Part shown: positions 1 through 64,000 of the stretch, piece by piece
Position numbering within the stretch: the stretch's first letter is position 1
How the letters are laid out: each line of letters starts with the position of its first letter
NCBI GenBank assembly: GCA_015660865.1
Contig: JACTUA010000005.1
Location: 104,790 to 168,789 of the forward strand
From: Methanomicrobiales archaeon
Lineage (GTDB): Archaea > Halobacteriota > Methanomicrobia > Methanomicrobiales > JACTUA01
Direction: 5' to 3'
Length of the DNA stretch: 64,000 nucleotides
Translations under genes and position numbers: made by a program
The notes under the pieces: generated by a model
Told to the model about the DNA's origin: nothing
The model's database searches: none
The model's input: only the letters and a program-made list of their open reading frames with translations

Positions 1-638
1 TCGCGGATCCTCATGGTGGCCCTCGCAATGGCGGCGCCATAGGCATCGAATTCATCGCCGAGGGTCACGGGGAGGGCGTCCATCAGGTGGGTCCGGCCTG
101 TCTTCGGGAGGGACCGGAAATCATTCCCTTTCCTCTCCAGGGCGAAAACGAGCTCGCGGAGGCGCACGAGCAGGCTGTCAGCCTCCCCGATGACGGCCAG
201 GTGGGAGGCTGTCGGGAAGGTATCGTTGGAGGACTGGGAGAGGTTCACGTGGTCGTTCGGGCCCAGGAACTCGTACTCCCCCCTCCGTCTTCCCAGGATC
301 TCGAGGGCACGGTTGGCGATGACCTCGTTCATGTTCATGTTGAACGAGGTGCCCGCACCGGCCTGGAAGATGTCTACAGGGAACTGGTCGGCGAGTTTTC
401 CGGAGGCGACCTCGGCTGCCGCGGCAACTATCGCTTCTCCCCTGGGCCTGTCCAGGACCCCAAGCTCCATGTTGGCAAGGGCGGCTGCCTCCTTGACGAG
501 GGCGTAGGCCCTGACGAGCTCGGGGGGCTCGCGCCTTCCGGTGACGGGAAAGTTCTCCACCGCCCTCAGGGTCTGGATCCCGTAATAGACCTCGTCCGGC
601 ACGTCCCGCATCCCGAGCGAATCTCTCTCCTGCCTCAT
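1..638 (-). CDS. Class II fumarase / aspartate ammonia-lyase family protein (5' part; runs off the window edge)
   Basis: Manual translation from ATG at 638, which overlaps the sdhB stop as ATGA: MRQERDSLG..YYGIQTLRAVENF..QAGAGTSFNMNMNEVIANRA..NDHVNLSQSSNDTFPTA..KTGRTHLMDALPVTLG. These are FumC/AspA signature motifs. Confidence 0.9.
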   Translation of the reverse strand, partial: MRQERDSLGMRDVPDEVYYGIQTLRAVENFPVTGRREPPELVRAYALVKEAAALANMELGVLDRPRGEAIVAAAAEVASGKLADQFPVDIFQAGAGTSFNMNMNEVIANRALEILGRRRGEYEFLGPNDHVNLSQSSNDTFPTASHLAVIGEADSLLVRLRELVFALERKGNDFRSLPKTGRTHLMDALPVTLGDEFDAYGAAIARATMRIR

Positions 639-1417
639 CTGCCTCCCCCCATCTCCCCCGCGGACCGGCCCGTGGCCTTGAGCTCCTTACGGGCACGGCC
701 GATAGCGATATTGGGCGGTACCCCCTTCGGGCAGACGCGCCGGCAGTTGGTGTGGAACTCGCATCCCCACCACCCGTCCGGCGTGTCTGCCCGGCGGAGG
801 CGGGAGGTGCCTCCTGCCTCGCGGGGGTCGATGCAGAACCGGTAGAGGGCTGCAAGGGCTGCCGGCCCGAGGTAATGGGGATTCCGGGCATTCACGGGGC
901 AGGCCCCGAAACAGGCTCCGCAGAGGATGCAGTTCGTGTAGGGGACCAGTTCCTTCACCGCCGCAGGGCTCATGAGCCGCTCCCTCTCCGGCCCGGGGCC
1001 GGCAGGAGAGAAGACCGGTTCTATCAGACGGTAGTACTCGAAGAACAGGGACATATCCACGATGAGATCCCTGATCACCGGGAGGTGCGGAAGCGGTTCG
1101 ATGAGCACTTCCTTCCCGGCATCCCAGGGCACAGTTACCTCGAGGGCCGGGTAGGGCGAAAGCTGGACAGGGGCCTTTCCTTCCAGGAGGGCCTGGAGCT
1201 GCGTCCTGCAGGCGAGCCTCGGCACCTTGTTGATGAGCATGGCACAGGTGCCGCAGACGGCGCCCCGGCATGAGTACCGGAATGCCAGCGTGTCGTCTTT
1301 CTCCTGCGCCTTGAAGAGGCCGGCAAGTACAGTCATCCCTGGCACAGGATCGATCTCGAAGCTATCGTATCTCGAGCCCGGCATCCCGGGCCTTGACCTG
1401 AACACCTTCAGCTCCAT
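635..1417 (-). CDS. sdhB: Succinate dehydrogenase/fumarate reductase iron-sulfur subunit
   Basis: SCRGAVCGTC..C (2Fe-2S), CILCGACFGACP (4Fe-4S) and CEFHTNCRRVCP (3Fe-4S) motifs; adjacent to the flavoprotein gene. Confidence 0.9.
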   Translation of the reverse strand: MELKVFRSRPGMPGSRYDSFEIDPVPGMTVLAGLFKAQEKDDTLAFRYSCRGAVCGTCAMLINKVPRLACRTQLQALLEGKAPVQLSPYPALEVTVPWDAGKEVLIEPLPHLPVIRDLIVDMSLFFEYYRLIEPVFSPAGPGPERERLMSPAAVKELVPYTNCILCGACFGACPVNARNPHYLGPAALAALYRFCIDPREAGGTSRLRRADTPDGWWGCEFHTNCRRVCPKGVPPNIAIGRARKELKATGRSAGEMGGGR

Positions 1418-3138
1418 CAGTAACCACGCTCCTCCACCTTGAACATTCCGAGGGTGACTGGCTTGTACGCAATTGCAACCTCCCCCTCCTCTATCGTTGC
1501 CATGGTATGCGCAAGGAACCTTCTATCATCCCGGTGGGGATGATCTCTCCTGGTATGGGACCCCCTGCTCTCCTCGCGGGCGAGGGCCCCGAGCGCCACC
1601 ACCTCCGCTAGCTGGAGCATGCCCTCGAGCTCAAGATACCGGACGAGGGCCTGGTTCACGGCTGAATCCCTGTTCGTCATAGAGACCTGCAGGGAACGTT
1701 CCCTCAGGCGCCTGATCTTTCGGAGCCCCTCCTGCATCATCTGGCCCTCCCGGAAGATCCCGAAATGCAGGAACATGGTCTCCTCCAGCTCCCTGATGAG
1801 AGCGAAGGGGGACTCTCCGCCGGATCTGCCAAGGATCTCCCGGATCTCCGTTTCCGTCTCTTTCATCGCCGATTCGACCGTATCCATGGCGGACTCATGG
1901 ATCTTCGGAAGATCCCCGACAATGGAATCTGCCACGAGACGCCCGAATACGACGGTCTCGAGGAGAGAATTCCCCCCGAGGCGGTTTGCACCATGAACGC
2001 TGATACAGGCGCACTCCCCTGCGGCGTAAAGGTCCGAAAGGCCGCTCATGCCCCCTATATTCACATCGATCCCGCCCATGGAGTAATGCTGGCCCGGCTG
2101 CACGGGGATCGGCTCCTCGACGGGATCCACGCCCGCGAAGTCCATCGCGATCTGCCGTATTCCGGGCAGGCGCTCCATGATGCGCCCTGGACCGAGGTGC
2201 CGAAGGTCCAGGTGGACGTAGCCCCCGTCGAACCCGTTCCCCCGTGCGATCTCCTCCTCGATGGCCCGCGCGACCACGTCCCTCGGGGCGAGTTCGAGGG
2301 CATGGGAGGCGTACCTTTCCATGAACCGCTCGCCTGTCCGGTTGACCAGGATCCCGCCCTCACCCCGTGCCGCTTCGGAGATCAGGATATTGGTGCCATA
2401 GAGGGTCGTGGGATGGAACTGGACGAACTCCATGTCCTTGAGGGGGGCACCTGCGCGGAGAGCGAGCGCCACCCCGTCGCCGGTGTTGATGAGGGCGTTC
2501 GTGGACCGGGAGAAGATCCTCCCGAACCCCCCTGTCGCAAGGAGGGTTGCCCGGGAGGCAAACCCGTGAACGGCCCCCGTCATGATCTCGAGGGCCGTAC
2601 ACCCCATGCAGCGCCCGCCTGACCTGACGAGAGATGTAACAAAGAACTCCTCGAAGACGGGTATCTTCCGGCCGAGAACCTGCTGGTACAGGGTATGGAG
2701 CACGTTGTGACCGGTCCGGTCCTCTGCATAACAGGTCCTCGGGAACCCGGCACCCCCAAAGGGCCGCTGGGCGATCTTCCCATCCTCGAGCCTCGACCAG
2801 ACCGTCCCCATATGCTCCAGCTCGAGGACCGTTGCCGGTGCTTCCCTGCACATGAGTGCGACCGCATCCTGGTCTGCGAGGTAATCCGATCCCTTCACGG
2901 TGTCATAAGCATGGCTCTCCCAGCTGTCCACGGCTCCCCCCTCGCCTCTTACGTTGCCGAGGGCCGCGTTCATCCCCCCCTGGGCGGCGACCGAATGGGA
3001 CCGGAGCGGATGGACCTTTGAGATCACCGCCACCGATAGGCCGGCCCGGGAGACCTGCAGGGCGGCCCGGAGGCCGGTCAGGCCCCCTCCGATGATGACT
3101 GCGTCCCATGCGGTGATCGTCCCGCCCATGATACTCAT
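1417..3138 (-). CDS. sdhA: Succinate dehydrogenase/fumarate reductase flavoprotein subunit
   Basis: GGGLTG FAD-binding motif, SHSVAAQGG covalent-FAD His, [30 protein letters not shown]. Confidence 0.92.
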
Positions 3139-3270
3139 TCCCCCTTCTGGACTGGTATATCCTGCCTCCCTCTTAAAGTACCTCCGGGTGGGGGGGGATC
3201 CTGCCGGTAATGCAATACCCTTTTATCCAAATACGGCAGGAACCTTTCCAGATCACGCGGAGGAATACAG

Positions 3271-4932
3271 GTGGCAGAGGGTGAAGTATCGGTCCTCGTC
3301 GGCGGAAAAGCGGGCGAGGGGATCAGCAGTGCAGGCCAGATCATCGCCCATCTCCTCGGGCAGCTCGGGTACCGTATCCACATGTACTTCGATTACCCCT
3401 CCCTGATCAAGGGTGGGCACAACTTCGCCATCATCCGCGGTGCACGGGGGAAGATTGGATCGGTGCGGAGCCGCGTGGACCTCATCCTCGCCCTCGACCA
3501 GGAGACCCTGCGGGTCCACGAAGGGAGGCTCAACGACCACGGGGTCGTGGTCTACAATGCCGATACCGCGAGATACCCTCCGGGGATCGGGATCGCCATA
3601 AAATCCATCCTCGCCGCAGAAGAGGCCCCTCCCGTGATGGGGAATTCTGCGATCCTGGGCGCGTTCGTGAAGGCGGCAGGGATAGAATGGGCCTTTGCAG
3701 AGGGGGTGCTCACAAAATCCTTCAGGAAGGGGACCGGCCAGAACCTCCGCGTCGCCCGGAGGGCCTATGAGGCCTCGGAGGAAAGGCTCCGCATCCCCGC
3801 CACCGGGATGACGGGCCTCCCGGGGTTTACCGGGAACGAGGCCATGGGCATCGGCCTCGTCGAGGCCGGCCTCGGGGTGTACCTCTCGTACCCGATGTCG
3901 CCGACTTCAAATCTTCTCCACTTCCTGGCCGGTTATTCCGACGAGGTGCGGATCCGCGTGATCCAGCCCGAGAGCGAGATCGCGGTCATCCTCGCGGCCC
4001 TCGGGTGCGCCTATGCAGGGACCCGGGCTGCCGTCGGGACATCGGGCGGCGGGTTCTCGCTGATGGTCGAGGCCCTGGGCCTCGCCGGAATGGCGGAGCT
4101 ACCAGTCGTGATTGTCGTCGGGCAGCGGGCCGGCCCGAGCACCGGCCTTGCGACCTACACCGCGCAGGCGGACCTGGAGTTCGCGATCCATGCCGGCCAC
4201 GGGGAGTTCCCGAGGCTGGTGATTGCTCCGGGGGATGCCGAAGAGAGCCGGACCTGGATCCGGGCCGCCATGGATCTCGCGTGGAAGTACCAGATTCCGG
4301 CCCTCTTTCTCCCGGACAGGATCATCTGTGAAGGGATGTATAGCCTGGATCCGTCGGTGACGATGAAATCTAGAGCAGATCCGGTCATGGCCGGACCTGA
4401 TATCCATCCGTATCTCAGGTACGCCCCGACCGATTCCGGCATATCGCCCCTCCGGTTCCCACCGGTGAAGGGGGAGGTGATCCGGGTGAACAGCCATGCC
4501 CATGACACCGACGGGATCACCACCGAGGATCCCGGGATCACCCGGACTATGGCCGAAAAGCGGCAGAAAAAGATGCTCGGGCTCGCTGCGGAGATTGAAG
4601 GGATGCACCCGGTGAATATCGCCGGAGACACAGACGCGACAACTGGCGTTCTCTGCTGGGGATCGAACAAGGGGATCTGCGCCGAGCTCGGGGAGACCCT
4701 GAGCCTCCGGGTCATCCAGCCGGTCGCCCTCTGGCCGTTCCCTGAGAAGAGCTTTGCGGAGGCGATGGACGGGGTCGAGCGGTTCTTCGGGGTGGAGACG
4801 AACGAGACTGGCCAGCTGGTCCGGCTCGTCCGCCAGTTCGGGTACAGGGCGGACGGCATGGTGCTCAAGTACGACGGCCGGCCCTTCATGCTCGAAGATC
4901 TGGAGCAGGAGCTCAGAAGGGTGATGGCATGA
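3271..4932 (+). CDS. korA: 2-oxoacid:ferredoxin oxidoreductase subunit alpha (KorA-like, with N-terminal gamma domain)
   Basis: GGKAGEGI, YPMSPT, ESEIA, TSGGGFSLM, QRAGPSTGL motifs; GTG start. Confidence 0.88.
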   Translation: MAEGEVSVLVGGKAGEGISSAGQIIAHLLGQLGYRIHMYFDYPSLIKGGHNFAIIRGARGKIGSVRSRVDLILALDQETLRVHEGRLNDHGVVVYNADTARYPPGIGIAIKSILAAEEAPPVMGNSAILGAFVKAAGIEWAFAEGVLTKSFRKGTGQNLRVARRAYEASEERLRIPATGMTGLPGFTGNEAMGIGLVEAGLGVYLSYPMSPTSNLLHFLAGYSDEVRIRVIQPESEIAVILAALGCAYAGTRAAVGTSGGGFSLMVEALGLAGMAELPVVIVVGQRAGPSTGLATYTAQADLEFAIHAGHGEFPRLVIAPGDAEESRTWIRAAMDLAWKYQIPALFLPDRIICEGMYSLDPSVTMKSRADPVMAGPDIHPYLRYAPTDSGISPLRFPPVKGEVIRVNSHAHDTDGITTEDPGITRTMAEKRQKKMLGLAAEIEGMHPVNIAGDTDATTGVLCWGSNKGICAELGETLSLRVIQPVALWPFPEKSFAEAMDGVERFFGVETNETGQLVRLVRQFGYRADGMVLKYDGRPFMLEDLEQELRRVMA

Positions 4933-5783
4933 AGGGGATCGATCTCATCAGCCACGCGAAGAACACGTGGTGCCCGGGGTGCGGGAATTTCGCGGTCCAG
5001 CATATCTTAAAAGACCTCCTCGCACAGATGGACGGGGGAGGTCTCCCCCTCGAGAATGTCGTCCTCGTGGCCGGCATCGGCCAGCACGGGAAGCTCTTCG
5101 ACTTCATGAACCTGAACGGCTTCTACTCCCTCCATGGCCGGACGATCCCTGTCGCAACCGGGATAAAGCTCGCGAACCCTTCCCTCAGGGTGATCTGCGT
5201 AACCGGAGATGGCGACTCCTATGCAGAAGGGCTCGACCACCTCATCTTCGCGGCAAAGAGAAACCTCGACATCACCGTACTCGTGCATGACAACCGGGTG
5301 TACGGGCTGACGACCGGGCAGTTCACTCCCACATCCCCGTACGGGTACCGGGGGCATTCCACCCCCAGGGGCGAGAGGGAGATGCCCCTGAATCCCATGG
5401 ACCTGATGCTTGCGGCGGGCGCGACCTTCATCGGCAGGGGATATACCGGCCGGCGTGACGAGCTCAAACGGCTGATCCGGGAGGCCATCCTGCACCGGGG
5501 CTTCTCCTTCGTTGATATCCTCCAGATCTGTTCAACGTACAACGACCTGACCGCATATTACAACGAACGGGTCTATGCCTGGTCAGAGGAGGACGCGGGC
5601 GATCGCCAGGCCGCCGAAAGAAAGGCGGGGGAATGGAATTACTCCGACGATGCAAAGATAGGGCTCGGGGTGATGTTCCGGCATACCGCCCCCACCTTCG
5701 AGGATGCTTATCCGGTACCCGGGAAGATGAGTCCGGATGAAAGGGCCGGATGGGTAGCACGTATTCTGAGCGAGCGGTCCTGA
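4929..5783 (+). CDS. korB: 2-oxoacid:ferredoxin oxidoreductase subunit beta (TPP-binding)
   Basis: WCPGCGNF, GDGD..N TPP motif, YGLTTGQFTPT; ATGA overlap with the alpha gene. Confidence 0.88.
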   Translation: MKGIDLISHAKNTWCPGCGNFAVQHILKDLLAQMDGGGLPLENVVLVAGIGQHGKLFDFMNLNGFYSLHGRTIPVATGIKLANPSLRVICVTGDGDSYAEGLDHLIFAAKRNLDITVLVHDNRVYGLTTGQFTPTSPYGYRGHSTPRGEREMPLNPMDLMLAAGATFIGRGYTGRRDELKRLIREAILHRGFSFVDILQICSTYNDLTAYYNERVYAWSEEDAGDRQAAERKAGEWNYSDDAKIGLGVMFRHTAPTFEDAYPVPGKMSPDERAGWVARILSERS

Positions 5784-5853
5784 AAGAATCAGGTACGGAC
5801 TCCTGCGTTTTCGCCGATCAAAGATACGGGCTGCGCAGACCCTTCCCCCTCCT

Positions 5854-6180
5854 TCATTTTTTCCCGTCCCGGTAGTCACGCGCTTCCCGGGAGAGGAAAT
5901 ACCCGAGCACGACCCGGATGAGGACGACTGCCCCGAGAGTGAGGATCTCCTGCTGGCCCGGGGCGATGAGCGTGTTGATGATGTCCGCCGCGATAAAGAA
6001 CTCAAGGCCGAAGATGATCTTCCCCGTGAACTGGACCCTGATATCGTCATAGCTCTTCTGCTGCGAGAGGAGCTCGCGCCCCAGGATCTCGGCGATGGCC
6101 CGGATCCCGCCATAGATGATGAGGAGTGCCCCGGCTCCGCCGAAGAAGAAGGCGATACCGTGGACAATCTCCTGAAACAT
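5854..6180 (-). CDS. DUF1622-family small membrane protein
   Basis: GLEFFIAADIINT and IRVVLGYFLSRE motifs; about 3 hydrophobic segments. Confidence 0.8.
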   Translation of the reverse strand: MFQEIVHGIAFFFGGAGALLIIYGGIRAIAEILGRELLSQQKSYDDIRVQFTGKIIFGLEFFIAADIINTLIAPGQQEILTLGAVVLIRVVLGYFLSREARDYRDGKK

Positions 6181-6331
6181 CCTGATCTGAGAGGGGATAC
6201 CACTCGCAGATGTTGAATGTTTCTATTTTTGCAGATTGCCGCAATGTTTCAGAGTGGCCTTCTCTCTCGCGGGACGATGCCTCCGTGAATGCCTCCCAGG
6301 AGATGATCGCCTTCTTCCGGCTGACCCTCAT

Positions 6332-7273
6332 TTAGTCCTTTCCCATCGATTTCGGATTGCGATCCTCGCTCACCGGTGTGCAGGGTTCCACCGTGCACCT
6401 CTCCTTCAGCTCGCACGCCTCTCCTGTCAGCTCAACCTCGATAGTAGCATGAGAGATCCCCAGCGAGAGGGCAGCGTCCCTCACCCTGCACTTGATCGCC
6501 ATCGCCACCGCTCCTGAACTCCCTTCAGGGATTACCACATGAACGGTGAGGATATGGTGCTCGCCATCGAGGGACCAGAGGTGGAGATCATGGACGCCCG
6601 TGACCCCGGGGAGCGTGAGGAGGTGGTCCACAACTCCCTGGAGGGAGAGCGAGGGTGGGACGCCCTGGAGGAAGATGACAACCGTCCGCCTCAGGTTCCT
6701 CACCACGTTCACGAGCACGACGATGGTGATGAGGATGGAGGCCGCGGGGTCGAGGACCGGGACATCCCAGACCATGAGGACGAGGCTCACGAAGAGGATG
6801 GCAGCCCATCCCAGCAGATCCTCAACGAGGTGCCATGCGACAGTCTGCTCGTTTAAGGTATGCCCTCTCTTCAGCCTGATTGCGGCGGCGCCGTTCACGA
6901 GGATACCCACCACGGCAAAGACGAGCATGCCTGGTGCGTCCGGCCGCATCGGGGAGAGGAGCCGGGGCACCGCGTACCAGAGGATGAGGGATGCCCCGAT
7001 GAGGAGGACTACCCCGTTCGTGAAGGCCGCGACCAGGGAGAAGCGTCGGTAGCCGTACGAGAAGAGGGTTGTGGGCTTCCTGCCGGAGAGGCGTTCAAAG
7101 AACCAGGCGAGCCCGAGGGAGAAGGAGTCTCCCAGGTCATGGAGGGAATCTGCCGTGATAGCGAGGCTGTTCAGGTAGATCCCGCCCGCATACTCGGCGA
7201 TGGTGAAGAGGAGGTTCAGGAAGAAAGCGATCCTGATGTTCTTCTCGCTCGTATCATCGGGGTGAGGGGGCAT
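6332..7273 (-). CDS. Cation diffusion facilitator (CzcD/ZitB-type) transporter
   Basis: SLAITADSLHDLGD, FSYGYRR, HLVEDLLGW, VHDLHLWSL motifs. Confidence 0.9.
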   Translation of the reverse strand: MPPHPDDTSEKNIRIAFFLNLLFTIAEYAGGIYLNSLAITADSLHDLGDSFSLGLAWFFERLSGRKPTTLFSYGYRRFSLVAAFTNGVVLLIGASLILWYAVPRLLSPMRPDAPGMLVFAVVGILVNGAAAIRLKRGHTLNEQTVAWHLVEDLLGWAAILFVSLVLMVWDVPVLDPAASILITIVVLVNVVRNLRRTVVIFLQGVPPSLSLQGVVDHLLTLPGVTGVHDLHLWSLDGEHHILTVHVVIPEGSSGAVAMAIKCRVRDAALSLGISHATIEVELTGEACELKERCTVEPCTPVSEDRNPKSMGKD

Positions 7274-7327
7274 ACCGCTTCTCCAGGAGGAGCGCTCCTC
7301 AGTCGTTCATTCCCCTCCGGGATAATC

Positions 7328-7364
7328 AAACCGCCGGTGGATCTTCCGGATCCGGGCGGTTTTT
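7328..7364. terminator. Hairpin with A/T tails just downstream of the ferredoxin-domain gene
   Basis: AAACCGCC-GGTGGATC-TTCCG-GATCC-GGGCGGTTT imperfect inverted repeat. Confidence 0.4.
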
Positions 7365-7365
7365 C

Positions 7366-8229
7366 TCACCGGCTGGTTTCGGCGATCTGCCCGTCTATCG
7401 TTATAGTCACCTCTCTCACGGGGATCTGCTTCCCCGATTGCTCCAGCGCCCGATCCACCACATATTCCACCCCGCCGCAGCACGGAACTTCCATATGGGC
7501 GACGGTGATCGAATGGGTTGCGTGATGAGAGAAAATATCGGCCAGTTTGGCGATGTACCCGTCGATATCGGTGTCCAGTTTCGGGCAGAAGATGATCAAG
7601 ATCTTATCCCGCAGCAACTCCTGGTGGAACCCTGCGTAAGCGAAGGGGACGCAGTCGGCCGAGATGAGGAGATCTGCGTTCTCAAAATACGGTGCAGCGG
7701 GATTCAGGAGCTTGAGCTGGATCGGCCACTGGCGGAGTTCTGAACCCCTCTCCACGGGCGCTCTCTGATCGCCAGTAGGACGATCCCTTGCGATGCTCCT
7801 GGCTAAGGAACCCGGGCACCTCGCGAAGGGATGCTGACCGCTCCGTGCGGAAGCAGGGAAACATCCCTTGATGCTGTGCCGTGGAATATCGATATGGTTC
7901 TCATCCAGGTACTCAATCGCCAGGTTGTACAGATCCTTCTCGCCGTGTGAAATCAGGTGCTCGAGGTGTGCCCTGATCACCGGTTCCCCCTGGCGTGCGA
8001 TGTTCTCCATCACGGTCTTCTCGTTGTATGGCTCCGCTTCCCGCTCGATGACCGAGATCGCTCCTTCAGGGCATGTCCCGAGGCACGCGCCGAGGCCGTC
8101 GCAGAAGAGGTCGCTCACGAGACGTGCCTTCCCGTCGATGAGCTGGAGCGCCCCTTCGGGGCAGTCGGGGATGCACTGCCCGCACCCCGTGCACTTTTCT
8201 TCGTCGATTCTGATGATCTTCCGCTTCAT
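7366..8229 (-). CDS. 4Fe-4S dicluster protein with conserved C-terminal Cys domain
   Basis: CTGCGQCIPDCP and CDGLGACLGTCP; C-terminal ADCVPFAY, CPKLD and MEVPCCGG motifs typical of an anaerobe family of unknown function. Confidence 0.8.
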   Translation of the reverse strand: MKRKIIRIDEEKCTGCGQCIPDCPEGALQLIDGKARLVSDLFCDGLGACLGTCPEGAISVIEREAEPYNEKTVMENIARQGEPVIRAHLEHLISHGEKDLYNLAIEYLDENHIDIPRHSIKGCFPASARSGQHPFARCPGSLARSIARDRPTGDQRAPVERGSELRQWPIQLKLLNPAAPYFENADLLISADCVPFAYAGFHQELLRDKILIIFCPKLDTDIDGYIAKLADIFSHHATHSITVAHMEVPCCGGVEYVVDRALEQSGKQIPVREVTITIDGQIAETSR

Positions 8230-8446
8230 ACCACTGTCACCGCGATGGCTTCATGTTATCACGGCAACAATATTCCGGCTGTTTCACTATATAGACTGCC
8301 CGGGAGATCGTTGATACCGTTCGGCAGTCTGGTCCCGCACTCACAGGCATGTGGCATGTCGGCAGATTGGTGCAGCCAGAAACCATGCTGGTGGTCACTC
8401 TGCGGGATGATTTCAGAAGAGGGGCGCGGCCGGTGACTGATCCCAC

Positions 8447-9097
8447 ATGAAGGACGGGAATACCGTGACTGATATCACCGCAGAGTGCGCCCGGCTCGGC
8501 GCTGCACGAACGCGGGGGGAACTCGGGGCCATGATAGCACCCCTGGTCCTCTCCTGCCCGCCACGGGACCTCCACAGGATGATCGGGAACTTCTCCCTCC
8601 AGATTGCCGACGTCGAGCCCGGGTACCGTTCCCGGGTTATGGAAAAGATCTCGGAGCATCTCTTTGGCACGTACCAGAGGATCCGGCTCATGTCTCAGCA
8701 GGGCACCTTCTCCCACATGCAGGAGCCCGTCGACGCCTCTGTATCTCAGTTCTGGGAGATGGTTGCCAGGGAATGCCGCTCAGCTTCCCGTGAGCAGGAC
8801 CTCCGGCTCCGGTTCCTCAAGTACCTGCTCGCTGCCTTCCCGATGTTCGTGCTCCGGGAGCCGGCTCATGCCGTGGGAACGCCGTTCCCTGGCGGCGATA
8901 CCGTGGAATATATCCAGGGGGTATATTATTGCCCCGTCAGGGAGAAGGCAAACGACGTCGGCGGCGCCCTCTGCCCGTTCTGCCCGGCGGTCCAGACCCC
9001 GGCCATCGGGTACCTCAAGCCCCCGGTAAACCCGAGCGAGCACCGGAAACAGGAGTTTATCAGGAATTGTTACGATCACCACAACTTCAATGGGTGA
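8447..9097 (+). CDS. DUF2115 (UPF0305) methanogen protein
   Basis: HAVGTPFPGG..YYCPVREKAND..ALCPFCPAVQ motif. Confidence 0.8.
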   Translation: MKDGNTVTDITAECARLGAARTRGELGAMIAPLVLSCPPRDLHRMIGNFSLQIADVEPGYRSRVMEKISEHLFGTYQRIRLMSQQGTFSHMQEPVDASVSQFWEMVARECRSASREQDLRLRFLKYLLAAFPMFVLREPAHAVGTPFPGGDTVEYIQGVYYCPVREKANDVGGALCPFCPAVQTPAIGYLKPPVNPSEHRKQEFIRNCYDHHNFNG

Positions 9098-9159
9098 AAA
9101 CCAAATCACTAATTCACTGAAATCCGCAGAAAATGCTCTCGGGCACAGGAAGGATCCTC

Positions 9160-9330
9160 GTGAAACAGGTTTGTGATGTCTGCGGGAAGGAGGCCATCGG
9201 CATGCAGATCATGGGATGCTGCACTGCAACGGTCTGCGAAGAGCACGCGGAACCCATGTTACGCGGGTTGAAACCGGGGGAGCTGAAAGAATGGGGCATC
9301 TGTTGCTTCCTCCGGTTCGGTGAGACGTAA
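9160..9330 (+). CDS. Small Cys/His-rich putative zinc-binding protein
   Basis: CDVC..CC..CEEH pattern; GTG at 9160 chosen as start (ORF opens at 9133). Confidence 0.6.
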   Translation: MKQVCDVCGKEAIGMQIMGCCTATVCEEHAEPMLRGLKPGELKEWGICCFLRFGET

Positions 9331-9419
9331 CCTGAAGGCTGAGTTATCCCGGGGATTCTCTGTGCCGGGCCGTGGTTTCACCGATGGAATGGCGGGGGTG
9401 GAGAACAGGACAATATATC

Positions 9420-9432
9420 GAAGCCCCAGCCG
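9420..9432. repeat. att-like 13-bp direct repeat of the tRNA-Thr 3' end (distal copy)
   Basis: GAAGCCCCAGCCG at 9420-9432 is identical to 15470-15482, which spans the tRNA-Thr 3' end. Confidence 0.75.
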
Positions 9433-9664
9433 TGAGCCCCGTATTGTGGTCTGATTCCATCTTCCTCCAACCACTTGACATAAAATCGAACTTTCTTCTG
9501 GTTCCAGAGAGCATTGGTCGTTCGGGGATACATATGTTCTGGAAACAGCTTGAATTCTGCTATTTATGAGGTTCCATAGTTCAGCACTATCCCCCTATCC
9601 CGAACTCAATCTCGGCATAAAGTGACCCCTTCCCCTGTATTCATCGCCCTTTCTCTTCCGGAAA

Positions 9665-10867
9665 CTATTGGGTTCTGACATTTCCCTTCCGGGTGACGAA
9701 ACAGAAAGGGTCCTCCGCCAGAAAATCTCCAGATGCTGCATGCCCACGGATTCGGCAACCTCCCCCGCAGAGATCCCGGTAGCCGCAATCCCCGCACTTG
9801 CCGCCGAACTGCGCTTTTTTATTCCGAAACAGGGCAAGCACAGGGTTGGACGAATCTGCCCATAATATGCTGAAGGGCCGTTCCCGAATATTCCCCACGA
9901 GGAAATCCGGGGTCCGGGCAAACTGGCAGGGATACACATTCCCGCAGGGATCGATATTCGCCACCCGGTTGCCCGCGCTGCATCCCCCCCGAAGGGATCT
10001 CAGGAGATCCTGTGCATCTGCAAGGTCCGGGGATCCATCCCGCTCCATGGATTCGAGCAGGTGGATGCAGTCCTGGGGTGCGTCTACCGTGAGAAATTCA
10101 ATGGATGCTGGGTCTGTCTCCTTCGCTTTCCGGTAGAGCAATCCGAGAGCTTCGGTTACCTCGGAGCTGGTGAGCTGTAGCTGATCATAGACCTCTCTCC
10201 CGCGGCCGCTGGGTACAAGCCAGTAAACACAGAAACGGCTTGCACCGATTTTAATCGCGAGGTCGATAAGATCTCCTAATTCATCCTTGTTCTCCCGTGT
10301 CAGAGTGACCCGTACCCCACATCGGATACCCGCTTCCTGACAATGGGTAAAGGCTGCAATGGAACGTTCAAAGGCCCCCGGCGAATTCCTGAACCTGTCA
10401 TGGGTCGCAGCCATTGCCCCGTCTAGGGAGATTCCGACGTATTCGATACCGCTCTCCCTGATCCTCTGGGCTGTATCGGGAGTAATCAGGGTACCGTTGG
10501 TGCTGAGAGCGACCTTGATCCCTCGCTTTATTGCGTAATCTGCAAGGTCCATGACGTCAGGGCGCAGCAGGGGCTCTCCTCCAGAGAACAGGATGAGTGG
10601 CACCCCCATACCTGAAAGATCATCTATGAGGGAGACGGCCTCATGGGTGGAGAGCTCCCCGAGGATGTCTCGTCCCGGATCCGAACGGCTGTAACAATGC
10701 TCGCAGGCAAGATTACAGCGATCTGTGAGATTCCAGAAGACCACGGGTCTACTCATCCCGGAGAAGGCAAGGTACCTGCTCGGCATGGCATTCCCGGTAG
10801 CTCGGCGATGGTGCATGATCGCGCTGACTGTTCCCCGGCCATGGAGGCACTGGGTAATCCTGTTCAT
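9665..10867 (-). CDS. ahbC: Radical SAM/SPASM protein, Fe-coproporphyrin III synthase AhbC (NirJ1-like)
   Basis: RPVVFWNLTDRCNLACEHCY, GGEPLLR, SPASM cysteines CSAG..YPCQF..CGDC...CGGGCR; in operon with ahbAB. Confidence 0.78.
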   Translation of the reverse strand: MNRITQCLHGRGTVSAIMHHRRATGNAMPSRYLAFSGMSRPVVFWNLTDRCNLACEHCYSRSDPGRDILGELSTHEAVSLIDDLSGMGVPLILFSGGEPLLRPDVMDLADYAIKRGIKVALSTNGTLITPDTAQRIRESGIEYVGISLDGAMAATHDRFRNSPGAFERSIAAFTHCQEAGIRCGVRVTLTRENKDELGDLIDLAIKIGASRFCVYWLVPSGRGREVYDQLQLTSSEVTEALGLLYRKAKETDPASIEFLTVDAPQDCIHLLESMERDGSPDLADAQDLLRSLRGGCSAGNRVANIDPCGNVYPCQFARTPDFLVGNIRERPFSILWADSSNPVLALFRNKKAQFGGKCGDCGYRDLCGGGCRIRGHAASGDFLAEDPFCFVTRKGNVRTQ

Positions 10868-11352
10868 GGCGTGCCCCTCCCGTTTTCACCAATCCGAACA
10901 TTCGGTACACGTTTAAACTCCTTTATACTGAAAAGAACGATGTAATCACGGATCCCGGTCTTCTCTGAGATCCCCCTCACCTCATCGAGAACCTCCTCTC
11001 TCGTGTACCCGTGATGAACCGTATAAAGGGAATATTCCCATTTGCCCGGGACACGTGTCCTTTCATAGCAATGGGTGACACCGGGATATGATGCGAGGAG
11101 CGAACCGGCATCACCATCTCCTGTATCCGGTACTTTCCAAGCCACCAGGGCATTTGCCGATATGCCAATGAGCCGCTGGTTGATCCGAGCCTTGAACTTT
11201 CGTATGACCCCTTCAGTCAAGAGCCGCCGCAGTCTTTCGATTACCTCTTCACCGGATATGCCGAGCCGGTTCCCGATATCGTCGAAGGGCTCGGGCACGA
11301 AGGGGAGGCCTCCTTCGAGCTCACCAAGGAGGCGCCTGTCAAGGGGATCCAT
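10864..11352 (-). CDS. ahbB: Siroheme decarboxylase subunit beta (AhbB/NirH-like)
   Basis: Lrp/AsnC-like fold; VTHCYER..WEYSLYTVHHG motif. Confidence 0.85.
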   Translation of the reverse strand: MDPLDRRLLGELEGGLPFVPEPFDDIGNRLGISGEEVIERLRRLLTEGVIRKFKARINQRLIGISANALVAWKVPDTGDGDAGSLLASYPGVTHCYERTRVPGKWEYSLYTVHHGYTREEVLDEVRGISEKTGIRDYIVLFSIKEFKRVPNVRIGENGRGTP

Positions 11353-11851
11353 AACCCTCCTCCAGTCTCCCGTTCAGGATATGGGAGAAACGGACATCGA
11401 TTTTAAATTGCCTGACCGTGGACAAATTGAGAATATCCCGTTCGGGTATTCCGGTCCTCTTCAGAATCTTGGAGAGAACCTCGCCCAGTCTCTCTTCGTT
11501 CTCTGCAGTGAGGGTGAACCATATGGCAAAGGTATTATCCCGCTGGAAATTGTGGGAGACCTCCGGGTAGCCGCTGATTATGGCAGCTACATCGCTGATC
11601 CTTTCGATCGGGACCGGAAGGGCAATGAGGGTTGTAGCCGTAAGTCCCAGATGATGGGAATCAAGGATCGGTGATATTGCCCGCACGATTCCCAGATTAC
11701 GCATTCGCCCTAGTCTTTCCAGAACTTCCTGTTCGGGGACCCCCAGCCGGGTACCAAGAGCAGCCCAGGGCCGTGGAACCAGGGGAATGTCATCCTGAAG
11801 TGTATCAAGCAGCATCAGATCAATCCGATCTAAGCGGGCATCTCCGTTCAT
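11339..11851 (-). CDS. ahbA: Siroheme decarboxylase subunit alpha (AhbA/NirD-like)
   Basis: LQDDIPLVPRPW, VSHNFQR..IWFTL, FKIDVRF motifs. Confidence 0.85.
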   Translation of the reverse strand: MNGDARLDRIDLMLLDTLQDDIPLVPRPWAALGTRLGVPEQEVLERLGRMRNLGIVRAISPILDSHHLGLTATTLIALPVPIERISDVAAIISGYPEVSHNFQRDNTFAIWFTLTAENEERLGEVLSKILKRTGIPERDILNLSTVRQFKIDVRFSHILNGRLEEGYGSP

Positions 11852-12927
11852 TGCGCCACGACCCCCGGTTCGTAAGGACAGAAGGGATCCTCGGAGCAGA
11901 GATCCCCTTTCAGCAGATCCGGTTCAGCGAGACCATCGCACCATCCGGGAGAGACTGAACCTGCGTGGTTGTACGCCCGTGCCCGGCATCCCCCGCAATC
12001 TCTCCTGAAGCTGCACCGCCCACATTTGCCGGTGAGCTTATCGTTATCACGGAGGGCAGCAAAAACCGGGGATCTCTCCCAGAGCTCAGAGAAGGGCGTG
12101 TTCCGGATATTGCCAACCCTCACTGGCAGGTAGGGGCATGGCGTGACATCGCCATTTGCATAAATCCGGCAGTAGCTGATACCGGCGATGCAACCTCGAC
12201 CCCAGTCGCTATTCGAAATCCCGAGGTCGCTTGCTATGCGGCGGAATTGCGGGGCACAGGTTGGGCGGATATTGAGATCATTGTCCCTGAACCTGATGAG
12301 GACCTGCCGGATCAGATCCTCGTATTCCTGGGGTCTGATAGGACCCATCTCCCGGGCCCTCCCAGTCGGAACCGGGAAGAAGAGCTGGTAATCGCGGACA
12401 CCAAGGGATGTGCCCAAACGGATCACCCTCTCGATCTCCTTTATAGCAGGCTGCATGATCGACATGTTGATCTGGACGCCAATCCCTTCGTCCTGGCAGT
12501 GCCGGAGAGCTTGGACTGCCCGCTCCCACACGCCGCCCACCCCGCGAAATGCGTCATGAACCTGCGGGTCTGCCGAGTCGAGGCTGATGGCTACCGCCCG
12601 GATCCCAGCCTCGCGAAGCCGTGATGCGGCTTCCCGATCGATCAGGAATCCACTGGTGCCCATGACCATCCTGAGCCCGCGGCTGGTCCCGTACGCCGCG
12701 ATGTCATAGACATCCTCCCGCAGGAGTGGTTCTCCCCCGCTCAGGACGACAACCGGCTTTCCGGCAGCCCTGATCTGGTCAATGACATCAAAGGCTTCCT
12801 CCGTGGAGAGAGCCTGCTCCGCCTCACGATCCCCGGCGTCCACGTAGCAGTGGGCACATTTCAGCGGACACCGCAGGGTAATATTCCACGAGATAATCCG
12901 TGGCGCCCCGCTGGATATACCCTTCAC
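11848..12927 (-). CDS. ahbD: Radical SAM/SPASM protein, heme b synthase AhbD (NirJ2-like)
   Basis: ISWNITLRCPLKCAHCY, RPTCAPQFRR, GCIAG..PCPYL..CGRC...CGGCRARA. AhbC versus AhbD was assigned by motif resemblance. Confidence 0.75.
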   Translation of the reverse strand: MKGISSGAPRIISWNITLRCPLKCAHCYVDAGDREAEQALSTEEAFDVIDQIRAAGKPVVVLSGGEPLLREDVYDIAAYGTSRGLRMVMGTSGFLIDREAASRLREAGIRAVAISLDSADPQVHDAFRGVGGVWERAVQALRHCQDEGIGVQINMSIMQPAIKEIERVIRLGTSLGVRDYQLFFPVPTGRAREMGPIRPQEYEDLIRQVLIRFRDNDLNIRPTCAPQFRRIASDLGISNSDWGRGCIAGISYCRIYANGDVTPCPYLPVRVGNIRNTPFSELWERSPVFAALRDNDKLTGKCGRCSFRRDCGGCRARAYNHAGSVSPGWCDGLAEPDLLKGDLCSEDPFCPYEPGVVAQ

Positions 12928-13013
12928 AACTTTAGCCCTTTTACCACACTCTGCCCGAGTTCCTTATCCGCCTTCGTGAGGTTCTCCACTATACGAAGAC
13001 GTTTATGCTACGA

Positions 13014-15233
<2,220 letters not shown>

Positions 15234-15471
15234 CTATTATCCACTGTAGTGCTATGAATATTCCTTTGCCCGGCTGGTCTAGAGGTTCATTTGCAAAAAC
15301 GGATAGTATGGCGAACTTGTTTCATAACGGTAGGAAGGAAGGCTTAATTCTGACCTTTGTCATTCGAAACAACAACGCCGGAATGGCGTTTAATTATAGT
15401 CATATGCCGGGGAAACGCCTTTAACTCAAAGGAGGAATGCTCTGAGCCGGGCTCTTAACCACAAAACGGGA

Positions 15472-15543
15472 AGCCCCAGCCGAGATTTGAACTCGGGGCC
15501 TGCTGATTACAAGTCAGCCGCTCTACCACTAAGCCACTGGGGC
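15472..15543 (-). tRNA. tRNA-Thr(TGT)
   Basis: Reverse complement GCCCCAGTGGCTTAGTGGTAGAGCGGCTGACTTGTAATCAGCAGGCCCCGAGTTCAAATCTCGGCTGGGGCT folds to a cloverleaf; anticodon TGT; no encoded CCA. Confidence 0.95.
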
Positions 15544-15599
15544 ATGACTTATTGTACGGCCCGGTTCCTGAAAAAGGTGGCGAATGGCAGGGCTCCCCC

Positions 15600-15851
15600 C
15601 TAGATGGAGACCCGCTTCCACTCGACCCTCCCGTTGTACTCGATCTCGATGATCCTGTGGTACGGGATGACCACTGTCTCTTCGCCGGTTCCCATCTCGA
15701 AGTAGGTGTTGGCAAGCTTCGTGATCCGGCCCCCTTCTACCGTCGCGCGACTCATGGGAGCCCCCCGGTTCTCGTAGACGATCCGCACGAGGCCGAAGTC
15801 GAACTTCGGGTCATATTTATACCGGCGGAGGAGGGCGACACTCTCTCTCAT
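15600..15851 (-). CDS. DUF504/UPF0248-family protein (putative RNA-repair domain)
   Basis: YENRGAP...IPYHRIIEIEYNG motif; start ATG at 15851. Confidence 0.75.
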   Translation of the reverse strand: MRESVALLRRYKYDPKFDFGLVRIVYENRGAPMSRATVEGGRITKLANTYFEMGTGEETVVIPYHRIIEIEYNGRVEWKRVSI

Positions 15852-16003
15852 GAATAGGCCCGTGGCCGCTTCGGCTGATAAACATATCGCCAGGGGGGAA
15901 TACCGTCGGATTCTCGATCTAAGGCCCCGAAACCTGCAGCCCGGAGAGAAGGGGGTCCTCTTCATCACAAGGTCATTATGGTTGGAGCACGGACTTAGCA
16001 TGG

Positions 16004-17233
16004 ATGCCCCAGCTCACGGTGGACATCGGGGGCAGGCCGGGCCTCGACTGCCGGGGCTTCTGCGACTACTGCTACTTCAGGCATGCAAAGGACGTCCCCC
16101 CGTTCGGGTGCAGGCACTGCCCGCCCTTCAGGAAGGGCTGCGACTACTGCTCGCGATCGGTGAAGGAGCGGTACTCGGGCTTTCGGGACCTGCCCGCCAT
16201 CGCGGATGACATCCTCGCGAGCCTCCAGATGATGGAAGGGGACCTCTCCAGGATCACCATCAGCGGCGGCGGCGACCCGAGCTGCTACCCCCGATTCCGG
16301 GACCTCGTGGACCTCATCGCCGGGATGGAGGCGCCCCTTCACATCGGGTACACGAGCGGGAAGGGCTTCGACGATCCCGACCTCTCCAGGTTCCTCCTCG
16401 AACGCGGTCTCGCCGAAATCTCCTTCACCATCTTCGCCTCATCCCCGGAACTCCGGCGGAAACACATGCATGACCCGACCCCCGAGGTCTCCCTCTCCAT
16501 CCTTGAGGATCTCTGCGGAGGGTGCGATGTCTACGGGGCTGCTGTGGTGATCCCCGGGGTGAACGACGGCGAGGTCCTCCTCGAGACCTGCAGCTGGCTC
16601 GAGGAGCGGGGGGCGAAGGGGCTCATCCTCATGCGGTTTGCGAATACGCCTGAATCGGGGCTCATCCTGGGGAACGCCCCTATCCTTCCCGGTCAGACGA
16701 TGCAGACCGTGGAAGAATTCCGGGACATGGTCACCTCCCTTTCCAGGGAGTTCAGGATGAAGATCACCGGGACGCCGCTCTGGGACCCGGAGATCGGATC
16801 CCCCTTCGCCATCCTCTCCGAGGACGGGCTGCTCGACAAACTCCCCCGGGTGACGGGGCGGGCCAGCGTCGTCAGCGGCCGGGTGGCAGCCCCCTTCATC
16901 CAGGAGATCCTGGACCGGCGGGGATACCGCTGCAGGGTCGTGCCCGCCGACAAGGAGATCGCCTGCCTCATCACTATCGACGACCTGGAGCGCCTCAATC
17001 CCGGCGATCTCGAGGGTGTGGTGATCTTCCCCGGCCGGGCCTTTGTCCATGACGAGGAGGCACGGGAGGTCCTCTCGGCCGACGGATGCGACCGGGTCGT
17101 GGTGAGGGGGCCCGAGACCCTCACCGCCGATGGTGAGACCTCCATGGGGATGACAAGGAACCAGGTCCTCGAGATGGAGCTCGAGGGCATCGGGAACCTC
17201 ATCCGGCTCATCAACCAGTACGGGACCGAGTAA
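16004..17233 (+). CDS. mmp10: Methanogenesis marker 10, methyl-coenzyme M reductase arginine methyltransferase (radical SAM/B12)
   Basis: DIGGRPGLDCRGFCDYCYF, PFGCRHC..GCDYC, LILMRFAN, KEIACLIT, RGPETLTADGE motifs. Confidence 0.9.
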   Translation: MPQLTVDIGGRPGLDCRGFCDYCYFRHAKDVPPFGCRHCPPFRKGCDYCSRSVKERYSGFRDLPAIADDILASLQMMEGDLSRITISGGGDPSCYPRFRDLVDLIAGMEAPLHIGYTSGKGFDDPDLSRFLLERGLAEISFTIFASSPELRRKHMHDPTPEVSLSILEDLCGGCDVYGAAVVIPGVNDGEVLLETCSWLEERGAKGLILMRFANTPESGLILGNAPILPGQTMQTVEEFRDMVTSLSREFRMKITGTPLWDPEIGSPFAILSEDGLLDKLPRVTGRASVVSGRVAAPFIQEILDRRGYRCRVVPADKEIACLITIDDLERLNPGDLEGVVIFPGRAFVHDEEAREVLSADGCDRVVVRGPETLTADGETSMGMTRNQVLEMELEGIGNLIRLINQYGTE

Positions 17234-17320
17234 TCCACCGGGAAGCGCTCTTCCTCTGCCCTGGCGGCGATAAGCAAACGCTATATCTCCCGGAGGGGTA
17301 TTCATCCTCCGGAGTCTCCC

Positions 17321-20185
17321 ATGGACCGGATCTTCAGGTATTACCCCCAGGACTTCGGCGAGATCCCGGTGAAGGTCGTCCACATGGACCTCACCTTCGA
17401 TGTCTATGACGACCATACCCGGGTCACCTCCCTGCTTACAGTGAAGACCCTCGATTCCTCCCTCCAGATCCTGGCCCTGAACGCAAAGGACCTCGAGATC
17501 ATCTCCATCACCTCTGAGGGCCGCCGGGTCACCGCCGATAACCGGAGGGCGGAGGCAAAGATTCTCCTCACGTTCCAGCCCCGCATACCGCCCGGGACCG
17601 AGTTCACTGTCCGCACGGAGACCATCTGTCACCCGACGCGTAACATCCTGGAAGGGCTCTACTACGATGAGACCCCCCCCGGTGCCCCGCCCACCCAGAT
17701 CACCCAGTGCCAGCAGTGGGGGTTCCAGCGCCTCGTACCCTGCATCGACGACATGACAGCCAAGTGCACTTACCTGACCACGATCATTGCCAGCTCCCGG
17801 TACACCCACCTCATCTCCAACGGGGATGTCGCGGAAGAACGGCATCCGGTGGGAGGAGACCGGGACCGGATCCGGTACGCGAACATGGTCACCCCCATGG
17901 CGCCCTATCTCTTCTTCCTTGGTGTGGGAACCTACACGTCTTTCAGGAGGGGGTGCGAGTACCCCGACGGGAAGACCTTCACGCTGGAGCTCCTGGTGCC
18001 CCCTTCCTCAGATCCCGCCCTCGGGAGGGAGGCTCTCGGGATCCTCCACGATGCGGTCATCTGGGTCTACCTCTTCACCGGCCCCGAACAGTTCAGGGGC
18101 CTGGAGACGAGGGAGGAGATGTTCCGGCTCATCCAGGAGCGCGAGAACCTCAAAGGGGGGGGCGGAGATCCCGTGCGCCTCAAGACGGTGCGGGAGAATC
18201 TCTCTGATCTCACCTCCCGCATCACCCCGGGCTACCAGTATACCGGGACCGTCTATCGCGAGATCGGGATGCAGAACTCAGACTTCGGGGGGATGGAGAA
18301 CGTGGGGAACACCACCATCACCACGAACCGGATCATGCCCTTCCCCGAGATGACCGACCCGGCCTTCGATTACCTCTTTCGCGTGAAGGTCCACGAGTAC
18401 TACCACAACCTGAACGGCTCCGAGGTGACAGGGAGATCTCCCTTCGAGCTCTGGCTCAACGAGGCGGTCACGGTCTTCATCGAGAATAAAAACCATGCCT
18501 TCCTCTTCGGGCCCGATTATAACCGCCTCCTTACCGTCCTCACCCTCCTCTCCCCCGATGGCGGGACCCTGGCCCTGGACGCAGGGGCCATGGCCATGCC
18601 GATCGAGCCCGACGGGTTCAATGACCCGAACGACCTGATCACGGCCGTCACCTACGTGAAAGCCCCCGAGTTCGTGCGCATGGTGGAGACCCTTATGGGG
18701 AGGGAGGCCTTTGCCCAGGCCCTGAACGCCTACCACTCGGGATTCCGACACGCCAACGCCTCACGTGCCGACTGGATCGCCAGCATGGAGGCGGCGGGCC
18801 GCCAGGAATTTGCAGGGTTCGCGGAGGCCTGGCTGAAGGAGACCGGTTATCCCGTGGTCACCGCACGGACCGCGTACGACGAGGCCAGGCGGACCTTCTC
18901 ACTCGACCTTCAGACCCCCCTCTCAAAGACCGGGAAGACCTGGGAGTTTCCCTTCTCGTATGCCCTCATCAGCGATGGGGGCAAGGTCCTTGCTGAAGGG
19001 ATGAAGCGGATCAGGAGCGGGAGCGATGTGATCACTATCACCGGGGTGGACCGCCCCGCCTATGCCTCGCTGAACCGTGGCTATTCCTTCTACGGGAAGG
19101 TCAGGTTTGATCCCGGCGAAGAGGCCCTTCAGCTCCAGGCAAGGACCGATCCGGATGCGGTAAACCGGTACCTGGCATTTTTCACCCTTGCAGACAGGGA
19201 GAAGGCCCGGCTCGTCACAGAACCGGGCGGAGCCCCCTCCGGGATGTTCACCACCCTCTTCATGGAACTCCTCGGGGACCAGGATCTCCTTGACCGGGTG
19301 GGCGGGCAGGGCCTCACCATCTTCGAATCCGTAGAGGACGAGGGGCTTGCCCACCGGTACCAGTCTTTGTACGAGGCCAGGCAGAAGCTGCTCTCTGCCA
19401 TAGCCGTGCGCCACCAGGAAGCCCTTCTATCCCTCTCCAGCTCTTTTGCCGCCGACCCTGCCCCTGCCACCCTTCCTGATCGTATCCGGGCCATCAAGAG
19501 GCGGCAGGTGAAGAACCTCTGCCTCGAGATCCTCGCCACCCTGGATAGTCCCGGGGTCCATCACATCCTCATCCGGCAGTTCCATGACTCCCCTGCAGCA
19601 AGTGACCGGCTCAATGCTTTCCGGCTCCTCCTTGCATCCTCATCCCATGACCGTCTCGCCATCTTCGAGAGATTCATGGATGAGTCCTCGAAGAACCTGG
19701 TGGCATGGGAGGCCTTCCTCTCCACAGTGGCAGGATCGAACGCGCCCGATCTCGTGGACCTCGTGCAGCGTGCCGAGAAGTCACCGGCGTTCCGGATCGA
19801 GCAGGCCAACGACCAGCGGGCCCTCTACGGGCGGTTTGCCATGAACCGGAAGGTCTCCCTCCAGACCTCCGGGGGACGGACCTACTTCCTGAAGATCCTG
19901 GAAGGGCTCGGCAGGGTGAACGAGACCTCCACGGTGCGGGCCCTCCAGGCCTTCGGGCACCTAGACCGGATGGAGGAGGAGTACCACCTCCCCCTCGCCG
20001 GGCTTCTCATCGACCTTATGGGCGTCCTCGACCCGGCTGGAAACCCGGTGGCTTACAACACCATCAGGCGCCTCCTTCTCGGCGCCCCCTTGGCTCTGGC
20101 AGCGTACGAAGGGAAGTTCGGACCGGTGAAAGCCCTGCACCCGGAGGAGACCAGGGAAGAACCGGAGAGTGGTTCTTCGGGCTGA
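17321..20185 (+). CDS. pepN: M1-family aminopeptidase N
   Basis: TQCQQWGFQR, GGMEN, HEYYH-x18-E zinc motif (LNEAVT), TYVK. Confidence 0.88.
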   Translation: MDRIFRYYPQDFGEIPVKVVHMDLTFDVYDDHTRVTSLLTVKTLDSSLQILALNAKDLEIISITSEGRRVTADNRRAEAKILLTFQPRIPPGTEFTVRTETICHPTRNILEGLYYDETPPGAPPTQITQCQQWGFQRLVPCIDDMTAKCTYLTTIIASSRYTHLISNGDVAEERHPVGGDRDRIRYANMVTPMAPYLFFLGVGTYTSFRRGCEYPDGKTFTLELLVPPSSDPALGREALGILHDAVIWVYLFTGPEQFRGLETREEMFRLIQERENLKGGGGDPVRLKTVRENLSDLTSRITPGYQYTGTVYREIGMQNSDFGGMENVGNTTITTNRIMPFPEMTDPAFDYLFRVKVHEYYHNLNGSEVTGRSPFELWLNEAVTVFIENKNHAFLFGPDYNRLLTVLTLLSPDGGTLALDAGAMAMPIEPDGFNDPNDLITAVTYVKAPEFVRMVETLMGREAFAQALNAYHSGFRHANASRADWIASMEAAGRQEFAGFAEAWLKETGYPVVTARTAYDEARRTFSLDLQTPLSKTGKTWEFPFSYALISDGGKVLAEGMKRIRSGSDVITITGVDRPAYASLNRGYSFYGKVRFDPGEEALQLQARTDPDAVNRYLAFFTLADREKARLVTEPGGAPSGMFTTLFMELLGDQDLLDRVGGQGLTIFESVEDEGLAHRYQSLYEARQKLLSAIAVRHQEALLSLSSSFAADPAPATLPDRIRAIKRRQVKNLCLEILATLDSPGVHHILIRQFHDSPAASDRLNAFRLLLASSSHDRLAIFERFMDESSKNLVAWEAFLSTVAGSNAPDLVDLVQRAEKSPAFRIEQANDQRALYGRFAMNRKVSLQTSGGRTYFLKILEGLGRVNETSTVRALQAFGHLDRMEEEYHLPLAGLLIDLMGVLDPAGNPVAYNTIRRLLLGAPLALAAYEGKFGPVKALHPEETREEPESGSSG

Positions 20186-20269
20186 AGGTGAAGGAATGGG
20201 AAACTTCAGATCACGGACCTCCCGCTCCCCCATCCCAACCCTGAATATCCTCGCAGATCCATCCTGATC

Positions 20270-20935
20270 ATGCATCTCTCGAAAGGCAGGGCCATCATCG
20301 CAGGCATTCTCATCCTCACCTTTGCCATCGCCATCGTCGCTTATCCCTACCTGCCGGACCGCCTGGCCTCCCACTGGGGCGTCTCCGGGGAGGTGAATGG
20401 GTACCTGCCGAAGATATGGGGCCTCTTCATCGTTCCCGTGATCTCGGCCGCCCTCACCCTCCTCTTCCTGCTTATCCCCAGGATCGATCCCCTCGGGAAG
20501 AACATCGCAAAGTTCATGGACGCCTACGAGCAGTTCGTCGTCATCATCCTCGCCTTTCTCTTCTATGTCTCTCTCCTCACGATCCTCTGGAATACCGGGA
20601 TGCGGTTTTCCATCGGCCAGGTTCTCTCCCCGGCCTTTGCCGTCCTTTTCTATGCATGCGGTATCCTCATCGGTAAGGCAAAGAGAAACTGGTTCATCGG
20701 GATCCGCACGCCCTGGACCCTCTCGAGCGACCGCGCCTGGGATAAAACCCATGCGATCGGCGGGAAGCTCTTCAGGATCGCGGGCGTTCTCGCCCTCGGG
20801 GGGATCCTCCTGCCAGGGATTGCATGGCTCTTCCTCCTCGGCCCAATCCTCCTCATCTCGGGTTACCTTGTCGTGTACTCCTATCTGGAATACCGGAGAG
20901 AGGAGGAGGAAAGAAAGCCATCCGATGGGACCTGA
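20270..20935 (+). CDS. DUF1648/SdpI-family membrane protein
   Basis: LPDRLASHWGVSGEVNGY and NWFIGIRTPWTL..WDKTH motifs. Confidence 0.85.
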   Translation: MHLSKGRAIIAGILILTFAIAIVAYPYLPDRLASHWGVSGEVNGYLPKIWGLFIVPVISAALTLLFLLIPRIDPLGKNIAKFMDAYEQFVVIILAFLFYVSLLTILWNTGMRFSIGQVLSPAFAVLFYACGILIGKAKRNWFIGIRTPWTLSSDRAWDKTHAIGGKLFRIAGVLALGGILLPGIAWLFLLGPILLISGYLVVYSYLEYRREEEERKPSDGT

Positions 20936-20981
20936 CCATTTGTAAAGGTCCCGATGGAAAGGCCCGGTCACCTGACTGAAC

Positions 20982-21971
20982 TCAAACCCTCCCTTTCTCA
21001 TCCGGGGACCGTATGCTGCACACCGACTGGCACTCGTTGCATTCCTCTTCGCAGGGCTCCACGTGGATGGTCACGTTCGCCCTCGGGAACTCGGTCCGGA
21101 TATCCTTCTCAAGGTGATCGGTAAGATCATGAGCTGCCTCCACCGAGAGGTCCTTTCGCACGACCATATGGAGATCGATGAACTGCTCGGGGCCAGACCT
21201 TCTCGTGCGCAGGGCATGGAAGTCCGCATAGGTGCTGTAGTGATCGCAGATGATTGCCCGGATCCGTTCCTCGTCCCGGTCGGGGAGCCGCTGGTCGATG
21301 AGGTCGCCGAAGGACCTGCGGGTGATGTCATACGCGGCCTTCATGATGAGGACCGCGACCCCGATGGCAACGAGCGGATCGATCAGGAGGATTCCGGTGA
21401 GCCGGATCAGGACGAGCCCCGCGAGAACACCGAGCGAGGTATACACATCGGTCCGGAGGTGCCAGGCGTCGCTCTCGAGGGCGATGGATCCCGAGGCCTT
21501 CGCCACCCCCATGAGCCTCCTCGAGACGAACCAGTTGAGGCCGGCCGAGAGGGCCATCACCCCCATCCCTGCCGAGAGGATCCCCATCTCAAGCGCTCCC
21601 TCGCCGCCGAGGATCTTGTTTACTGCCTCGTAGACGATGATGCCGGCCGCTACGAAGATCAGGATAGACTCGAAGAGCCCCGAGATGTCCTCGAACTTCC
21701 CGTGACCGTAAGAGTGGTACTCGTCAGGGGGTTCGCTCGACTTTCTCACCGAGAGGAAAGCGACGACGGCAGCGATGAGGTCGATCCCCGAGTGGACCGC
21801 CTCGGAGATGATGCTCACCGACCCGATGGCGATGCCCACGGCGAGCTTCAGGATCACGAGGCATGTGTTCGAGATGACCGAGAGCTTCGCGGCCTTCTTC
21901 TTCACCCCGTTCATCCCTGCGAGAGGATCTACAGGAGTAACTTCGGGCCCCCCTGGCCCGCGTTTGTTCAT
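20982..21971 (-). CDS. Cation diffusion facilitator (FieF-type)
   Basis: SEAVHSGID, HSYGHGKFE, DAWHLRTDVYTS, IHVEPC motifs; start trimmed to ATG at 21971. Confidence 0.88.
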   Translation of the reverse strand: MNKRGPGGPEVTPVDPLAGMNGVKKKAAKLSVISNTCLVILKLAVGIAIGSVSIISEAVHSGIDLIAAVVAFLSVRKSSEPPDEYHSYGHGKFEDISGLFESILIFVAAGIIVYEAVNKILGGEGALEMGILSAGMGVMALSAGLNWFVSRRLMGVAKASGSIALESDAWHLRTDVYTSLGVLAGLVLIRLTGILLIDPLVAIGVAVLIMKAAYDITRRSFGDLIDQRLPDRDEERIRAIICDHYSTYADFHALRTRRSGPEQFIDLHMVVRKDLSVEAAHDLTDHLEKDIRTEFPRANVTIHVEPCEEECNECQSVCSIRSPDEKGRV

Positions 21972-22083
21972 GTTCTGAAGAGGTGGGGCAGGGGTGGATA
22001 TAGGAGTTTCGCTCTCCGGAACGCCCCTCTCTCCGAACAGCCGGTTTTTATACCTTTCCGGTCTCACTTCTCCCCTAGTATAT

Positions 22084-23256
22084 ATGGCCTCTCTCCCCGA
22101 ACCTTCCCCCGACCCCCCCGGTCTCGCGACCATCTTCCTCTCCTTTCTCCTCCTCGGTGCAACCGCCTTCGGCGGGCCCGCCATGGTCGAGTACATCCGG
22201 AGGCTCTCTGTGGAAGAGAAGGGGTGGCTGGACGAGAGGTCCTTCCGCGACGGGGTGGCCCTCTGCACCACGGTGCCCGGGGCCACGGCCATGCAGGTGG
22301 CGGCCTATGTCGGCCTCCGCATCCGGGGAGTGTACGGGGCCGCGGTCTCGTACATCGGGTTCGGCCTTCCCGCCTTTCTCTTCATGATGATCCTCTCGGC
22401 GCTCTACCTGGAGATGAGGGGGATCGGGATGGCCATCTCCGCCTTCCAGGGGCTCAAGGTCCTCGTGGTCGCGATAGTGGGCGCGGCGGCGATCAGCTTC
22501 TCAAGGGATACCCTTACGGGGATCCGGCCGTTCGCCATCGCCGCGATCGCTGCCGCACTCTTCCTCGCCGGCGTGAGCCCGATCCTGATCATCATCCTTG
22601 CGGGGGCCCTCGGAGTTCTCATCGGGACCCCCCTCCCCGTTCAGGGAGGTGCATCCGGAGATGCCATGGGCTCGACGGTCCGGCCACTCCTCCTCATCAC
22701 CCTCTGCGCAGCAGGCCTCTTCCTCGCCCTCCTCCTCTTCTTCCCCGCCCTTGCCGGGATCTTTGCCCTCATGTTCAGGATCGACCTCTTCGCCTTCGGC
22801 GGGGGGCAGGCATCCCTCCCCCTCCTCTACCACGAGGTTGTCCAGGCCCGGGGCTGGCTCGATGCCCAGACATTCCTGGACGGTATTGCGCTCGGACAGG
22901 TCACCCCGGGCCCCATCGTCATCTCGGCAACATTCATTGGCTACCTCCTCCAGGGGCCGCTCGGGGGAATTATGGCGACCCTCGGGATCTTCCTCCCCTC
23001 CTTCCTCATGGTCATCGGCATTGCCCCGTACTTCCCCCTGCTCCGCAGTTCGACCCGCATGAGCAGGGCCTTTGGGGGCATCGTCTCCTCCTTTGCCGGC
23101 CTCCTCATCTCGGTGACGATCCTCTTCGGCTCCCAGATCCCCTGGAACCTCCCCCGGGTGCTCATCGGCGGAGGCGCCTTCATCGCCCTCATGGGGAAGG
23201 TCAGGGTCCACTGGGTCGTACTCGCGGGGATCATCGTCTCCCTCCTTTTCCTCTGA
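22084..23256 (+). CDS. chrA: Chromate efflux transporter (long-chain ChrA)
   Basis: Two repeats: AFGGP..VPGA and AFGGG..TPGP; start taken at ATG 22084. Confidence 0.85.
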   Translation: MASLPEPSPDPPGLATIFLSFLLLGATAFGGPAMVEYIRRLSVEEKGWLDERSFRDGVALCTTVPGATAMQVAAYVGLRIRGVYGAAVSYIGFGLPAFLFMMILSALYLEMRGIGMAISAFQGLKVLVVAIVGAAAISFSRDTLTGIRPFAIAAIAAALFLAGVSPILIIILAGALGVLIGTPLPVQGGASGDAMGSTVRPLLLITLCAAGLFLALLLFFPALAGIFALMFRIDLFAFGGGQASLPLLYHEVVQARGWLDAQTFLDGIALGQVTPGPIVISATFIGYLLQGPLGGIMATLGIFLPSFLMVIGIAPYFPLLRSSTRMSRAFGGIVSSFAGLLISVTILFGSQIPWNLPRVLIGGGAFIALMGKVRVHWVVLAGIIVSLLFL

Positions 23257-23321
23257 TCTGAGCCAACCCGGGGGATATGCTTTTTACACGGCATCCCCCA
23301 GCTTGCCGGAAGGGATGAACC

Positions 23322-24002
23322 ATGAAGCTCGGGGTCCTCTTCTCAGGTGGCAAAGACTCTGCCTTCGCCTGCCACAGGGCCATGGCGAAGGACGAGGTTG
23401 CCTGCCTCATCACCGTCCTTCCGGTGAACCCCGAGAGCTACCTCTTCCACACCCCGAATGTCAGCCTGACGGCTCTCCAGGCCGAGGCGGCGGGGCTCCC
23501 CCTGGTGTCGGTGGAGAGCGAGGGGGTCGAGGAGGCCGAGGTCGCCGATCTCTCCCGGGCGATATCCCGCGCCGTGGAGGAGCATGGGATCGAGGGCGTG
23601 GTGACGGGCGCGATCCACTCGGTATACCAGGCAACCCGGATCCAGCGGGTCTGCCATGACCTTGACCTCTGGTGCTTCAACCCGCTCTGGCAGAGGGACG
23701 AGGAGGAGTACCTGGAGGAGATCGTCTCTTCGGGGTTCAGGTTCCTCATCTCGGGGGTATCTGCTGCCCCCTTTGACAAGGCATGGCTGGGAACGGAGGT
23801 GGACCGGGGGACCCTCGATGAGCTGAAGGCCCTGGCCCGGCGGTACCGGATGAATCCAGCCGGGGAGGGAGGGGAGTACGAGACCTTCGTCACCGATGCC
23901 CCGTTCTTCAGGAAGCGGATCGAGGTTCTCAGGGCATCAAGGGAATACCACGGGGATCGCGGAATATACCGGATCGAGGATGCGAGGCTGGTGGCGAGAT
24001 GA
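23322..24002 (+). CDS. dph6: Diphthine-ammonia ligase (Dph6/ATP-binding protein family)
   Basis: FSGGKDS PP-loop, SYLFH, SVYQ, PLWQ, GEGGEYETFV. Confidence 0.85.
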   Translation: MKLGVLFSGGKDSAFACHRAMAKDEVACLITVLPVNPESYLFHTPNVSLTALQAEAAGLPLVSVESEGVEEAEVADLSRAISRAVEEHGIEGVVTGAIHSVYQATRIQRVCHDLDLWCFNPLWQRDEEEYLEEIVSSGFRFLISGVSAAPFDKAWLGTEVDRGTLDELKALARRYRMNPAGEGGEYETFVTDAPFFRKRIEVLRASREYHGDRGIYRIEDARLVAR

Positions 24003-24580
24003 TCCTTGTCGTGGACCTCTCGTACCGGCCAGGGTCCCTCTCCCTCGATGAATTTGTCACCCCTGTCGAGCGTATCGTGCGGCAGGAGGGTTACCCCGCA
24101 CGGATCCGGCATTACACCGATATCTCTCACCAGGATATTGCATCGGCGGGTGGTGCAATCTTCTGCGGGACGGCGCTCGCGGACTTCGGGTACCTTGAAG
24201 GGCTGGAGAGGTTCGCCTGGCTCTCTTCCTTTCCCTGCCCCGTTCTTGGCATCTGCGCCGGGATGCAGGTACTGGTGCGGGTCTACGGCGGCGACGTTTA
24301 TCCGGCGACCGGTATCGGGATGGCCGAGCAGCAGGTCGTCGCCCCCGACCCCCTGCTCGCCGGGAGGGACCGGTTCCCGGCCTACGAGCTCCATTGCCTT
24401 GCGGTGGAATCCCCACCATCTTTCATGGTCCTTGCCACCTCGCTGTCAGGAGCCCAGATCATCCGTCACCAGGACCGGCCGGTCTACGGGGTGATGTTCC
24501 ACCCCGAGGTGCGGAACGAATGGCTGATCGGGCGGTTCCTCTCCCTCTGCCTGCCTGAGGGATGCGCTCATCTAGGATGA
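23999..24580 (+). CDS. Class I glutamine amidotransferase
   Basis: LGICAGMQ nucleophile Cys and FHPE His-Glu; ATGA overlap with dph6. Confidence 0.8.
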   Translation: MILVVDLSYRPGSLSLDEFVTPVERIVRQEGYPARIRHYTDISHQDIASAGGAIFCGTALADFGYLEGLERFAWLSSFPCPVLGICAGMQVLVRVYGGDVYPATGIGMAEQQVVAPDPLLAGRDRFPAYELHCLAVESPPSFMVLATSLSGAQIIRHQDRPVYGVMFHPEVRNEWLIGRFLSLCLPEGCAHLG

Positions 24581-24617
24581 GGGCAAACGTGGGTGAAGGG
24601 AAAGGAGGGAGAGATCC

Positions 24618-26534
24618 ACGAACCGGAAGATAAGGATCGGCCTCATCCAGATGAAGGTCTCCGAAGACCCCGGCGACAACCTTGAGAGGGCGGTACGGGC
24701 CGCGGGTGAAGCAGCCGTACGGGGTGCAGAGATCATCTGCCTCCCCGAACTCTTCCGCACCCGCTACTTCCCCCAGGACGAGTGCGCAGACATGCCGGGC
24801 CTCTCCGAGACCATCCCGGGGGAATCTACCCGGGCCTTCTCGGCCCTTGCGCGGAAGCACCGGGTGGTCATCATCGTCCCCATCTTCGAGCAGGGGGAGT
24901 CGGGAGCCTTCCACAACACGGCGGTTGTCATCGACCGTGACGGGGGTATCCTGCCGGTGTACCGGAAGGTCCATGTGCCCTTCGACCCCCTCTTCTACGA
25001 GAAGCATTATTTCGTCCCCGGGGATGGCTTCAGGGTCTACGATACCGATCCGGCCCGGTTCGCGGTCCTCATCTGCTATGACCAGTGGTTCCCCGAGGCC
25101 GCGAGGGCCGCCGCCCTCATGGGGGCCGAGATCATCTTCTACCCCACCGCCATCGGCTGGGTTGGGGGGGACAGGGCACCTGCCGAGGGGGACTGGCACG
25201 GTGCCTGGGAGGCGATCCAGCGGGGCCATGCCATCGCAAACGGCGTCCACGTGGCCGCGGTGAACAGGGCCGGGCAGGAGGGTGACCTGCTCTTCTGGGG
25301 CGGGTCGTTTGCGTCTGATTCCTTCGGGAACGTCATCGCGAGAGCAGGGGATGGAGAGGAGGTCCTCGTCGTTGACCTGGACCTCTCCATGAACCAGATG
25401 GTGAGAGAGGGGTGGGGGTTCCTCAGGAACCGGCGGCCGGATACATACGGGATCATCACCCGGCGCGTCGAGCGGGAGTATCCCTCCGCGACAGACCTGC
25501 CCGGCACCCCGAGAAAACTGGGTTTCTCCATGCCTGCCGAGTGGTACCCCCACGATGCCGTCTGGCTCGCATGGCCCCATGACCCCGAGACCTTCGGGGA
25601 TATACCCGCCGTTGAAGAGGCCTATCTCGGGATCATCTCTGCCCTTGCACCCGGTGAGCAGGTGAACCTCCTCGTCAAGGACGGGGCAATGGAGCGGAGG
25701 GTGACTGCGCTCCTCCAGGGTACAGGGATCAATACGGGACGCGTGAGCCTCCATCGCTTTGACTACGCAGATGTCTGGTTCCGGGACTACGGGCCGACCT
25801 TCGTCGTGAACCCGGGGGATCATACACTCGGCATGGTGGCCTGGGAGTTCAATGCCTGGGGGAACAAGTACCCCGGCCTCGTCAGGGATGGCCGGATCCC
25901 GTCTTGCCTGAACACCAGGCTCGGGATCTCCCTCTTCCGGCCCGGGATCGTCCTCGAGGGCGGATCCATCGATGTGAACGGGAAGGGGATGGTCCTCACC
26001 ACAAAGCAGTGTCTCCTCAACCCCAACAGGAACCCGGGCCTTTCGAAGGGGGAGGTGGAGTCTTATCTCCGCGAGTTCCTTGGCGCTTCAACGGTCATCT
26101 GGCTGGAGGGCGGGATTACCGGCGATGACACCGATGGACACATCGATGATGTTGCCCGGTTCGTGAATCCCTCAACCGTCGTGTACGCGGTGGAGGACGA
26201 CGAGGGGGATGAGAACTACCGGGTCCTCCGGGAGAACGAGCGAATCCTCGGCAGGGCGCGGGACCAGGACGGAAAACCTCTCAATATCATCCCCATGCCG
26301 ATGCCCTGGCGAATGGGAGAGGGCGCCCGGCTCCCCGCGAGCTACCTGAACTTCTTCATCGGGAACCGCGTCGTTCTGGTTCCGGTCTTCTCGGACCCGA
26401 ACGACGAGAAGGCCCTTGGGATACTCAGGGTGGTCTTCCCCGGAAGGGAAGTGATAGGCATCGATTGCCGTGCCCTCCTGGAGGGGATGGGGGCCATCCA
26501 CTGCATCACGCAGCAGCAGCCGCGGGTAGAGTGA
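24618..26534 (+). CDS. N-carbamoylputrescine amidase (nitrilase) - agmatine deiminase fusion (AguB-AguA)
   Basis: Nitrilase triad LPELF / YRKVH / ICYDQWFPE, then MPAEW..WFRDYGP..EGGSI..DTDGHID..GAIHCITQQQP. The first ATG is at 24651, but the frame extends upstream as (T)NRKIRIGLIQ from ACG 24618. Confidence 0.88.
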   Translation, partial: TNRKIRIGLIQMKVSEDPGDNLERAVRAAGEAAVRGAEIICLPELFRTRYFPQDECADMPGLSETIPGESTRAFSALARKHRVVIIVPIFEQGESGAFHNTAVVIDRDGGILPVYRKVHVPFDPLFYEKHYFVPGDGFRVYDTDPARFAVLICYDQWFPEAARAAALMGAEIIFYPTAIGWVGGDRAPAEGDWHGAWEAIQRGHAIANGVHVAAVNRAGQEGDLLFWGGSFASDSFGNVIARAGDGEEVLVVDLDLSMNQMVREGWGFLRNRRPDTYGIITRRVEREYPSATDLPGTPRKLGFSMPAEWYPHDAVWLAWPHDPETFGDIPAVEEAYLGIISALAPGEQVNLLVKDGAMERRVTALLQGTGINTGRVSLHRFDYADVWFRDYGPTFVVNPGDHTLGMVAWEFNAWGNKYPGLVRDGRIPSCLNTRLGISLFRPGIVLEGGSIDVNGKGMVLTTKQCLLNPNRNPGLSKGEVESYLREFLGASTVIWLEGGITGDDTDGHIDDVARFVNPSTVVYAVEDDEGDENYRVLRENERILGRARDQDGKPLNIIPMPMPWRMGEGARLPASYLNFFIGNRVVLVPVFSDPNDEKALGILRVVFPGREVIGIDCRALLEGMGAIHCITQQQPRVE

Positions 26535-26552
26535 TACCCTCCCGGTAGGGGG

Positions 26553-28118
26553 CTATACCCTTGTCTGCGCCTGCTCCCTCATGTACGAGAGGAGGTAGTA
26601 CGGCCCTCCAACTCCCTTCCCCGTCGAACCGCTCGCCTTCCACCCGCCGAAGGGCTGGTGCCCCGCCCAGGCACCCGTCGTTGCCCCGCCCCGCCGGTTG
26701 GAGTAGCAGACCCCGAACCGGATCTGCTCGAAGAATGATTCGACCTCCCCCTCATCCTCGGAGAAGATCCCTGCCGTGAGGCCAAACTCGGTGTCGTTCG
26801 CCTTCCCGAGGGCTTCATCGAGGGTGGAGAAGGTGTCGATGATGAGGAAAGGAACAAAGAGCTCCCTCTTTCCCAGGGGATGTTCCGGGGGAAGCCCGGT
26901 CACCATGGTGGGTTCCACGTAATACCCTCCCGGGAGCTGGCCTCCGTCAAGCACCTTCCCACCCGCAATCAGCGTTCCCCCGTCCTTTCTGCAGAGGTCC
27001 ACCGCTTCGGTGAATGTCTTCTTCGCCTTTTCATCGATGACGGGGCCGGCGAATACCTCCCTCTCCCGGGGATCCCCGATCTTCAGGGCCTCGGTCCTTG
27101 CCCTCAGGGATTCCATGAACTCCCCAGCGACCGACGCCTGGACATATGCCCTCGAGGTGGCGCTGCACTTCTGGCCGCTGTACCCGAAGGCGCCCCTGAG
27201 TACCCCCTCAGCCGCCTTCTCAAGGTCTGCCTTCGCCGTGACAATGACCGGGTTCTTGCTTCCCATCTCCGCGATGAGGGGCTTTGGGTAGGGCTGCCGG
27301 GCCGGGAAGGTGCGGTAGAGCCACATGCCCGCATCCCGCGATCCGGTGAAGGCGATGCCATCGACATCGGGGCTGGTGACCACCGCCTCTCCGAATGGCC
27401 CGCCCGGCCCGGTCACGTAGTTGATTGCCCCTGCCGGAACGCCACCGCCGATAAAGGCCCGGTAGAGTTTCAGGCCCGAGAGGGGGGCCGCGGACGTGGG
27501 CTTCAGGACAACGGTGTTCCCGGTAAGGAGCGCCGCCGAGGCCATCCCTGCCGCGAGATCGAGGGGGAAGTTGAAGGGTGAGATGACCGCCCACGCTCCG
27601 TGCGGCTTCATCACGCTCACCCCCCGCGCCCCGGCCGCCTCGGGTTCCATCGGTACGGTATACCCCTGGTTCTTCACGTACAGGTCGGTGTTGTACCTGA
27701 GCATGTCGATTGCCTCGCTGACCTCGGCGACAGCTTCGAACCGGTTCTTCCCGACTTCGTAGGTGATCAGGGCTGCAAGGAGGTACCTGTCGGTCTCAAG
27801 CCGATCCGCCGTCTTCCTGATGATCGCCGCCCGCTCCCTCCAGCCCCTCCGGCTCCACTCCGGAAATGCCATCTTCGCCTCCCGGAATGCCCTCCGGGCT
27901 TCATCCTCCCCGCCCATCTGGAAGGATCCGATGAGGATATCCCGGTCGATGGGCGACCTGACCTCGAACTCCCCCCCTGTTGAGACCTCACGCCCCCCGA
28001 TGAGGATGGGATGGCGTTTCCCGAGTTCCCTTGCCGCCATCTCGAGGGCGTCTTCATACGAACTGTGGAGACCCTCGTCCCCTTCCAGGGATACATACGT
28101 GACCTTCTTCTCCGGCAT
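26553..28118 (-). CDS. Aldehyde dehydrogenase (1-pyrroline-5-carboxylate dehydrogenase-like)
   Basis: ISPFNFP, FTGS, EMGSKN, GQKCSATSR, ELFVP, QPFGGWKASG; start ATG 28118. Confidence 0.85.
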   Translation of the reverse strand: MPEKKVTYVSLEGDEGLHSSYEDALEMAARELGKRHPILIGGREVSTGGEFEVRSPIDRDILIGSFQMGGEDEARRAFREAKMAFPEWSRRGWRERAAIIRKTADRLETDRYLLAALITYEVGKNRFEAVAEVSEAIDMLRYNTDLYVKNQGYTVPMEPEAAGARGVSVMKPHGAWAVISPFNFPLDLAAGMASAALLTGNTVVLKPTSAAPLSGLKLYRAFIGGGVPAGAINYVTGPGGPFGEAVVTSPDVDGIAFTGSRDAGMWLYRTFPARQPYPKPLIAEMGSKNPVIVTAKADLEKAAEGVLRGAFGYSGQKCSATSRAYVQASVAGEFMESLRARTEALKIGDPREREVFAGPVIDEKAKKTFTEAVDLCRKDGGTLIAGGKVLDGGQLPGGYYVEPTMVTGLPPEHPLGKRELFVPFLIIDTFSTLDEALGKANDTEFGLTAGIFSEDEGEVESFFEQIRFGVCYSNRRGGATTGAWAGHQPFGGWKASGSTGKGVGGPYYLLSYMREQAQTRV

Positions 28119-28286
28119 GATCCTCAGTTCCTCCCGGGTCAGGTGGCCCGGAGATGCTATAAAAGGGTTGCCCTGCCGCAAGGGTCCTATCCACCCCCGG
28201 CCCGTCCCGGAACTCCTGGAGGAGGCGAAGGATGAAGGCGGGCAGCCGGCAATACCCATATATGCAACTGGCCCTAACTCCCTCCC

Positions 28287-28823
28287 ATGGCTGATACGCC
28301 GGCGAAGAAGACCATTGATGAGGCGAAGGTGGACCTGAAAGCCCTCCTTGCCGATCTCGATCTCGAGGAGGTAAAGGAATTCGACGAGAAGGAATTCTGG
28401 GGGTTCTGGGTGAACTTCGGGAGCTACCCCATCCTGATCGAGAACCAGAAAGGCACGGCCTTCTGCGTCGTAGCCTTCCAGATCACGCTCCCTCCCGGGG
28501 AGCCGGTTGCGAAGCTGAACGAGCTCTATGCAAAGAATGACTTCAAGTTCATCTTCGAGCTCTTCAGCGCCTTCTCATCGCCGGTGACCGGTTTCTCGCG
28601 GATCTTCGAGGGCGATAAGGTGGTCGGGTTCACGGTCTCCAAGTATATCTATCCCTTCCACGCCGGCTTCTCCATCCGTCACCTCGACGAGGCTCTCCAG
28701 GCTGTCACCAGTTCCGGGGCCATGGGGGTGATATTCCTGAAGTCCCTCCTCGGCGAGTGGAAGGAGGAGGAGAAGACGTTAAAGGAGCTCGGGAGGTCCG
28801 AGCCCGGACCGATGTACGAGTGA
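28287..28823 (+). CDS. Hypothetical protein
   Basis: 178-aa ORF with host-like codon usage; no recognised motif. Confidence 0.7.
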   Translation: MADTPAKKTIDEAKVDLKALLADLDLEEVKEFDEKEFWGFWVNFGSYPILIENQKGTAFCVVAFQITLPPGEPVAKLNELYAKNDFKFIFELFSAFSSPVTGFSRIFEGDKVVGFTVSKYIYPFHAGFSIRHLDEALQAVTSSGAMGVIFLKSLLGEWKEEEKTLKELGRSEPGPMYE

Positions 28824-28894
28824 ACAGGATCTCGTGAAGCGTGGGCACTCACTGGAAGGTTTCCTGCACGGCCCTGAGCCGCAGATTCCCGCCT

Positions 28895-29746
28895 CTAACC
28901 CAGACCGGTGACCTTCTCGAGAAGCCCCCAGAGCCGGTCCTGGAGATCGCGATCATGGGAGATCCCCGATGAGCGCTCCTCTTTCATCCCGTCAAAGTAT
29001 TTCCCGCTCACCCCTGCAACCCTCGGGGATGATGCAAGATAGACGGGGGTCCGGGCCCCTGCCTCGGGAGGCTCACATGGATAGTCCGGGAAGGCCGAAT
29101 AGAAGAGCTTGGTGCAGATCACGCCGGGATGAAGGCAGTTCACCGTCACCTGCCCGGGATCGAGCCTCCGGGCAAGGGAATACGTGAATTGGACCACGCC
29201 GAGTTTCGAACGGGAGTATGCCTCCCACCCGTCGTACTGCTTCTCACCCTGGAGATTGTCCCAGTCCAGTATGTTCGCATCGAAGTGGGCGCTGGAAGCG
29301 ACGTTCACAATCCGGGAGGGTGCACGCGACTCCAGGAGCGGCATGAGGAGATGAGACAGGAGGAAGGGGGCTGCGAGGTTCACGGCGAAGGTCATCTCCA
29401 GACCATTCCGGGTGAGGACCCGCTCCGGCATGTAAACCCCGGCGTTGTTGACGAGGACATCCAGGCGTTCATACCGGTCCTCTACTCCGGAGGCGAGGGC
29501 GCGAACCCCCTCGAGGGACGAGAGATCCGCCGTGAAGAGGTCGAGGGTTGCCCCGTCTATCTCCTTCCCGATCTCCCGGAGGACGGCACGACCTTTTTCC
29601 CGATCCCTCCCGTGGATGAGGACGCGGTGGCCCTGGCGGGCGAGGGCCTTTGCGGTCGCCTTCCCGATGCCGTCGGTGGAGCCGGTGACGAGGATGGTCC
29701 TCGTCACAGGGAGGGAGGCATCGGCAAGCGAATGTACCAGGGTCAT
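28895..29746 (-). CDS. Short-chain dehydrogenase/reductase (retinol-DH-like)
   Basis: TGSTDGIG, NNAG, YSRSK, LHPG motifs. Confidence 0.88.
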   Translation of the reverse strand: MTLVHSLADASLPVTRTILVTGSTDGIGKATAKALARQGHRVLIHGRDREKGRAVLREIGKEIDGATLDLFTADLSSLEGVRALASGVEDRYERLDVLVNNAGVYMPERVLTRNGLEMTFAVNLAAPFLLSHLLMPLLESRAPSRIVNVASSAHFDANILDWDNLQGEKQYDGWEAYSRSKLGVVQFTYSLARRLDPGQVTVNCLHPGVICTKLFYSAFPDYPCEPPEAGARTPVYLASSPRVAGVSGKYFDGMKEERSSGISHDRDLQDRLWGLLEKVTGLG

Positions 29747-29935
29747 GTTCCTGAAAGGGTCTTTCTCTCCTGAATGGGGGTATCGGGTGATGGGGAGAAA
29801 AAGGTTTCCCGGCCGGCAGATTCCGAGAGCCTCCTTTCCGAAAGGATACGCCTGGAGGTGTTGCACAAGAATTGATACAAAATAGGATTCCCGGCAGGGG
29901 GTTTCCCTGGCCGGGTATTGGCCCGACGGGTCCTG

Positions 29936-30394
29936 TCAGAGCTCTGCAGCTGCCGTGCCCACCTGGGAGTTCGTTGTCACCGGCTGGGCCGAGCAGGCTT
30001 TGATTGAGGCCTTCGCCTGGTCGCGGAACTGCTTCCAGAGGCTTACCAGCTGCTGGTTCACGCCCTGGAGGGCCTTCCTGTCATGGTTCGTGAGGGCGTC
30101 GGAGAGGGCGGTCCTCTCGTTCCCGATGGCCGTGACGGTGGTCGTGAGGTCCCCCGTGGGGCACCCGTGGTTGCCGAGAACAGTGACTACCGCGTTCGCA
30201 CCCTGGACCCGGGTGTTGTAGATCTGGAGCCGGTACTGTCCGTACGTGTTCCAGAGGTCGCTCTTCAGTTGCGGATCGATCTTTCCGGCCTGCCCAACCC
30301 CGTTCCCGTTCGCCTGCGCAGCCGATACCGGGAGCGCAATCGCGGCAACGATGATGAGGGCCAGGATGGCTATTGAGATGGTGTTTCTTGACAT
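29936..30394 (-). CDS. Secreted helical hypothetical protein
   Basis: N-terminal signal peptide (..ALPVSA|AQ); coiled-coil-like body. Confidence 0.7.
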   Translation of the reverse strand: MSRNTISIAILALIIVAAIALPVSAAQANGNGVGQAGKIDPQLKSDLWNTYGQYRLQIYNTRVQGANAVVTVLGNHGCPTGDLTTTVTAIGNERTALSDALTNHDRKALQGVNQQLVSLWKQFRDQAKASIKACSAQPVTTNSQVGTAAAEL

Positions 30395-31004
30395 GGTGTT
30401 TCTCTCCTGTTTCTCTTCTTTGGGTGGTTTTTACCCTTGATCACAGGTTGAAGGTCTCAGCATATGTATTCGCAAAATAGGCGGGGTTCAGGGTGTCGAC
30501 ATACCGGTTCATTGATTGAACCGGCTGGTTCGATACCTGGCCCGGGAATTCTCTCTCACGGGTTCCTTTCATCGCCACATGTGTGCCCCGTCGCAGATGG
30601 GCTTATTCCCCGAATCTCCCGCACCGGCAGTGCGTGACACGGTTGCGGGCCTCGCCTGAAGAGCCGTCCGCGGCGATGATCGGGATACCCATGGGGAATA
30701 GGTTGTCTTTTTTTACAATTAGTTACCTTTATATGACTAAAGGTTAAGTATACATTACATTGGTGGAACAATGGTCATCTCAAGGATCTCCATGGGTACC
30801 ATAGCAGTCTGCTGCATGATGGCCGTGGTCATGGCATTGAAGTGCGGGGACATAACATCCCTGGAAGCATGGCTTACGGCGTTCCGTGCAGCCCGCCACA
30901 GAGATTGATCCGGCCAACGGGGATAGCGGGACCGGAGAGAGCACTGGAAGGGTAGGACCCGGGCATGATACCGAAACCAGATAGTACGAGGAAGGGATCT
31001 CCTA

Positions 31005-31688
31005 TTATCCCTGCATGTGGCTCCCGTCGCAGAAGGGCTTGTTGGACGACCTGCCGCACCGGCAGAGCGTGACCCGGTTGCGGACCTCGTAGGGAAAGCC
31101 GTCCGCGGCGATGATCGGGATCCCGCCACGGACCCAGAGGGGGCCGAGCATTCCCCCGACCGGTCCTTCGACGAGTCCGATGGACTTCTCGAACACGGGC
31201 TCAAGGGGTCTTTCGGTCTTTTTGTCCCAGACAACGAGGCGTCCCGAGTGGCAGTTTGCGGCCATCTCGAGGGTGGTTCTCTTCGCTTTTTCGCTGCCCG
31301 ACTGCCCGATGAGGTCCCATATCCCTTTCCCGCGGACACAGAACCGGGCATGGGAGCAGAACCCCGGTGCATCGCTCAGCCGGATGTCGGGGCCCTCGGT
31401 CCACCCTGCCCGCTCCAGGTACGGCCTCCGGCTGGCCGTCTCGGTGCCGTCGAATTTGTTCGTCAGGTGGGTCCCATCGCAGAAGGGCCTGGTCCGGGAA
31501 CCCCCGCACCGGCAGAGGGCATAGGTCTCCTGGAGGGGGTATCGTTCACCCTCCCTCCAGCCGATGGAATTCCCCTTCTTATCGCAGACGAGGATCTGTT
31601 TCACGAGCGGGATGGACCCGGTGACCATGTACGGACCGTTCTTCGTCACCTGGATCCGGGCGTCCTCTTTTTTACCCGTACCTGGCAT
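31005..31688 (-). CDS. CDGSH iron-sulfur domain protein (two CDGSH domains around a central Fe-S domain)
   Basis: LCRCGGSRTRPFCDGTH and LCRCGRSSNKPFCDGSH; central CSHARFC..CHSG. Confidence 0.88.
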   Translation of the reverse strand: MPGTGKKEDARIQVTKNGPYMVTGSIPLVKQILVCDKKGNSIGWREGERYPLQETYALCRCGGSRTRPFCDGTHLTNKFDGTETASRRPYLERAGWTEGPDIRLSDAPGFCSHARFCVRGKGIWDLIGQSGSEKAKRTTLEMAANCHSGRLVVWDKKTERPLEPVFEKSIGLVEGPVGGMLGPLWVRGGIPIIAADGFPYEVRNRVTLCRCGRSSNKPFCDGSHMQG

Positions 31689-31945
31689 GCTTCTCCCCAG
31701 AAAAATGCAGGATCATAGTATTTGAGCCCTCCCCTCCGTTCCGCCAGCCCATCGATCTCCATGGTACAGGGAATATTTTTCTTCGATCATTCTCCTGTCA
31801 TTTTCAAAGGGTATTGGTAAAATCCCGGCCTGGATTTTTCGTGTTTTCGGGCAAACAGACCGGTTCCTTCTCCGGGCCATAATTCCTTTCACCCACACGT
31901 CAGTCGGCGGTGCATATTCTATAAAAACCGGCGCCCGCAGCGGTA

Positions 31946-32248
31946 TCACATGAACTGCGAGTGAACCGGCGAAACAGCCGGCCCGTCCATCAATTCAATC
32001 GTGTACCGGTGGGGATACCCGCTCTTCTTGAATGCCTGCGTCTCGGAGATAAAGAACCCGTACCTGTTCTTCCGGATATGGTTTCTCTGGAGAAACATCA
32101 GTAACGCGCCGATGGAAGAGACGCATGTGCCTTTTACCTGGAGAGACCTTGCAATCTCCCTCGCGGTGCCATGAACACGGGTGATATTTTGCCTGAGCAT
32201 GTGATTGCAGATGATCTGTCCCGTGTCGTATCGCTTATTGCTGGCCAC
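31946..32248 (-). CDS. Small basic hypothetical protein (possible winged helix)
   Basis: 100-aa ORF with GTAREIARSL helix pattern; AT-rich promoter-like region upstream. Confidence 0.5.
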   Translation of the reverse strand: MASNKRYDTGQIICNHMLRQNITRVHGTAREIARSLQVKGTCVSSIGALLMFLQRNHIRKNRYGFFISETQAFKKSGYPHRYTIELMDGPAVSPVHSQFM

Positions 32249-32459
32249 CGATATTCCCCCGCTTATCCATTCTTTCCCTGCCTCCCTGTATGTGTAGGCT
32301 CGCCCGGGGGATATAGCTGCGTATACAATGTTTTTTCATTAAAAAATGAATAAACCAGGCATTTTTCCCCGGTTATCTGCCAGATGTGCCATCGTCGGGT
32401 TCCGCAGGGCAAACCCTTTTCCCCGTTCCCGGTGAGGCACTTGTGGAGTGGGTTGTCCC

Positions 32460-34016
32460 ATGCCTCCCGGCATCACCGTGTACGACGGCGCAGACTGCAT
32501 CGGCGGGAACAAGATCTATCTTTCCGACGGGAAGGACGGCATCTTCCTCGACTTCGGCAAGAACTTCGGGAAGTATGCCCGTTTCTACGAGGAGTTCCTG
32601 AAGAGCCGGACCACCCGGGGGATCCACGACCTCCTCACCCTTGGCCTCATTCCGAGGATGAATATTTATCGGAGGGACCTCGTTCCTTCGGATGTCTCCC
32701 TCGAGGGGTACCCGTTACTCCCCATCTCCGCCGTCCTTCTCTCCCATGCCCACCTGGACCACTGCGGGAACATCGGCCTTCTGGAGCAGTCCGTCCCCGT
32801 GTTCTCCACGCCCATGACAGCTGCCATCCTGAAGGGCTACCAGGACGCGGGGAAATCGACGACCGAGGCAGACGTCGCCTATACCTCCGAGCGGCAGCCG
32901 AACACGGCGGATCCACTCTACCTGGAATCCGACCGGGGATGTTATGTAGGAAAGGAGTTCTGCCTCACGTCGAAGCCCACGGAGAAGTTCCTGGAGTTCC
33001 TCTCCTGGAGGCCCGGGCAGGACGGGAAGAATGCGAAGAAGCTGGAACCGGGCTGCTGCTGCATCATCGAGGAACACCGCCTACCCTTCCAGGTCTCGGC
33101 CTGCGAAGTGGACCACTCGCTCTACGGTGCCTGCGGCTTTCTCATCGAAGGGGAGAGGACCGTCGCTTATACCGGCGACTTCCGCCTCCATGGCCGGAAC
33201 GAGGCGAAGACCCGGGAGTTCGTCCGGCGTGCGAAGGGAGCGGACGTGCTCATCACCGAAGGCACCCGGGTGAAAGATGCCGGCCCGGAGGACGGGAGCA
33301 GGATCACCGAGGAATCGGTCTGTGAGACCTGTCGGGGGGCCGTGGAGGAGTCGAAGGGCTTGGTGATCGCCGACTTCTCTGCCCGGAACTTCGAGAGGCT
33401 GGAGGCCTTCCGGGAGATCGCCGCCCGGACCGGCAGGGAGCTCGTTGTGACGGCCCGGGACCTCTACATGCTGTACGCCCTCTTCGCTGTTGACGGGGTG
33501 AAGCGGTGGGAGGGAGTGCGGGTGTACGACGAGATCGTCGACCACCGGAGGCGGAAGTGGGAGGCGGAGCTCGTGATTCCGCTCGCGGGGGAACAGTACC
33601 TGAAGCACGATGCCATCCGCAGGGATCCCGGGCGGTACATCCTCTGCTTCTCCTTCTTTGACATGAATCACCTCCTGGACATCAAGCCTGACGGTGGGAG
33701 CTACCTCTACTCATCCTGCGAACCCTTCAACGAGGAGATGGAGATCGACTTCAGGCGGCTCTGGCAGTGGCTGGATTTCTTCAGGATCTCCCCCTGCGGA
33801 TTCTCGATGGAGAAGGATGCGGCCGGAGACGTGGTGCCGGTGATGGACAAGCACTACCACGCCTCCGGCCATGCCTCGGGAGCGGACGTGGCCTGGGTTA
33901 TCGACGAGATCGACCCCGATGTGATCATCCCGGTGCATACCGAGCAGCCGGGCTGGTTTGAGGAGAATTTTGACGGGGTGATTGTGCCGGAGGAAGGAAA
34001 GAGGTACGAGGTTTAG
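32460..34016 (+). CDS. Metallo-beta-lactamase / RNase J-like beta-CASP nuclease
   Basis: IGGNKI, LDFG, SHAHLDH, VDHS, YTGD, HASGHA, PVHTE motifs. Confidence 0.85.
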   Translation: MPPGITVYDGADCIGGNKIYLSDGKDGIFLDFGKNFGKYARFYEEFLKSRTTRGIHDLLTLGLIPRMNIYRRDLVPSDVSLEGYPLLPISAVLLSHAHLDHCGNIGLLEQSVPVFSTPMTAAILKGYQDAGKSTTEADVAYTSERQPNTADPLYLESDRGCYVGKEFCLTSKPTEKFLEFLSWRPGQDGKNAKKLEPGCCCIIEEHRLPFQVSACEVDHSLYGACGFLIEGERTVAYTGDFRLHGRNEAKTREFVRRAKGADVLITEGTRVKDAGPEDGSRITEESVCETCRGAVEESKGLVIADFSARNFERLEAFREIAARTGRELVVTARDLYMLYALFAVDGVKRWEGVRVYDEIVDHRRRKWEAELVIPLAGEQYLKHDAIRRDPGRYILCFSFFDMNHLLDIKPDGGSYLYSSCEPFNEEMEIDFRRLWQWLDFFRISPCGFSMEKDAAGDVVPVMDKHYHASGHASGADVAWVIDEIDPDVIIPVHTEQPGWFEENFDGVIVPEEGKRYEV

Positions 34017-34107
34017 ATAAGAATGGTATCAGGCCGGCCAGAAGTACTGAACGCATCTCTTTCCCTGACAATATCTTCATCCTTCGGAAGCGGATAAATA
34101 CTCAATA

Positions 34108-35259
34108 ATGAAGAGATCCCTCCTTCTCGTTTCCATGCTCCTTGCGGCCACCGTCTTTCTCGGAGCCTGCACCCAGACTGCGCCCCGGCCGGCCCCGCCC
34201 GTAACCGTGGAATCACTCCCGACTCCAGGCGGATCACCGGCGGTAACCGCATCCCCATCGGTTCCTGCCGGGGGTGGCGGCGGAGGTGCCCCTGCCACCC
34301 CCATCGTCACTCAACCGCCCGGGACTCCCGACCCCGCCTTCCTCGTGGATATCAACGTCCCCGATAAAACCTGGCAGGGCACCACCCTCTTCGCAGACAA
34401 CCATGATCCGGCCAGGCCGAGGATCGTCGAGGTGAACATGCAGGGCGAGGTGACCTGGGAGTACGACCTTCTCGGGGAACTAAAAAGTTACACGAACCCC
34501 GGCGAGGACGTCGAACTCCTCCCGAACGGGAACATCCTCGCCCTCTTCCCCAGGTACGGGGTATACGAGCTCACGAAGGGAGGGCAGGTCGCCTGGAAGT
34601 ACCTGGACCCGAAGGTCTCCCACGACGCTGACCGGCTCCCAAACGGAAACACCCTCATCGCCTTCGGCGCGTTTGACACCATGGGCGACATGCAGGTAAA
34701 GGAGGTCAACCCCCAGGGCGAGATCGTCTGGTCATGGCGTGCAAAGGATTCCTTCAACCGTGCACCCTACCTGGGGATCTCGAACGAGGGATGGACCCAC
34801 ACGAACGCGGTCACCCGGCTCGCGAACGGGAACACCCTCGTGAGCCTGAGGAACTTCAACCTCATCGCGGAGGTCGACCCGGCCGGGAAGGTCGTGCGGA
34901 CCATCGGGGAAGGCCTCATCACGGAGCAGCACGACCCCGAGGTCCAGCCGGACGGGAACATCCTCATGATGGACCTGCCCCTGCCCAACGCGGCTATCGA
35001 GATGGCCCCGAACGGCACCATCGTCTGGCGGTATACCCTTCTCGACAGGAACGAGTATCCCGCGAGGGATGCCGACCGGCTCCCCAACGGGAACACCCTT
35101 ATCACCGCAGCCGACCGGATCCTCGAAGTAACCCCCGATAAGGAGGTTGTCTGGCAGCTCAGGCTGAAGGACGTGATCTTCACCGACCGGCAGTCGGCCC
35201 AGACCCGCGGGTTCTACAAGGCGGAGCGGGTGAGTGATGGGCTTATTTCAGGTGGGTGA
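34108..35259 (+). CDS. Aryl-sulfate sulfotransferase-like beta-propeller lipoprotein
   Basis: Lipobox-like FLGAC, Pro/Thr linker, repeated HDADRLPNGNTLI / WTHTN / QHDP motifs. Confidence 0.75.
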   Translation: MKRSLLLVSMLLAATVFLGACTQTAPRPAPPVTVESLPTPGGSPAVTASPSVPAGGGGGGAPATPIVTQPPGTPDPAFLVDINVPDKTWQGTTLFADNHDPARPRIVEVNMQGEVTWEYDLLGELKSYTNPGEDVELLPNGNILALFPRYGVYELTKGGQVAWKYLDPKVSHDADRLPNGNTLIAFGAFDTMGDMQVKEVNPQGEIVWSWRAKDSFNRAPYLGISNEGWTHTNAVTRLANGNTLVSLRNFNLIAEVDPAGKVVRTIGEGLITEQHDPEVQPDGNILMMDLPLPNAAIEMAPNGTIVWRYTLLDRNEYPARDADRLPNGNTLITAADRILEVTPDKEVVWQLRLKDVIFTDRQSAQTRGFYKAERVSDGLISGG

Positions 35260-35765
35260 ACAACACCCGCGAGCAGGAGTTTTCACCGACGGATGGGAGC
35301 GATAATGATTTCTCCTCCCGTCCCCTACGGGGATATGGGATGACTTCACTCAGGGTCACACCAGATACCAAACTTCGGCTGGACAGGCTGATGTTAAACC
35401 CGGAGGACTCCAGTGATACTATCATCAATCGTCTCATCGATTTTTACGAGGACGACGACCACCTGACCAGGGAAGATGTCGAGGGGATCAAGGGGGCCCT
35501 CCGGGAGCTGAAAGAGGGCAGGTTCTTCACCCACGAGCAGGTGAAGGAGGAGTTCGCCCCGGGCCGGGAAGAGCCCCCTGCTCCCATCGGCGATCCCCAG
35601 GCGGTGAAAGACATGGAGGAGATCTTTTCGGGGACTGCGAAGAAGGTCCTCGATCCGGAGCTCACCAAGCCTGAGCCTGGCGACACCGACCCCGGTGATA
35701 TCCACGAGATCGAGGGGTTTGATACGAGAGGGAGATCCCGGACCCCCCACCTGGATTCCCTCTGA
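35256..35765 (+). CDS. Antitoxin-like protein (RHH-type) with acidic C-terminal extension; paralog of 35848-36081
   Basis: TSLRVTPDTKLRLDRL..IINRLID..LKEGRFFTHEQVK aligns with the downstream antitoxin. Confidence 0.65.
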   Translation: MNNTREQEFSPTDGSDNDFSSRPLRGYGMTSLRVTPDTKLRLDRLMLNPEDSSDTIINRLIDFYEDDDHLTREDVEGIKGALRELKEGRFFTHEQVKEEFAPGREEPPAPIGDPQAVKDMEEIFSGTAKKVLDPELTKPEPGDTDPGDIHEIEGFDTRGRSRTPHLDSL

Positions 35766-35847
35766 GGCCGACCTGGTCCCCATCCTTTCATTTTCATCGC
35801 GGCGATGCAGGATCTGTCTTTATATATCCACACATGTAGATCATTGT

Positions 35848-36081
35848 ATGCAAACGTCCTCACTCCGGGTCAACCCGAGGACCAAGTCCCGTCTTGAGAA
35901 GCTGAAGGTGCACCCGAGAGAATCCTATGACAAGGTCATCGATCGCCTCATCGATTCCTACCATGATGACGAGCCCCTGACCGAGGAGGAGATCAAGGGG
36001 ATCGAGGAGGCCCTCCAGGACCTGAAGGAGGGCCGGCTCTACACTCACGAACAGGTGAAAAAGAAGCTCGGGCTGTCCTGA
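35848..36081 (+). CDS. Type II antitoxin (RHH-like) for RelE
   Basis: MQTSSLRVNPRTKSRL..SYDKVIDRLID..EGRLYTHEQVKKKLGL; abuts relE. Confidence 0.75.
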   Translation: MQTSSLRVNPRTKSRLEKLKVHPRESYDKVIDRLIDSYHDDEPLTEEEIKGIEEALQDLKEGRLYTHEQVKKKLGLS

Positions 36082-36345
36082 ATGCCCTTTACCCTCATCT
36101 ATACCTCCCGGGCCCTGAAAGACCTGGAGAACTTATCCAGAGCGGTGAACAGGAGGATTGTCATGACGCTCGAGCGGCTGGCGGAGGAGGATGATCCGGA
36201 ATGGTCGGTGAAGCGTTTACAGGACTCCCCCCTCTATTCACTCCGCGTGGGACCATACCGTGTCATCCTGGATATCCGGCGGGAGAAGATTACCATCTTC
36301 GTCCTTCGGGCCGGGCCGAGGAGGACCGTTTACCGTGACCTTTGA
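36082..36345 (+). CDS. relE: RelE/ParE-family toxin
   Basis: RALKDLENL..YSLRVGPYRVI..GPRRTVY. Confidence 0.85.
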   Translation: MPFTLIYTSRALKDLENLSRAVNRRIVMTLERLAEEDDPEWSVKRLQDSPLYSLRVGPYRVILDIRREKITIFVLRAGPRRTVYRDL

Positions 36346-37348
36346 AGGAAACCCGAGGCATGGTCAGATCCGTGCCATCATCTTCGACATGGACAACACC
36401 CTCTTTGACTTCGTCGCGGCGAAGCAGCACGCCTGCCGGGAGGTCGCGAAGTTCCTCGGCCGGGACGACTGGGAGGCGCTCTTCTCCTGCTTCCTCAACT
36501 CCCCCCACGGCTTCGAGAGCCACGAGAACATCAAAGACTACTTTGACCTCTGCGGTTTACTGGAGGAGTGCAGTGCCAAACAGAATCCCGGTATGCCGGG
36601 TGAAAGACAGGACGGTTCCCCGAGGACCTGCTCCATTACAGGTGAAGGATGCAACCCGGGGAGGATCCGCGATGAAGAAGGAGAAGAAAGGGGCAATTTT
36701 CCCGGGGAACCCCCTTCTCCTGGGAAGAAAATTCCGCCAGCCACTTCCCCTCCCCATGATCAGAGAAATGGGCAGCTCCCGTCCGCCTGCGGCGGCTCCT
36801 TCACATGGGAGGTGCATTCAACCCAGCCCTCCAGCAAGGAAACCAATCCCGTGGGATCAGGGAATCTCCTCGCCGACAAGTCCCTCTACTGCAACGAGGT
36901 CTTCTCCCGCTGCTGCACTATTTACGAGGCCGAGAAGGTCCGAGTACTTTCGCCCTACCCCGGCGTCCGCGAGACCCTCGGGGAACTGAAGCGGCGGGGC
37001 TTTCCCCTGGCAATCGTTACCGATGCGTACAACGGGAACGCCCTCGCCCGGCTCCGGAAGACGGATCTTTTTGATTTCTTTGATTTCATTATTTCTTACG
37101 ATATGACCGGTGCGAAGAAGCCGGCGCCGGATGCGTTTTTGTTAGCGTTGAAGAAATTGGAGACTTTGCCGTCAGAGACTTTACTTGTCGGCGATAGCCT
37201 TAGGCGGGATATTGCACCAGCTCAAGCGCTAGGGATGATTACGGCGTATGCAGCTTATGGAGACCGGAATGTCCGGACTGGCGATCCCCCTAACTGCCGG
37301 CCGGATTATGTCCTGACGAATATTGAGGAGATGGTGGGGTTGGTGTAA
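36335..37348 (+). CDS. HAD-superfamily hydrolase with ~110-aa low-complexity insertion
   Basis: IIFDMDNTL (motif I), IVTD (II), KKPAP (III), VGDSLRRDI (IV); GTG start at 36335 assumed. Confidence 0.8.
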   Translation: MTFEGNPRHGQIRAIIFDMDNTLFDFVAAKQHACREVAKFLGRDDWEALFSCFLNSPHGFESHENIKDYFDLCGLLEECSAKQNPGMPGERQDGSPRTCSITGEGCNPGRIRDEEGEERGNFPGEPPSPGKKIPPATSPPHDQRNGQLPSACGGSFTWEVHSTQPSSKETNPVGSGNLLADKSLYCNEVFSRCCTIYEAEKVRVLSPYPGVRETLGELKRRGFPLAIVTDAYNGNALARLRKTDLFDFFDFIISYDMTGAKKPAPDAFLLALKKLETLPSETLLVGDSLRRDIAPAQALGMITAYAAYGDRNVRTGDPPNCRPDYVLTNIEEMVGLV

Positions 37349-37513
37349 CCGCGGGATGTCGAGGACGCGGAAAGATCCAGAGGTTTTGCCCCCGGAGATC
37401 TCCTGAGAGTCAGGGTAAAGCAGTCGGGACCTCGATATTTCCGGATCGGAAACAAAATGTTTCCGGATCAGAAACACGGTCAGTCCGGCCATTCCCAACC
37501 ATGGCTGCGGTGG

Positions 37514-37590
37514 GTCTCCCGCGAGGGAGGCCGTATCCGCGAGAGACTCTATCTCCTCAAGAACGCAGGATTTTCTTCGGAAGATAGAGT
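37514..37590. other. Two abutting hairpins in the intergenic spacer
   Basis: GTCTCCCGCG..CGCGAGAGAC (37514-37547) and ACTCTATCT..AGATAGAGT (37546-37590). Confidence 0.55.
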
Positions 37591-37623
37591 ACTCCGACTT
37601 TGAGCTGTACGATACAGGCTCAG

Positions 37624-37810
37624 TGTAAGGTTATCCTGCATTGCCTCAGGAGCGATAGGGCTGATGTAAGGTTATCACCGGTTGACTTAGGATGGCAACG
37701 GGATCGATAAGGTTATTCGATGTTGACCTGGAGAAAGGGGCTGGTTTTGATGGTACTCCTGGTTGACTTAGGGGCCGATGCTCTATATAAGTGAACTTTT
37801 GTTGACTTAC
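37624..37810. repeat. Five degenerate ~40-41-bp-period repeats (TAAGGTTAT-N5-GTTGACTTA), putative operator array upstream of fic
   Basis: Core at 37640 (ATTGCC), 37681, 37722, 37762 and 37801; TAAGG at 37626, 37667 and 37708. Confidence 0.7.
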
Positions 37811-37847
37811 AAGACAATTTATAATGTTACAGGCCGGAATAGTACGT

Positions 37848-39005
37848 ATGGATACGTACTCTGAGAACAGAGCGGGTGTTTTTGTTCACCAGGACGGGGG
37901 ATATGACACATTTATCCCGCGCCCGTTACCTCCAAGAGGCCTGGATCTTGATGAGGGCCTATTATTCCTGCTTTCAAAGGCTGATAGTGCACTGGCACGC
38001 CTGGATGGTGTCACCCAGGTCCTCCCGAACCCCGACCTGTTCGTCGCGATGTACGTGAAGAAAGAGGCGCTTTTGAGTTCCCAGATCGAGGGTACGCAGG
38101 CCTCGCTCCAGGGTGTCCTGGAATTCGAAGCCCATATGAAACCGAGAGATGATATCAACGAGATACGGGAAGTCCTGAATTACATCAAGGCCCTGCATCA
38201 CGGCATCGAGAAGCTGGAATTTTCAGAGGTATCTCTCGATTTGATCCACGAGATCCACAGGTTCCTGATTAAGGGAACCAGAGGGACGCACAGGCTCCCC
38301 GGTCAGCTCCGGAGGGTACAGAACTGGATAGGCCTTCACGGAGGCACGATCCATGATGCCGTATTCATTCCCCCGCCACCGGAGAAAGTCCCGGAGTTGA
38401 TGGGAGACCTGGTACAGTTCATCCAGGCCGGAGACAAAACTCCGACCCTCGTCAAGGCCGCACTCATCCATGCCCAGTTCGAGACGATCCATCCTTACCT
38501 GGATGGAAACGGGAGAATGGGAAGATTACTGGTAACCTTTTACCTCTGTAGTGAAGGCGTATTATCGAGACCCCTCTTATACCTGAGTTATTACCTGAAG
38601 AAGAACCGCGAGAGGTACTATTCACTCCTCAACGAGGTCCGGCACCAGGGAAACTGGGAGGCCTGGCTGGAGTTCTTCTTCCAGGGGGTCATCGAGGTCT
38701 CCGGCAACTCGATCGAGACTGCAAAGCGGATCATCCAGCTGAAGGGCGAGTTGATCGAGAAGCTCCTGGAGAGCAATATCAGCGGCGTTCATGCAGTCAA
38801 ACTGGTGGACGACCTGTTTGATCATCCGGTCATGACCATTGCACAGGCTGCCGATGCCCTGAGGATCAGCCGCCAGGCGGCCACGAAACTGGTGGGTAAA
38901 TTCGAGAGAATCGGCATCTTAAAGGAGATCACCGGAAAGGAGCGGTATAAAAGGTATCTCTTTATCGACTATGTGAAGATCATCGAGGAAGGTACGCGAA
39001 CCTGA
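37848..39005 (+). CDS. fic: Fic family protein (class II, N-terminal inhibitory helix, C-terminal HTH)
   Basis: SSQIEG inhibitory motif, HPYLDGNGRMGR Fic motif, C-terminal TIAQAADALRISRQAATKLV HTH. Confidence 0.92.
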   Translation: MDTYSENRAGVFVHQDGGYDTFIPRPLPPRGLDLDEGLLFLLSKADSALARLDGVTQVLPNPDLFVAMYVKKEALLSSQIEGTQASLQGVLEFEAHMKPRDDINEIREVLNYIKALHHGIEKLEFSEVSLDLIHEIHRFLIKGTRGTHRLPGQLRRVQNWIGLHGGTIHDAVFIPPPPEKVPELMGDLVQFIQAGDKTPTLVKAALIHAQFETIHPYLDGNGRMGRLLVTFYLCSEGVLSRPLLYLSYYLKKNRERYYSLLNEVRHQGNWEAWLEFFFQGVIEVSGNSIETAKRIIQLKGELIEKLLESNISGVHAVKLVDDLFDHPVMTIAQAADALRISRQAATKLVGKFERIGILKEITGKERYKRYLFIDYVKIIEEGTRT

Positions 39006-39124
39006 TGAATTCCAGCCGGGCACAAGCCCGTCTTCCCGGATAAAAAGACCGAAAAAGACCTTCACAGAAGAGTTCCCCTACCCCCGCATCCCCGAGACCC
39101 ACCTTCCCGATTCTCCCCACAGCA

Positions 39125-39530
39125 GGGTCCTGGAGCCCTGCCCCCTTATCCCTGAGACCCTGACGGAACTCAGGTGGCGGGGCTTTCCCATGGCCGTCGT
39201 CACCGATGCGCACAACGGGAACGCCCTCGCCCGGCTCCGGAAAACGGATCTTTTCTGCTATTTTGATTATGTAATTTCTTATGATATGACCGGCGCGAAG
39301 AAGCCGGCGCCGGATGCGTTCCTGCTGGCGTTGAAGATGTTACAGACGTTGAATCGTCGGAGACGTTACTTGTTGGAGATAGCCTCAGACGGGATATCGC
39401 ACCCGCACAGATGGGAATGATTACGGCGTATGCGAAATACGGAGATCGGAATATACGGACCGGCGATCCACCTACCTGCCGGCCGGATTATGTGCTCACG
39501 ACCATCGAGGAGCTGGTGGGGTTGGTGTAA
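39125..39530 (+). pseudogene. Frameshifted duplicate of the 3' half of the HAD gene
   Basis: Aligns with 36938-37348 (VVTDAHNGNALARLRKTD..YDMTGAKKPAPDAF..GGGTTGGTGTAA); lacks motif I; frameshift near 39351. Confidence 0.85.
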
Positions 39531-39615
39531 ATGTGATGTACGCGTTAAAATATACTCCAAATTATAAAAAATAAACTTCCAAAAACTTATATCAAACTTC
39601 CACATATGCTAATTT

Positions 39616-40758
39616 ATGACGTCTTCTTTCCTTAAGGAAATCAGTACCATAGATTCATATAATTATAATTTTCCTGCAATCCGTGGTATCCAAGCTGGGA
39701 GAGAATATTACCTCTCAATGTGCCCGTTAAAGCTAATCCCGAAAATCTTTCTGTACGATGAATCTTCGCTTCCAGCCCAGTTGAGAGCACAACGTACCTT
39801 AAATCATGCAAGGATACCAGAAATTGCTAATTATATTGTAAATAATCCAAAGGACTATGTTTTTTCCGCAATCTCTGCCTCAATCAGTGGTGCACCGGTC
39901 AAATTTATTCCAGCGGGGGACAACGGTATGGAAACCAAAATCGGAGCGATCGTTATACCGATGGATGCCCAATTTATCATCAATGATGGGCAGCATCGGC
40001 GAGCTGCGATTGAGGCTGCCCTCAAAGAGCGACCCGAACTAGGTAATGAAGCCATTGCAGTGGTATTTTTTATCGATGCCGGTTTAAAACGAAGCCAGCA
40101 AATCTTTTCCGATCTCAACCGCCACGCAATCCGGCCCACCAAATCAATTAGTATCCTTTATGATTACCGAGATCCCTTTGCACGGTTTGTGTTGGATCTT
40201 GCAGATACACTTCCTATTTTCAAAGGCATTACTGAGCTCGAAAAGACCAGCATATCTAATCGTTCCACCAAAATGTTCACATTATCCAGCATTTATCAGG
40301 CAACAGCTGAACTTCTGGGGAAGAAGAGGAAAATAAAAAAAGTTACTCCCGATGAGAGCACCATCGCGCAGGAATTTTGGATAGAGGTAACTACAAACAT
40401 TCCAGAATGGGAACAATTGATTAAACAAACTGTATTGAGCAGTGAACTCAGAACTGAATTTGTCCACGCACATGGTATCGCTCTCCATGCACTTGGGATT
40501 GCTGGACATGCACTTATCAAGATATACCCTCATGATTGGAAAGAGCAGTTAAAAATGCTGCAATTGATAAATTGGTCCCGCTCAAATGAGCAGATATGGG
40601 AAGGACGTGCGATGAATAACGGGAGAATTTCCAAAGCGCATATGAACCTTACCCTAACAACAAACTATCTCAAACAGATAATGAAAATACCACTCACTGC
40701 TGAGGAAACCAGGATGGAGAAAAGATTCCTGAAACAAAATCCCGAGCATGCGTTATGA
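39616..40758 (+). CDS. dndB: DNA sulfur modification protein DndB (DGQHR domain)
   Basis: FPAIRGIQAGREYY, RAQRTLN, INDGQHRRAAI, QQIFSDLN. Confidence 0.92.
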   Translation: MTSSFLKEISTIDSYNYNFPAIRGIQAGREYYLSMCPLKLIPKIFLYDESSLPAQLRAQRTLNHARIPEIANYIVNNPKDYVFSAISASISGAPVKFIPAGDNGMETKIGAIVIPMDAQFIINDGQHRRAAIEAALKERPELGNEAIAVVFFIDAGLKRSQQIFSDLNRHAIRPTKSISILYDYRDPFARFVLDLADTLPIFKGITELEKTSISNRSTKMFTLSSIYQATAELLGKKRKIKKVTPDESTIAQEFWIEVTTNIPEWEQLIKQTVLSSELRTEFVHAHGIALHALGIAGHALIKIYPHDWKEQLKMLQLINWSRSNEQIWEGRAMNNGRISKAHMNLTLTTNYLKQIMKIPLTAEETRMEKRFLKQNPEHAL

Positions 40759-42212
40759 TCCAGCATACGCTCAATGGCAAACCAATGTCTGTCTTTGATG
40801 GAAAAGGGCTGGAAAACATCCATCATGAGATTCGGGAAGTCTATCTTAGTGACAACCGGCCATGGGTAATAGGGTATAGCGGGGGAAAAGATTCGACGAC
40901 CGCGCTTCAGCTCGTTTGGTATGCATTATCTGAACTTCCCGAAGAAAAGCGAACTAAACCGGTCTTTGTCATCTCTTCGGATACGCTCGTTGAGACTCCA
41001 GTGATTGTGGATTATATCACCACGACGCTTGAAAGAATCAATAAAAAAGCAATTGAAACAGAGATGCCTTTTAAAGCGGTAAAGCTGTATCCACGAATTT
41101 CTGATTCTTTCTGGGTAAATTTAATCGGGAAGGGATATCCAGCACCAAGTACTCAGTTCCGTTGGTGTACCGAGCGGTTAAAAATTAAAACTGCCGATCG
41201 GTTTATTCTTGAAAGTGTAACAAAATTTGGAGAAGTTGTTCTTATTTTGGGGGTGCGGAAGGGAGAGAGTGCAACACGAGATCAGGTAATGAATCTGTAT
41301 AAAATACAAGGCTCGAAGCTCTCTCATCACTCACGGTTCCCTCAGTCATATGTTTATACACCCATCGAGGATTTTACGGTTAATGACGTTTGGACATATC
41401 TTTTACAGAAACCCTCCCCCTGGGGCAACAATAACAGGGATCTCGTCGCCCTCTATAAGACTGCTCAAGATGGGGAATGCCCTCTCGTCGTAGATAAGAC
41501 CACAGCGCCATGCGGTAACAGCAGGTTTGGATGCTGGGTATGTACGGTTGTCCAAAAGGATCGGAGTATGGAGGCACTTATTGAGAGTGGAGAAGAATGG
41601 CTCGAGCCGCTCCTCGAATTTCGTAACGAACTTGCAGAGACTCAGATCCCAGAGAAGAAACATTTGTACCGTGATTATCGACGAATGGACGGCAAAGTAA
41701 AAATCATGAAAAAGGGAGATGGCCTGGAAATAATCCGCGGACCATACACACTTGATATTTCAAAGAAAATGTTGAGAACATTGCTGGAAGCCCAAATTAG
41801 TGTTAGGAAAAATGGGCCAAATCCGAATTTAACCTTAATTTTACCAGAAGAATTGTTCGAGATTCGGCGCATCTGGCTAACTCAACGGAGTGATTGGGAA
41901 GATTCAGTCGTTCATATCTACAAAGAAGTGACAGGTGAAAACCTCGAATGGGCGAAGGATGATCTGGGAACCTTTTCCCAGACGGAAAAAGAATTATTAA
42001 AAAATATATGCGAAGAACGTAACATACCCCTCAGGCTCGTAACGAAGTTACTCGATGTCGAACAACAATTACAGGGGATGAATAGGCGTTCATCAATTTA
42101 TATAAGAATTAATGAGGTACTCGGAGAAGATTGGATCAGTGAGGAAGAAGTAAGAAAAGTAATGGTGAAACCAGGTGCCATTGATTCCCGCCGTCATATC
42201 AAGCACATCTGA
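40755..42212 (+). CDS. dndC: DNA phosphorothioation sulfurtransferase DndC
   Basis: PWVIGYSGGKDST, SDTLVE, GYPAP, RWCTERLKI, ECPLVVD..CGNSRFGCWVCTVV. Confidence 0.93.
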   Translation: MIQHTLNGKPMSVFDGKGLENIHHEIREVYLSDNRPWVIGYSGGKDSTTALQLVWYALSELPEEKRTKPVFVISSDTLVETPVIVDYITTTLERINKKAIETEMPFKAVKLYPRISDSFWVNLIGKGYPAPSTQFRWCTERLKIKTADRFILESVTKFGEVVLILGVRKGESATRDQVMNLYKIQGSKLSHHSRFPQSYVYTPIEDFTVNDVWTYLLQKPSPWGNNNRDLVALYKTAQDGECPLVVDKTTAPCGNSRFGCWVCTVVQKDRSMEALIESGEEWLEPLLEFRNELAETQIPEKKHLYRDYRRMDGKVKIMKKGDGLEIIRGPYTLDISKKMLRTLLEAQISVRKNGPNPNLTLILPEELFEIRRIWLTQRSDWEDSVVHIYKEVTGENLEWAKDDLGTFSQTEKELLKNICEERNIPLRLVTKLLDVEQQLQGMNRRSSIYIRINEVLGEDWISEEEVRKVMVKPGAIDSRRHIKHI

Positions 42213-42218
42213 GGGTAT

Positions 42219-44252
42219 ATGCTTCTAAAATCAATCAGTATCGAAAACATTCGAATTTTCAAAGGGTCCCATACCCTTGACCTTGCACCCTTACATCAAG
42301 CTAACACCCATAAACCGATCATTTTGATCGGTGGAATGAACGGGGCTGGAAAGACCACGCTTTTTGAATCTATCTTTCTCTGTCTCTATGGGCAATATTC
42401 TCCTGGTACAAGGATAACCAAAACAAAATATGAGCATTATGTCGAACAGATGGTTGCTTGGAATAAATATTCAGAAATTCCATTAAATCCTGCAATCGAG
42501 GTGATATTCGAGTTTTCGCATGCTGGTAATACTCATACCTATACAGTCAAAAGAGAGTGGACAGTAAAACCCAGATTTATCGAAAAACTTACCGTGAGAA
42601 GAGACGGTCAGATTCTTTCAGATCTAGAAAGTGATCAATGGCAAGATCTATTAAATGAATTGATACCACCAAGATTTGCCCGGCTCTTTTTATTTGATGG
42701 GGAAAAAATTCAGAATCTCGTTGAAGATAATGCCGATAATTACTTCCTTCAAGATTCGTTTAAATCTATGCTCGGCCTCGACTTAGTTGAGAGGTTGAAA
42801 GCAGATCTAGGGATATATCTTAGCCGTTACATTAAAAGTAAAGAACTCAATCATTTTACCGAGAAATTAGAGAGTATTGATACACGGATTAGAGAAATTG
42901 AGGGGAAAAAAGATCTATGCCAGCAAGAAAAGGCACATATCCAGAGCCGGTATGATCAGATTCAAGGTGAGATCGAACGTCAAGAACAGATCCTTGCAAG
43001 TGAAGGGGGTAGTTTTGCTCGAAAGCGTGAAGAATTTAAGACCCAAAAAAACCAATTAGATCAAGAGATAACCTGGACTGAGAACGAGATCCGCAATATC
43101 TGTACTGGTTTATTCCCCTTTTCCATTACTCCAAAATATTGTACACTTCTGAAAAAGCACCTTATCGACGAAGATCAAGTTCAAACTCGCCAAAGATCTC
43201 AAGAGGCTATCCAGTTATACCTGGATGAGTTAAGAAAATCGATAGAGACATTGGCATTTTGGTCGGATCTCAAAATCTCCTCAGCACAACAAGCGAAAAT
43301 TAGGGAAAAATTCTCAGCCCTTATCAGTCAACATTTGGCCGTCAATGACCATCCCGAAAATATTCCATTAATCCATCATCTTTCCCAATACGAATATCAT
43401 AATTTATTGGAGTGGATCAGAGAAGCGACAACAAATGTCCCCAAACAAATGCATGATCTCTCCCTGCAACTTGAAAATCTCACTTTAAAACGCACGAAAT
43501 TGACAGAGAGGATTAATAAAGCTCCATCTGATGATATTATCGGTCCTTTTATCCAAAAATTGAATGAATTGCATAAGGATTTGGGACAACTCACCGAAAT
43601 GCTGAGGAAAACCGAAGAGACGATTAAAGAATTCGATCTCCAATTAATAGAACTTGAGAGACTGAAGGAAAAGCAGAATGAAGAAATTGAGGATATTAAA
43701 AGTAGCTCGGTTAAAATGAGCCTTGCCCAGCAAGTGACCCTTATCCTAAACGACTATGTAAAAGAGCTTCAACGACAGAAAATTTCACAATTAAGTGATA
43801 ATATTCTGGCATGTTTCACACGGCTGATCAGAAAAGACGATTATATAAAAGATATTGTGATCGATGAAAATTATAGCATTACCCTCTATGAACCGGATGG
43901 ACATGCGATCCCCAAAGAGCTGCTATCCGCTGGCGAGAAAGAGATATTCGCAGTCTCATTGCTCTGGGGTTTGACACTTACATCGGGGCGACAGTTGCCT
44001 TTTATTATCGACACACCTTTAGGGAGACTTGATAGTGAGCATCGGGGCAACCTTGTTATGGATTTCTTCCAGCACGCAGGAGACCAAATGATCATCTTCT
44101 CCACAGACACTGAAGTAGATAAAGAATATTTCCGAGTACTTCAACCATTTATTACTCGGGCCTACCATTTGGATTATTCGAAAAAGGAACGTCAAACAAA
44201 AATTTCTCCCGGATATTTCTGGGAGAGTGAACCTTTGGAGATCCCAACATGA
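42219..44252 (+). CDS. dndD: DNA sulfur modification ATPase DndD (SMC-like)
   Basis: GMNGAGKTT, FLFDGEKI, LSAGE, IIDTPLGRLDSEHR, STDTEV, GYFW. Confidence 0.92.
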   Translation: MLLKSISIENIRIFKGSHTLDLAPLHQANTHKPIILIGGMNGAGKTTLFESIFLCLYGQYSPGTRITKTKYEHYVEQMVAWNKYSEIPLNPAIEVIFEFSHAGNTHTYTVKREWTVKPRFIEKLTVRRDGQILSDLESDQWQDLLNELIPPRFARLFLFDGEKIQNLVEDNADNYFLQDSFKSMLGLDLVERLKADLGIYLSRYIKSKELNHFTEKLESIDTRIREIEGKKDLCQQEKAHIQSRYDQIQGEIERQEQILASEGGSFARKREEFKTQKNQLDQEITWTENEIRNICTGLFPFSITPKYCTLLKKHLIDEDQVQTRQRSQEAIQLYLDELRKSIETLAFWSDLKISSAQQAKIREKFSALISQHLAVNDHPENIPLIHHLSQYEYHNLLEWIREATTNVPKQMHDLSLQLENLTLKRTKLTERINKAPSDDIIGPFIQKLNELHKDLGQLTEMLRKTEETIKEFDLQLIELERLKEKQNEEIEDIKSSSVKMSLAQQVTLILNDYVKELQRQKISQLSDNILACFTRLIRKDDYIKDIVIDENYSITLYEPDGHAIPKELLSAGEKEIFAVSLLWGLTLTSGRQLPFIIDTPLGRLDSEHRGNLVMDFFQHAGDQMIIFSTDTEVDKEYFRVLQPFITRAYHLDYSKKERQTKISPGYFWESEPLEIPT

Positions 44253-44635
44253 ACTTTAACAGGGTTCGCATCAGTACGAGTGCAACAATCCGTTTGAAGC
44301 AATTACAAATTCGGACTGGGCTAACGCCTAACATTCTCTCCAGAATTGCAATCTGTTATTCGCTTAACGATCCTGCAATCCCCAATCCCAACGACTACGA
44401 TGAAAGGGGGATGGAGATGAACCGATTTACCCTCACAGGAGATTGGGATTCCTTTTTCATAGCTTTAGTCATGGAACGTTGCATTCAAGATGGACTAGAT
44501 CCCGAAAAAGATCTCGCTGATCAGTTACGTGCACATCTCAATAGAGGCGTATACGGAATATTCTCACGAATCAAAGGATTAGGGGATTTCCAATCATTAC
44601 TCACCCAGGAGGCCCCGGGAATCAAAACAAGTTAA
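44249..44635 (+). CDS. dndE: DNA sulfur modification protein DndE
   Basis: LKQLQIRTGLTPNILSRIAICYSL..AHLNRGV. Confidence 0.9.
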   Translation: MNFNRVRISTSATIRLKQLQIRTGLTPNILSRIAICYSLNDPAIPNPNDYDERGMEMNRFTLTGDWDSFFIALVMERCIQDGLDPEKDLADQLRAHLNRGVYGIFSRIKGLGDFQSLLTQEAPGIKTS

Positions 44636-44652
44636 TGTGTGAGATGTGATCT

Positions 44653-45816
44653 ATGGAAATTAAACGCCCGATATACATGGATTATCATGCGACGACTCCC
44701 GTTGACCCTCGAGTTCTCGAAACGATGCTCCCTTATTTTTCCGACTTATTTGGGAATGCGGGAAGTATTGACCATCTATTTGGGGCGACTGCAGCCGATG
44801 CAGTGAAAAAAGCCCGTGATCAGTCCGCTCACATTCTCAATGCTCATTCTGATGAGATAATCTTCACAAGTGGCGCAACGGAATCAAATAACATTGCAAT
44901 CCTAGGCGTTGCGAAACAATACGCTGAAAAGGGGGATCATATCATAACCTGTGCGACAGAGCATAAGGCAGTTCTCGACACCTGTAAATATCTCCAGAAA
45001 ATCGGAAAAACCGTCACATTTCTTCCCGTTGATCAGTATGGATTGATTGATGTTGCCCAGCTCGAATCTGCCATTACCGACAGGACTATTCTTATAACAA
45101 TCATGTCAGCGAACAATGAGATCGGGACTATCGCTCCAATAAAAGAGATCGGAAAGATTGCTCATGATAATAGAGTTATTTTCCACACAGATGCAGCCCA
45201 GGCTGTTGGTCACTTCATGATTGATATTGAAGCAATGAATATCGATCTCCTCTCTTTTTCAGGTCACAAAATTTACGGACCGAAAGGGATTGGTGGGTTA
45301 TACATCAGACGGAGAAATCCGAAAGTAAAACTCACTCCCATTATCTTTGGGGGCGGGCAAGAGAAGGGCCTTCGATCCGGAACATTGAATGTACCCGGGA
45401 TCGTGGGGTTTGGGAAGGCACTCGCAATTGCAGAGAAAGAAATGAAAGACGAGGATGAGCGATTCCGGAAATGGACGCTGGAAATGTTTGATGCATTCAA
45501 AGAATTATTTCCTTCTCTGCTTTTAAATGGGCATCCGACCAAACGGCTTGCTCACAATTTGAATGTTTGTTTCCCTGGCATTGAAAGCAAAGCATTGATC
45601 CATCTATTGAAAGACGATCTTGCAATTTCTTCTGGTTCCGCATGTACGACCACGAGCGTCGAACCATCGCATGTGCTAAGAGCAATAGGCGTTCCCGAAG
45701 ATTTAATCCATTCCGCAATCCGATTTGGAATTGGTAGATTTAATACTAAGGAAGAAATTAAGTTTGTTGTCGAAAGGGTTACATCAAGTATAAATAAATT
45801 GATAAATATTAGGTAA
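44653..45816 (+). CDS. dndA: Cysteine desulfurase DndA/IscS
   Basis: YMDYHATTP, HTDAAQA, SGHKIYGPKG, SSGSACT; in the dnd operon. Confidence 0.88.
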   Translation: MEIKRPIYMDYHATTPVDPRVLETMLPYFSDLFGNAGSIDHLFGATAADAVKKARDQSAHILNAHSDEIIFTSGATESNNIAILGVAKQYAEKGDHIITCATEHKAVLDTCKYLQKIGKTVTFLPVDQYGLIDVAQLESAITDRTILITIMSANNEIGTIAPIKEIGKIAHDNRVIFHTDAAQAVGHFMIDIEAMNIDLLSFSGHKIYGPKGIGGLYIRRRNPKVKLTPIIFGGGQEKGLRSGTLNVPGIVGFGKALAIAEKEMKDEDERFRKWTLEMFDAFKELFPSLLLNGHPTKRLAHNLNVCFPGIESKALIHLLKDDLAISSGSACTTTSVEPSHVLRAIGVPEDLIHSAIRFGIGRFNTKEEIKFVVERVTSSINKLINIR

Positions 45817-45923
45817 TTTTTCTTATGCATTTTTATAATTAAATGATAATGATAATCTTTTTATAAAAACAAAGAAAATAAGATTTAATAATTACATGAT
45901 AATTAGAGAGTGATAGCGATAAG

Positions 45924-48059
45924 ATGTCATTGGACTCTTTGGATCTAAAATATTCTTATGATTCTGATGAAGACGATATTCTGAATGATTTTTATATTCC
46001 CGCCTTGTCTAATGCTATATCTTATAAAAGAATTTCTGGTTTTTTTTCATCTAATGCTCTGGCTATCGCAGCTAGGGGGATAGCATATTTTATTAAAAAT
46101 GATGGCGATTTTCGCCTAATCACTAGTGTACAATTATCGGAAGAAGATTTTACGAAGATAAAAGAAACTACACAGAATCAGATGTTGTTTTATCTGGAAG
46201 AGAAATTTTTAGAAGAGGTTGATGCATTAGAAAATGAGTTGATGAGAGATCATGTAAAAATGATGGGTTGGATGCTGAAAACGGGGCATTTGGAAATGAA
46301 AATTGCATTAACTGCAGGAGGGATACAACATCAAAAGATTGGTATTTTTGAGGGCAATGAAGGTCACACTGTATCATTTAGTGGTTCGGATAATGAAACA
46401 AAGAAAGGATGGATTGATAATATTGAGGAATTCCATGTTTTTTGTTCTTGGCGTCAGAATGAAATGGAACATATTAATGACATAACCAGAAGATTTGATA
46501 AATATTGGCATGATAAAGCACAGAGGGCCCGAGTATTTCCGATTAGTGAGGCAATAAAAGATAAATTGATTAAAATTGCTCCAAAAGATGATGATGAATT
46601 TGAGACGTTATCCCTTGATACTACAAGGAATCTCCTTGCGAAGCATAAGGATAGTATAACGAAGAGAAAGAAGCAGGCGGGACCTATTTCAAATAATAAA
46701 AATAAGTATTTGAGTTTAAGAAACTATCAAAAAGATGCCGTCGATGCTTGGTTTGAAAATAAGAGAAAAGGAATTTTCGAGATGGCTACCGGAACAGGGA
46801 AAACAGAAGCTGCAATTGGTGTAATTGACCGTTTGATAAATTCCAAAGAGAAAATTATAATTATTATCACTGTTTGGGGGCAGTCTCTTTTAGAGCAATG
46901 GATAAATAAATTAAAATTTTATGGTTATGGTGTTAAAGGTGCTTCTTCGGATCAAAGATATTCAAATTGGCAAGAAGAATTAGGGAGAGATATCTTAAAC
47001 GTTTCTTGCGGTTATCGAAATCATTCAATCGTTGTTACAACGTATCAAACATTCTCTTCCAAGAAATTTACTGATTTGATACAAAAAATGCAAGGAAATG
47101 TTCTCCTTATCTGTGATGAAGTTCACCACGTTGGAGCTCCGGAACTTCAAAAAGGCCTTGTTGAAAACTATAATTTCCGTCTAGGTTTAAGTGCAACGCC
47201 CGATCGTTGGTTCGACGAAATTGGAACAGCACTAATCAGATCATATTTCGATAAAACAGTCTATGAATTTTCGATGAAAAAGGCCATGGATGAAATTAAT
47301 CCAGATACTGGAAAACCATATTTATGTTCTTATAAATATTATCCAATTCTTGTTGAACTGAGCGCCGAAGAAAATGAAGAATATATTAAATTAACTAAGG
47401 AGATTGGAAGAAGATATCATACTACTAAACTGCGGAAAATTGATGATGAAAAATTAACAGGATTACTTATCAAGAGATCAAACATTAAGAATAATGCTCA
47501 TGCAAAATATGACGAATTAAAAATAATTGTTCCGAGATTTATAAATCAAATGAATTATTGTCTTATCTATTGTTCAGGAAAACAAATGGATTACATAAAA
47601 TTACTATTGAACCAATATAAAATCATTTATCACGAATTCACTCAATATACAACCCCTAAAATTCGTCAAGATATATTGTTAAAATTTGAAGAGGGGAGAA
47701 AATCTGGAGGATATGATGTTCTATTGGCAATAGATTGCCTAAATGAAGGAATAGATATCCCCTCTGCCCGCATGGGAATATTTTTAGAGAATAGTCAAAA
47801 TCCAATAGAGTTTATACAAAGAAGAGGGAGATTATTACGACCCCATGCAGACAAAAAAGAAGCAATATTATTCGATTTTATCGTTATCCCCAATTTTTAC
47901 GGATTAGAGGAAAACTATAAAGAACTTGAAAAACGAGAACTCCAAAAGGAGTATAATCGATTGGTTGAATTCGCAAAATTAGCAAAAAACACTCAGGAAG
48001 CTCTTAAAGTCATGGAAAAAATTGCCGATGAATATAACCTCGTTGTGATGAATGGGTGA
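45924..48059 (+). CDS. pbeA: PLD-like nuclease + SF2 DEAD/H helicase (PbeA-like)
   Basis: HQKIGIFE..SGSDNET PLD-like motif; MATGTGKT, DEVHH, LGLSATP, QRRGRLLR; position after dndA. Confidence 0.75.
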   Translation: MSLDSLDLKYSYDSDEDDILNDFYIPALSNAISYKRISGFFSSNALAIAARGIAYFIKNDGDFRLITSVQLSEEDFTKIKETTQNQMLFYLEEKFLEEVDALENELMRDHVKMMGWMLKTGHLEMKIALTAGGIQHQKIGIFEGNEGHTVSFSGSDNETKKGWIDNIEEFHVFCSWRQNEMEHINDITRRFDKYWHDKAQRARVFPISEAIKDKLIKIAPKDDDEFETLSLDTTRNLLAKHKDSITKRKKQAGPISNNKNKYLSLRNYQKDAVDAWFENKRKGIFEMATGTGKTEAAIGVIDRLINSKEKIIIIITVWGQSLLEQWINKLKFYGYGVKGASSDQRYSNWQEELGRDILNVSCGYRNHSIVVTTYQTFSSKKFTDLIQKMQGNVLLICDEVHHVGAPELQKGLVENYNFRLGLSATPDRWFDEIGTALIRSYFDKTVYEFSMKKAMDEINPDTGKPYLCSYKYYPILVELSAEENEEYIKLTKEIGRRYHTTKLRKIDDEKLTGLLIKRSNIKNNAHAKYDELKIIVPRFINQMNYCLIYCSGKQMDYIKLLLNQYKIIYHEFTQYTTPKIRQDILLKFEEGRKSGGYDVLLAIDCLNEGIDIPSARMGIFLENSQNPIEFIQRRGRLLRPHADKKEAILFDFIVIPNFYGLEENYKELEKRELQKEYNRLVEFAKLAKNTQEALKVMEKIADEYNLVVMNG

Positions 48060-48244
48060 TGTTCATGAAAAAGAAAATGAATACAAGGATCCTCAAAAAA
48101 ATTGAAGATTCAGATCTAGATACTCCAATCAAGGAATTGCTCGTTGATATTATGGAATTTGAATCTCAATGGGTTAAGGGGAGTAGTTATTCTGAGTACT
48201 ATCGAAAAAAAATTGAAAAGGCAATTGCTATAAGGAGAACTTAA
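48056..48244 (+). CDS. pbeB: Small protein (PbeB-like)
   Basis: 62-aa ORF coupled between helicase and ATPase genes (IKELLVDIMEFE..YSEYY..I); assignment by position. Confidence 0.55.
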   Translation: MMFMKKKMNTRILKKIEDSDLDTPIKELLVDIMEFESQWVKGSSYSEYYRKKIEKAIAIRRT

Positions 48245-48245
48245 T

Positions 48246-50222
48246 ATGACAAAAATAATGAATATTACTATTGAGAATTTTCGCCCGTTTTTTGGGATAA
48301 ATAATTTAGAATTCTCATCCGACAGTAATAAGAATTTTAATGTGGTTTTTGCCGGAACTGGGAGTGGAAAAACCTCTGTATTGGACGCCATTTCGTGGTG
48401 TTTATTTGGAAAAGAGTATCACAAACAGCTACCCAAAGATACCTTACTAAATGATAAAAAACGGGATGAATTAAAGAAAGAAAAAATTGCTGATGTTCGT
48501 GTAGAAATAATAATGGGGGAAAAGCAAAATAACATTGAATTCATTTTCAATAGAAAAATATCATTTATAAAAAAATCGGATAAAAGCGTGACAATTTTAC
48601 CTTCTTCAGAAAAATTTCATGCAAAACTTAAGGATGCACGTAATAATTTAATCGATGCTGCAGATCCGAGCGTTGTTGTAAATTGGGTATTTCCTGAGAG
48701 AATTCATCATCTCTTTATGTTTGATGGCGAAAAGCTACAGGATTTTTTTGAAACCGATAATATCAAAAATACAGAACATGCGATCAAAGACATTACACAA
48801 ATGGATCAACTCGACAACGCCGTAGCACATTTAATTCATAGTTCAAAGGAATTTTTAACGAAAGAAGAGATGACCGATCCCCAAATACAACAACTAGAGG
48901 ATTTCATTGACAGTGTTCGAAAACGAGTTCAAGATAATCGTCTTGAGGAAGAATCAAGAAAAATTTCTTTAGAAGAAGCTAAAAAGGCGTTCGAAGCGGC
49001 AGATGAACAATTGAAAAGAATTGATTTTGATGATAAAGGACTTTTAGAAGAAGAGAGATCGATTCAGGGAAGAATAAGCAATTCGGAATTAAAAATAAAA
49101 GAAATTGAAATTAACCGATTTCATCACTTATTACAAGGAATCCCTACGATATTCTGCAAGAAAGAATTAGAGAGAGCAGTTCAAAAAATCGACAAGAAGT
49201 ATGAATCAGGTGAATTGCCTTCTGATGTCAAAGTTGAATTTATTAATAAATTACTGGAAAAACAAAGATGTATTTGTAAAACGCCACTCATAAAAGGGTC
49301 AGAGGCACGAAAATTTGTTGAAGCTTATAAAAATGCTGCCCCACTCTCAAACTATGAGGACGAAATCAGACACGGACAAGCTGAAATCAAATCAATGCTA
49401 AAAGAAATAAACCAATTTTTTGAGAAACGTGTAGATTATTATAAACAACTAGAAGAGACGAAACAATCATTGGATGATGATAAACAGAGATTTGAAAGTA
49501 TTAAAAAGAAAACTGAAAGTATAAATAATCCTGAAATTCAAAGATTACGATCTCTAAAAAGTTTTCATTTGGGTGAAATGCAAAGATATAATAAAGAAAT
49601 AGGGGGCATCCAAAATAAAATTTCGGAAGATGAAGACGCAATACTCAAATTGGGAAAACAAAAAATGAAGTTGGAGAAAGAATCGATTAAAAACAAAGCA
49701 ATGCGGGAAAAATACGAAATTTGTGAAAAAGCATTATCGTTTTTGGAAAACACTCAAAAAAATCTCCTGGTTGAACTTAAAAAAGATATCGAACAAAGAA
49801 CCAATTCTATTTTTAAAGAGAGCGTTATTGAGCCGAGAGTTAAGGAAGTAATCATTTCTGATTTTTATGAATGCCAAGTTCTCGATACTAGCGGATTGAA
49901 TATATACCCTACTCTTTCCAGTGGTCAAAAGCAAGGTTTGGCTACGGCCTTTATGATCGCACTACGTAGAGACTCTGGCTTCGACTCCCCGATTTTGATT
50001 GATTATCCTTTTGGTAGAATTGATCCTCGCTCCACAGCAGAATTTATTGATGTGTTGAAAAAAATATTAGCTGACGTTCAGGTGATTTTCTTTTTAATTG
50101 AAGGGAAAGAATATAGTGACTCTGTGAAAGCTCAAATGCAAGATCGTTTAGGATCACTATATGAAATTTGTAAATTAAAAGATGAGAAAATGAGTGAGGT
50201 GATTAAGCATGCCCGAAACTGA
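48246..50222 (+). CDS. pbeC: SMC/Rad50-like ABC ATPase (PbeC-like)
   Basis: ENFRPF, GTGSGKTS, FMFDGEKL, CICK hook-like motif, LSSGQ, ILIDYPFGRID. Confidence 0.75.
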   Translation: MTKIMNITIENFRPFFGINNLEFSSDSNKNFNVVFAGTGSGKTSVLDAISWCLFGKEYHKQLPKDTLLNDKKRDELKKEKIADVRVEIIMGEKQNNIEFIFNRKISFIKKSDKSVTILPSSEKFHAKLKDARNNLIDAADPSVVVNWVFPERIHHLFMFDGEKLQDFFETDNIKNTEHAIKDITQMDQLDNAVAHLIHSSKEFLTKEEMTDPQIQQLEDFIDSVRKRVQDNRLEEESRKISLEEAKKAFEAADEQLKRIDFDDKGLLEEERSIQGRISNSELKIKEIEINRFHHLLQGIPTIFCKKELERAVQKIDKKYESGELPSDVKVEFINKLLEKQRCICKTPLIKGSEARKFVEAYKNAAPLSNYEDEIRHGQAEIKSMLKEINQFFEKRVDYYKQLEETKQSLDDDKQRFESIKKKTESINNPEIQRLRSLKSFHLGEMQRYNKEIGGIQNKISEDEDAILKLGKQKMKLEKESIKNKAMREKYEICEKALSFLENTQKNLLVELKKDIEQRTNSIFKESVIEPRVKEVIISDFYECQVLDTSGLNIYPTLSSGQKQGLATAFMIALRRDSGFDSPILIDYPFGRIDPRSTAEFIDVLKKILADVQVIFFLIEGKEYSDSVKAQMQDRLGSLYEICKLKDEKMSEVIKHARN

Positions 50223-51084
50223 GGCACCTCGCGATTTAGCAATTGATAGTTCAAAACATGGATTTTATGAGCGAATTAAAAAAGGGGAATATATACCCGA
50301 ATTAAAAGGCTACGAAATGGCATATTTATTTGCCATTGCAATGGCCTATGGTGTACATTATAAAAAACGCAAACCACTACGTCCTGGCCATATTAAACGA
50401 TCAATCAGCAGGAATATGATCGATAAAGAATTTTCTTGGCTAATAAGGGCTATTGCTATAAGTGCGTTGGATGAAGGCGTGGACATCATTCCCGATCGCA
50501 CTCAAATCTATAAAATTGCTGAAGAATACGCAAATGGCGGTATTGAAATTATTGAAGAGGAAATAACAAATATCAAACAATTTGAGTTGGATATGGAGTT
50601 AGAATTAAATAAAATAATGGGTGAAATTGCCTCAAAAACCGAAAAAACGGATAAAATACAAACGATTCCTATTCAACCAAAACATGAATTAGAATCCATG
50701 CTCGATGCTTTCGAGGTTAGAATTCGAAAATTCATTGATAGCAAACTGACAGAGAATAAAGCCGATTATTGGTCTGATATTAATTTGGATTTCAAAAAAG
50801 ATATTGATCAGAGAATTCGGGATTATCTTGTAAAGAATCCATCATTAAATTCAGAGGATATTAAGCCCCTTGAATTTTTTACGATGGGAGAATATTATAA
50901 AATTATGAAATTTTATTGGATGGTGTTTGAATCTATTTTTAGATCTAAGACCGAGCTGGAGAAACATTTTCGAAATATCAATGAATTACGAAATTGCTTT
51001 AAACATGTTCGTGAACCAACTATTACAGAAAAGAAATTAGGGGAAGCTTCATTAATTTGGTTCGAAACAATACTAAATAAATAA
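50209..51084 (+). CDS. pbeD: PbeD-like N-terminal domain fused to a Swt1-like HEPN domain
   Basis: N-half LFAIAMAYG..IAEEYANGGIEII; C-half FEVRIRKFI..LEFFTMGEY..LRNCFKH (RxxxxH). Confidence 0.6.
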   Translation: MPETEAPRDLAIDSSKHGFYERIKKGEYIPELKGYEMAYLFAIAMAYGVHYKKRKPLRPGHIKRSISRNMIDKEFSWLIRAIAISALDEGVDIIPDRTQIYKIAEEYANGGIEIIEEEITNIKQFELDMELELNKIMGEIASKTEKTDKIQTIPIQPKHELESMLDAFEVRIRKFIDSKLTENKADYWSDINLDFKKDIDQRIRDYLVKNPSLNSEDIKPLEFFTMGEYYKIMKFYWMVFESIFRSKTELEKHFRNINELRNCFKHVREPTITEKKLGEASLIWFETILNK

Positions 51085-51267
51085 AAACCAAAATTTATTA
51101 GAATTGTGGTATTATTCGAGCCACCAATCCCCATAATTTATGAATTCTGACTCTATTGAGCTCGATAATCTGTTCGATCAGTCTTCTCCCGCCCGAATAA
51201 ATAATCTGGATGGACAGACATTAATATATACAAATACCTCATCGCTCTCGAAAAAACGGATACCGCC

Positions 51268-51918
51268 ATGCGCTCCCTCCTCATCCTCAGCGGCGGGGTG
51301 GACAGCACCACCCTGCTGTACGATCTGCTCCACCAGGGGTACGAAGTAGAGGCCGTCACCTTCGACTACGGCCAGAAACACAAGAAAGAGATCGAGTTCG
51401 CGAGGAAGACCTGCAAGAAACTGAACGTCCCCAATTCCGTCCTGGATCTCAAAATCCTAAACGAGGTCGCCCCGTCCAGCCTGACAAGGGACTCCTGGGA
51501 GGTCCCCGAAGGGCACTACACCGAGGATTCGATGAAGCAGACCGTGGTCCCGAACAGGAACATGATCTTCCTCTCCGTTGCAGCGGCCCGGGCCATCGCG
51601 GGCGGCATCCCGCACCTCTTCTACGCGGCCCACTCGGGGGACCATGCCATCTACCCGGACTGCAGGCCGGCCTTTGTGAGCGCCATGGAGACGGCCCTGC
51701 ACCTCTGCGACTGGACCGATATCACCCTCCATGCCCCGTACCTGAACCTCACCAAGGCCGATATCGTGAAGCTGGGCACCGGGCTCGGGGTCGATTACTC
51801 CCTCACCTGGACCTGCTACCGGGGAGAGAGACTCGCCTGCGGGTTGTGCGGCTCCTGCACGGAGCGGCTGGAGGCGTTCAGGATAGCGGGAGTGGAGGAC
51901 CCGTTAACCTATGGTTAA
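51268..51918 (+). CDS. queC: 7-cyano-7-deazaguanine synthase
   Basis: LSGGVDSTT, FDYGQKH, VPNRN, YPDCR, TWTCY..CGLCGSC. Confidence 0.93.
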   Translation: MRSLLILSGGVDSTTLLYDLLHQGYEVEAVTFDYGQKHKKEIEFARKTCKKLNVPNSVLDLKILNEVAPSSLTRDSWEVPEGHYTEDSMKQTVVPNRNMIFLSVAAARAIAGGIPHLFYAAHSGDHAIYPDCRPAFVSAMETALHLCDWTDITLHAPYLNLTKADIVKLGTGLGVDYSLTWTCYRGERLACGLCGSCTERLEAFRIAGVEDPLTYG

Positions 51919-51942
51919 ACTCAGGTGTTGGCCTGTTTATCG

Positions 51943-52016
51943 ACTACTAAAGAATACTAAAATATACTAAATTAGTAGTTCATCCGGCGTTGAATAATGT
52001 TGACTTCTTATTCAGC
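51943..52016. promoter_or_regulatory. Phased TACTAA repeats and inverted repeats upstream of the MNT-HEPN pair
   Basis: TACTAA at 51945, 51955 and 51965; ACTACTAA/TTAGTAGT inverted repeat; GTTGAATAA/TTATTCAGC inverted repeat. Confidence 0.45.
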
Positions 52017-52108
52017 ATCCAATCGGAAGGTGAGTAGCTTGCGAATTCTTCTTCCGGTAATCTCAACCCTCATATAGGGCATCGCCCCAATCCTGATCTT
52101 GACCATTG

Positions 52109-52429
52109 ATGAGGAAAAATCAGATCTTCTCGGGGAAACCATCCCTTGAGGAAATCCAGGCAATACTCCGCAAGCACCTGCCGGAGCTGAGGCGGGAGTA
52201 TGGGGTCAGGTCTCTGGGCATCTTCGGTTCCTATACCCGCGGGGATGCAAAGAAGGGGAGTGACCTGGATATCCTCGTCGAATTCGAGAGGATCGGGACG
52301 CTCCTCGAATATATCCGGCTGGAGGATACCCTCACCGATCTACTGGGTGTGAAAGTCGATCTGGTGGACCGATCCACGCTGAAACCCGGCATCAAATCCC
52401 GGATCCTGCGTGAGACCATCCCTCTATGA
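52109..52429 (+). CDS. MNT nucleotidyltransferase antitoxin (MntA)
   Basis: [23 protein letters not shown]. Confidence 0.88.
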
Positions 52430-52791
52430 AACCCGGCAGGAGCTACCGGATTTATCTGGAAGACATGCTCCGGGCAACTGAGAAGGCGCTCTCATTCACC
52501 GAGGGAATCGAATATCCCGCCTTTGAGAGGGACGACGAGAAGATCTTCGCCGTCACTCATGCGGTCGAGATCATCGGGGAAGCGGCAAAGCAGGTGCCGG
52601 CACAGATTAGGAACCGTTATCCGGAGATACCCTGGAAACAGATAGCAGGTATGCGGGACAAGCTCATCCACGCTTATTTCGATGTGCATACCCGCCGGCT
52701 ATGGGAAACCGTCAGGGAAGACCTGCCTGGGCTCCGATCCGCCCTCATCCAGATCCTCAAGGATGAAGGAGAGGACAAACCAGACGTGTGA
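52426..52791 (+). CDS. HEPN (DUF86/HepT) toxin
   Basis: [26 protein letters not shown] (RxxxxHxY). Confidence 0.88.
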
Positions 52792-52811
52792 CCCTTTCCC
52801 GGGTTATTGTC

Positions 52812-53105
52812 CGCGGCCCACTCGGGGGACCATGCCATCTACCCGGACTGCAGGCCGGTCTTTGTGAGCGCCATGGAGACGGCCCTCCACCTCTGCGACT
52901 GGACCGATATCACGCTCCATGCCCCCTACCTGCACCTCACCAAGGCCGATATCGTGAAGCTGGGCACCAGGCTCGGGGTCGATTACTCCTTACCGGGACC
53001 TGCTACAGGGGAGAGGCCCTCGCCTGCGGGTTGTGCGGCTCCTGCACGGAGAGGCTGGAGGCGTTCCGGATCGCCGGGATCGAGGACCCGGTGGAGTACG
53101 GGTGA
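52812..53105 (+). pseudogene. Frameshifted duplicate of the 3' part of queC
   Basis: Near-identical to 51624-51918 ([28 protein letters not shown]); single-base loss near 52990; no 5' half. Confidence 0.9.
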
Positions 53106-53250
53106 ATCCGATGCCTGAAGAAAGGGATGGAGAAGAGAGCGATTGCCTCCTGGCCCTCGAACGGCTTCAGAACGAGGAGGACCTTGTCATATCATCGGAT
53201 AAAATACGGAACCAGATTATTCTCAGGGATTGAAAGTAATCGAGAGGGAA

Positions 53251-53616
53251 TCAGCGTTTCTGTTCCGCCTCCCGCTTCTCCTGATCAGCAATAATCACCT
53301 GGATCTGGTTTTGCAGGGGCAGGAGATCCCTTTCGATGATCTCCCAGAGCACCTCGTAATCGATACGGAAGTACCCGTGGACAATGGCATCCCGGAGTCC
53401 GGCTGTCTTCCGCCATTCGACGGCAGGATACCTTGCCTTCAGGTCATCAGGAAGATTCTTGACCGCTTCGCCGATAACCTCGAAGTTCCAGACGACGGCA
53501 TCCTTCCGCATCTCATCTGATGAAAATTCCTCGAAGGACACTCCTTTCCTGAACTTCAGGATTTTGTCAGTCGCATCCTTTATATCATCGAGGAAGTGGA
53601 GCACCGTCCTATGCAT
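53251..53616 (-). CDS. HEPN (DUF86/HepT) toxin
   Basis: EVIGEAVK, GLRDAIVHGYF. Confidence 0.88.
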   Translation of the reverse strand: MHRTVLHFLDDIKDATDKILKFRKGVSFEEFSSDEMRKDAVVWNFEVIGEAVKNLPDDLKARYPAVEWRKTAGLRDAIVHGYFRIDYEVLWEIIERDLLPLQNQIQVIIADQEKREAEQKR

Positions 53617-53896
53617 AGATGACCTCGGAGAGGATCGGTTCCCGCAGGCGGCGCTTGATGGCGTCCTTCATCACCAGGTCTACTTTCCGGCCGAAGAGGT
53701 CCTCAAGGTAGAACTTCAGGTCCATGTAGTGATCGAAGGTCTTCTCTCCCTCCCGGAACTCTATCAGAATATCCACGTCACTCTCCGGTTTCTCTTCTCC
53801 CCGCACGAAAGATCCGAAGATTCCGATCCGTTCCACTCCGAACCGTTCCCTGATCTCCTGCTCGTGCAGCCGGAGGAGCGAGAGGGGGATTGTCAT
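53609..53896 (-). CDS. MNT nucleotidyltransferase antitoxin (MntA)
   Basis: FGSFVRGEEKPESDVDILIEF..KVDLV. Confidence 0.88.
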   Translation of the reverse strand: MTIPLSLLRLHEQEIRERFGVERIGIFGSFVRGEEKPESDVDILIEFREGEKTFDHYMDLKFYLEDLFGRKVDLVMKDAIKRRLREPILSEVIYA

Positions 53897-53963
53897 CGAT
53901 CTCTGTTTTGGTTCTCCCGCTTTTTATAATTAGGGGGAGCTGCCGAAGATACCCTCAGGAGTT

Positions 53964-54200
53964 TCATACCTGAACCTCAATGACGGCGGTGAACTTCTCC
54001 TGTGAGCTAATAGCGGCGTTGATTTCGTCGAGCATGCCGTACTCCTCGGCATTCTTCAGGTACAGATCGATGGCTTCCCGGATGTTCTCAAGGGCTTGCG
54101 ATGGAGTGTCCCCGCAGCTCGTCACCTCCAGTTCAGCAGATTTTGCCACGTATGTACCCTTTTCCTCCCATATCGCAATGGTGAAATGATAGCGGGACAT
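53964..54200 (-). CDS. hicB: HicB-family antitoxin
   Basis: YVAKSAELEVTSCGDTPSQALENIREAIDLYL. Confidence 0.8.
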   Translation of the reverse strand: MSRYHFTIAIWEEKGTYVAKSAELEVTSCGDTPSQALENIREAIDLYLKNAEEYGMLDEINAAISSQEKFTAVIEVQV

Positions 54201-54344
54201 CTTTTCCTCTCTAATTAGTTGCATAGCCCTATGATTTTATTTTGGTATTACTCCTTTCGATTGCGAGGGCGGAGGACCCGCTTGAATGCGCAGATTCGTA
54301 ACCCGCCCATAATGTTGAATATGCCTTCATACACTGTATTCTTC

Positions 54345-54554
54345 ATGCCGCACCGGACCATCAGGATCACGGAGGAGGCATATTCCCGATTGAAGGCACT
54401 CAAATCAAACGAGAAGGAGTCCCTCTCCGATGTCATCCTGAAGTTTTACCCGAAGAAGCGGAAGCTCTCTGAGATCATTGCCACTATCAGGCCGAGCGAA
54501 GATCTCGCGGACTCTATTGTGCAGGCCTCACGGGAGATTCGGCGATACGTCTAA
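54345..54554 (+). CDS. Orphan archaeal VapB-type antitoxin
   Basis: [24 protein letters not shown]; no PIN toxin follows. Confidence 0.7.
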
Positions 54555-54560
54555 AAAGGG

Positions 54561-55058
54561 TTACCCGGCCGCCGGTGTTGGTGTCGGAGTTTGCAAGCTC
54601 TTCTCCATGTCGAGGGCGATCTCCATCTCGATCTCCCTCAGTGTCGCATTCTGCGAACCGGTGAGCGACATGGTCGTGAGGTCGCAGTCGCAGGTAATCA
54701 GGGCACCGCCGGCTGACGGCACCGCTTTCACCGGGTAAGCGGTCCAGATGTCCTTGAGGCTTGCTATCCATGCTGCCTTCTTCTCGCCGGGGACGCTGGT
54801 GTTCTCGATATACCGGATCATCACTCCCTGCTCCTCCTTTCCTGCGACAATGATGAACCAGTGGGGCGTTGCATTGAGAAAGGCGGGATCGATGGTAAAC
54901 CGGTCCATGAGGTCGTGGACGGATTCGACCGATGTGTCCTGGGAAGGACCGGGGCCTGTCCCCCTCGCCAGCTGCCCCGCCAGCATCGGCGCCATGACCA
55001 GGATGCCGAGAACGATGAGCACGAGGATCCCGAGAACGACGATACGCTTCCTCTCCAT
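54561..55058 (-). CDS. Membrane-anchored/secreted hypothetical protein (paralog A)
   Basis: N-terminal hydrophobic helix; highly similar to 56358-56882. Confidence 0.7.
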   Translation of the reverse strand: MERKRIVVLGILVLIVLGILVMAPMLAGQLARGTGPGPSQDTSVESVHDLMDRFTIDPAFLNATPHWFIIVAGKEEQGVMIRYIENTSVPGEKKAAWIASLKDIWTAYPVKAVPSAGGALITCDCDLTTMSLTGSQNATLREIEMEIALDMEKSLQTPTPTPAAG

Positions 55059-55290
55059 GCTTCTCACTTCCCCTTCTCTCCCCGCGGATGATATCCTTTT
55101 CTTCCGCCGGGACGGTCCCTCCTCCGGGCACCCGATCGGGCACCGGAAACTGATCCCTGTTGATCCGTGCAGGAAGGAGACTCGCGGATTTCAGGGGCCG
55201 GGTGGAGCCGTTTCTCCTCTATGGGGATCTCCAGAAGTGTGCCGAAGCCCTCATCATGACTGCGGCAATACACCATAACAGAGGGATAAT

Positions 55291-55764
55291 ATGGGAAAGG
55301 ATTGCGGACTGGATCTCTTCTGGGATTTTGAATTTGACGATATCACCAGCGCCAAACCTCCGGATGCGAAAGGCGTGTACATCATCAGGGTCCGGAAACC
55401 GGGTATGCCTCCCAGTGAGATTATCCGGAACCTCAAGCCTCATATCCAACGCCTGGGGTGGGAGATGGCCGGGAAGTATCTCCTTGACCGGATCGGGAGA
55501 ATCGAGAAGATCGGGGACTGTCCCATCATCTATATCGGGTCCGCCGGAACGAATCCGGGGAGCAGGCATACCCTTGCAGGACGGTACCGGGACCTCGTGA
55601 GCCGGCATACCATCCAGTTCCCTATCTGGGCACTCCTCTACTTTGGCTGGGAACTGGACCTCGGGTGGAAGACGGATGAAAACCCGAAAGAACTGGAGAA
55701 AGATCTGAAGGAGAGATACGAGACCCGGCAGCGCCGGATCCCCCCGGCACTTGTTGTAAAATGA
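55291..55764 (+). CDS. GIY-YIG nuclease-like protein
   Basis: KGVYIIR ... IIYIGSAG ... LAGRY ... ELEKDL motif order. Confidence 0.6.
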   Translation: MGKDCGLDLFWDFEFDDITSAKPPDAKGVYIIRVRKPGMPPSEIIRNLKPHIQRLGWEMAGKYLLDRIGRIEKIGDCPIIYIGSAGTNPGSRHTLAGRYRDLVSRHTIQFPIWALLYFGWELDLGWKTDENPKELEKDLKERYETRQRRIPPALVVK

Positions 55765-55778
55765 TTCCTGAAAGGGAT

Positions 55779-56208
55779 TCAGAACCTGATCCTCGGGACC
55801 TCCCTCTCCCGGAGGTTCGCCTCCATGGTCCAGAACCAGGCCTCGCCGTGGGGGACCCGGAAGATGGCGAGCCGGGTTTCCGACGGGGCGTTCTTCATCG
55901 TGTCCTTCAGCCAGGGGCGGTCCCGGTAGAGCCGTTCCTCGAAGGCTGGGTCGGAAAGGAACTCGACCCTGCCGGCCACCCGCATCATCTTCATCCCGGG
56001 GCCGGGCGGGGTGCAGAAACAGAGCTCGGCCTGGGTTCTTCTTCAGCTGCCGGTAGATGTCCTTCGTCGAACCGGTGTGGTAGTAGAACCCGGACAAATC
56101 GGCAAACCACATCGAGAAGGCCCGGACCCGGGGCTGGTTGCCCTAGGCAGTCCCGATGAAGGTGAGCGGGTACTCCTTCGCGAACTTGATGCAGTCCCCG
56201 AGATCCAT
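55779..56208 (-). pseudogene. Pyridoxamine 5'-phosphate oxidase-family pseudogene
   Basis: MDLGDCIKFAKE..GTA*GNQPRVRAF (TAG at 56143-56145), then a frameshift near 56030 into ELCF..MRVAGRVEF..RPWLK..WFWTME. Confidence 0.75.
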
Positions 56209-56357
56209 GGAAAGGATACTGATCATCTGATCCGATAAAAGTTCGGGGTGAAGGAAACAGGACCCGGGCTACCCACGACTTCCTCCGGCCGCCGTACTGA
56301 AAAAAACTTATCAGGGAATCTCGCAGGTAAGGCAACCGGTGAGGGTGATCCTCCGGC

Positions 56358-56882
56358 TCACCCGGCCGCAGGCGTCGGCGTCGCCAGGTACTTCTCCATG
56401 TCAAGGGCGATCTCCGTCTCGATCTCCCTCATGGTAGCGTTCTGCGAGCCGGTCAGGCTCATCGTTGAGAGGTTGCAATCGCAGGTGATTATGGTTCCCT
56501 GGGCCATGTCCACCGCCTTCACCGGGTAAGCGGCCCAGATCCCCCTCATGGTCGATTCCCACTCGGCCTTCTTCTCCGATGCGACGCTGGTGTTCTCGAT
56601 ATACCGGATCATCGCCTCCTGCTCCTTCTTCCCTGCGACGATGATAATCCAGTGGGGGGTCGCCTGGATGAAGGCTGGATCGATGGTGAACATCCCCAGG
56701 TCGCTGATGGATTCGACCGATGTGCCGGTTCCCGCCTGGCTCTGGGGCTCCGGTTCCTGGACCGCCTGGATGCCAACGCCCGTCCCCTGGGCGACCTGCC
56801 CCTCAAACCTGAGCGCCATGAAGGCGATGCAGTACAGGAAAAAGAGCAGGATCCCGAGAATGATGATGCGCTTCCTTTCCAT
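56358..56882 (-). CDS. Membrane-anchored/secreted hypothetical protein (paralog B)
   Basis: Shares FTIDPAF..ATPHW..IRYIENTSV..AYPVKAV..TCDC..REIE.EIALDMEK with 54561-55058. Confidence 0.7.
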   Translation of the reverse strand: MERKRIIILGILLFFLYCIAFMALRFEGQVAQGTGVGIQAVQEPEPQSQAGTGTSVESISDLGMFTIDPAFIQATPHWIIIVAGKKEQEAMIRYIENTSVASEKKAEWESTMRGIWAAYPVKAVDMAQGTIITCDCNLSTMSLTGSQNATMREIETEIALDMEKYLATPTPAAG

Positions 56883-56961
56883 GGCTCCTCAAACTACCCT
56901 TCTCCTCCATGGACCAAAGCCCTTTCCTGTATATGGGGATCAGGAACAGGGTGAAAACCGA

Positions 56962-57074
56962 TGCTGCGGGCGGGAATCGAGCCCGCGATCTCCAGATATC
57001 CCAGATGATGGCGCTCCGACGTTTTCGCGAAAACCCTATGAGTCTGGCGCCCTAACCGGCTAGGCCACCGCAGC
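56962..57074 (-). tRNA. tRNA-Met(CAT) with 39-nt intron at position 37/38 (56998-57036)
   Basis: GCTGCGGTGGCCTAGCCGGTTAGGGCGCCAGACTCATA[intron]ATCTGGAGATCGCGGGCTCGATTCCCGCCCGCAGCA. Confidence 0.92.
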
Positions 57075-57096
57075 ATATAGAAGAGGAAATCTGTTT

Positions 57097-57110
57097 TGAT
57101 AAAGGTTCTC
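57097..57110 (-). promoter_or_regulatory. Putative BRE/TATA box of tRNA-Met
   Basis: GAGAAC-CTTTATCA about 23-36 nt upstream of the mature tRNA 5' end. Confidence 0.45.
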
Positions 57111-57347
57111 ATGCGGCATCCCGGTCTCCTCCGTCGGTTGCTGGAGGATAGCCGGTATCCGTCGGAATAGCGAAGAAGACGGTGGCATGCCAGGAGAAGG
57201 ATCCCGGCCGGGACATGAGCAGACAGACCCGGTCCTTGTGAGATTCACCTCCGATGGCAACGGGGGATAATCCACGCCACATAGTCCAAAAGGAGAAGAC
57301 TCGGAAAGGCAGCGAATTGAACGGGATAAAAAATGGAAACTGATGGT

Positions 57348-57908
57348 TCAGTAGCCGCCGCCACCGCCATAGTAGGGGACGGCGGTGGTCCTGACGGTCG
57401 TCGGCATGGTGGTCGCCGGAGCCGGAGTGGGGGTGAGGGTCACAACACCGGTGGGACTCATCACGTACCAGAGCTTGTTGAAGCCGTACCCGTTCGTGTC
57501 CCCGGGAGCCTTGTCAGCCGAGTAGTAGTAGAGGGGCCATCCCATGTACGTGGTCTGCTTTCCCCCGTCTGCACGGGTGAACTCCCCGAAGTCACTCGCC
57601 TTGAGAGGCGAGGAGACCATGACGGCAGTTGCATCGAAGGCGGGCCAGATCCCCGGGCAGGCGCCGGTGCAGGCGCTTGTCCCGGCCCTGGGGGTGTCTT
57701 TTGCAAAGTAGTAGAGCGTCATCCCGTTCGCATCAACGAGGATCTGCCCGTACTGCGGGTTCGCGACCACCTTGATGGTATCGGGCAAGGGGGTTGGCGT
57801 GACAGGGGTAGGAGCCGGGGTCGCCGGGGCCTTGGGCTGGGCGCAGCCGGCGAACAGGATCACTCCTGCAAGGAGCAGGAGGAGAACCGGATACACGATC
57901 TTCGTCAT
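57348..57908 (-). CDS. Secreted lipoprotein with Y-x4-D repeats (COG4315-like)
   Basis: Lipobox FAGC; GMTLYYFAKD..CTGACPGIWP..GWPLYYYSADK..G..WY. Confidence 0.82.
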   Translation of the reverse strand: MTKIVYPVLLLLLAGVILFAGCAQPKAPATPAPTPVTPTPLPDTIKVVANPQYGQILVDANGMTLYYFAKDTPRAGTSACTGACPGIWPAFDATAVMVSSPLKASDFGEFTRADGGKQTTYMGWPLYYYSADKAPGDTNGYGFNKLWYVMSPTGVVTLTPTPAPATTMPTTVRTTAVPYYGGGGGY

Positions 57909-58050
57909 AGGATCACGTCCTTGGATGTGGAATCTCGGCGTCTGTGTCTATTTATACCTATTCTCATCTTTCAGAAAACCTTCAGCTGCCAACAGGAGAG
58001 CCTTCGGGGGCTCATCTCCTGCCTGGAGAATACAAATTGGGGAAACCCGG

Positions 58051-59541
58051 TCACTTCCCCGGGTTCTTCCCCTTCGCCTTCCCGGCCATGTAGGCGTTCA
58101 CCGCGGTGGTGATGGCCACCACCTCCTTCCCACCCCGGAGAGAGGCGGCAAGGGTCTGCATCCGGGTCTCCTCCTCCCGGACGTAGCGCTCAAGGGTATC
58201 GAGGACCCCTTCGTCCTTGAGGAAGTGGGTGTGGGTATTCCCCTTCACGAACTGGGGGTGGTGCATGAGGGCGTGGTGGAGGGGTAAGGTGGTCTTCACC
58301 CCGAGGATGACGTACTCGTAGATGGCCCGGCGCATCCGCTGGATGGCCTCGGCCCGGTTCCCGCCCCATGCCGTGAGCTTCGATATGAGCGAGTCGTAGA
58401 GGACCGGTATGGCGTAGCCCACGTGGATCCCCGAGTCGAGCCGGATCCCCGGCCCGCCAGGGGAGCGGTACCGGGTGATCTTCCCCGGGTCGGCCTGGAA
58501 GTTCTTCAGGGGGTCCTCGGCGTTGATACGGCACTCGATGGCATGGCCACGGATGGAGATATCGTCCTGGGTGAAGGGGAGGTCATGGCCGGCGGCGATA
58601 GCGATCTGCTGCTTCACGATATCGATCCCGGTGATGAACTCGGTGATGGTGTGCTCCACCTGGAGCCGGGTGTTCATCTCCATGAAGAAGTAATTCCCCC
58701 CCTGGTAGAGGAACTCCACCGTCCCGGCGTTGGTATACCCCGCCGTCTTTGCGACCCGGACCGCCGACTTCGACATCTTCTCGCGGAGCTCGGGGGTCAT
58801 GATGGGGCAGGGGGCTTCCTCCACGAGCTTCTGGTGCCGGCGCTGGATGGAGCACTCGCGGTCATAGAGGTGGACCGTATGGCCGTCCGAGTCGGCAAGC
58901 ACCTGGAACTCGATGTGCCGGGGGCGGACGAGGTACTTCTCGATGAAGACGGTCGCGTCCCCGAAGGCCGACTGGGCGATGCGCATCGAGCCGGAGAGGG
59001 CGGAGTCAAGCTCGGAGGGCTCGTTCACGACCTGCATCCCGATCCCCCCGCCGCCCGCCGAGGCCTTCACGATGACCGGGTAGCCGATCTCGTCGGCCAC
59101 CTTCGCAGCCTTCTCCGGCGTGGTCGCCTCCTCGGTCCCGGGCAGCACCGGCACCCCCGCCTTCTTCATCATCCGCTTGGACCCGATCTTCGAGCCCATC
59201 GCCTCGATCGTCTTCCAGTGGGGGCCGATGAAGATGAGCCCCCCGGACTCCACGAGCTTCGCGAAGTGGTGGTTCTCGGCGAGGAACCCGTAGCCCGGGT
59301 GGATGGCCTGTGCCCCCGCCTTCCGTGCCACCTCCACGATCCGGTTCATGTTCAGGTAGGACTTCGAGGGGTGGGCCTCCCCGACGCAGAAGGCCTCGTC
59401 GGCGTACTTGACATGGAGGGCGTTCTCGTCGGGCCTCGAGTAGATGGCCACGGTCTCGATCGCGAGCTCGCGGCAGGCCCGCATGACCCGGATCGCGATC
59501 TCGCCCCGGTTCGCGATGAGGATCCGCTCGAAGTCCGTCAT
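58051..59541 (-). CDS. pycA: Pyruvate carboxylase subunit A (biotin carboxylase)
   Basis: ANRGEIA, HPGYGFLAEN, GGGGIGM, RECSIQRRHQK, EMNTRLQVEH. Confidence 0.92.
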   Translation of the reverse strand: MTDFERILIANRGEIAIRVMRACRELAIETVAIYSRPDENALHVKYADEAFCVGEAHPSKSYLNMNRIVEVARKAGAQAIHPGYGFLAENHHFAKLVESGGLIFIGPHWKTIEAMGSKIGSKRMMKKAGVPVLPGTEEATTPEKAAKVADEIGYPVIVKASAGGGGIGMQVVNEPSELDSALSGSMRIAQSAFGDATVFIEKYLVRPRHIEFQVLADSDGHTVHLYDRECSIQRRHQKLVEEAPCPIMTPELREKMSKSAVRVAKTAGYTNAGTVEFLYQGGNYFFMEMNTRLQVEHTITEFITGIDIVKQQIAIAAGHDLPFTQDDISIRGHAIECRINAEDPLKNFQADPGKITRYRSPGGPGIRLDSGIHVGYAIPVLYDSLISKLTAWGGNRAEAIQRMRRAIYEYVILGVKTTLPLHHALMHHPQFVKGNTHTHFLKDEGVLDTLERYVREEETRMQTLAASLRGGKEVVAITTAVNAYMAGKAKGKNPGK

Positions 59542-61265
59542 CGGACCACCAGGAGCACGTCGCCGCTCGCGACCACGTCCCCGGTATCCACGAAGATATC
59601 TGTCACCTTCCCGTCCCGCGGGCTCGCGATGGGGTTCTCCATCTTCATGGCCTCGAGGACCATGAGGGGGTCGCCCTTCTTCACCGCCTCCCCGACCCGG
59701 ACGAGCACCTTTAGCACCATCCCCTGCATGTTCGAGCGGATCCCGCCCTCGATCTCGCCCCTGGGGGCCTTCTGGCCGGCTGCCGCCCGGGAGACAACCG
59801 CCGAGCCCGCGACCGAGATGATCCGGACCGAGTAGACCTCCCCGTCCACCTCCACCTCCATCGCAGCCGGCACATCGGGCGAGGGCCCGGGCACGGCGGA
59901 CTGTCTCTGGGGAAGCTGCTCCTGCTTCTTCTCGCCCCTGAGGAACGCCGGGGCGATGGCCGGGTAGAGGATGTAGGTGAGGACATCCTCGTCCTTCTTC
60001 ACGAGGCCGGCCGCCGTTGCCTCCTTCTTCATCTGCTCGTAGATGGGCTCCAGGAGATCGGCGGGCCGCACCGTGACCACCTTCTCGTCCCCGATGATCT
60101 TCCTCCGGATCTCCTCGTTGACCGGCCCGGGGGGTTTCCCGTAGAGCCCCCGCAGGTAGTCCTTCACCTCCTTCGTGACGTTCGTGTACCGCTCGCCGCC
60201 GATCAGGACGTTGAAGACCGCCTGCGACCCGACGATCTGTGACGTCGGGGTAACGAGGGGCGGGTAGCCGAGGTCCTCCCGCACCCGGGGGATCTCCAGG
60301 AGCACGTCGTCCATTCGGTTCAGGGCATCCTGCTCCTTCAGCTGGGAGACCAGGTTCGAGATCATCCCGCCCGGGAGCTGGTAGAGGAGGACGTCGCTGT
60401 CCACCCGCTCGGAGATGGGGTCGAGGATCCCGATGTACTTCTCCCGGATCGTGAGGCAGATGTTCCTCACCTCGCGGAGCGTCCGGAGATCTATCCCCGT
60501 GTCCCGGTCCGTGCCCTGGACCGAGGCCACCACGCTCTCGGTGGGGGGCTGGGAGGTCCCGAGGGAGAAGGGGGACATGGCCGTGTCCAGGATGTCCACC
60601 CCGGCCTCGATGGCCGCCTGGTACGACATGGGGGCGATGCCTGCGGTGGAATGGGAGTGGAGGTCGACGGGGAGCTTCGTCGCCTTCTTGATCCCGGTGA
60701 TGAGTTCACGGGTGGGCCCCGGCTTGATCAGCCCTGCCATGTCCTTGATGCAGATGGAGTCGCAGTCCATCCCGTGGAGCTCCTCGGCCATCGCGATGAA
60801 CCCCTTTACCGAGTGAACGGGGCTCGTGGTATAGCTGATGGCCCCCTGGAGGTGGGCACCGGCCTTCTTCACCTCCTGCATGGCCTTCTTCATGTTCCGG
60901 AGGTCGTTTAACGCGTCAAAGACCCGGAAGATGTCCACGCCCCGCCTGTGGGCGGCGGCCACGAACCTCTCCACCACGTCATCGGGGTAGTGCCGGTAAC
61001 CAACCAGGTTCTGGCCCCGGAGGAGCATCTGGATGGGGGTCTTCGGGAGAACCTCCGAGAACGCCGAGAGCCGGTCCCAGGGGTCGTCGTTGCAGAACCG
61101 GATGGCCGTGTCAAAGGTCGCCCCTCCCCATGCCTCGACCGAGTAAAAGCCCGCCTTCTCGATGGCCCGGGCGAGCGGGAGGCTGTCCTCGGTCCGAAGC
61201 CGTGTCGCGATGAGAGACTGGTGGGCGTCCCGCAGCGTGGTATCCGTGATGTGCACTCGGTGCAT
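59538..61265 (-). CDS. pycB: Pyruvate carboxylase subunit B (carboxyltransferase + biotinyl domain)
   Basis: LRDAHQSLIATR, WGGATFD, IKDMAG, HSH, EAMKM biotin site; start ATG 61265. Confidence 0.92.
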   Translation of the reverse strand: MHRVHITDTTLRDAHQSLIATRLRTEDSLPLARAIEKAGFYSVEAWGGATFDTAIRFCNDDPWDRLSAFSEVLPKTPIQMLLRGQNLVGYRHYPDDVVERFVAAAHRRGVDIFRVFDALNDLRNMKKAMQEVKKAGAHLQGAISYTTSPVHSVKGFIAMAEELHGMDCDSICIKDMAGLIKPGPTRELITGIKKATKLPVDLHSHSTAGIAPMSYQAAIEAGVDILDTAMSPFSLGTSQPPTESVVASVQGTDRDTGIDLRTLREVRNICLTIREKYIGILDPISERVDSDVLLYQLPGGMISNLVSQLKEQDALNRMDDVLLEIPRVREDLGYPPLVTPTSQIVGSQAVFNVLIGGERYTNVTKEVKDYLRGLYGKPPGPVNEEIRRKIIGDEKVVTVRPADLLEPIYEQMKKEATAAGLVKKDEDVLTYILYPAIAPAFLRGEKKQEQLPQRQSAVPGPSPDVPAAMEVEVDGEVYSVRIISVAGSAVVSRAAAGQKAPRGEIEGGIRSNMQGMVLKVLVRVGEAVKKGDPLMVLEAMKMENPIASPRDGKVTDIFVDTGDVVASGDVLLVVR

Positions 61266-61357
61266 ACTCCCCCCTCCATGGGAGACGTTCATCGGCAGGC
61301 GGGCTGAAAAGCCCAAACCTTTGAAAAATGGATGGTGCAAGTATAAAAAATATCACT

Positions 61358-61987
61358 TCAGGGCAGGAGGGCGAGAAGAGCGATCCCCACGGCGAGAGCG
61401 GCCTCCGCTCCATCCCATCGCCCGCGGGTGAACCTCGGGCAGAGGCTCCCTCCCGCCCGGTACCCCCGGACCGCGAGGATATCCCCGATGTCCCGGGACC
61501 GGTCCAGTTCCCTCCTCACCAGGAGCCCGAGGGCCGGGACAAGGGATCTCAGGGTGATCCGCCCGCCGGTCTTGAGCCGCAGGGCAAGACGGAGCATGGC
61601 CAGGTCGCGGTCAAGGCCCTCGAGGGACTGGACCGCCATCTCGGCGATGAGCCCCAGCTCGAACCCGGTCCGGTTCCCGAGGGCCCAGGTCCCCATGTCC
61701 AGGAGCTCCCCGCCACTCCGCTCGCTGTATGCCCAGGAGGCGATGAGGAGCACCACCGAGATCCGGAAGAGATAGGAGAGGCCATTCCCACCGGAGAGGG
61801 AGACGAGGACCGCAGTTGCACAGACCAGGATGAAGAGCCCGAGGGCAGACCGCCAACGGTGGAGGGGGAGCCGGCGGGGCGTGGCAAGGAGCCACCAGGC
61901 GAGGGCGAGGAGAGCTCCCCAGGCGCTCGCAAAGGCCGCGAGGGAGAGGGCCACGGTGGAGAGGAGGGTCAGCCGGGGGTCCTGCAC
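61358..61987 (-). CDS. ECF transporter T component (BioN-like)
   Basis: DPRLTLL, hydrophobic helices, LAVRGY; in the bioY operon. Confidence 0.7.
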   Translation of the reverse strand: MQDPRLTLLSTVALSLAAFASAWGALLALAWWLLATPRRLPLHRWRSALGLFILVCATAVLVSLSGGNGLSYLFRISVVLLIASWAYSERSGGELLDMGTWALGNRTGFELGLIAEMAVQSLEGLDRDLAMLRLALRLKTGGRITLRSLVPALGLLVRRELDRSRDIGDILAVRGYRAGGSLCPRFTRGRWDGAEAALAVGIALLALLP

Positions 61988-62673
61988 AGCGCATCCCTCA
62001 CGTCGCCCGGGGTGATATTTTCGGGAATTATACCCTTGTCAAGGGCAGCACGGATGTACCGCGGCGGCCGTGACCACCGCCGGATGGCCTCAGGCACCCT
62101 ACCCAGGGAGACAAGCCGGCCGGCCTGGATCTCCCAGAGCTCGTCCACCCTTGGGAGGATCTCATCTTCGTGGGTGAAGATGATGGTGATCCCCTCCCGC
62201 CGTTCACCAAGCCGCCGGGAGAATGACTCCTTCCAGGCGCAGTCGAGGGAGCTGTAGGGCTCGTCCAGGATGAGGAGGTCCCACTCCCAGGCGAGGATGC
62301 ACGAGAGGACCAGGCGTTTCAGCTCGCCCTGGCTGCACCGGAGGACGTCCTCCCCGCCCCTCCCCGAGAGCCCCGCGGTTTTGAGGACCGATGCAGGAAG
62401 AAGCCCCCAGGAGGCTGCCTCCCCCGCAAGGGTATCGCCCGTGATGTGGTACTCGGGGAATGGAAGGGAGAGGATCCGGGACCTGATCCCTTCCTCCCCG
62501 ATCCGCCCGGCCACGGGCAGGAGCGCCCCTTCGAGGGCGAGGGCGAGGGTGGACTTCCCGCTCCCGACAGGGCCCGTGACCAGGTGGACCCCTTCGGAGA
62601 AGGTGCCCGAAGCCTCAAGCTGGAACGAGCCCCGCCGTATGATCACGTCGTCCAGAATGGCCCTCATCGACAC
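61969..62673 (-). CDS. ECF/ABC ATPase
   Basis: GPVGSGKST, SQGE, LILDEP, THE. Confidence 0.8.
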   Translation of the reverse strand: MSMRAILDDVIIRRGSFQLEASGTFSEGVHLVTGPVGSGKSTLALALEGALLPVAGRIGEEGIRSRILSLPFPEYHITGDTLAGEAASWGLLPASVLKTAGLSGRGGEDVLRCSQGELKRLVLSCILAWEWDLLILDEPYSSLDCAWKESFSRRLGERREGITIIFTHEDEILPRVDELWEIQAGRLVSLGRVPEAIRRWSRPPRYIRAALDKGIIPENITPGDVRDALCRTPG

Positions 62674-63332
62674 CCCCAGGAGGGCGGGTGGAACGGGGTG
62701 CCGGTGAGGGCTGCAAAGACCGCTGTCGGGTTTCCGGAATGAAGGACCCGGCCCCTCTCCAGGAAGAGGATGTGATCCGCCCTGGCCGCGAGTTCCATCC
62801 GCTGGGTGGCCTGGAGGACGTGGGAGCAGGATATGCCCCTGATCAGGCCTTCCACCGTGCCGGCGCTCTCCTGGTCCAGGTTCGAATCTGTCTCGTCCAG
62901 GATCAGGATGTCAGGCTTCGCAGCGAGGGCAGCCGCAAGTGCAACCAGGGCCTTCTCGCCAGCCGAGAGATCCCTCGTCTCCCGTCCGAGGAGTTCCCCG
63001 ATCCCGAGCTCCCCGGTAAGAGCCTTCACCCGTTCATCCACGAAGGGGCATGGATCGTTCCGGAACCTGAGCGGGGATGAGATCTCGTCGGAGACCCGGT
63101 GGAAGATGATCTCACGTTCAGGCTGCTCCCCCACCCACCCCACCTCCCTCGACCGCGGCGCGAGGCCGTCGATGAGGATCTCCCCCGCGACGGGGAGATC
63201 GATCCCTGCCAGGAGCCGGAGGAGGGTCGTCTTCCCGCCGCCGTTCGGCCCGATGACCGCCACTCTCCCGGCGGGAATGAGAAGGTCCGGGATCTCCAGG
63301 ATCCGGTGGGAGACCCCTCGGATGGCGATCAC
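62664..63332 (-). CDS. ECF/ABC ATPase
   Basis: GPNGGGKTT, LSAGE, LILDE. Confidence 0.8.
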   Translation of the reverse strand: MIAIRGVSHRILEIPDLLIPAGRVAVIGPNGGGKTTLLRLLAGIDLPVAGEILIDGLAPRSREVGWVGEQPEREIIFHRVSDEISSPLRFRNDPCPFVDERVKALTGELGIGELLGRETRDLSAGEKALVALAAALAAKPDILILDETDSNLDQESAGTVEGLIRGISCSHVLQATQRMELAARADHILFLERGRVLHSGNPTAVFAALTGTPFHPPSWGCR

Positions 63333-63838
63333 CTAAGCCGCTCCCCCAGGAGAAAGACCCCGGCGCCCTTAAGGATGTCACCAGGGAGGAACAGGAGTAC
63401 TCCGACGAGCAATGCGGCAGGGAGGGAGATACCCGCCGAGAGGAGGAGCCAGGCGGCCCCGCAGCCATAGATGATGATGGTCCCCGCAGCCAGCCCGGCG
63501 ATCCGGATCATCCGGGACCTCTTCTCGTATGCGAGCCCTGCGACCGCGGCTGCCGGAATAAAGCCGGCGAGGAACCCACCGGAGGGGCCGAGGAGGACCC
63601 CGATCCCCGAGAGGCCGGAATGGAAGACCGGGAGGTTCAGGGCCCCCAGGAGAAGATAGAGAGAGGCAGGGACGACCGCCCTGCGCTTCATCACCGGCGC
63701 GGCAAGGAGGAGGAAAAAGGTCTGGAGGGTAACGGGGACCGGCCCGACGGGGAAGGCGGCCCAGGCACCCGCGGCGAGGAGGGCGATGAAGGTTGCGGAC
63801 CGGGCAAGGAGAGCGGTGCGCTCGGGGTTTCCGTGCAT
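63329..63838 (-). CDS. bioY: Biotin transporter BioY
   Basis: GPVPVTLQT, YLLLGALNLPVF, GPSGGFLAGF, PGDILK. Confidence 0.9.
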   Translation of the reverse strand: MHGNPERTALLARSATFIALLAAGAWAAFPVGPVPVTLQTFFLLLAAPVMKRRAVVPASLYLLLGALNLPVFHSGLSGIGVLLGPSGGFLAGFIPAAAVAGLAYEKRSRMIRIAGLAAGTIIIYGCGAAWLLLSAGISLPAALLVGVLLFLPGDILKGAGVFLLGERLR

Positions 63839-63844
63839 GGGACA

Positions 63845-64000
63845 CTAGATGTGGCGGCAGTCCCCGGCGATGACCCGCTCCACGGCCCCCGTCTCCTTTC
63901 TCACGAGGAGTGCCCCGAACTCGTCGATATCCACCGCCTCCCCCTCGAAGGTCTTTGCAAGGGTCGTGATCCTGACCCGGTGGCCCAGGGTGAGGGAGAG
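63845..64000 (-). CDS. birA: Biotin-protein ligase BirA, C-terminal fragment (runs off the window edge)
   Basis: Manual translation TLGHRVRI..FEGEAVDIDEFGALLV..VIAGDC*. Confidence 0.8.
   Translation of the reverse strand, partial: LSLTLGHRVRITTLAKTFEGEAVDIDEFGALLVRKETGAVERVIAGDCRHI

Follow-up and report, generated by a model that had tools for sequence, protein, structure and literature searches.

Can a PbeABCD defense system also attack RNA? The action of these systems on DNA is itself disputed: in the original study Pbe stops viral replication by an arrest in which the viral DNA is not degraded, and pbeD is essential (Xiong et al. 2019, PMC6459918), whereas later comparative work argued that PbeA cleaves DNA. 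The question is raised by a gene in the window, the 64,000-nucleotide stretch of Methanomicrobiales DNA analyzed here, in which pbeD continues into a C-terminal HEPN domain. This extra domain is probably RNA-cutting, and the variant suggests that some PbeABCD systems attack RNA as well. A conserved RNase-type domain on a DNA-binding subunit is a natural variant that offers a direct and easy test of sensing and signal relay by PbeCD.

A dnd-pbe island with a fused pbeD gene

Using HMM matches, we identified a complete dndBCDEA and pbeABCD set within a low G+C island (33-44%, against 57-63% in the host), in which the fusion is the fourth pbe gene. The order pbeA, 62-aa ORF, pbeC, pbeD-HEPN is that of PbeABCD, with dndB, C, D, E, and A immediately upstream (Table 1). 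PbeC was absent from all same-family genomes searched (0/19).

Table 1. Coordinates of the island genes and of the domains and motif of the fusion protein (positions in the window).
Feature	Positions	Strand	Basis
dndB	39616..40758	+	Pfam DndB 4.7e-137; PADLOC DndB 4.2e-161
dndC	40755..42212	+	PADLOC DndC 3.7e-200; Pfam Sp-DndD 6.6e-6
dndD, coiled-coil ABC ATPase	42219..44252	+	PADLOC DndD 1.4e-267
dndE	44249..44635	+	Pfam DndE 2.4e-28; PADLOC DndE 8.3e-53
dndA, cysteine desulfurase	44653..45816	+	PADLOC DndA 2.1e-167
pbeA, HKD/PLD nuclease fused to SF2 helicase	45924..48059	+	PADLOC PbeA 2.1e-215; ResIII + Helicase_C
pbeB-position small ORF, 62 aa	48056..48244	+	Position; counterpart in L002
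pbeC, CxC-type coiled-coil ABC ATPase	48246..50222	+	PADLOC PbeC 2e-87
pbeD-HEPN fusion gene, 291 aa	50209..51084	+	Uninterrupted ORF; profiles, homologues, AlphaFold2 model
PbeD/DndE-like domain, two ribbon-helix-helix units (aa 9-120) + C-terminal helix (aa 122-146)	50209..50646	+	TIGR04062; DndE fold
Flexible linker, aa 147-157	50647..50679	+	pLDDT <50 at aa 149-155
Swt1/Abi2-type HEPN domain, aa 158-291	50680..51081	+	HEPN_Swt1 in homologues; PADLOC PDC-M34B; VIA-align
RNCFKH, R261-H266, Rx4H HEPN motif	50989..51006	+	Conserved R and H

PbeA has HQKIGIFE at aa 136, GSDN, and DEVH at aa 398, and PbeC has a CxC motif (RCICK) at aa 342-344 and LSSGQ at aa 557, which makes it a CxC-type coiled-coil ABC ATPase and not the SMC-like protein of the sequence-only reading. 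The 62-aa ORF at the pbeB position gave no match in HMM searches and is 46% identical to the same-position ORF of locus L002 (tblastn 2e-9). Additionally, the C-terminal residues 411-456 of DndC resemble the Dnd 'small protein', with a PADLOC PbeB match of 2.4e-5 at aa 414-456. Between the ATG of the fusion gene and the pbeC stop there is an overlap of 14 nt, which the syntenic locus L001 shares. A promoter and terminator scan around the gene gave signals no better than those of shuffled sequence, and an Rfam search found no ncRNA close to it.

The fusion is a single gene

A fused reading frame could arise from an assembly error or frameshift that joins two separate genes, and here the chance of this is practically negligible. 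Contigs from three metagenome runs, from which this DNA may itself derive, cover 49800-51200 and agree with it throughout, with no indels (0 differences, 0 gaps), and a fourth run supplied an independent piece bridging the linker at 50507-50673. The same architecture is found in ten full-length homologues (55-58% identity) and in more distant ones. A six-frame scan of 115 loci with the HMM of the C domain revealed no split form with separate pbeD and HEPN genes, nor a standalone HEPN gene beside an unfused pbeD. Within the reach of sequence data, the artefact is refuted.

The AlphaFold2 model of the 291-aa protein has a mean pLDDT of 92.7 and consists of two successive strand-helix-helix units, a helix, a low-confidence linker, and an all-helical region at aa 158-290. 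The whole-model pTM of 0.52 implies that the two domains have no fixed orientation to one another. The motifs first read from the sequence, EEYANGG, FEVRIRKFI, and LRNCFKH, all occur in the ORF.

The N-terminal half is PbeD-like

The first half is PbeD-like, with a DndE-type fold and a position directly downstream of pbeC. It matches TIGR04062 (dnd_assoc_4) at E 5e-8 and PADLOC PbeD at 1.5e-3. The similarity to PbeD models is weak, with 33.2 bits on TIGR04062 against a curated cut-off of 74.25; this cut-off appears too strict for the fast-evolving PbeD family, since the other PbeD-position proteins tested also score under it (9/9, 26-63 bits). With the whole model, DndE was the only protein matched by Foldseek in the PDB (4lrv, prob 0.99, E 0.18), and VIA-align placed the N half on DndE structures 7x4e (Z 9.5, rmsd 3.4, 109 aligned) and 5wtu (Z 8.5).

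The nearest relatives of this domain (58-69% identity) are standalone PbeD proteins of 131-146 aa encoded in the same pbeA-B-C-D order, among them that of L001 (63%). PbeD is normally a small, single-domain protein, as first stated, with a usual size of about 140-150 aa. The PbeD of Haloterrigena jeotgali A29 (DndCDEA-PbeABCD) likewise occupies the fourth position after pbeC and beside dnd and is small, DndE-like, and indispensable for protection in that system, but at 152 aa it has no extra domain (PMC6459918), in contrast to the window protein with its C-terminal HEPN. The tandem RHH pair and C-terminal helical extension described for CxC-ABC-associated DndE cognates by the Aravind group (NAR 2024, PMC10853773) are reproduced by our model, and the pairing with a coiled-coil ABC ATPase is shared as well. 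As the cognate of DndE, PbeD carries two RHH units in tandem.

The C-terminal half is a Swt1/Abi2-type HEPN domain with a conserved motif

Identification of the second half as a Swt1-like HEPN domain with an intact RxxxxH motif stands, through profile matches in homologues and conservation of the motif. The domain of the window protein itself scores 14.4 bits on Pfam HEPN_Swt1 (PF18731; E 0.047), below the gathering cut-off of 27.5. Each of its 11 close homologues gives a match at E up to 1, the best at 4.1e-7, and the distant fusions L013, L064, and P0161 rise above the cut-off with 56.1, 51.9, and 45.4 bits, as does P0025 (29.8 bits), a phmmer relative of the window protein at 3.1e-21. The best PADLOC match of the domain is PDC-M34B (1.5e-10 in the window, 2.1e-26 in L013), a candidate-system model that comes with no description.

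Modeled alone, the C domain reaches a pLDDT of 94.9. HEPN proteins top its fold list (AbiF, Swt1, AbiA, Csm6, Cas13bt, and HEPN toxins), which includes two solved examples of the Swt1/Abi2 clade, PbAbiF 8vz6 (Z 8.9, 136 aligned) and the yeast Swt1 C-terminal domain 4pqz (Z 7.0), and AbiA (Z 6.7); VIA-align warns for Z of 7-9 of chance likeness among common helical arrangements, and these helical-domain scores call for that caution. Foldseek against the PDB with the same model gave no HEPN match and nothing meaningful (E above 1), and a HEPN-domain profile searched against the sequences of solved structures gave no match below E 0.086.

RNCFKH is the sole RxxxxH within the 291-aa protein. R261 and H266 are invariant in 11/11 close homologues, in 12/12 rows when distant fusions are included, and in 60/60 relatives of the C domain, where N262 and R268 are nearly invariant; the motif persists down to about 25% identity. 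Judged by this conservation, RNCFKH is not a chance match, and the domain is all-helical with an R-N-x3-H signature, as in the Swt1/Abi2 HEPN clade (Anantharaman et al. 2013, PMC3710099).

These patterns bear on whether the domain cuts RNA at all. HEPN domains without activity do exist, e.g. that of eukaryotic Swt1, including the yeast protein, which is probably inactive (PMC3710099) and a proposed RNA binder, so the domain might instead sense RNA or nucleotides by binding them, or regulate PbeCD as a dimerisation module; the modest sequence and fold matches of the window protein itself would fit such a role. Loss of the motif is typical of inactive HEPN domains, however, whereas here it is retained across all 60 relatives and at low identity, and we regard a non-nuclease function as quite unlikely.

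Among 44 HEPN-domain relatives scanned for fusion partners, we observed GmrSD_N (17), TPR (4), YaaA (3), AAA ATPase (1), and helicase (1), a pattern typical of a mobile effector of conflict systems. Bacterial Swt1/Abi2 HEPN domains have been described in similar fusions with ParB/DUF262, STAND-TPR, and AAA+ (PMC3710099). AbiF differs in that it acts with an ncRNA, of which none is evident here.

HEPN-fused pbeD is rare but recurs

We found HEPN-fused pbeD in 19 of 115 fetched loci. A Schlafen AlbA_2 domain, unrelated to HEPN, occupies the same C-terminal slot in three further loci (L067, L080, and L105) and in P0162. A search for longer homologues with the N-domain profile returned 6 proteins and has low power, so other fusion partners may exist. 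The tree of N domains distributes the fused forms over three or more well-supported clades. In L107, a close relative, the fusion has decayed, with only a 68-aa HEPN remnant; the ORF 3′ of pbeD in L002 is unrelated to the HEPN half. Since 76 of 96 unique N domains have no extra domain, the RNase would be unnecessary for Pbe function.

The free tree of HEPN domains splits the PbeD-fused ones into group A (98*) and a window clade that lies within GmrSD/TPR HEPN domains (95*). However, a single clade of 27 fused rows (P0051 left out) is not rejected by an AU test (delta lnL 3.0, p-AU 0.443). An independent origin of the two groups is therefore not established, and we make no claim of convergent fusion.

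The genomic setting of the fusions is that of Pbe. For the 18 called by ORF, pbeC lies directly upstream in every case and pbeA is present in 14, with the contigs of the other four cut; pbeC is likewise upstream in 99 of 111 loci with an N-domain match. In 7 of the 18, two of them with long flanks, dnd genes were not seen in the available flank. This setting bears on whether the fusion might be an addiction toxin that stabilises a horizontally acquired island and has no part in defense. HEPN toxins are common, and the composition of the island and the absence of PbeC from the 19 same-family genomes searched mark it as foreign. There is, however, no antitoxin partner; the fusion always sits on PbeD after pbeC, and its gain and loss follow the defense cassette rather than mobile-element genes. 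Altogether, we consider this role highly improbable.

A proposed model for RNA cleavage by PbeD-HEPN

The reading that we favor, and hold to be somewhat probable, is that this PbeD acts as a subunit of PbeABCD with a tethered HEPN domain that cuts RNA when PbeCD engages unmarked invader DNA. In this reading PbeD binds DNA through its double RHH, is partnered by the CxC ABC ATPase PbeC, and has gained the HEPN domain on a flexible tether. Its C-terminal helix may dock on PbeC with two PbeD per PbeC dimer, a stoichiometry taken from the NAR 2024 model for DndE-ABC pairs. When the complex meets invader DNA that is free of phosphorothioate marks, its two HEPN domains could be drawn together on their tethers into the composite active site usual for HEPN, and the pair would cut RNA, whether locally (nascent transcripts of the invader, primers) or globally, leading to growth arrest. 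We infer, in this way, RNase activity of the HEPN domain, its triggering by PbeC, and abortive infection. No inhibitor or antitoxin is apparent for such a constitutively tethered RNase.

The AlbA_2 fusions hint at a broader arrangement, which we put forward tentatively and with some doubt: PbeC-PbeD may be a general sensor of DNA-modification state, with the PbeD C-terminus as a swappable slot for HEPN or AlbA_2, and unmarked DNA may lead to RNA cleavage through ATP-driven pairing of HEPN domains, with nascent transcripts of the invader or its replication primers as potential RNA targets. If true, PbeCD with swappable effectors would constitute a DNA-guided, RNA-level mode of restriction, and would give a handle on how canonical Pbe stops viral replication while viral DNA stays uncut. 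The presence of AlbA_2 in the slot and of this HEPN lineage on GmrSD-type modification-dependent enzymes points to a shared theme, a second, RNA-directed layer on sensors of DNA modification.

The same domain could also serve as a fail-safe suicide effector, silent during Pbe action and freed when an invader inhibits or dismantles PbeCD, with indiscriminate decay of host RNA as the result. A role of this kind has been proposed for the HEPN/PIN genes at the edges of ABC-DndE neighborhoods and for HEPN-DndF (PMC10853773), and the conserved active-site residues fit it equally well. Here, however, the domain is part of a core subunit, covalently attached and always co-translated, rather than the product of a boundary gene, and a separate guard or antitoxin is not visible. 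We judge this role unlikely; the data do not separate it from RNA cleavage triggered by engagement of unmarked DNA.

Relation to described systems

PbeABCD and the coupling of HEPN to phosphorothioate systems are already known, and the novelty lies in a HEPN domain on PbeD. What had been taken for the best candidate for a new system is an effector-bearing variant subunit of the published PbeABCD. The sequence-only reading also knew of no description of this coupling; for PbeD-HEPN the texts consulted likewise give none, while two other forms of coupling between HEPN and phosphorothioate-linked restriction are already in print. PMC10853773 describes HEPN and PIN genes that stand alone at the borders of DndE-ABC neighborhoods, in contrast to the fused domain found here, and the text consulted makes no mention of a DndE-HEPN fusion. 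HEPN-DndF in DndFGH likewise places a HEPN endoRNase, a proposed co-effector, on a subunit of phosphorothioate-linked restriction, but carrier and system differ, with HEPN at the N-terminus of DndF and at the C-terminus of PbeD. The terms 'dnd', 'phosphorothio', and 'RHH' do not occur in PMC3710099.

In the favored model, RNA cleavage would add to the output of the HKD-helicase PbeA, which is retained in fused loci. A strict HKD pattern misses 36 of 58 unfused PbeA proteins that still carry GSxN and is thus unusable for comparing fused with unfused loci; among the 12 fused loci where pbeA is full-length, 11 keep the HxK motif of PbeA.

The fusion gene ends a dnd-pbe gene row

The target ORF encodes 291 aa and is the last gene of a co-directional, tightly packed row, with a 14-nt overlap between its ATG and the pbeC stop. 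The PADLOC, Pfam and NCBIfam matches of the dnd genes, pbeA and pbeC are unambiguous. PbeA contains the motifs HQKIGIFE and GSDN and the helicase motif DEVH. The sequence-only reading had described PbeC as SMC-like; the 658-residue protein is an ABC ATPase of the CxC type (PMC10853773), with the motif RCICK (aa 342-344) near mid-protein. The G+C content is 32-34% in the pbe genes, 38-44% in the dnd genes and 51-63% in the surrounding DNA. This layering of the island (39000-51100) suggests that the dnd and pbe modules differ in origin or age. In its host the island is foreign DNA. A search for PbeC in 19 same-family genomes, several incomplete, found it in none, and among 21 other genomes of the order only 2 had a match, at 28% and 23% identity.

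Within this row, DndC aa 411-456 resemble Pfam Sp-DndD, the 'small protein of Dnd systems' (6.6e-6, slightly below cut-off), and also match PADLOC PbeB (2.4e-5); a small Dnd protein seems to be fused to the DndC C-terminus in the window.

Features of the window and of comparison loci
Feature	Location	Strand	Best match	Context
Gene with repeated 3′ end	36260-37348			repeat copies 36952-37348 and 39135-39530
SoFic-type Fic gene	37824-39005		PADLOC SoFic 2.2e-118	
dndB	39616-40758	+	PADLOC DndB 4.2e-161	
dndC	40755-42212	+	PADLOC DndC 3.7e-200	between dndB and dndD
dndD		+	PADLOC DndD 1.4e-267	after dndC
dndE		+	PADLOC DndE 8.3e-53	after dndD
dndA		+	PADLOC DndA 2.1e-167	after dndE
pbeA	45924-48059	+	PADLOC PbeA 2.1e-215	
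62-aa ORF	48056-48244	+		pbeB position
pbeC	48246-50222	+	PADLOC PbeC 2e-87	
pbeD-HEPN fusion (target)	50209-51084	+		
queC	51268-51918			3′ end copies 51619-51903 and 52807-53090
Nucleotidyltransferase/DUF86-like pair	52106-52429, 52426-52791			
tRNA	56962-57074	-	Rfam, 57.2 bits	
pbeD and HEPN-matching stretch, locus L107	5890-6620			
PbeD-AlbA_2, locus L067	1122-2084		Pfam E 1.9e-20	directly after pbeC
PbeD-AlbA_2, locus L080	439-1380		Pfam E 1.9e-24	directly after pbeC
PbeD-AlbA_2, locus L105	378-1310		Pfam E 3.8e-18	directly after pbeC
PbeD-AlbA_2, protein P0162			Pfam E 8.4e-22	

The N half is PbeD-like and the C half is a HEPN domain

In the N half, aa 40-131 match TIGR04062 (dnd_assoc_4), which models the fourth Pbe protein in NCBIfam, with E 5e-8; PADLOC PbeD matches at 1.5e-3, and both scores are under curated levels. 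Other proteins in the PbeD position also fall below the TIGR04062 cut-off (9 of 9 tested, 26-63 bits vs 74.25), which fits the rapid evolution of the PbeD family reported in PMC10853773. The AlphaFold2 model of the target, built from a 93-row alignment, has a mean pLDDT of 92.7. Its N half forms two strand-helix-helix units (aa 9-50 and 62-120) and a helix at 122-146, followed by a low-confidence linker (aa 147-157) and an all-helical region (aa 158-290). This predicted N-half topology agrees with the one given in PMC10853773 for every DndE homologue, two ribbon-helix-helix (RHH) units plus a C-terminal helix that is proposed to contact the ABC ATPase; the same source treats PbeD as the DndE cognate of the CxC-type ABC ATPase PbeC. 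Among solved DndE structures, the modelled N part matched 7x4e (Z 9.5; rmsd 3.4 over 109 residues) and 5wtu (Z 8.5), and Foldseek returned 4lrv with probability 0.99 but an E value of 0.18.

The C half matches the PADLOC candidate PDC-M34B (1.5e-10). Pfam HEPN_Swt1 matches the target itself weakly (14.4 bits, E 0.047; cut-off 27.5 bits) and 11 of 11 close homologues at E <=1 (best 4.1e-7), and homologous fusions at loci L013 (56.1 bits) and L064 (51.9) and in protein P0161 (45.4) exceed the cut-off. Across the C-domain relatives, R261 and H266 of the RNCFKH motif are invariant (60 of 60 aligned), and near-invariance extends to N262, R268 and several aromatic residues of the core. In the first HEPN helix, E169 and R173 are invariant in all 12 rows of an alignment with distant fusions. 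Because the R/H pair is invariant, a non-catalytic role for the HEPN domain is less likely. A separate model of aa 156-291 (pLDDT 94.9) was matched best in VIA-align by ncRNA-bound PbAbiF (8vz6, Z 8.9, all 136 residues aligned), then by the yeast Swt1 C-terminal domain (4pqz, Z 7.0) and the AbiA HEPN region (8oz7, Z 6.7), with Roquin, Csm6, Cas13bt and MNT-HEPN toxins in lower rows, all at Z values in the range flagged by the tool as possibly generic for helical domains. Counting against a HEPN fold, Foldseek with the C-domain model and a search of PDB sequences with the C-domain profile gave no match. We regard the HEPN assignment as secure; it rests mainly on the motif and the sequence evidence, and the fold list adds support. 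The sequence-only reading of a PbeD-like half joined to a HEPN half with an intact motif is confirmed.

The fusion recurs across pbeD loci

Metagenome contigs from three runs, possibly the source of the window DNA, cover 49800-51200 with zero differences and zero gaps, and the linker is also bridged by a piece from another, fourth run that is not flagged as a possible source. The protein is single-copy in its 1.94-Mb genome. Ten full-length homologues (55-58% identity, 289-297 aa) emerged from a word-indexed search. Exhaustive phmmer searching of 1.84 billion representatives yielded 443 matches at E <=1e-3, with one group of N-only proteins (~110-150 aa) and another of C-domain matches within proteins of many lengths; among the matches listed, six (P0031, P0032, P0051, P0060, P0092 and P0103) cover both halves at 28-31% identity.

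We collected 115 loci by N-domain peptide patterns, 35 of them from species genomes and 80 from metagenomes, a set that keeps duplicates and is skewed towards relatives of the target N domain. An N-domain match is present in 111, with pbeC directly upstream in 99 of these. By HMM and motif, 18 loci encode a fused HEPN, and L112, cut at its 5′ end, is a nineteenth. The fused PbeD directly follows pbeC in 18 of 18; pbeA is present in 14, the remaining four contigs being cut, and at least one dnd gene lies within the available flank of 11. The motif varies (RNCLKH, RNDIAH, RNNIAH, RPEKAH) with R and H always kept. No standalone HEPN gene was found next to an unfused pbeD among the 115 loci. At L107, a 177-aa pbeD precedes a 68-aa open stretch matching the HEPN start (E 1.7e-9); we read this locus as a decayed pbeD-HEPN fusion because its N domain is near-identical to the N domains of L084 and L086, which are both fused. 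At three other loci and in P0162, a Schlafen AlbA_2 domain replaces HEPN at the PbeD C-terminus, suggesting that this end is a swappable slot. Of the variable C-terminal domains for which the sequence-only reading had proposed a survey, HEPN was found in 19/115 loci and AlbA_2 in L067, L080 and L105.

Evolutionary history of the HEPN add-on

The closest N domains (58-69% identity) come from PbeD proteins of 131-146 aa that stand alone, in cassettes that share the window's gene order and differ little from it in gene lengths; in two examples, L001 (Aenigmatarchaeota MAG) and L002 (Nanobdellati MAG), PbeA is 54-56% and PbeC 48-49% identical to that of the window. A tree of 96 unique N domains, made by a quick method from a short alignment, places fused forms in three supported clades and requires the HEPN label to change 7 times, at least 5 of them forced by well-supported branches; by this tree the add-on has thus been repeatedly gained or lost. 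In the tree of 138 C domains, a separate clade (98*) holds 15 fused rows, and the window clade (12 rows) is nested (95*) within HEPN domains from GmrSD_N and TPR proteins. An AU test does not reject the placement of 27 fused rows in one clade (p 0.443). One acquisition of HEPN by PbeD and several are both compatible with this test, and we favour neither.

Outside Pbe, the closest carriers of this HEPN lineage among 44 scanned proteins are GmrSD_N/DUF262 (17), TPR (4), YaaA-like (3), AAA ATPase (1) and helicase-fragment (1) proteins; another 4 matched HEPN_Swt1 alone, and 14 gave no Pfam match at 1e-4. These carriers match the Swt1/Abi2 HEPN fusions listed by Anantharaman et al. 2013 (PMC3710099). 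The GmrSD_N proteins (P0016, P0018, P0021, P0025 and others) are ~600-1250 aa long with HEPN at or near the C-terminus, and some additionally contain DUF5655, EVE, HNH or DUF4357.

A known cassette with an effector-type domain

Judged from its sequence, the target is a PbeD subunit with an effector-type domain, in a defence cassette that is already known. It had been put forward as a candidate new system, an interpretation that is supported in part; the effector-type domain on PbeD of a defence cassette stands, but the cassette itself is the published PbeABCD. Also already published are PbeD as a DndE cognate and HEPN co-effectors in phosphorothioate-linked systems, for DndF and boundary genes (PMC10853773). 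No description of a PbeD-HEPN, DndE-HEPN or Schlafen fusion was found in the available portions of the PbeABCD, phosphorothioate and CxC-DndE-HEPN literature; the supplementary tables of PMC10853773, which give domain architectures for thousands of neighbourhoods, may include one. The available text of PMC12914056 describes none of these fusions, and that of PMC3710099 has zero occurrences of 'dnd' or 'RHH' and no PbeD/DndE-HEPN fusion. Precomputed Pfam labels on target-type fusions mark both domains (PF27807 and PF18731).

The analysis establishes what the two domains are, that the catalytic-type residues are conserved and that the fusion recurs, always placed after pbeC and with pbeA retained; the mechanistic implication of a HEPN on PbeD is plausible. 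Xiong 2019 (PMC6459918) found pbeD to be essential and saw Pbe halt the replication of viral DNA with no visible DNA degradation, and PMC10853773 proposes that each ABC ATPase subunit binds one DndE-type protein, so that the unit is 2:2. A flexible tether would provide two HEPN domains per PbeC dimer, and an ATPase conformational change on unmodified DNA could make them meet, activating RNA cleavage. Such cleavage could be local or global, and a primary or a back-up response. Of these, PMC10853773 proposes the back-up role for standalone HEPN genes and HEPN-DndF fusions.

Other features of the window

The SoFic-type gene is flanked by repeats ~2.2 kb apart (82-85% identity), the second of which sits immediately before dndB. 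The copies of the queC end (96% and 87% identity) flank the nucleotidyltransferase/DUF86-like pair, which has sequence features suggestive of an MNT-HEPN toxin-antitoxin module. Island contigs from Logan terminate within the queC-end repeats and within the repeats at 39135-39351. The tRNA found by Rfam is 113 nt long, a length that suggests an intron and thereby hints that the host is archaeal; ARAGORN in bacterial mode missed it.
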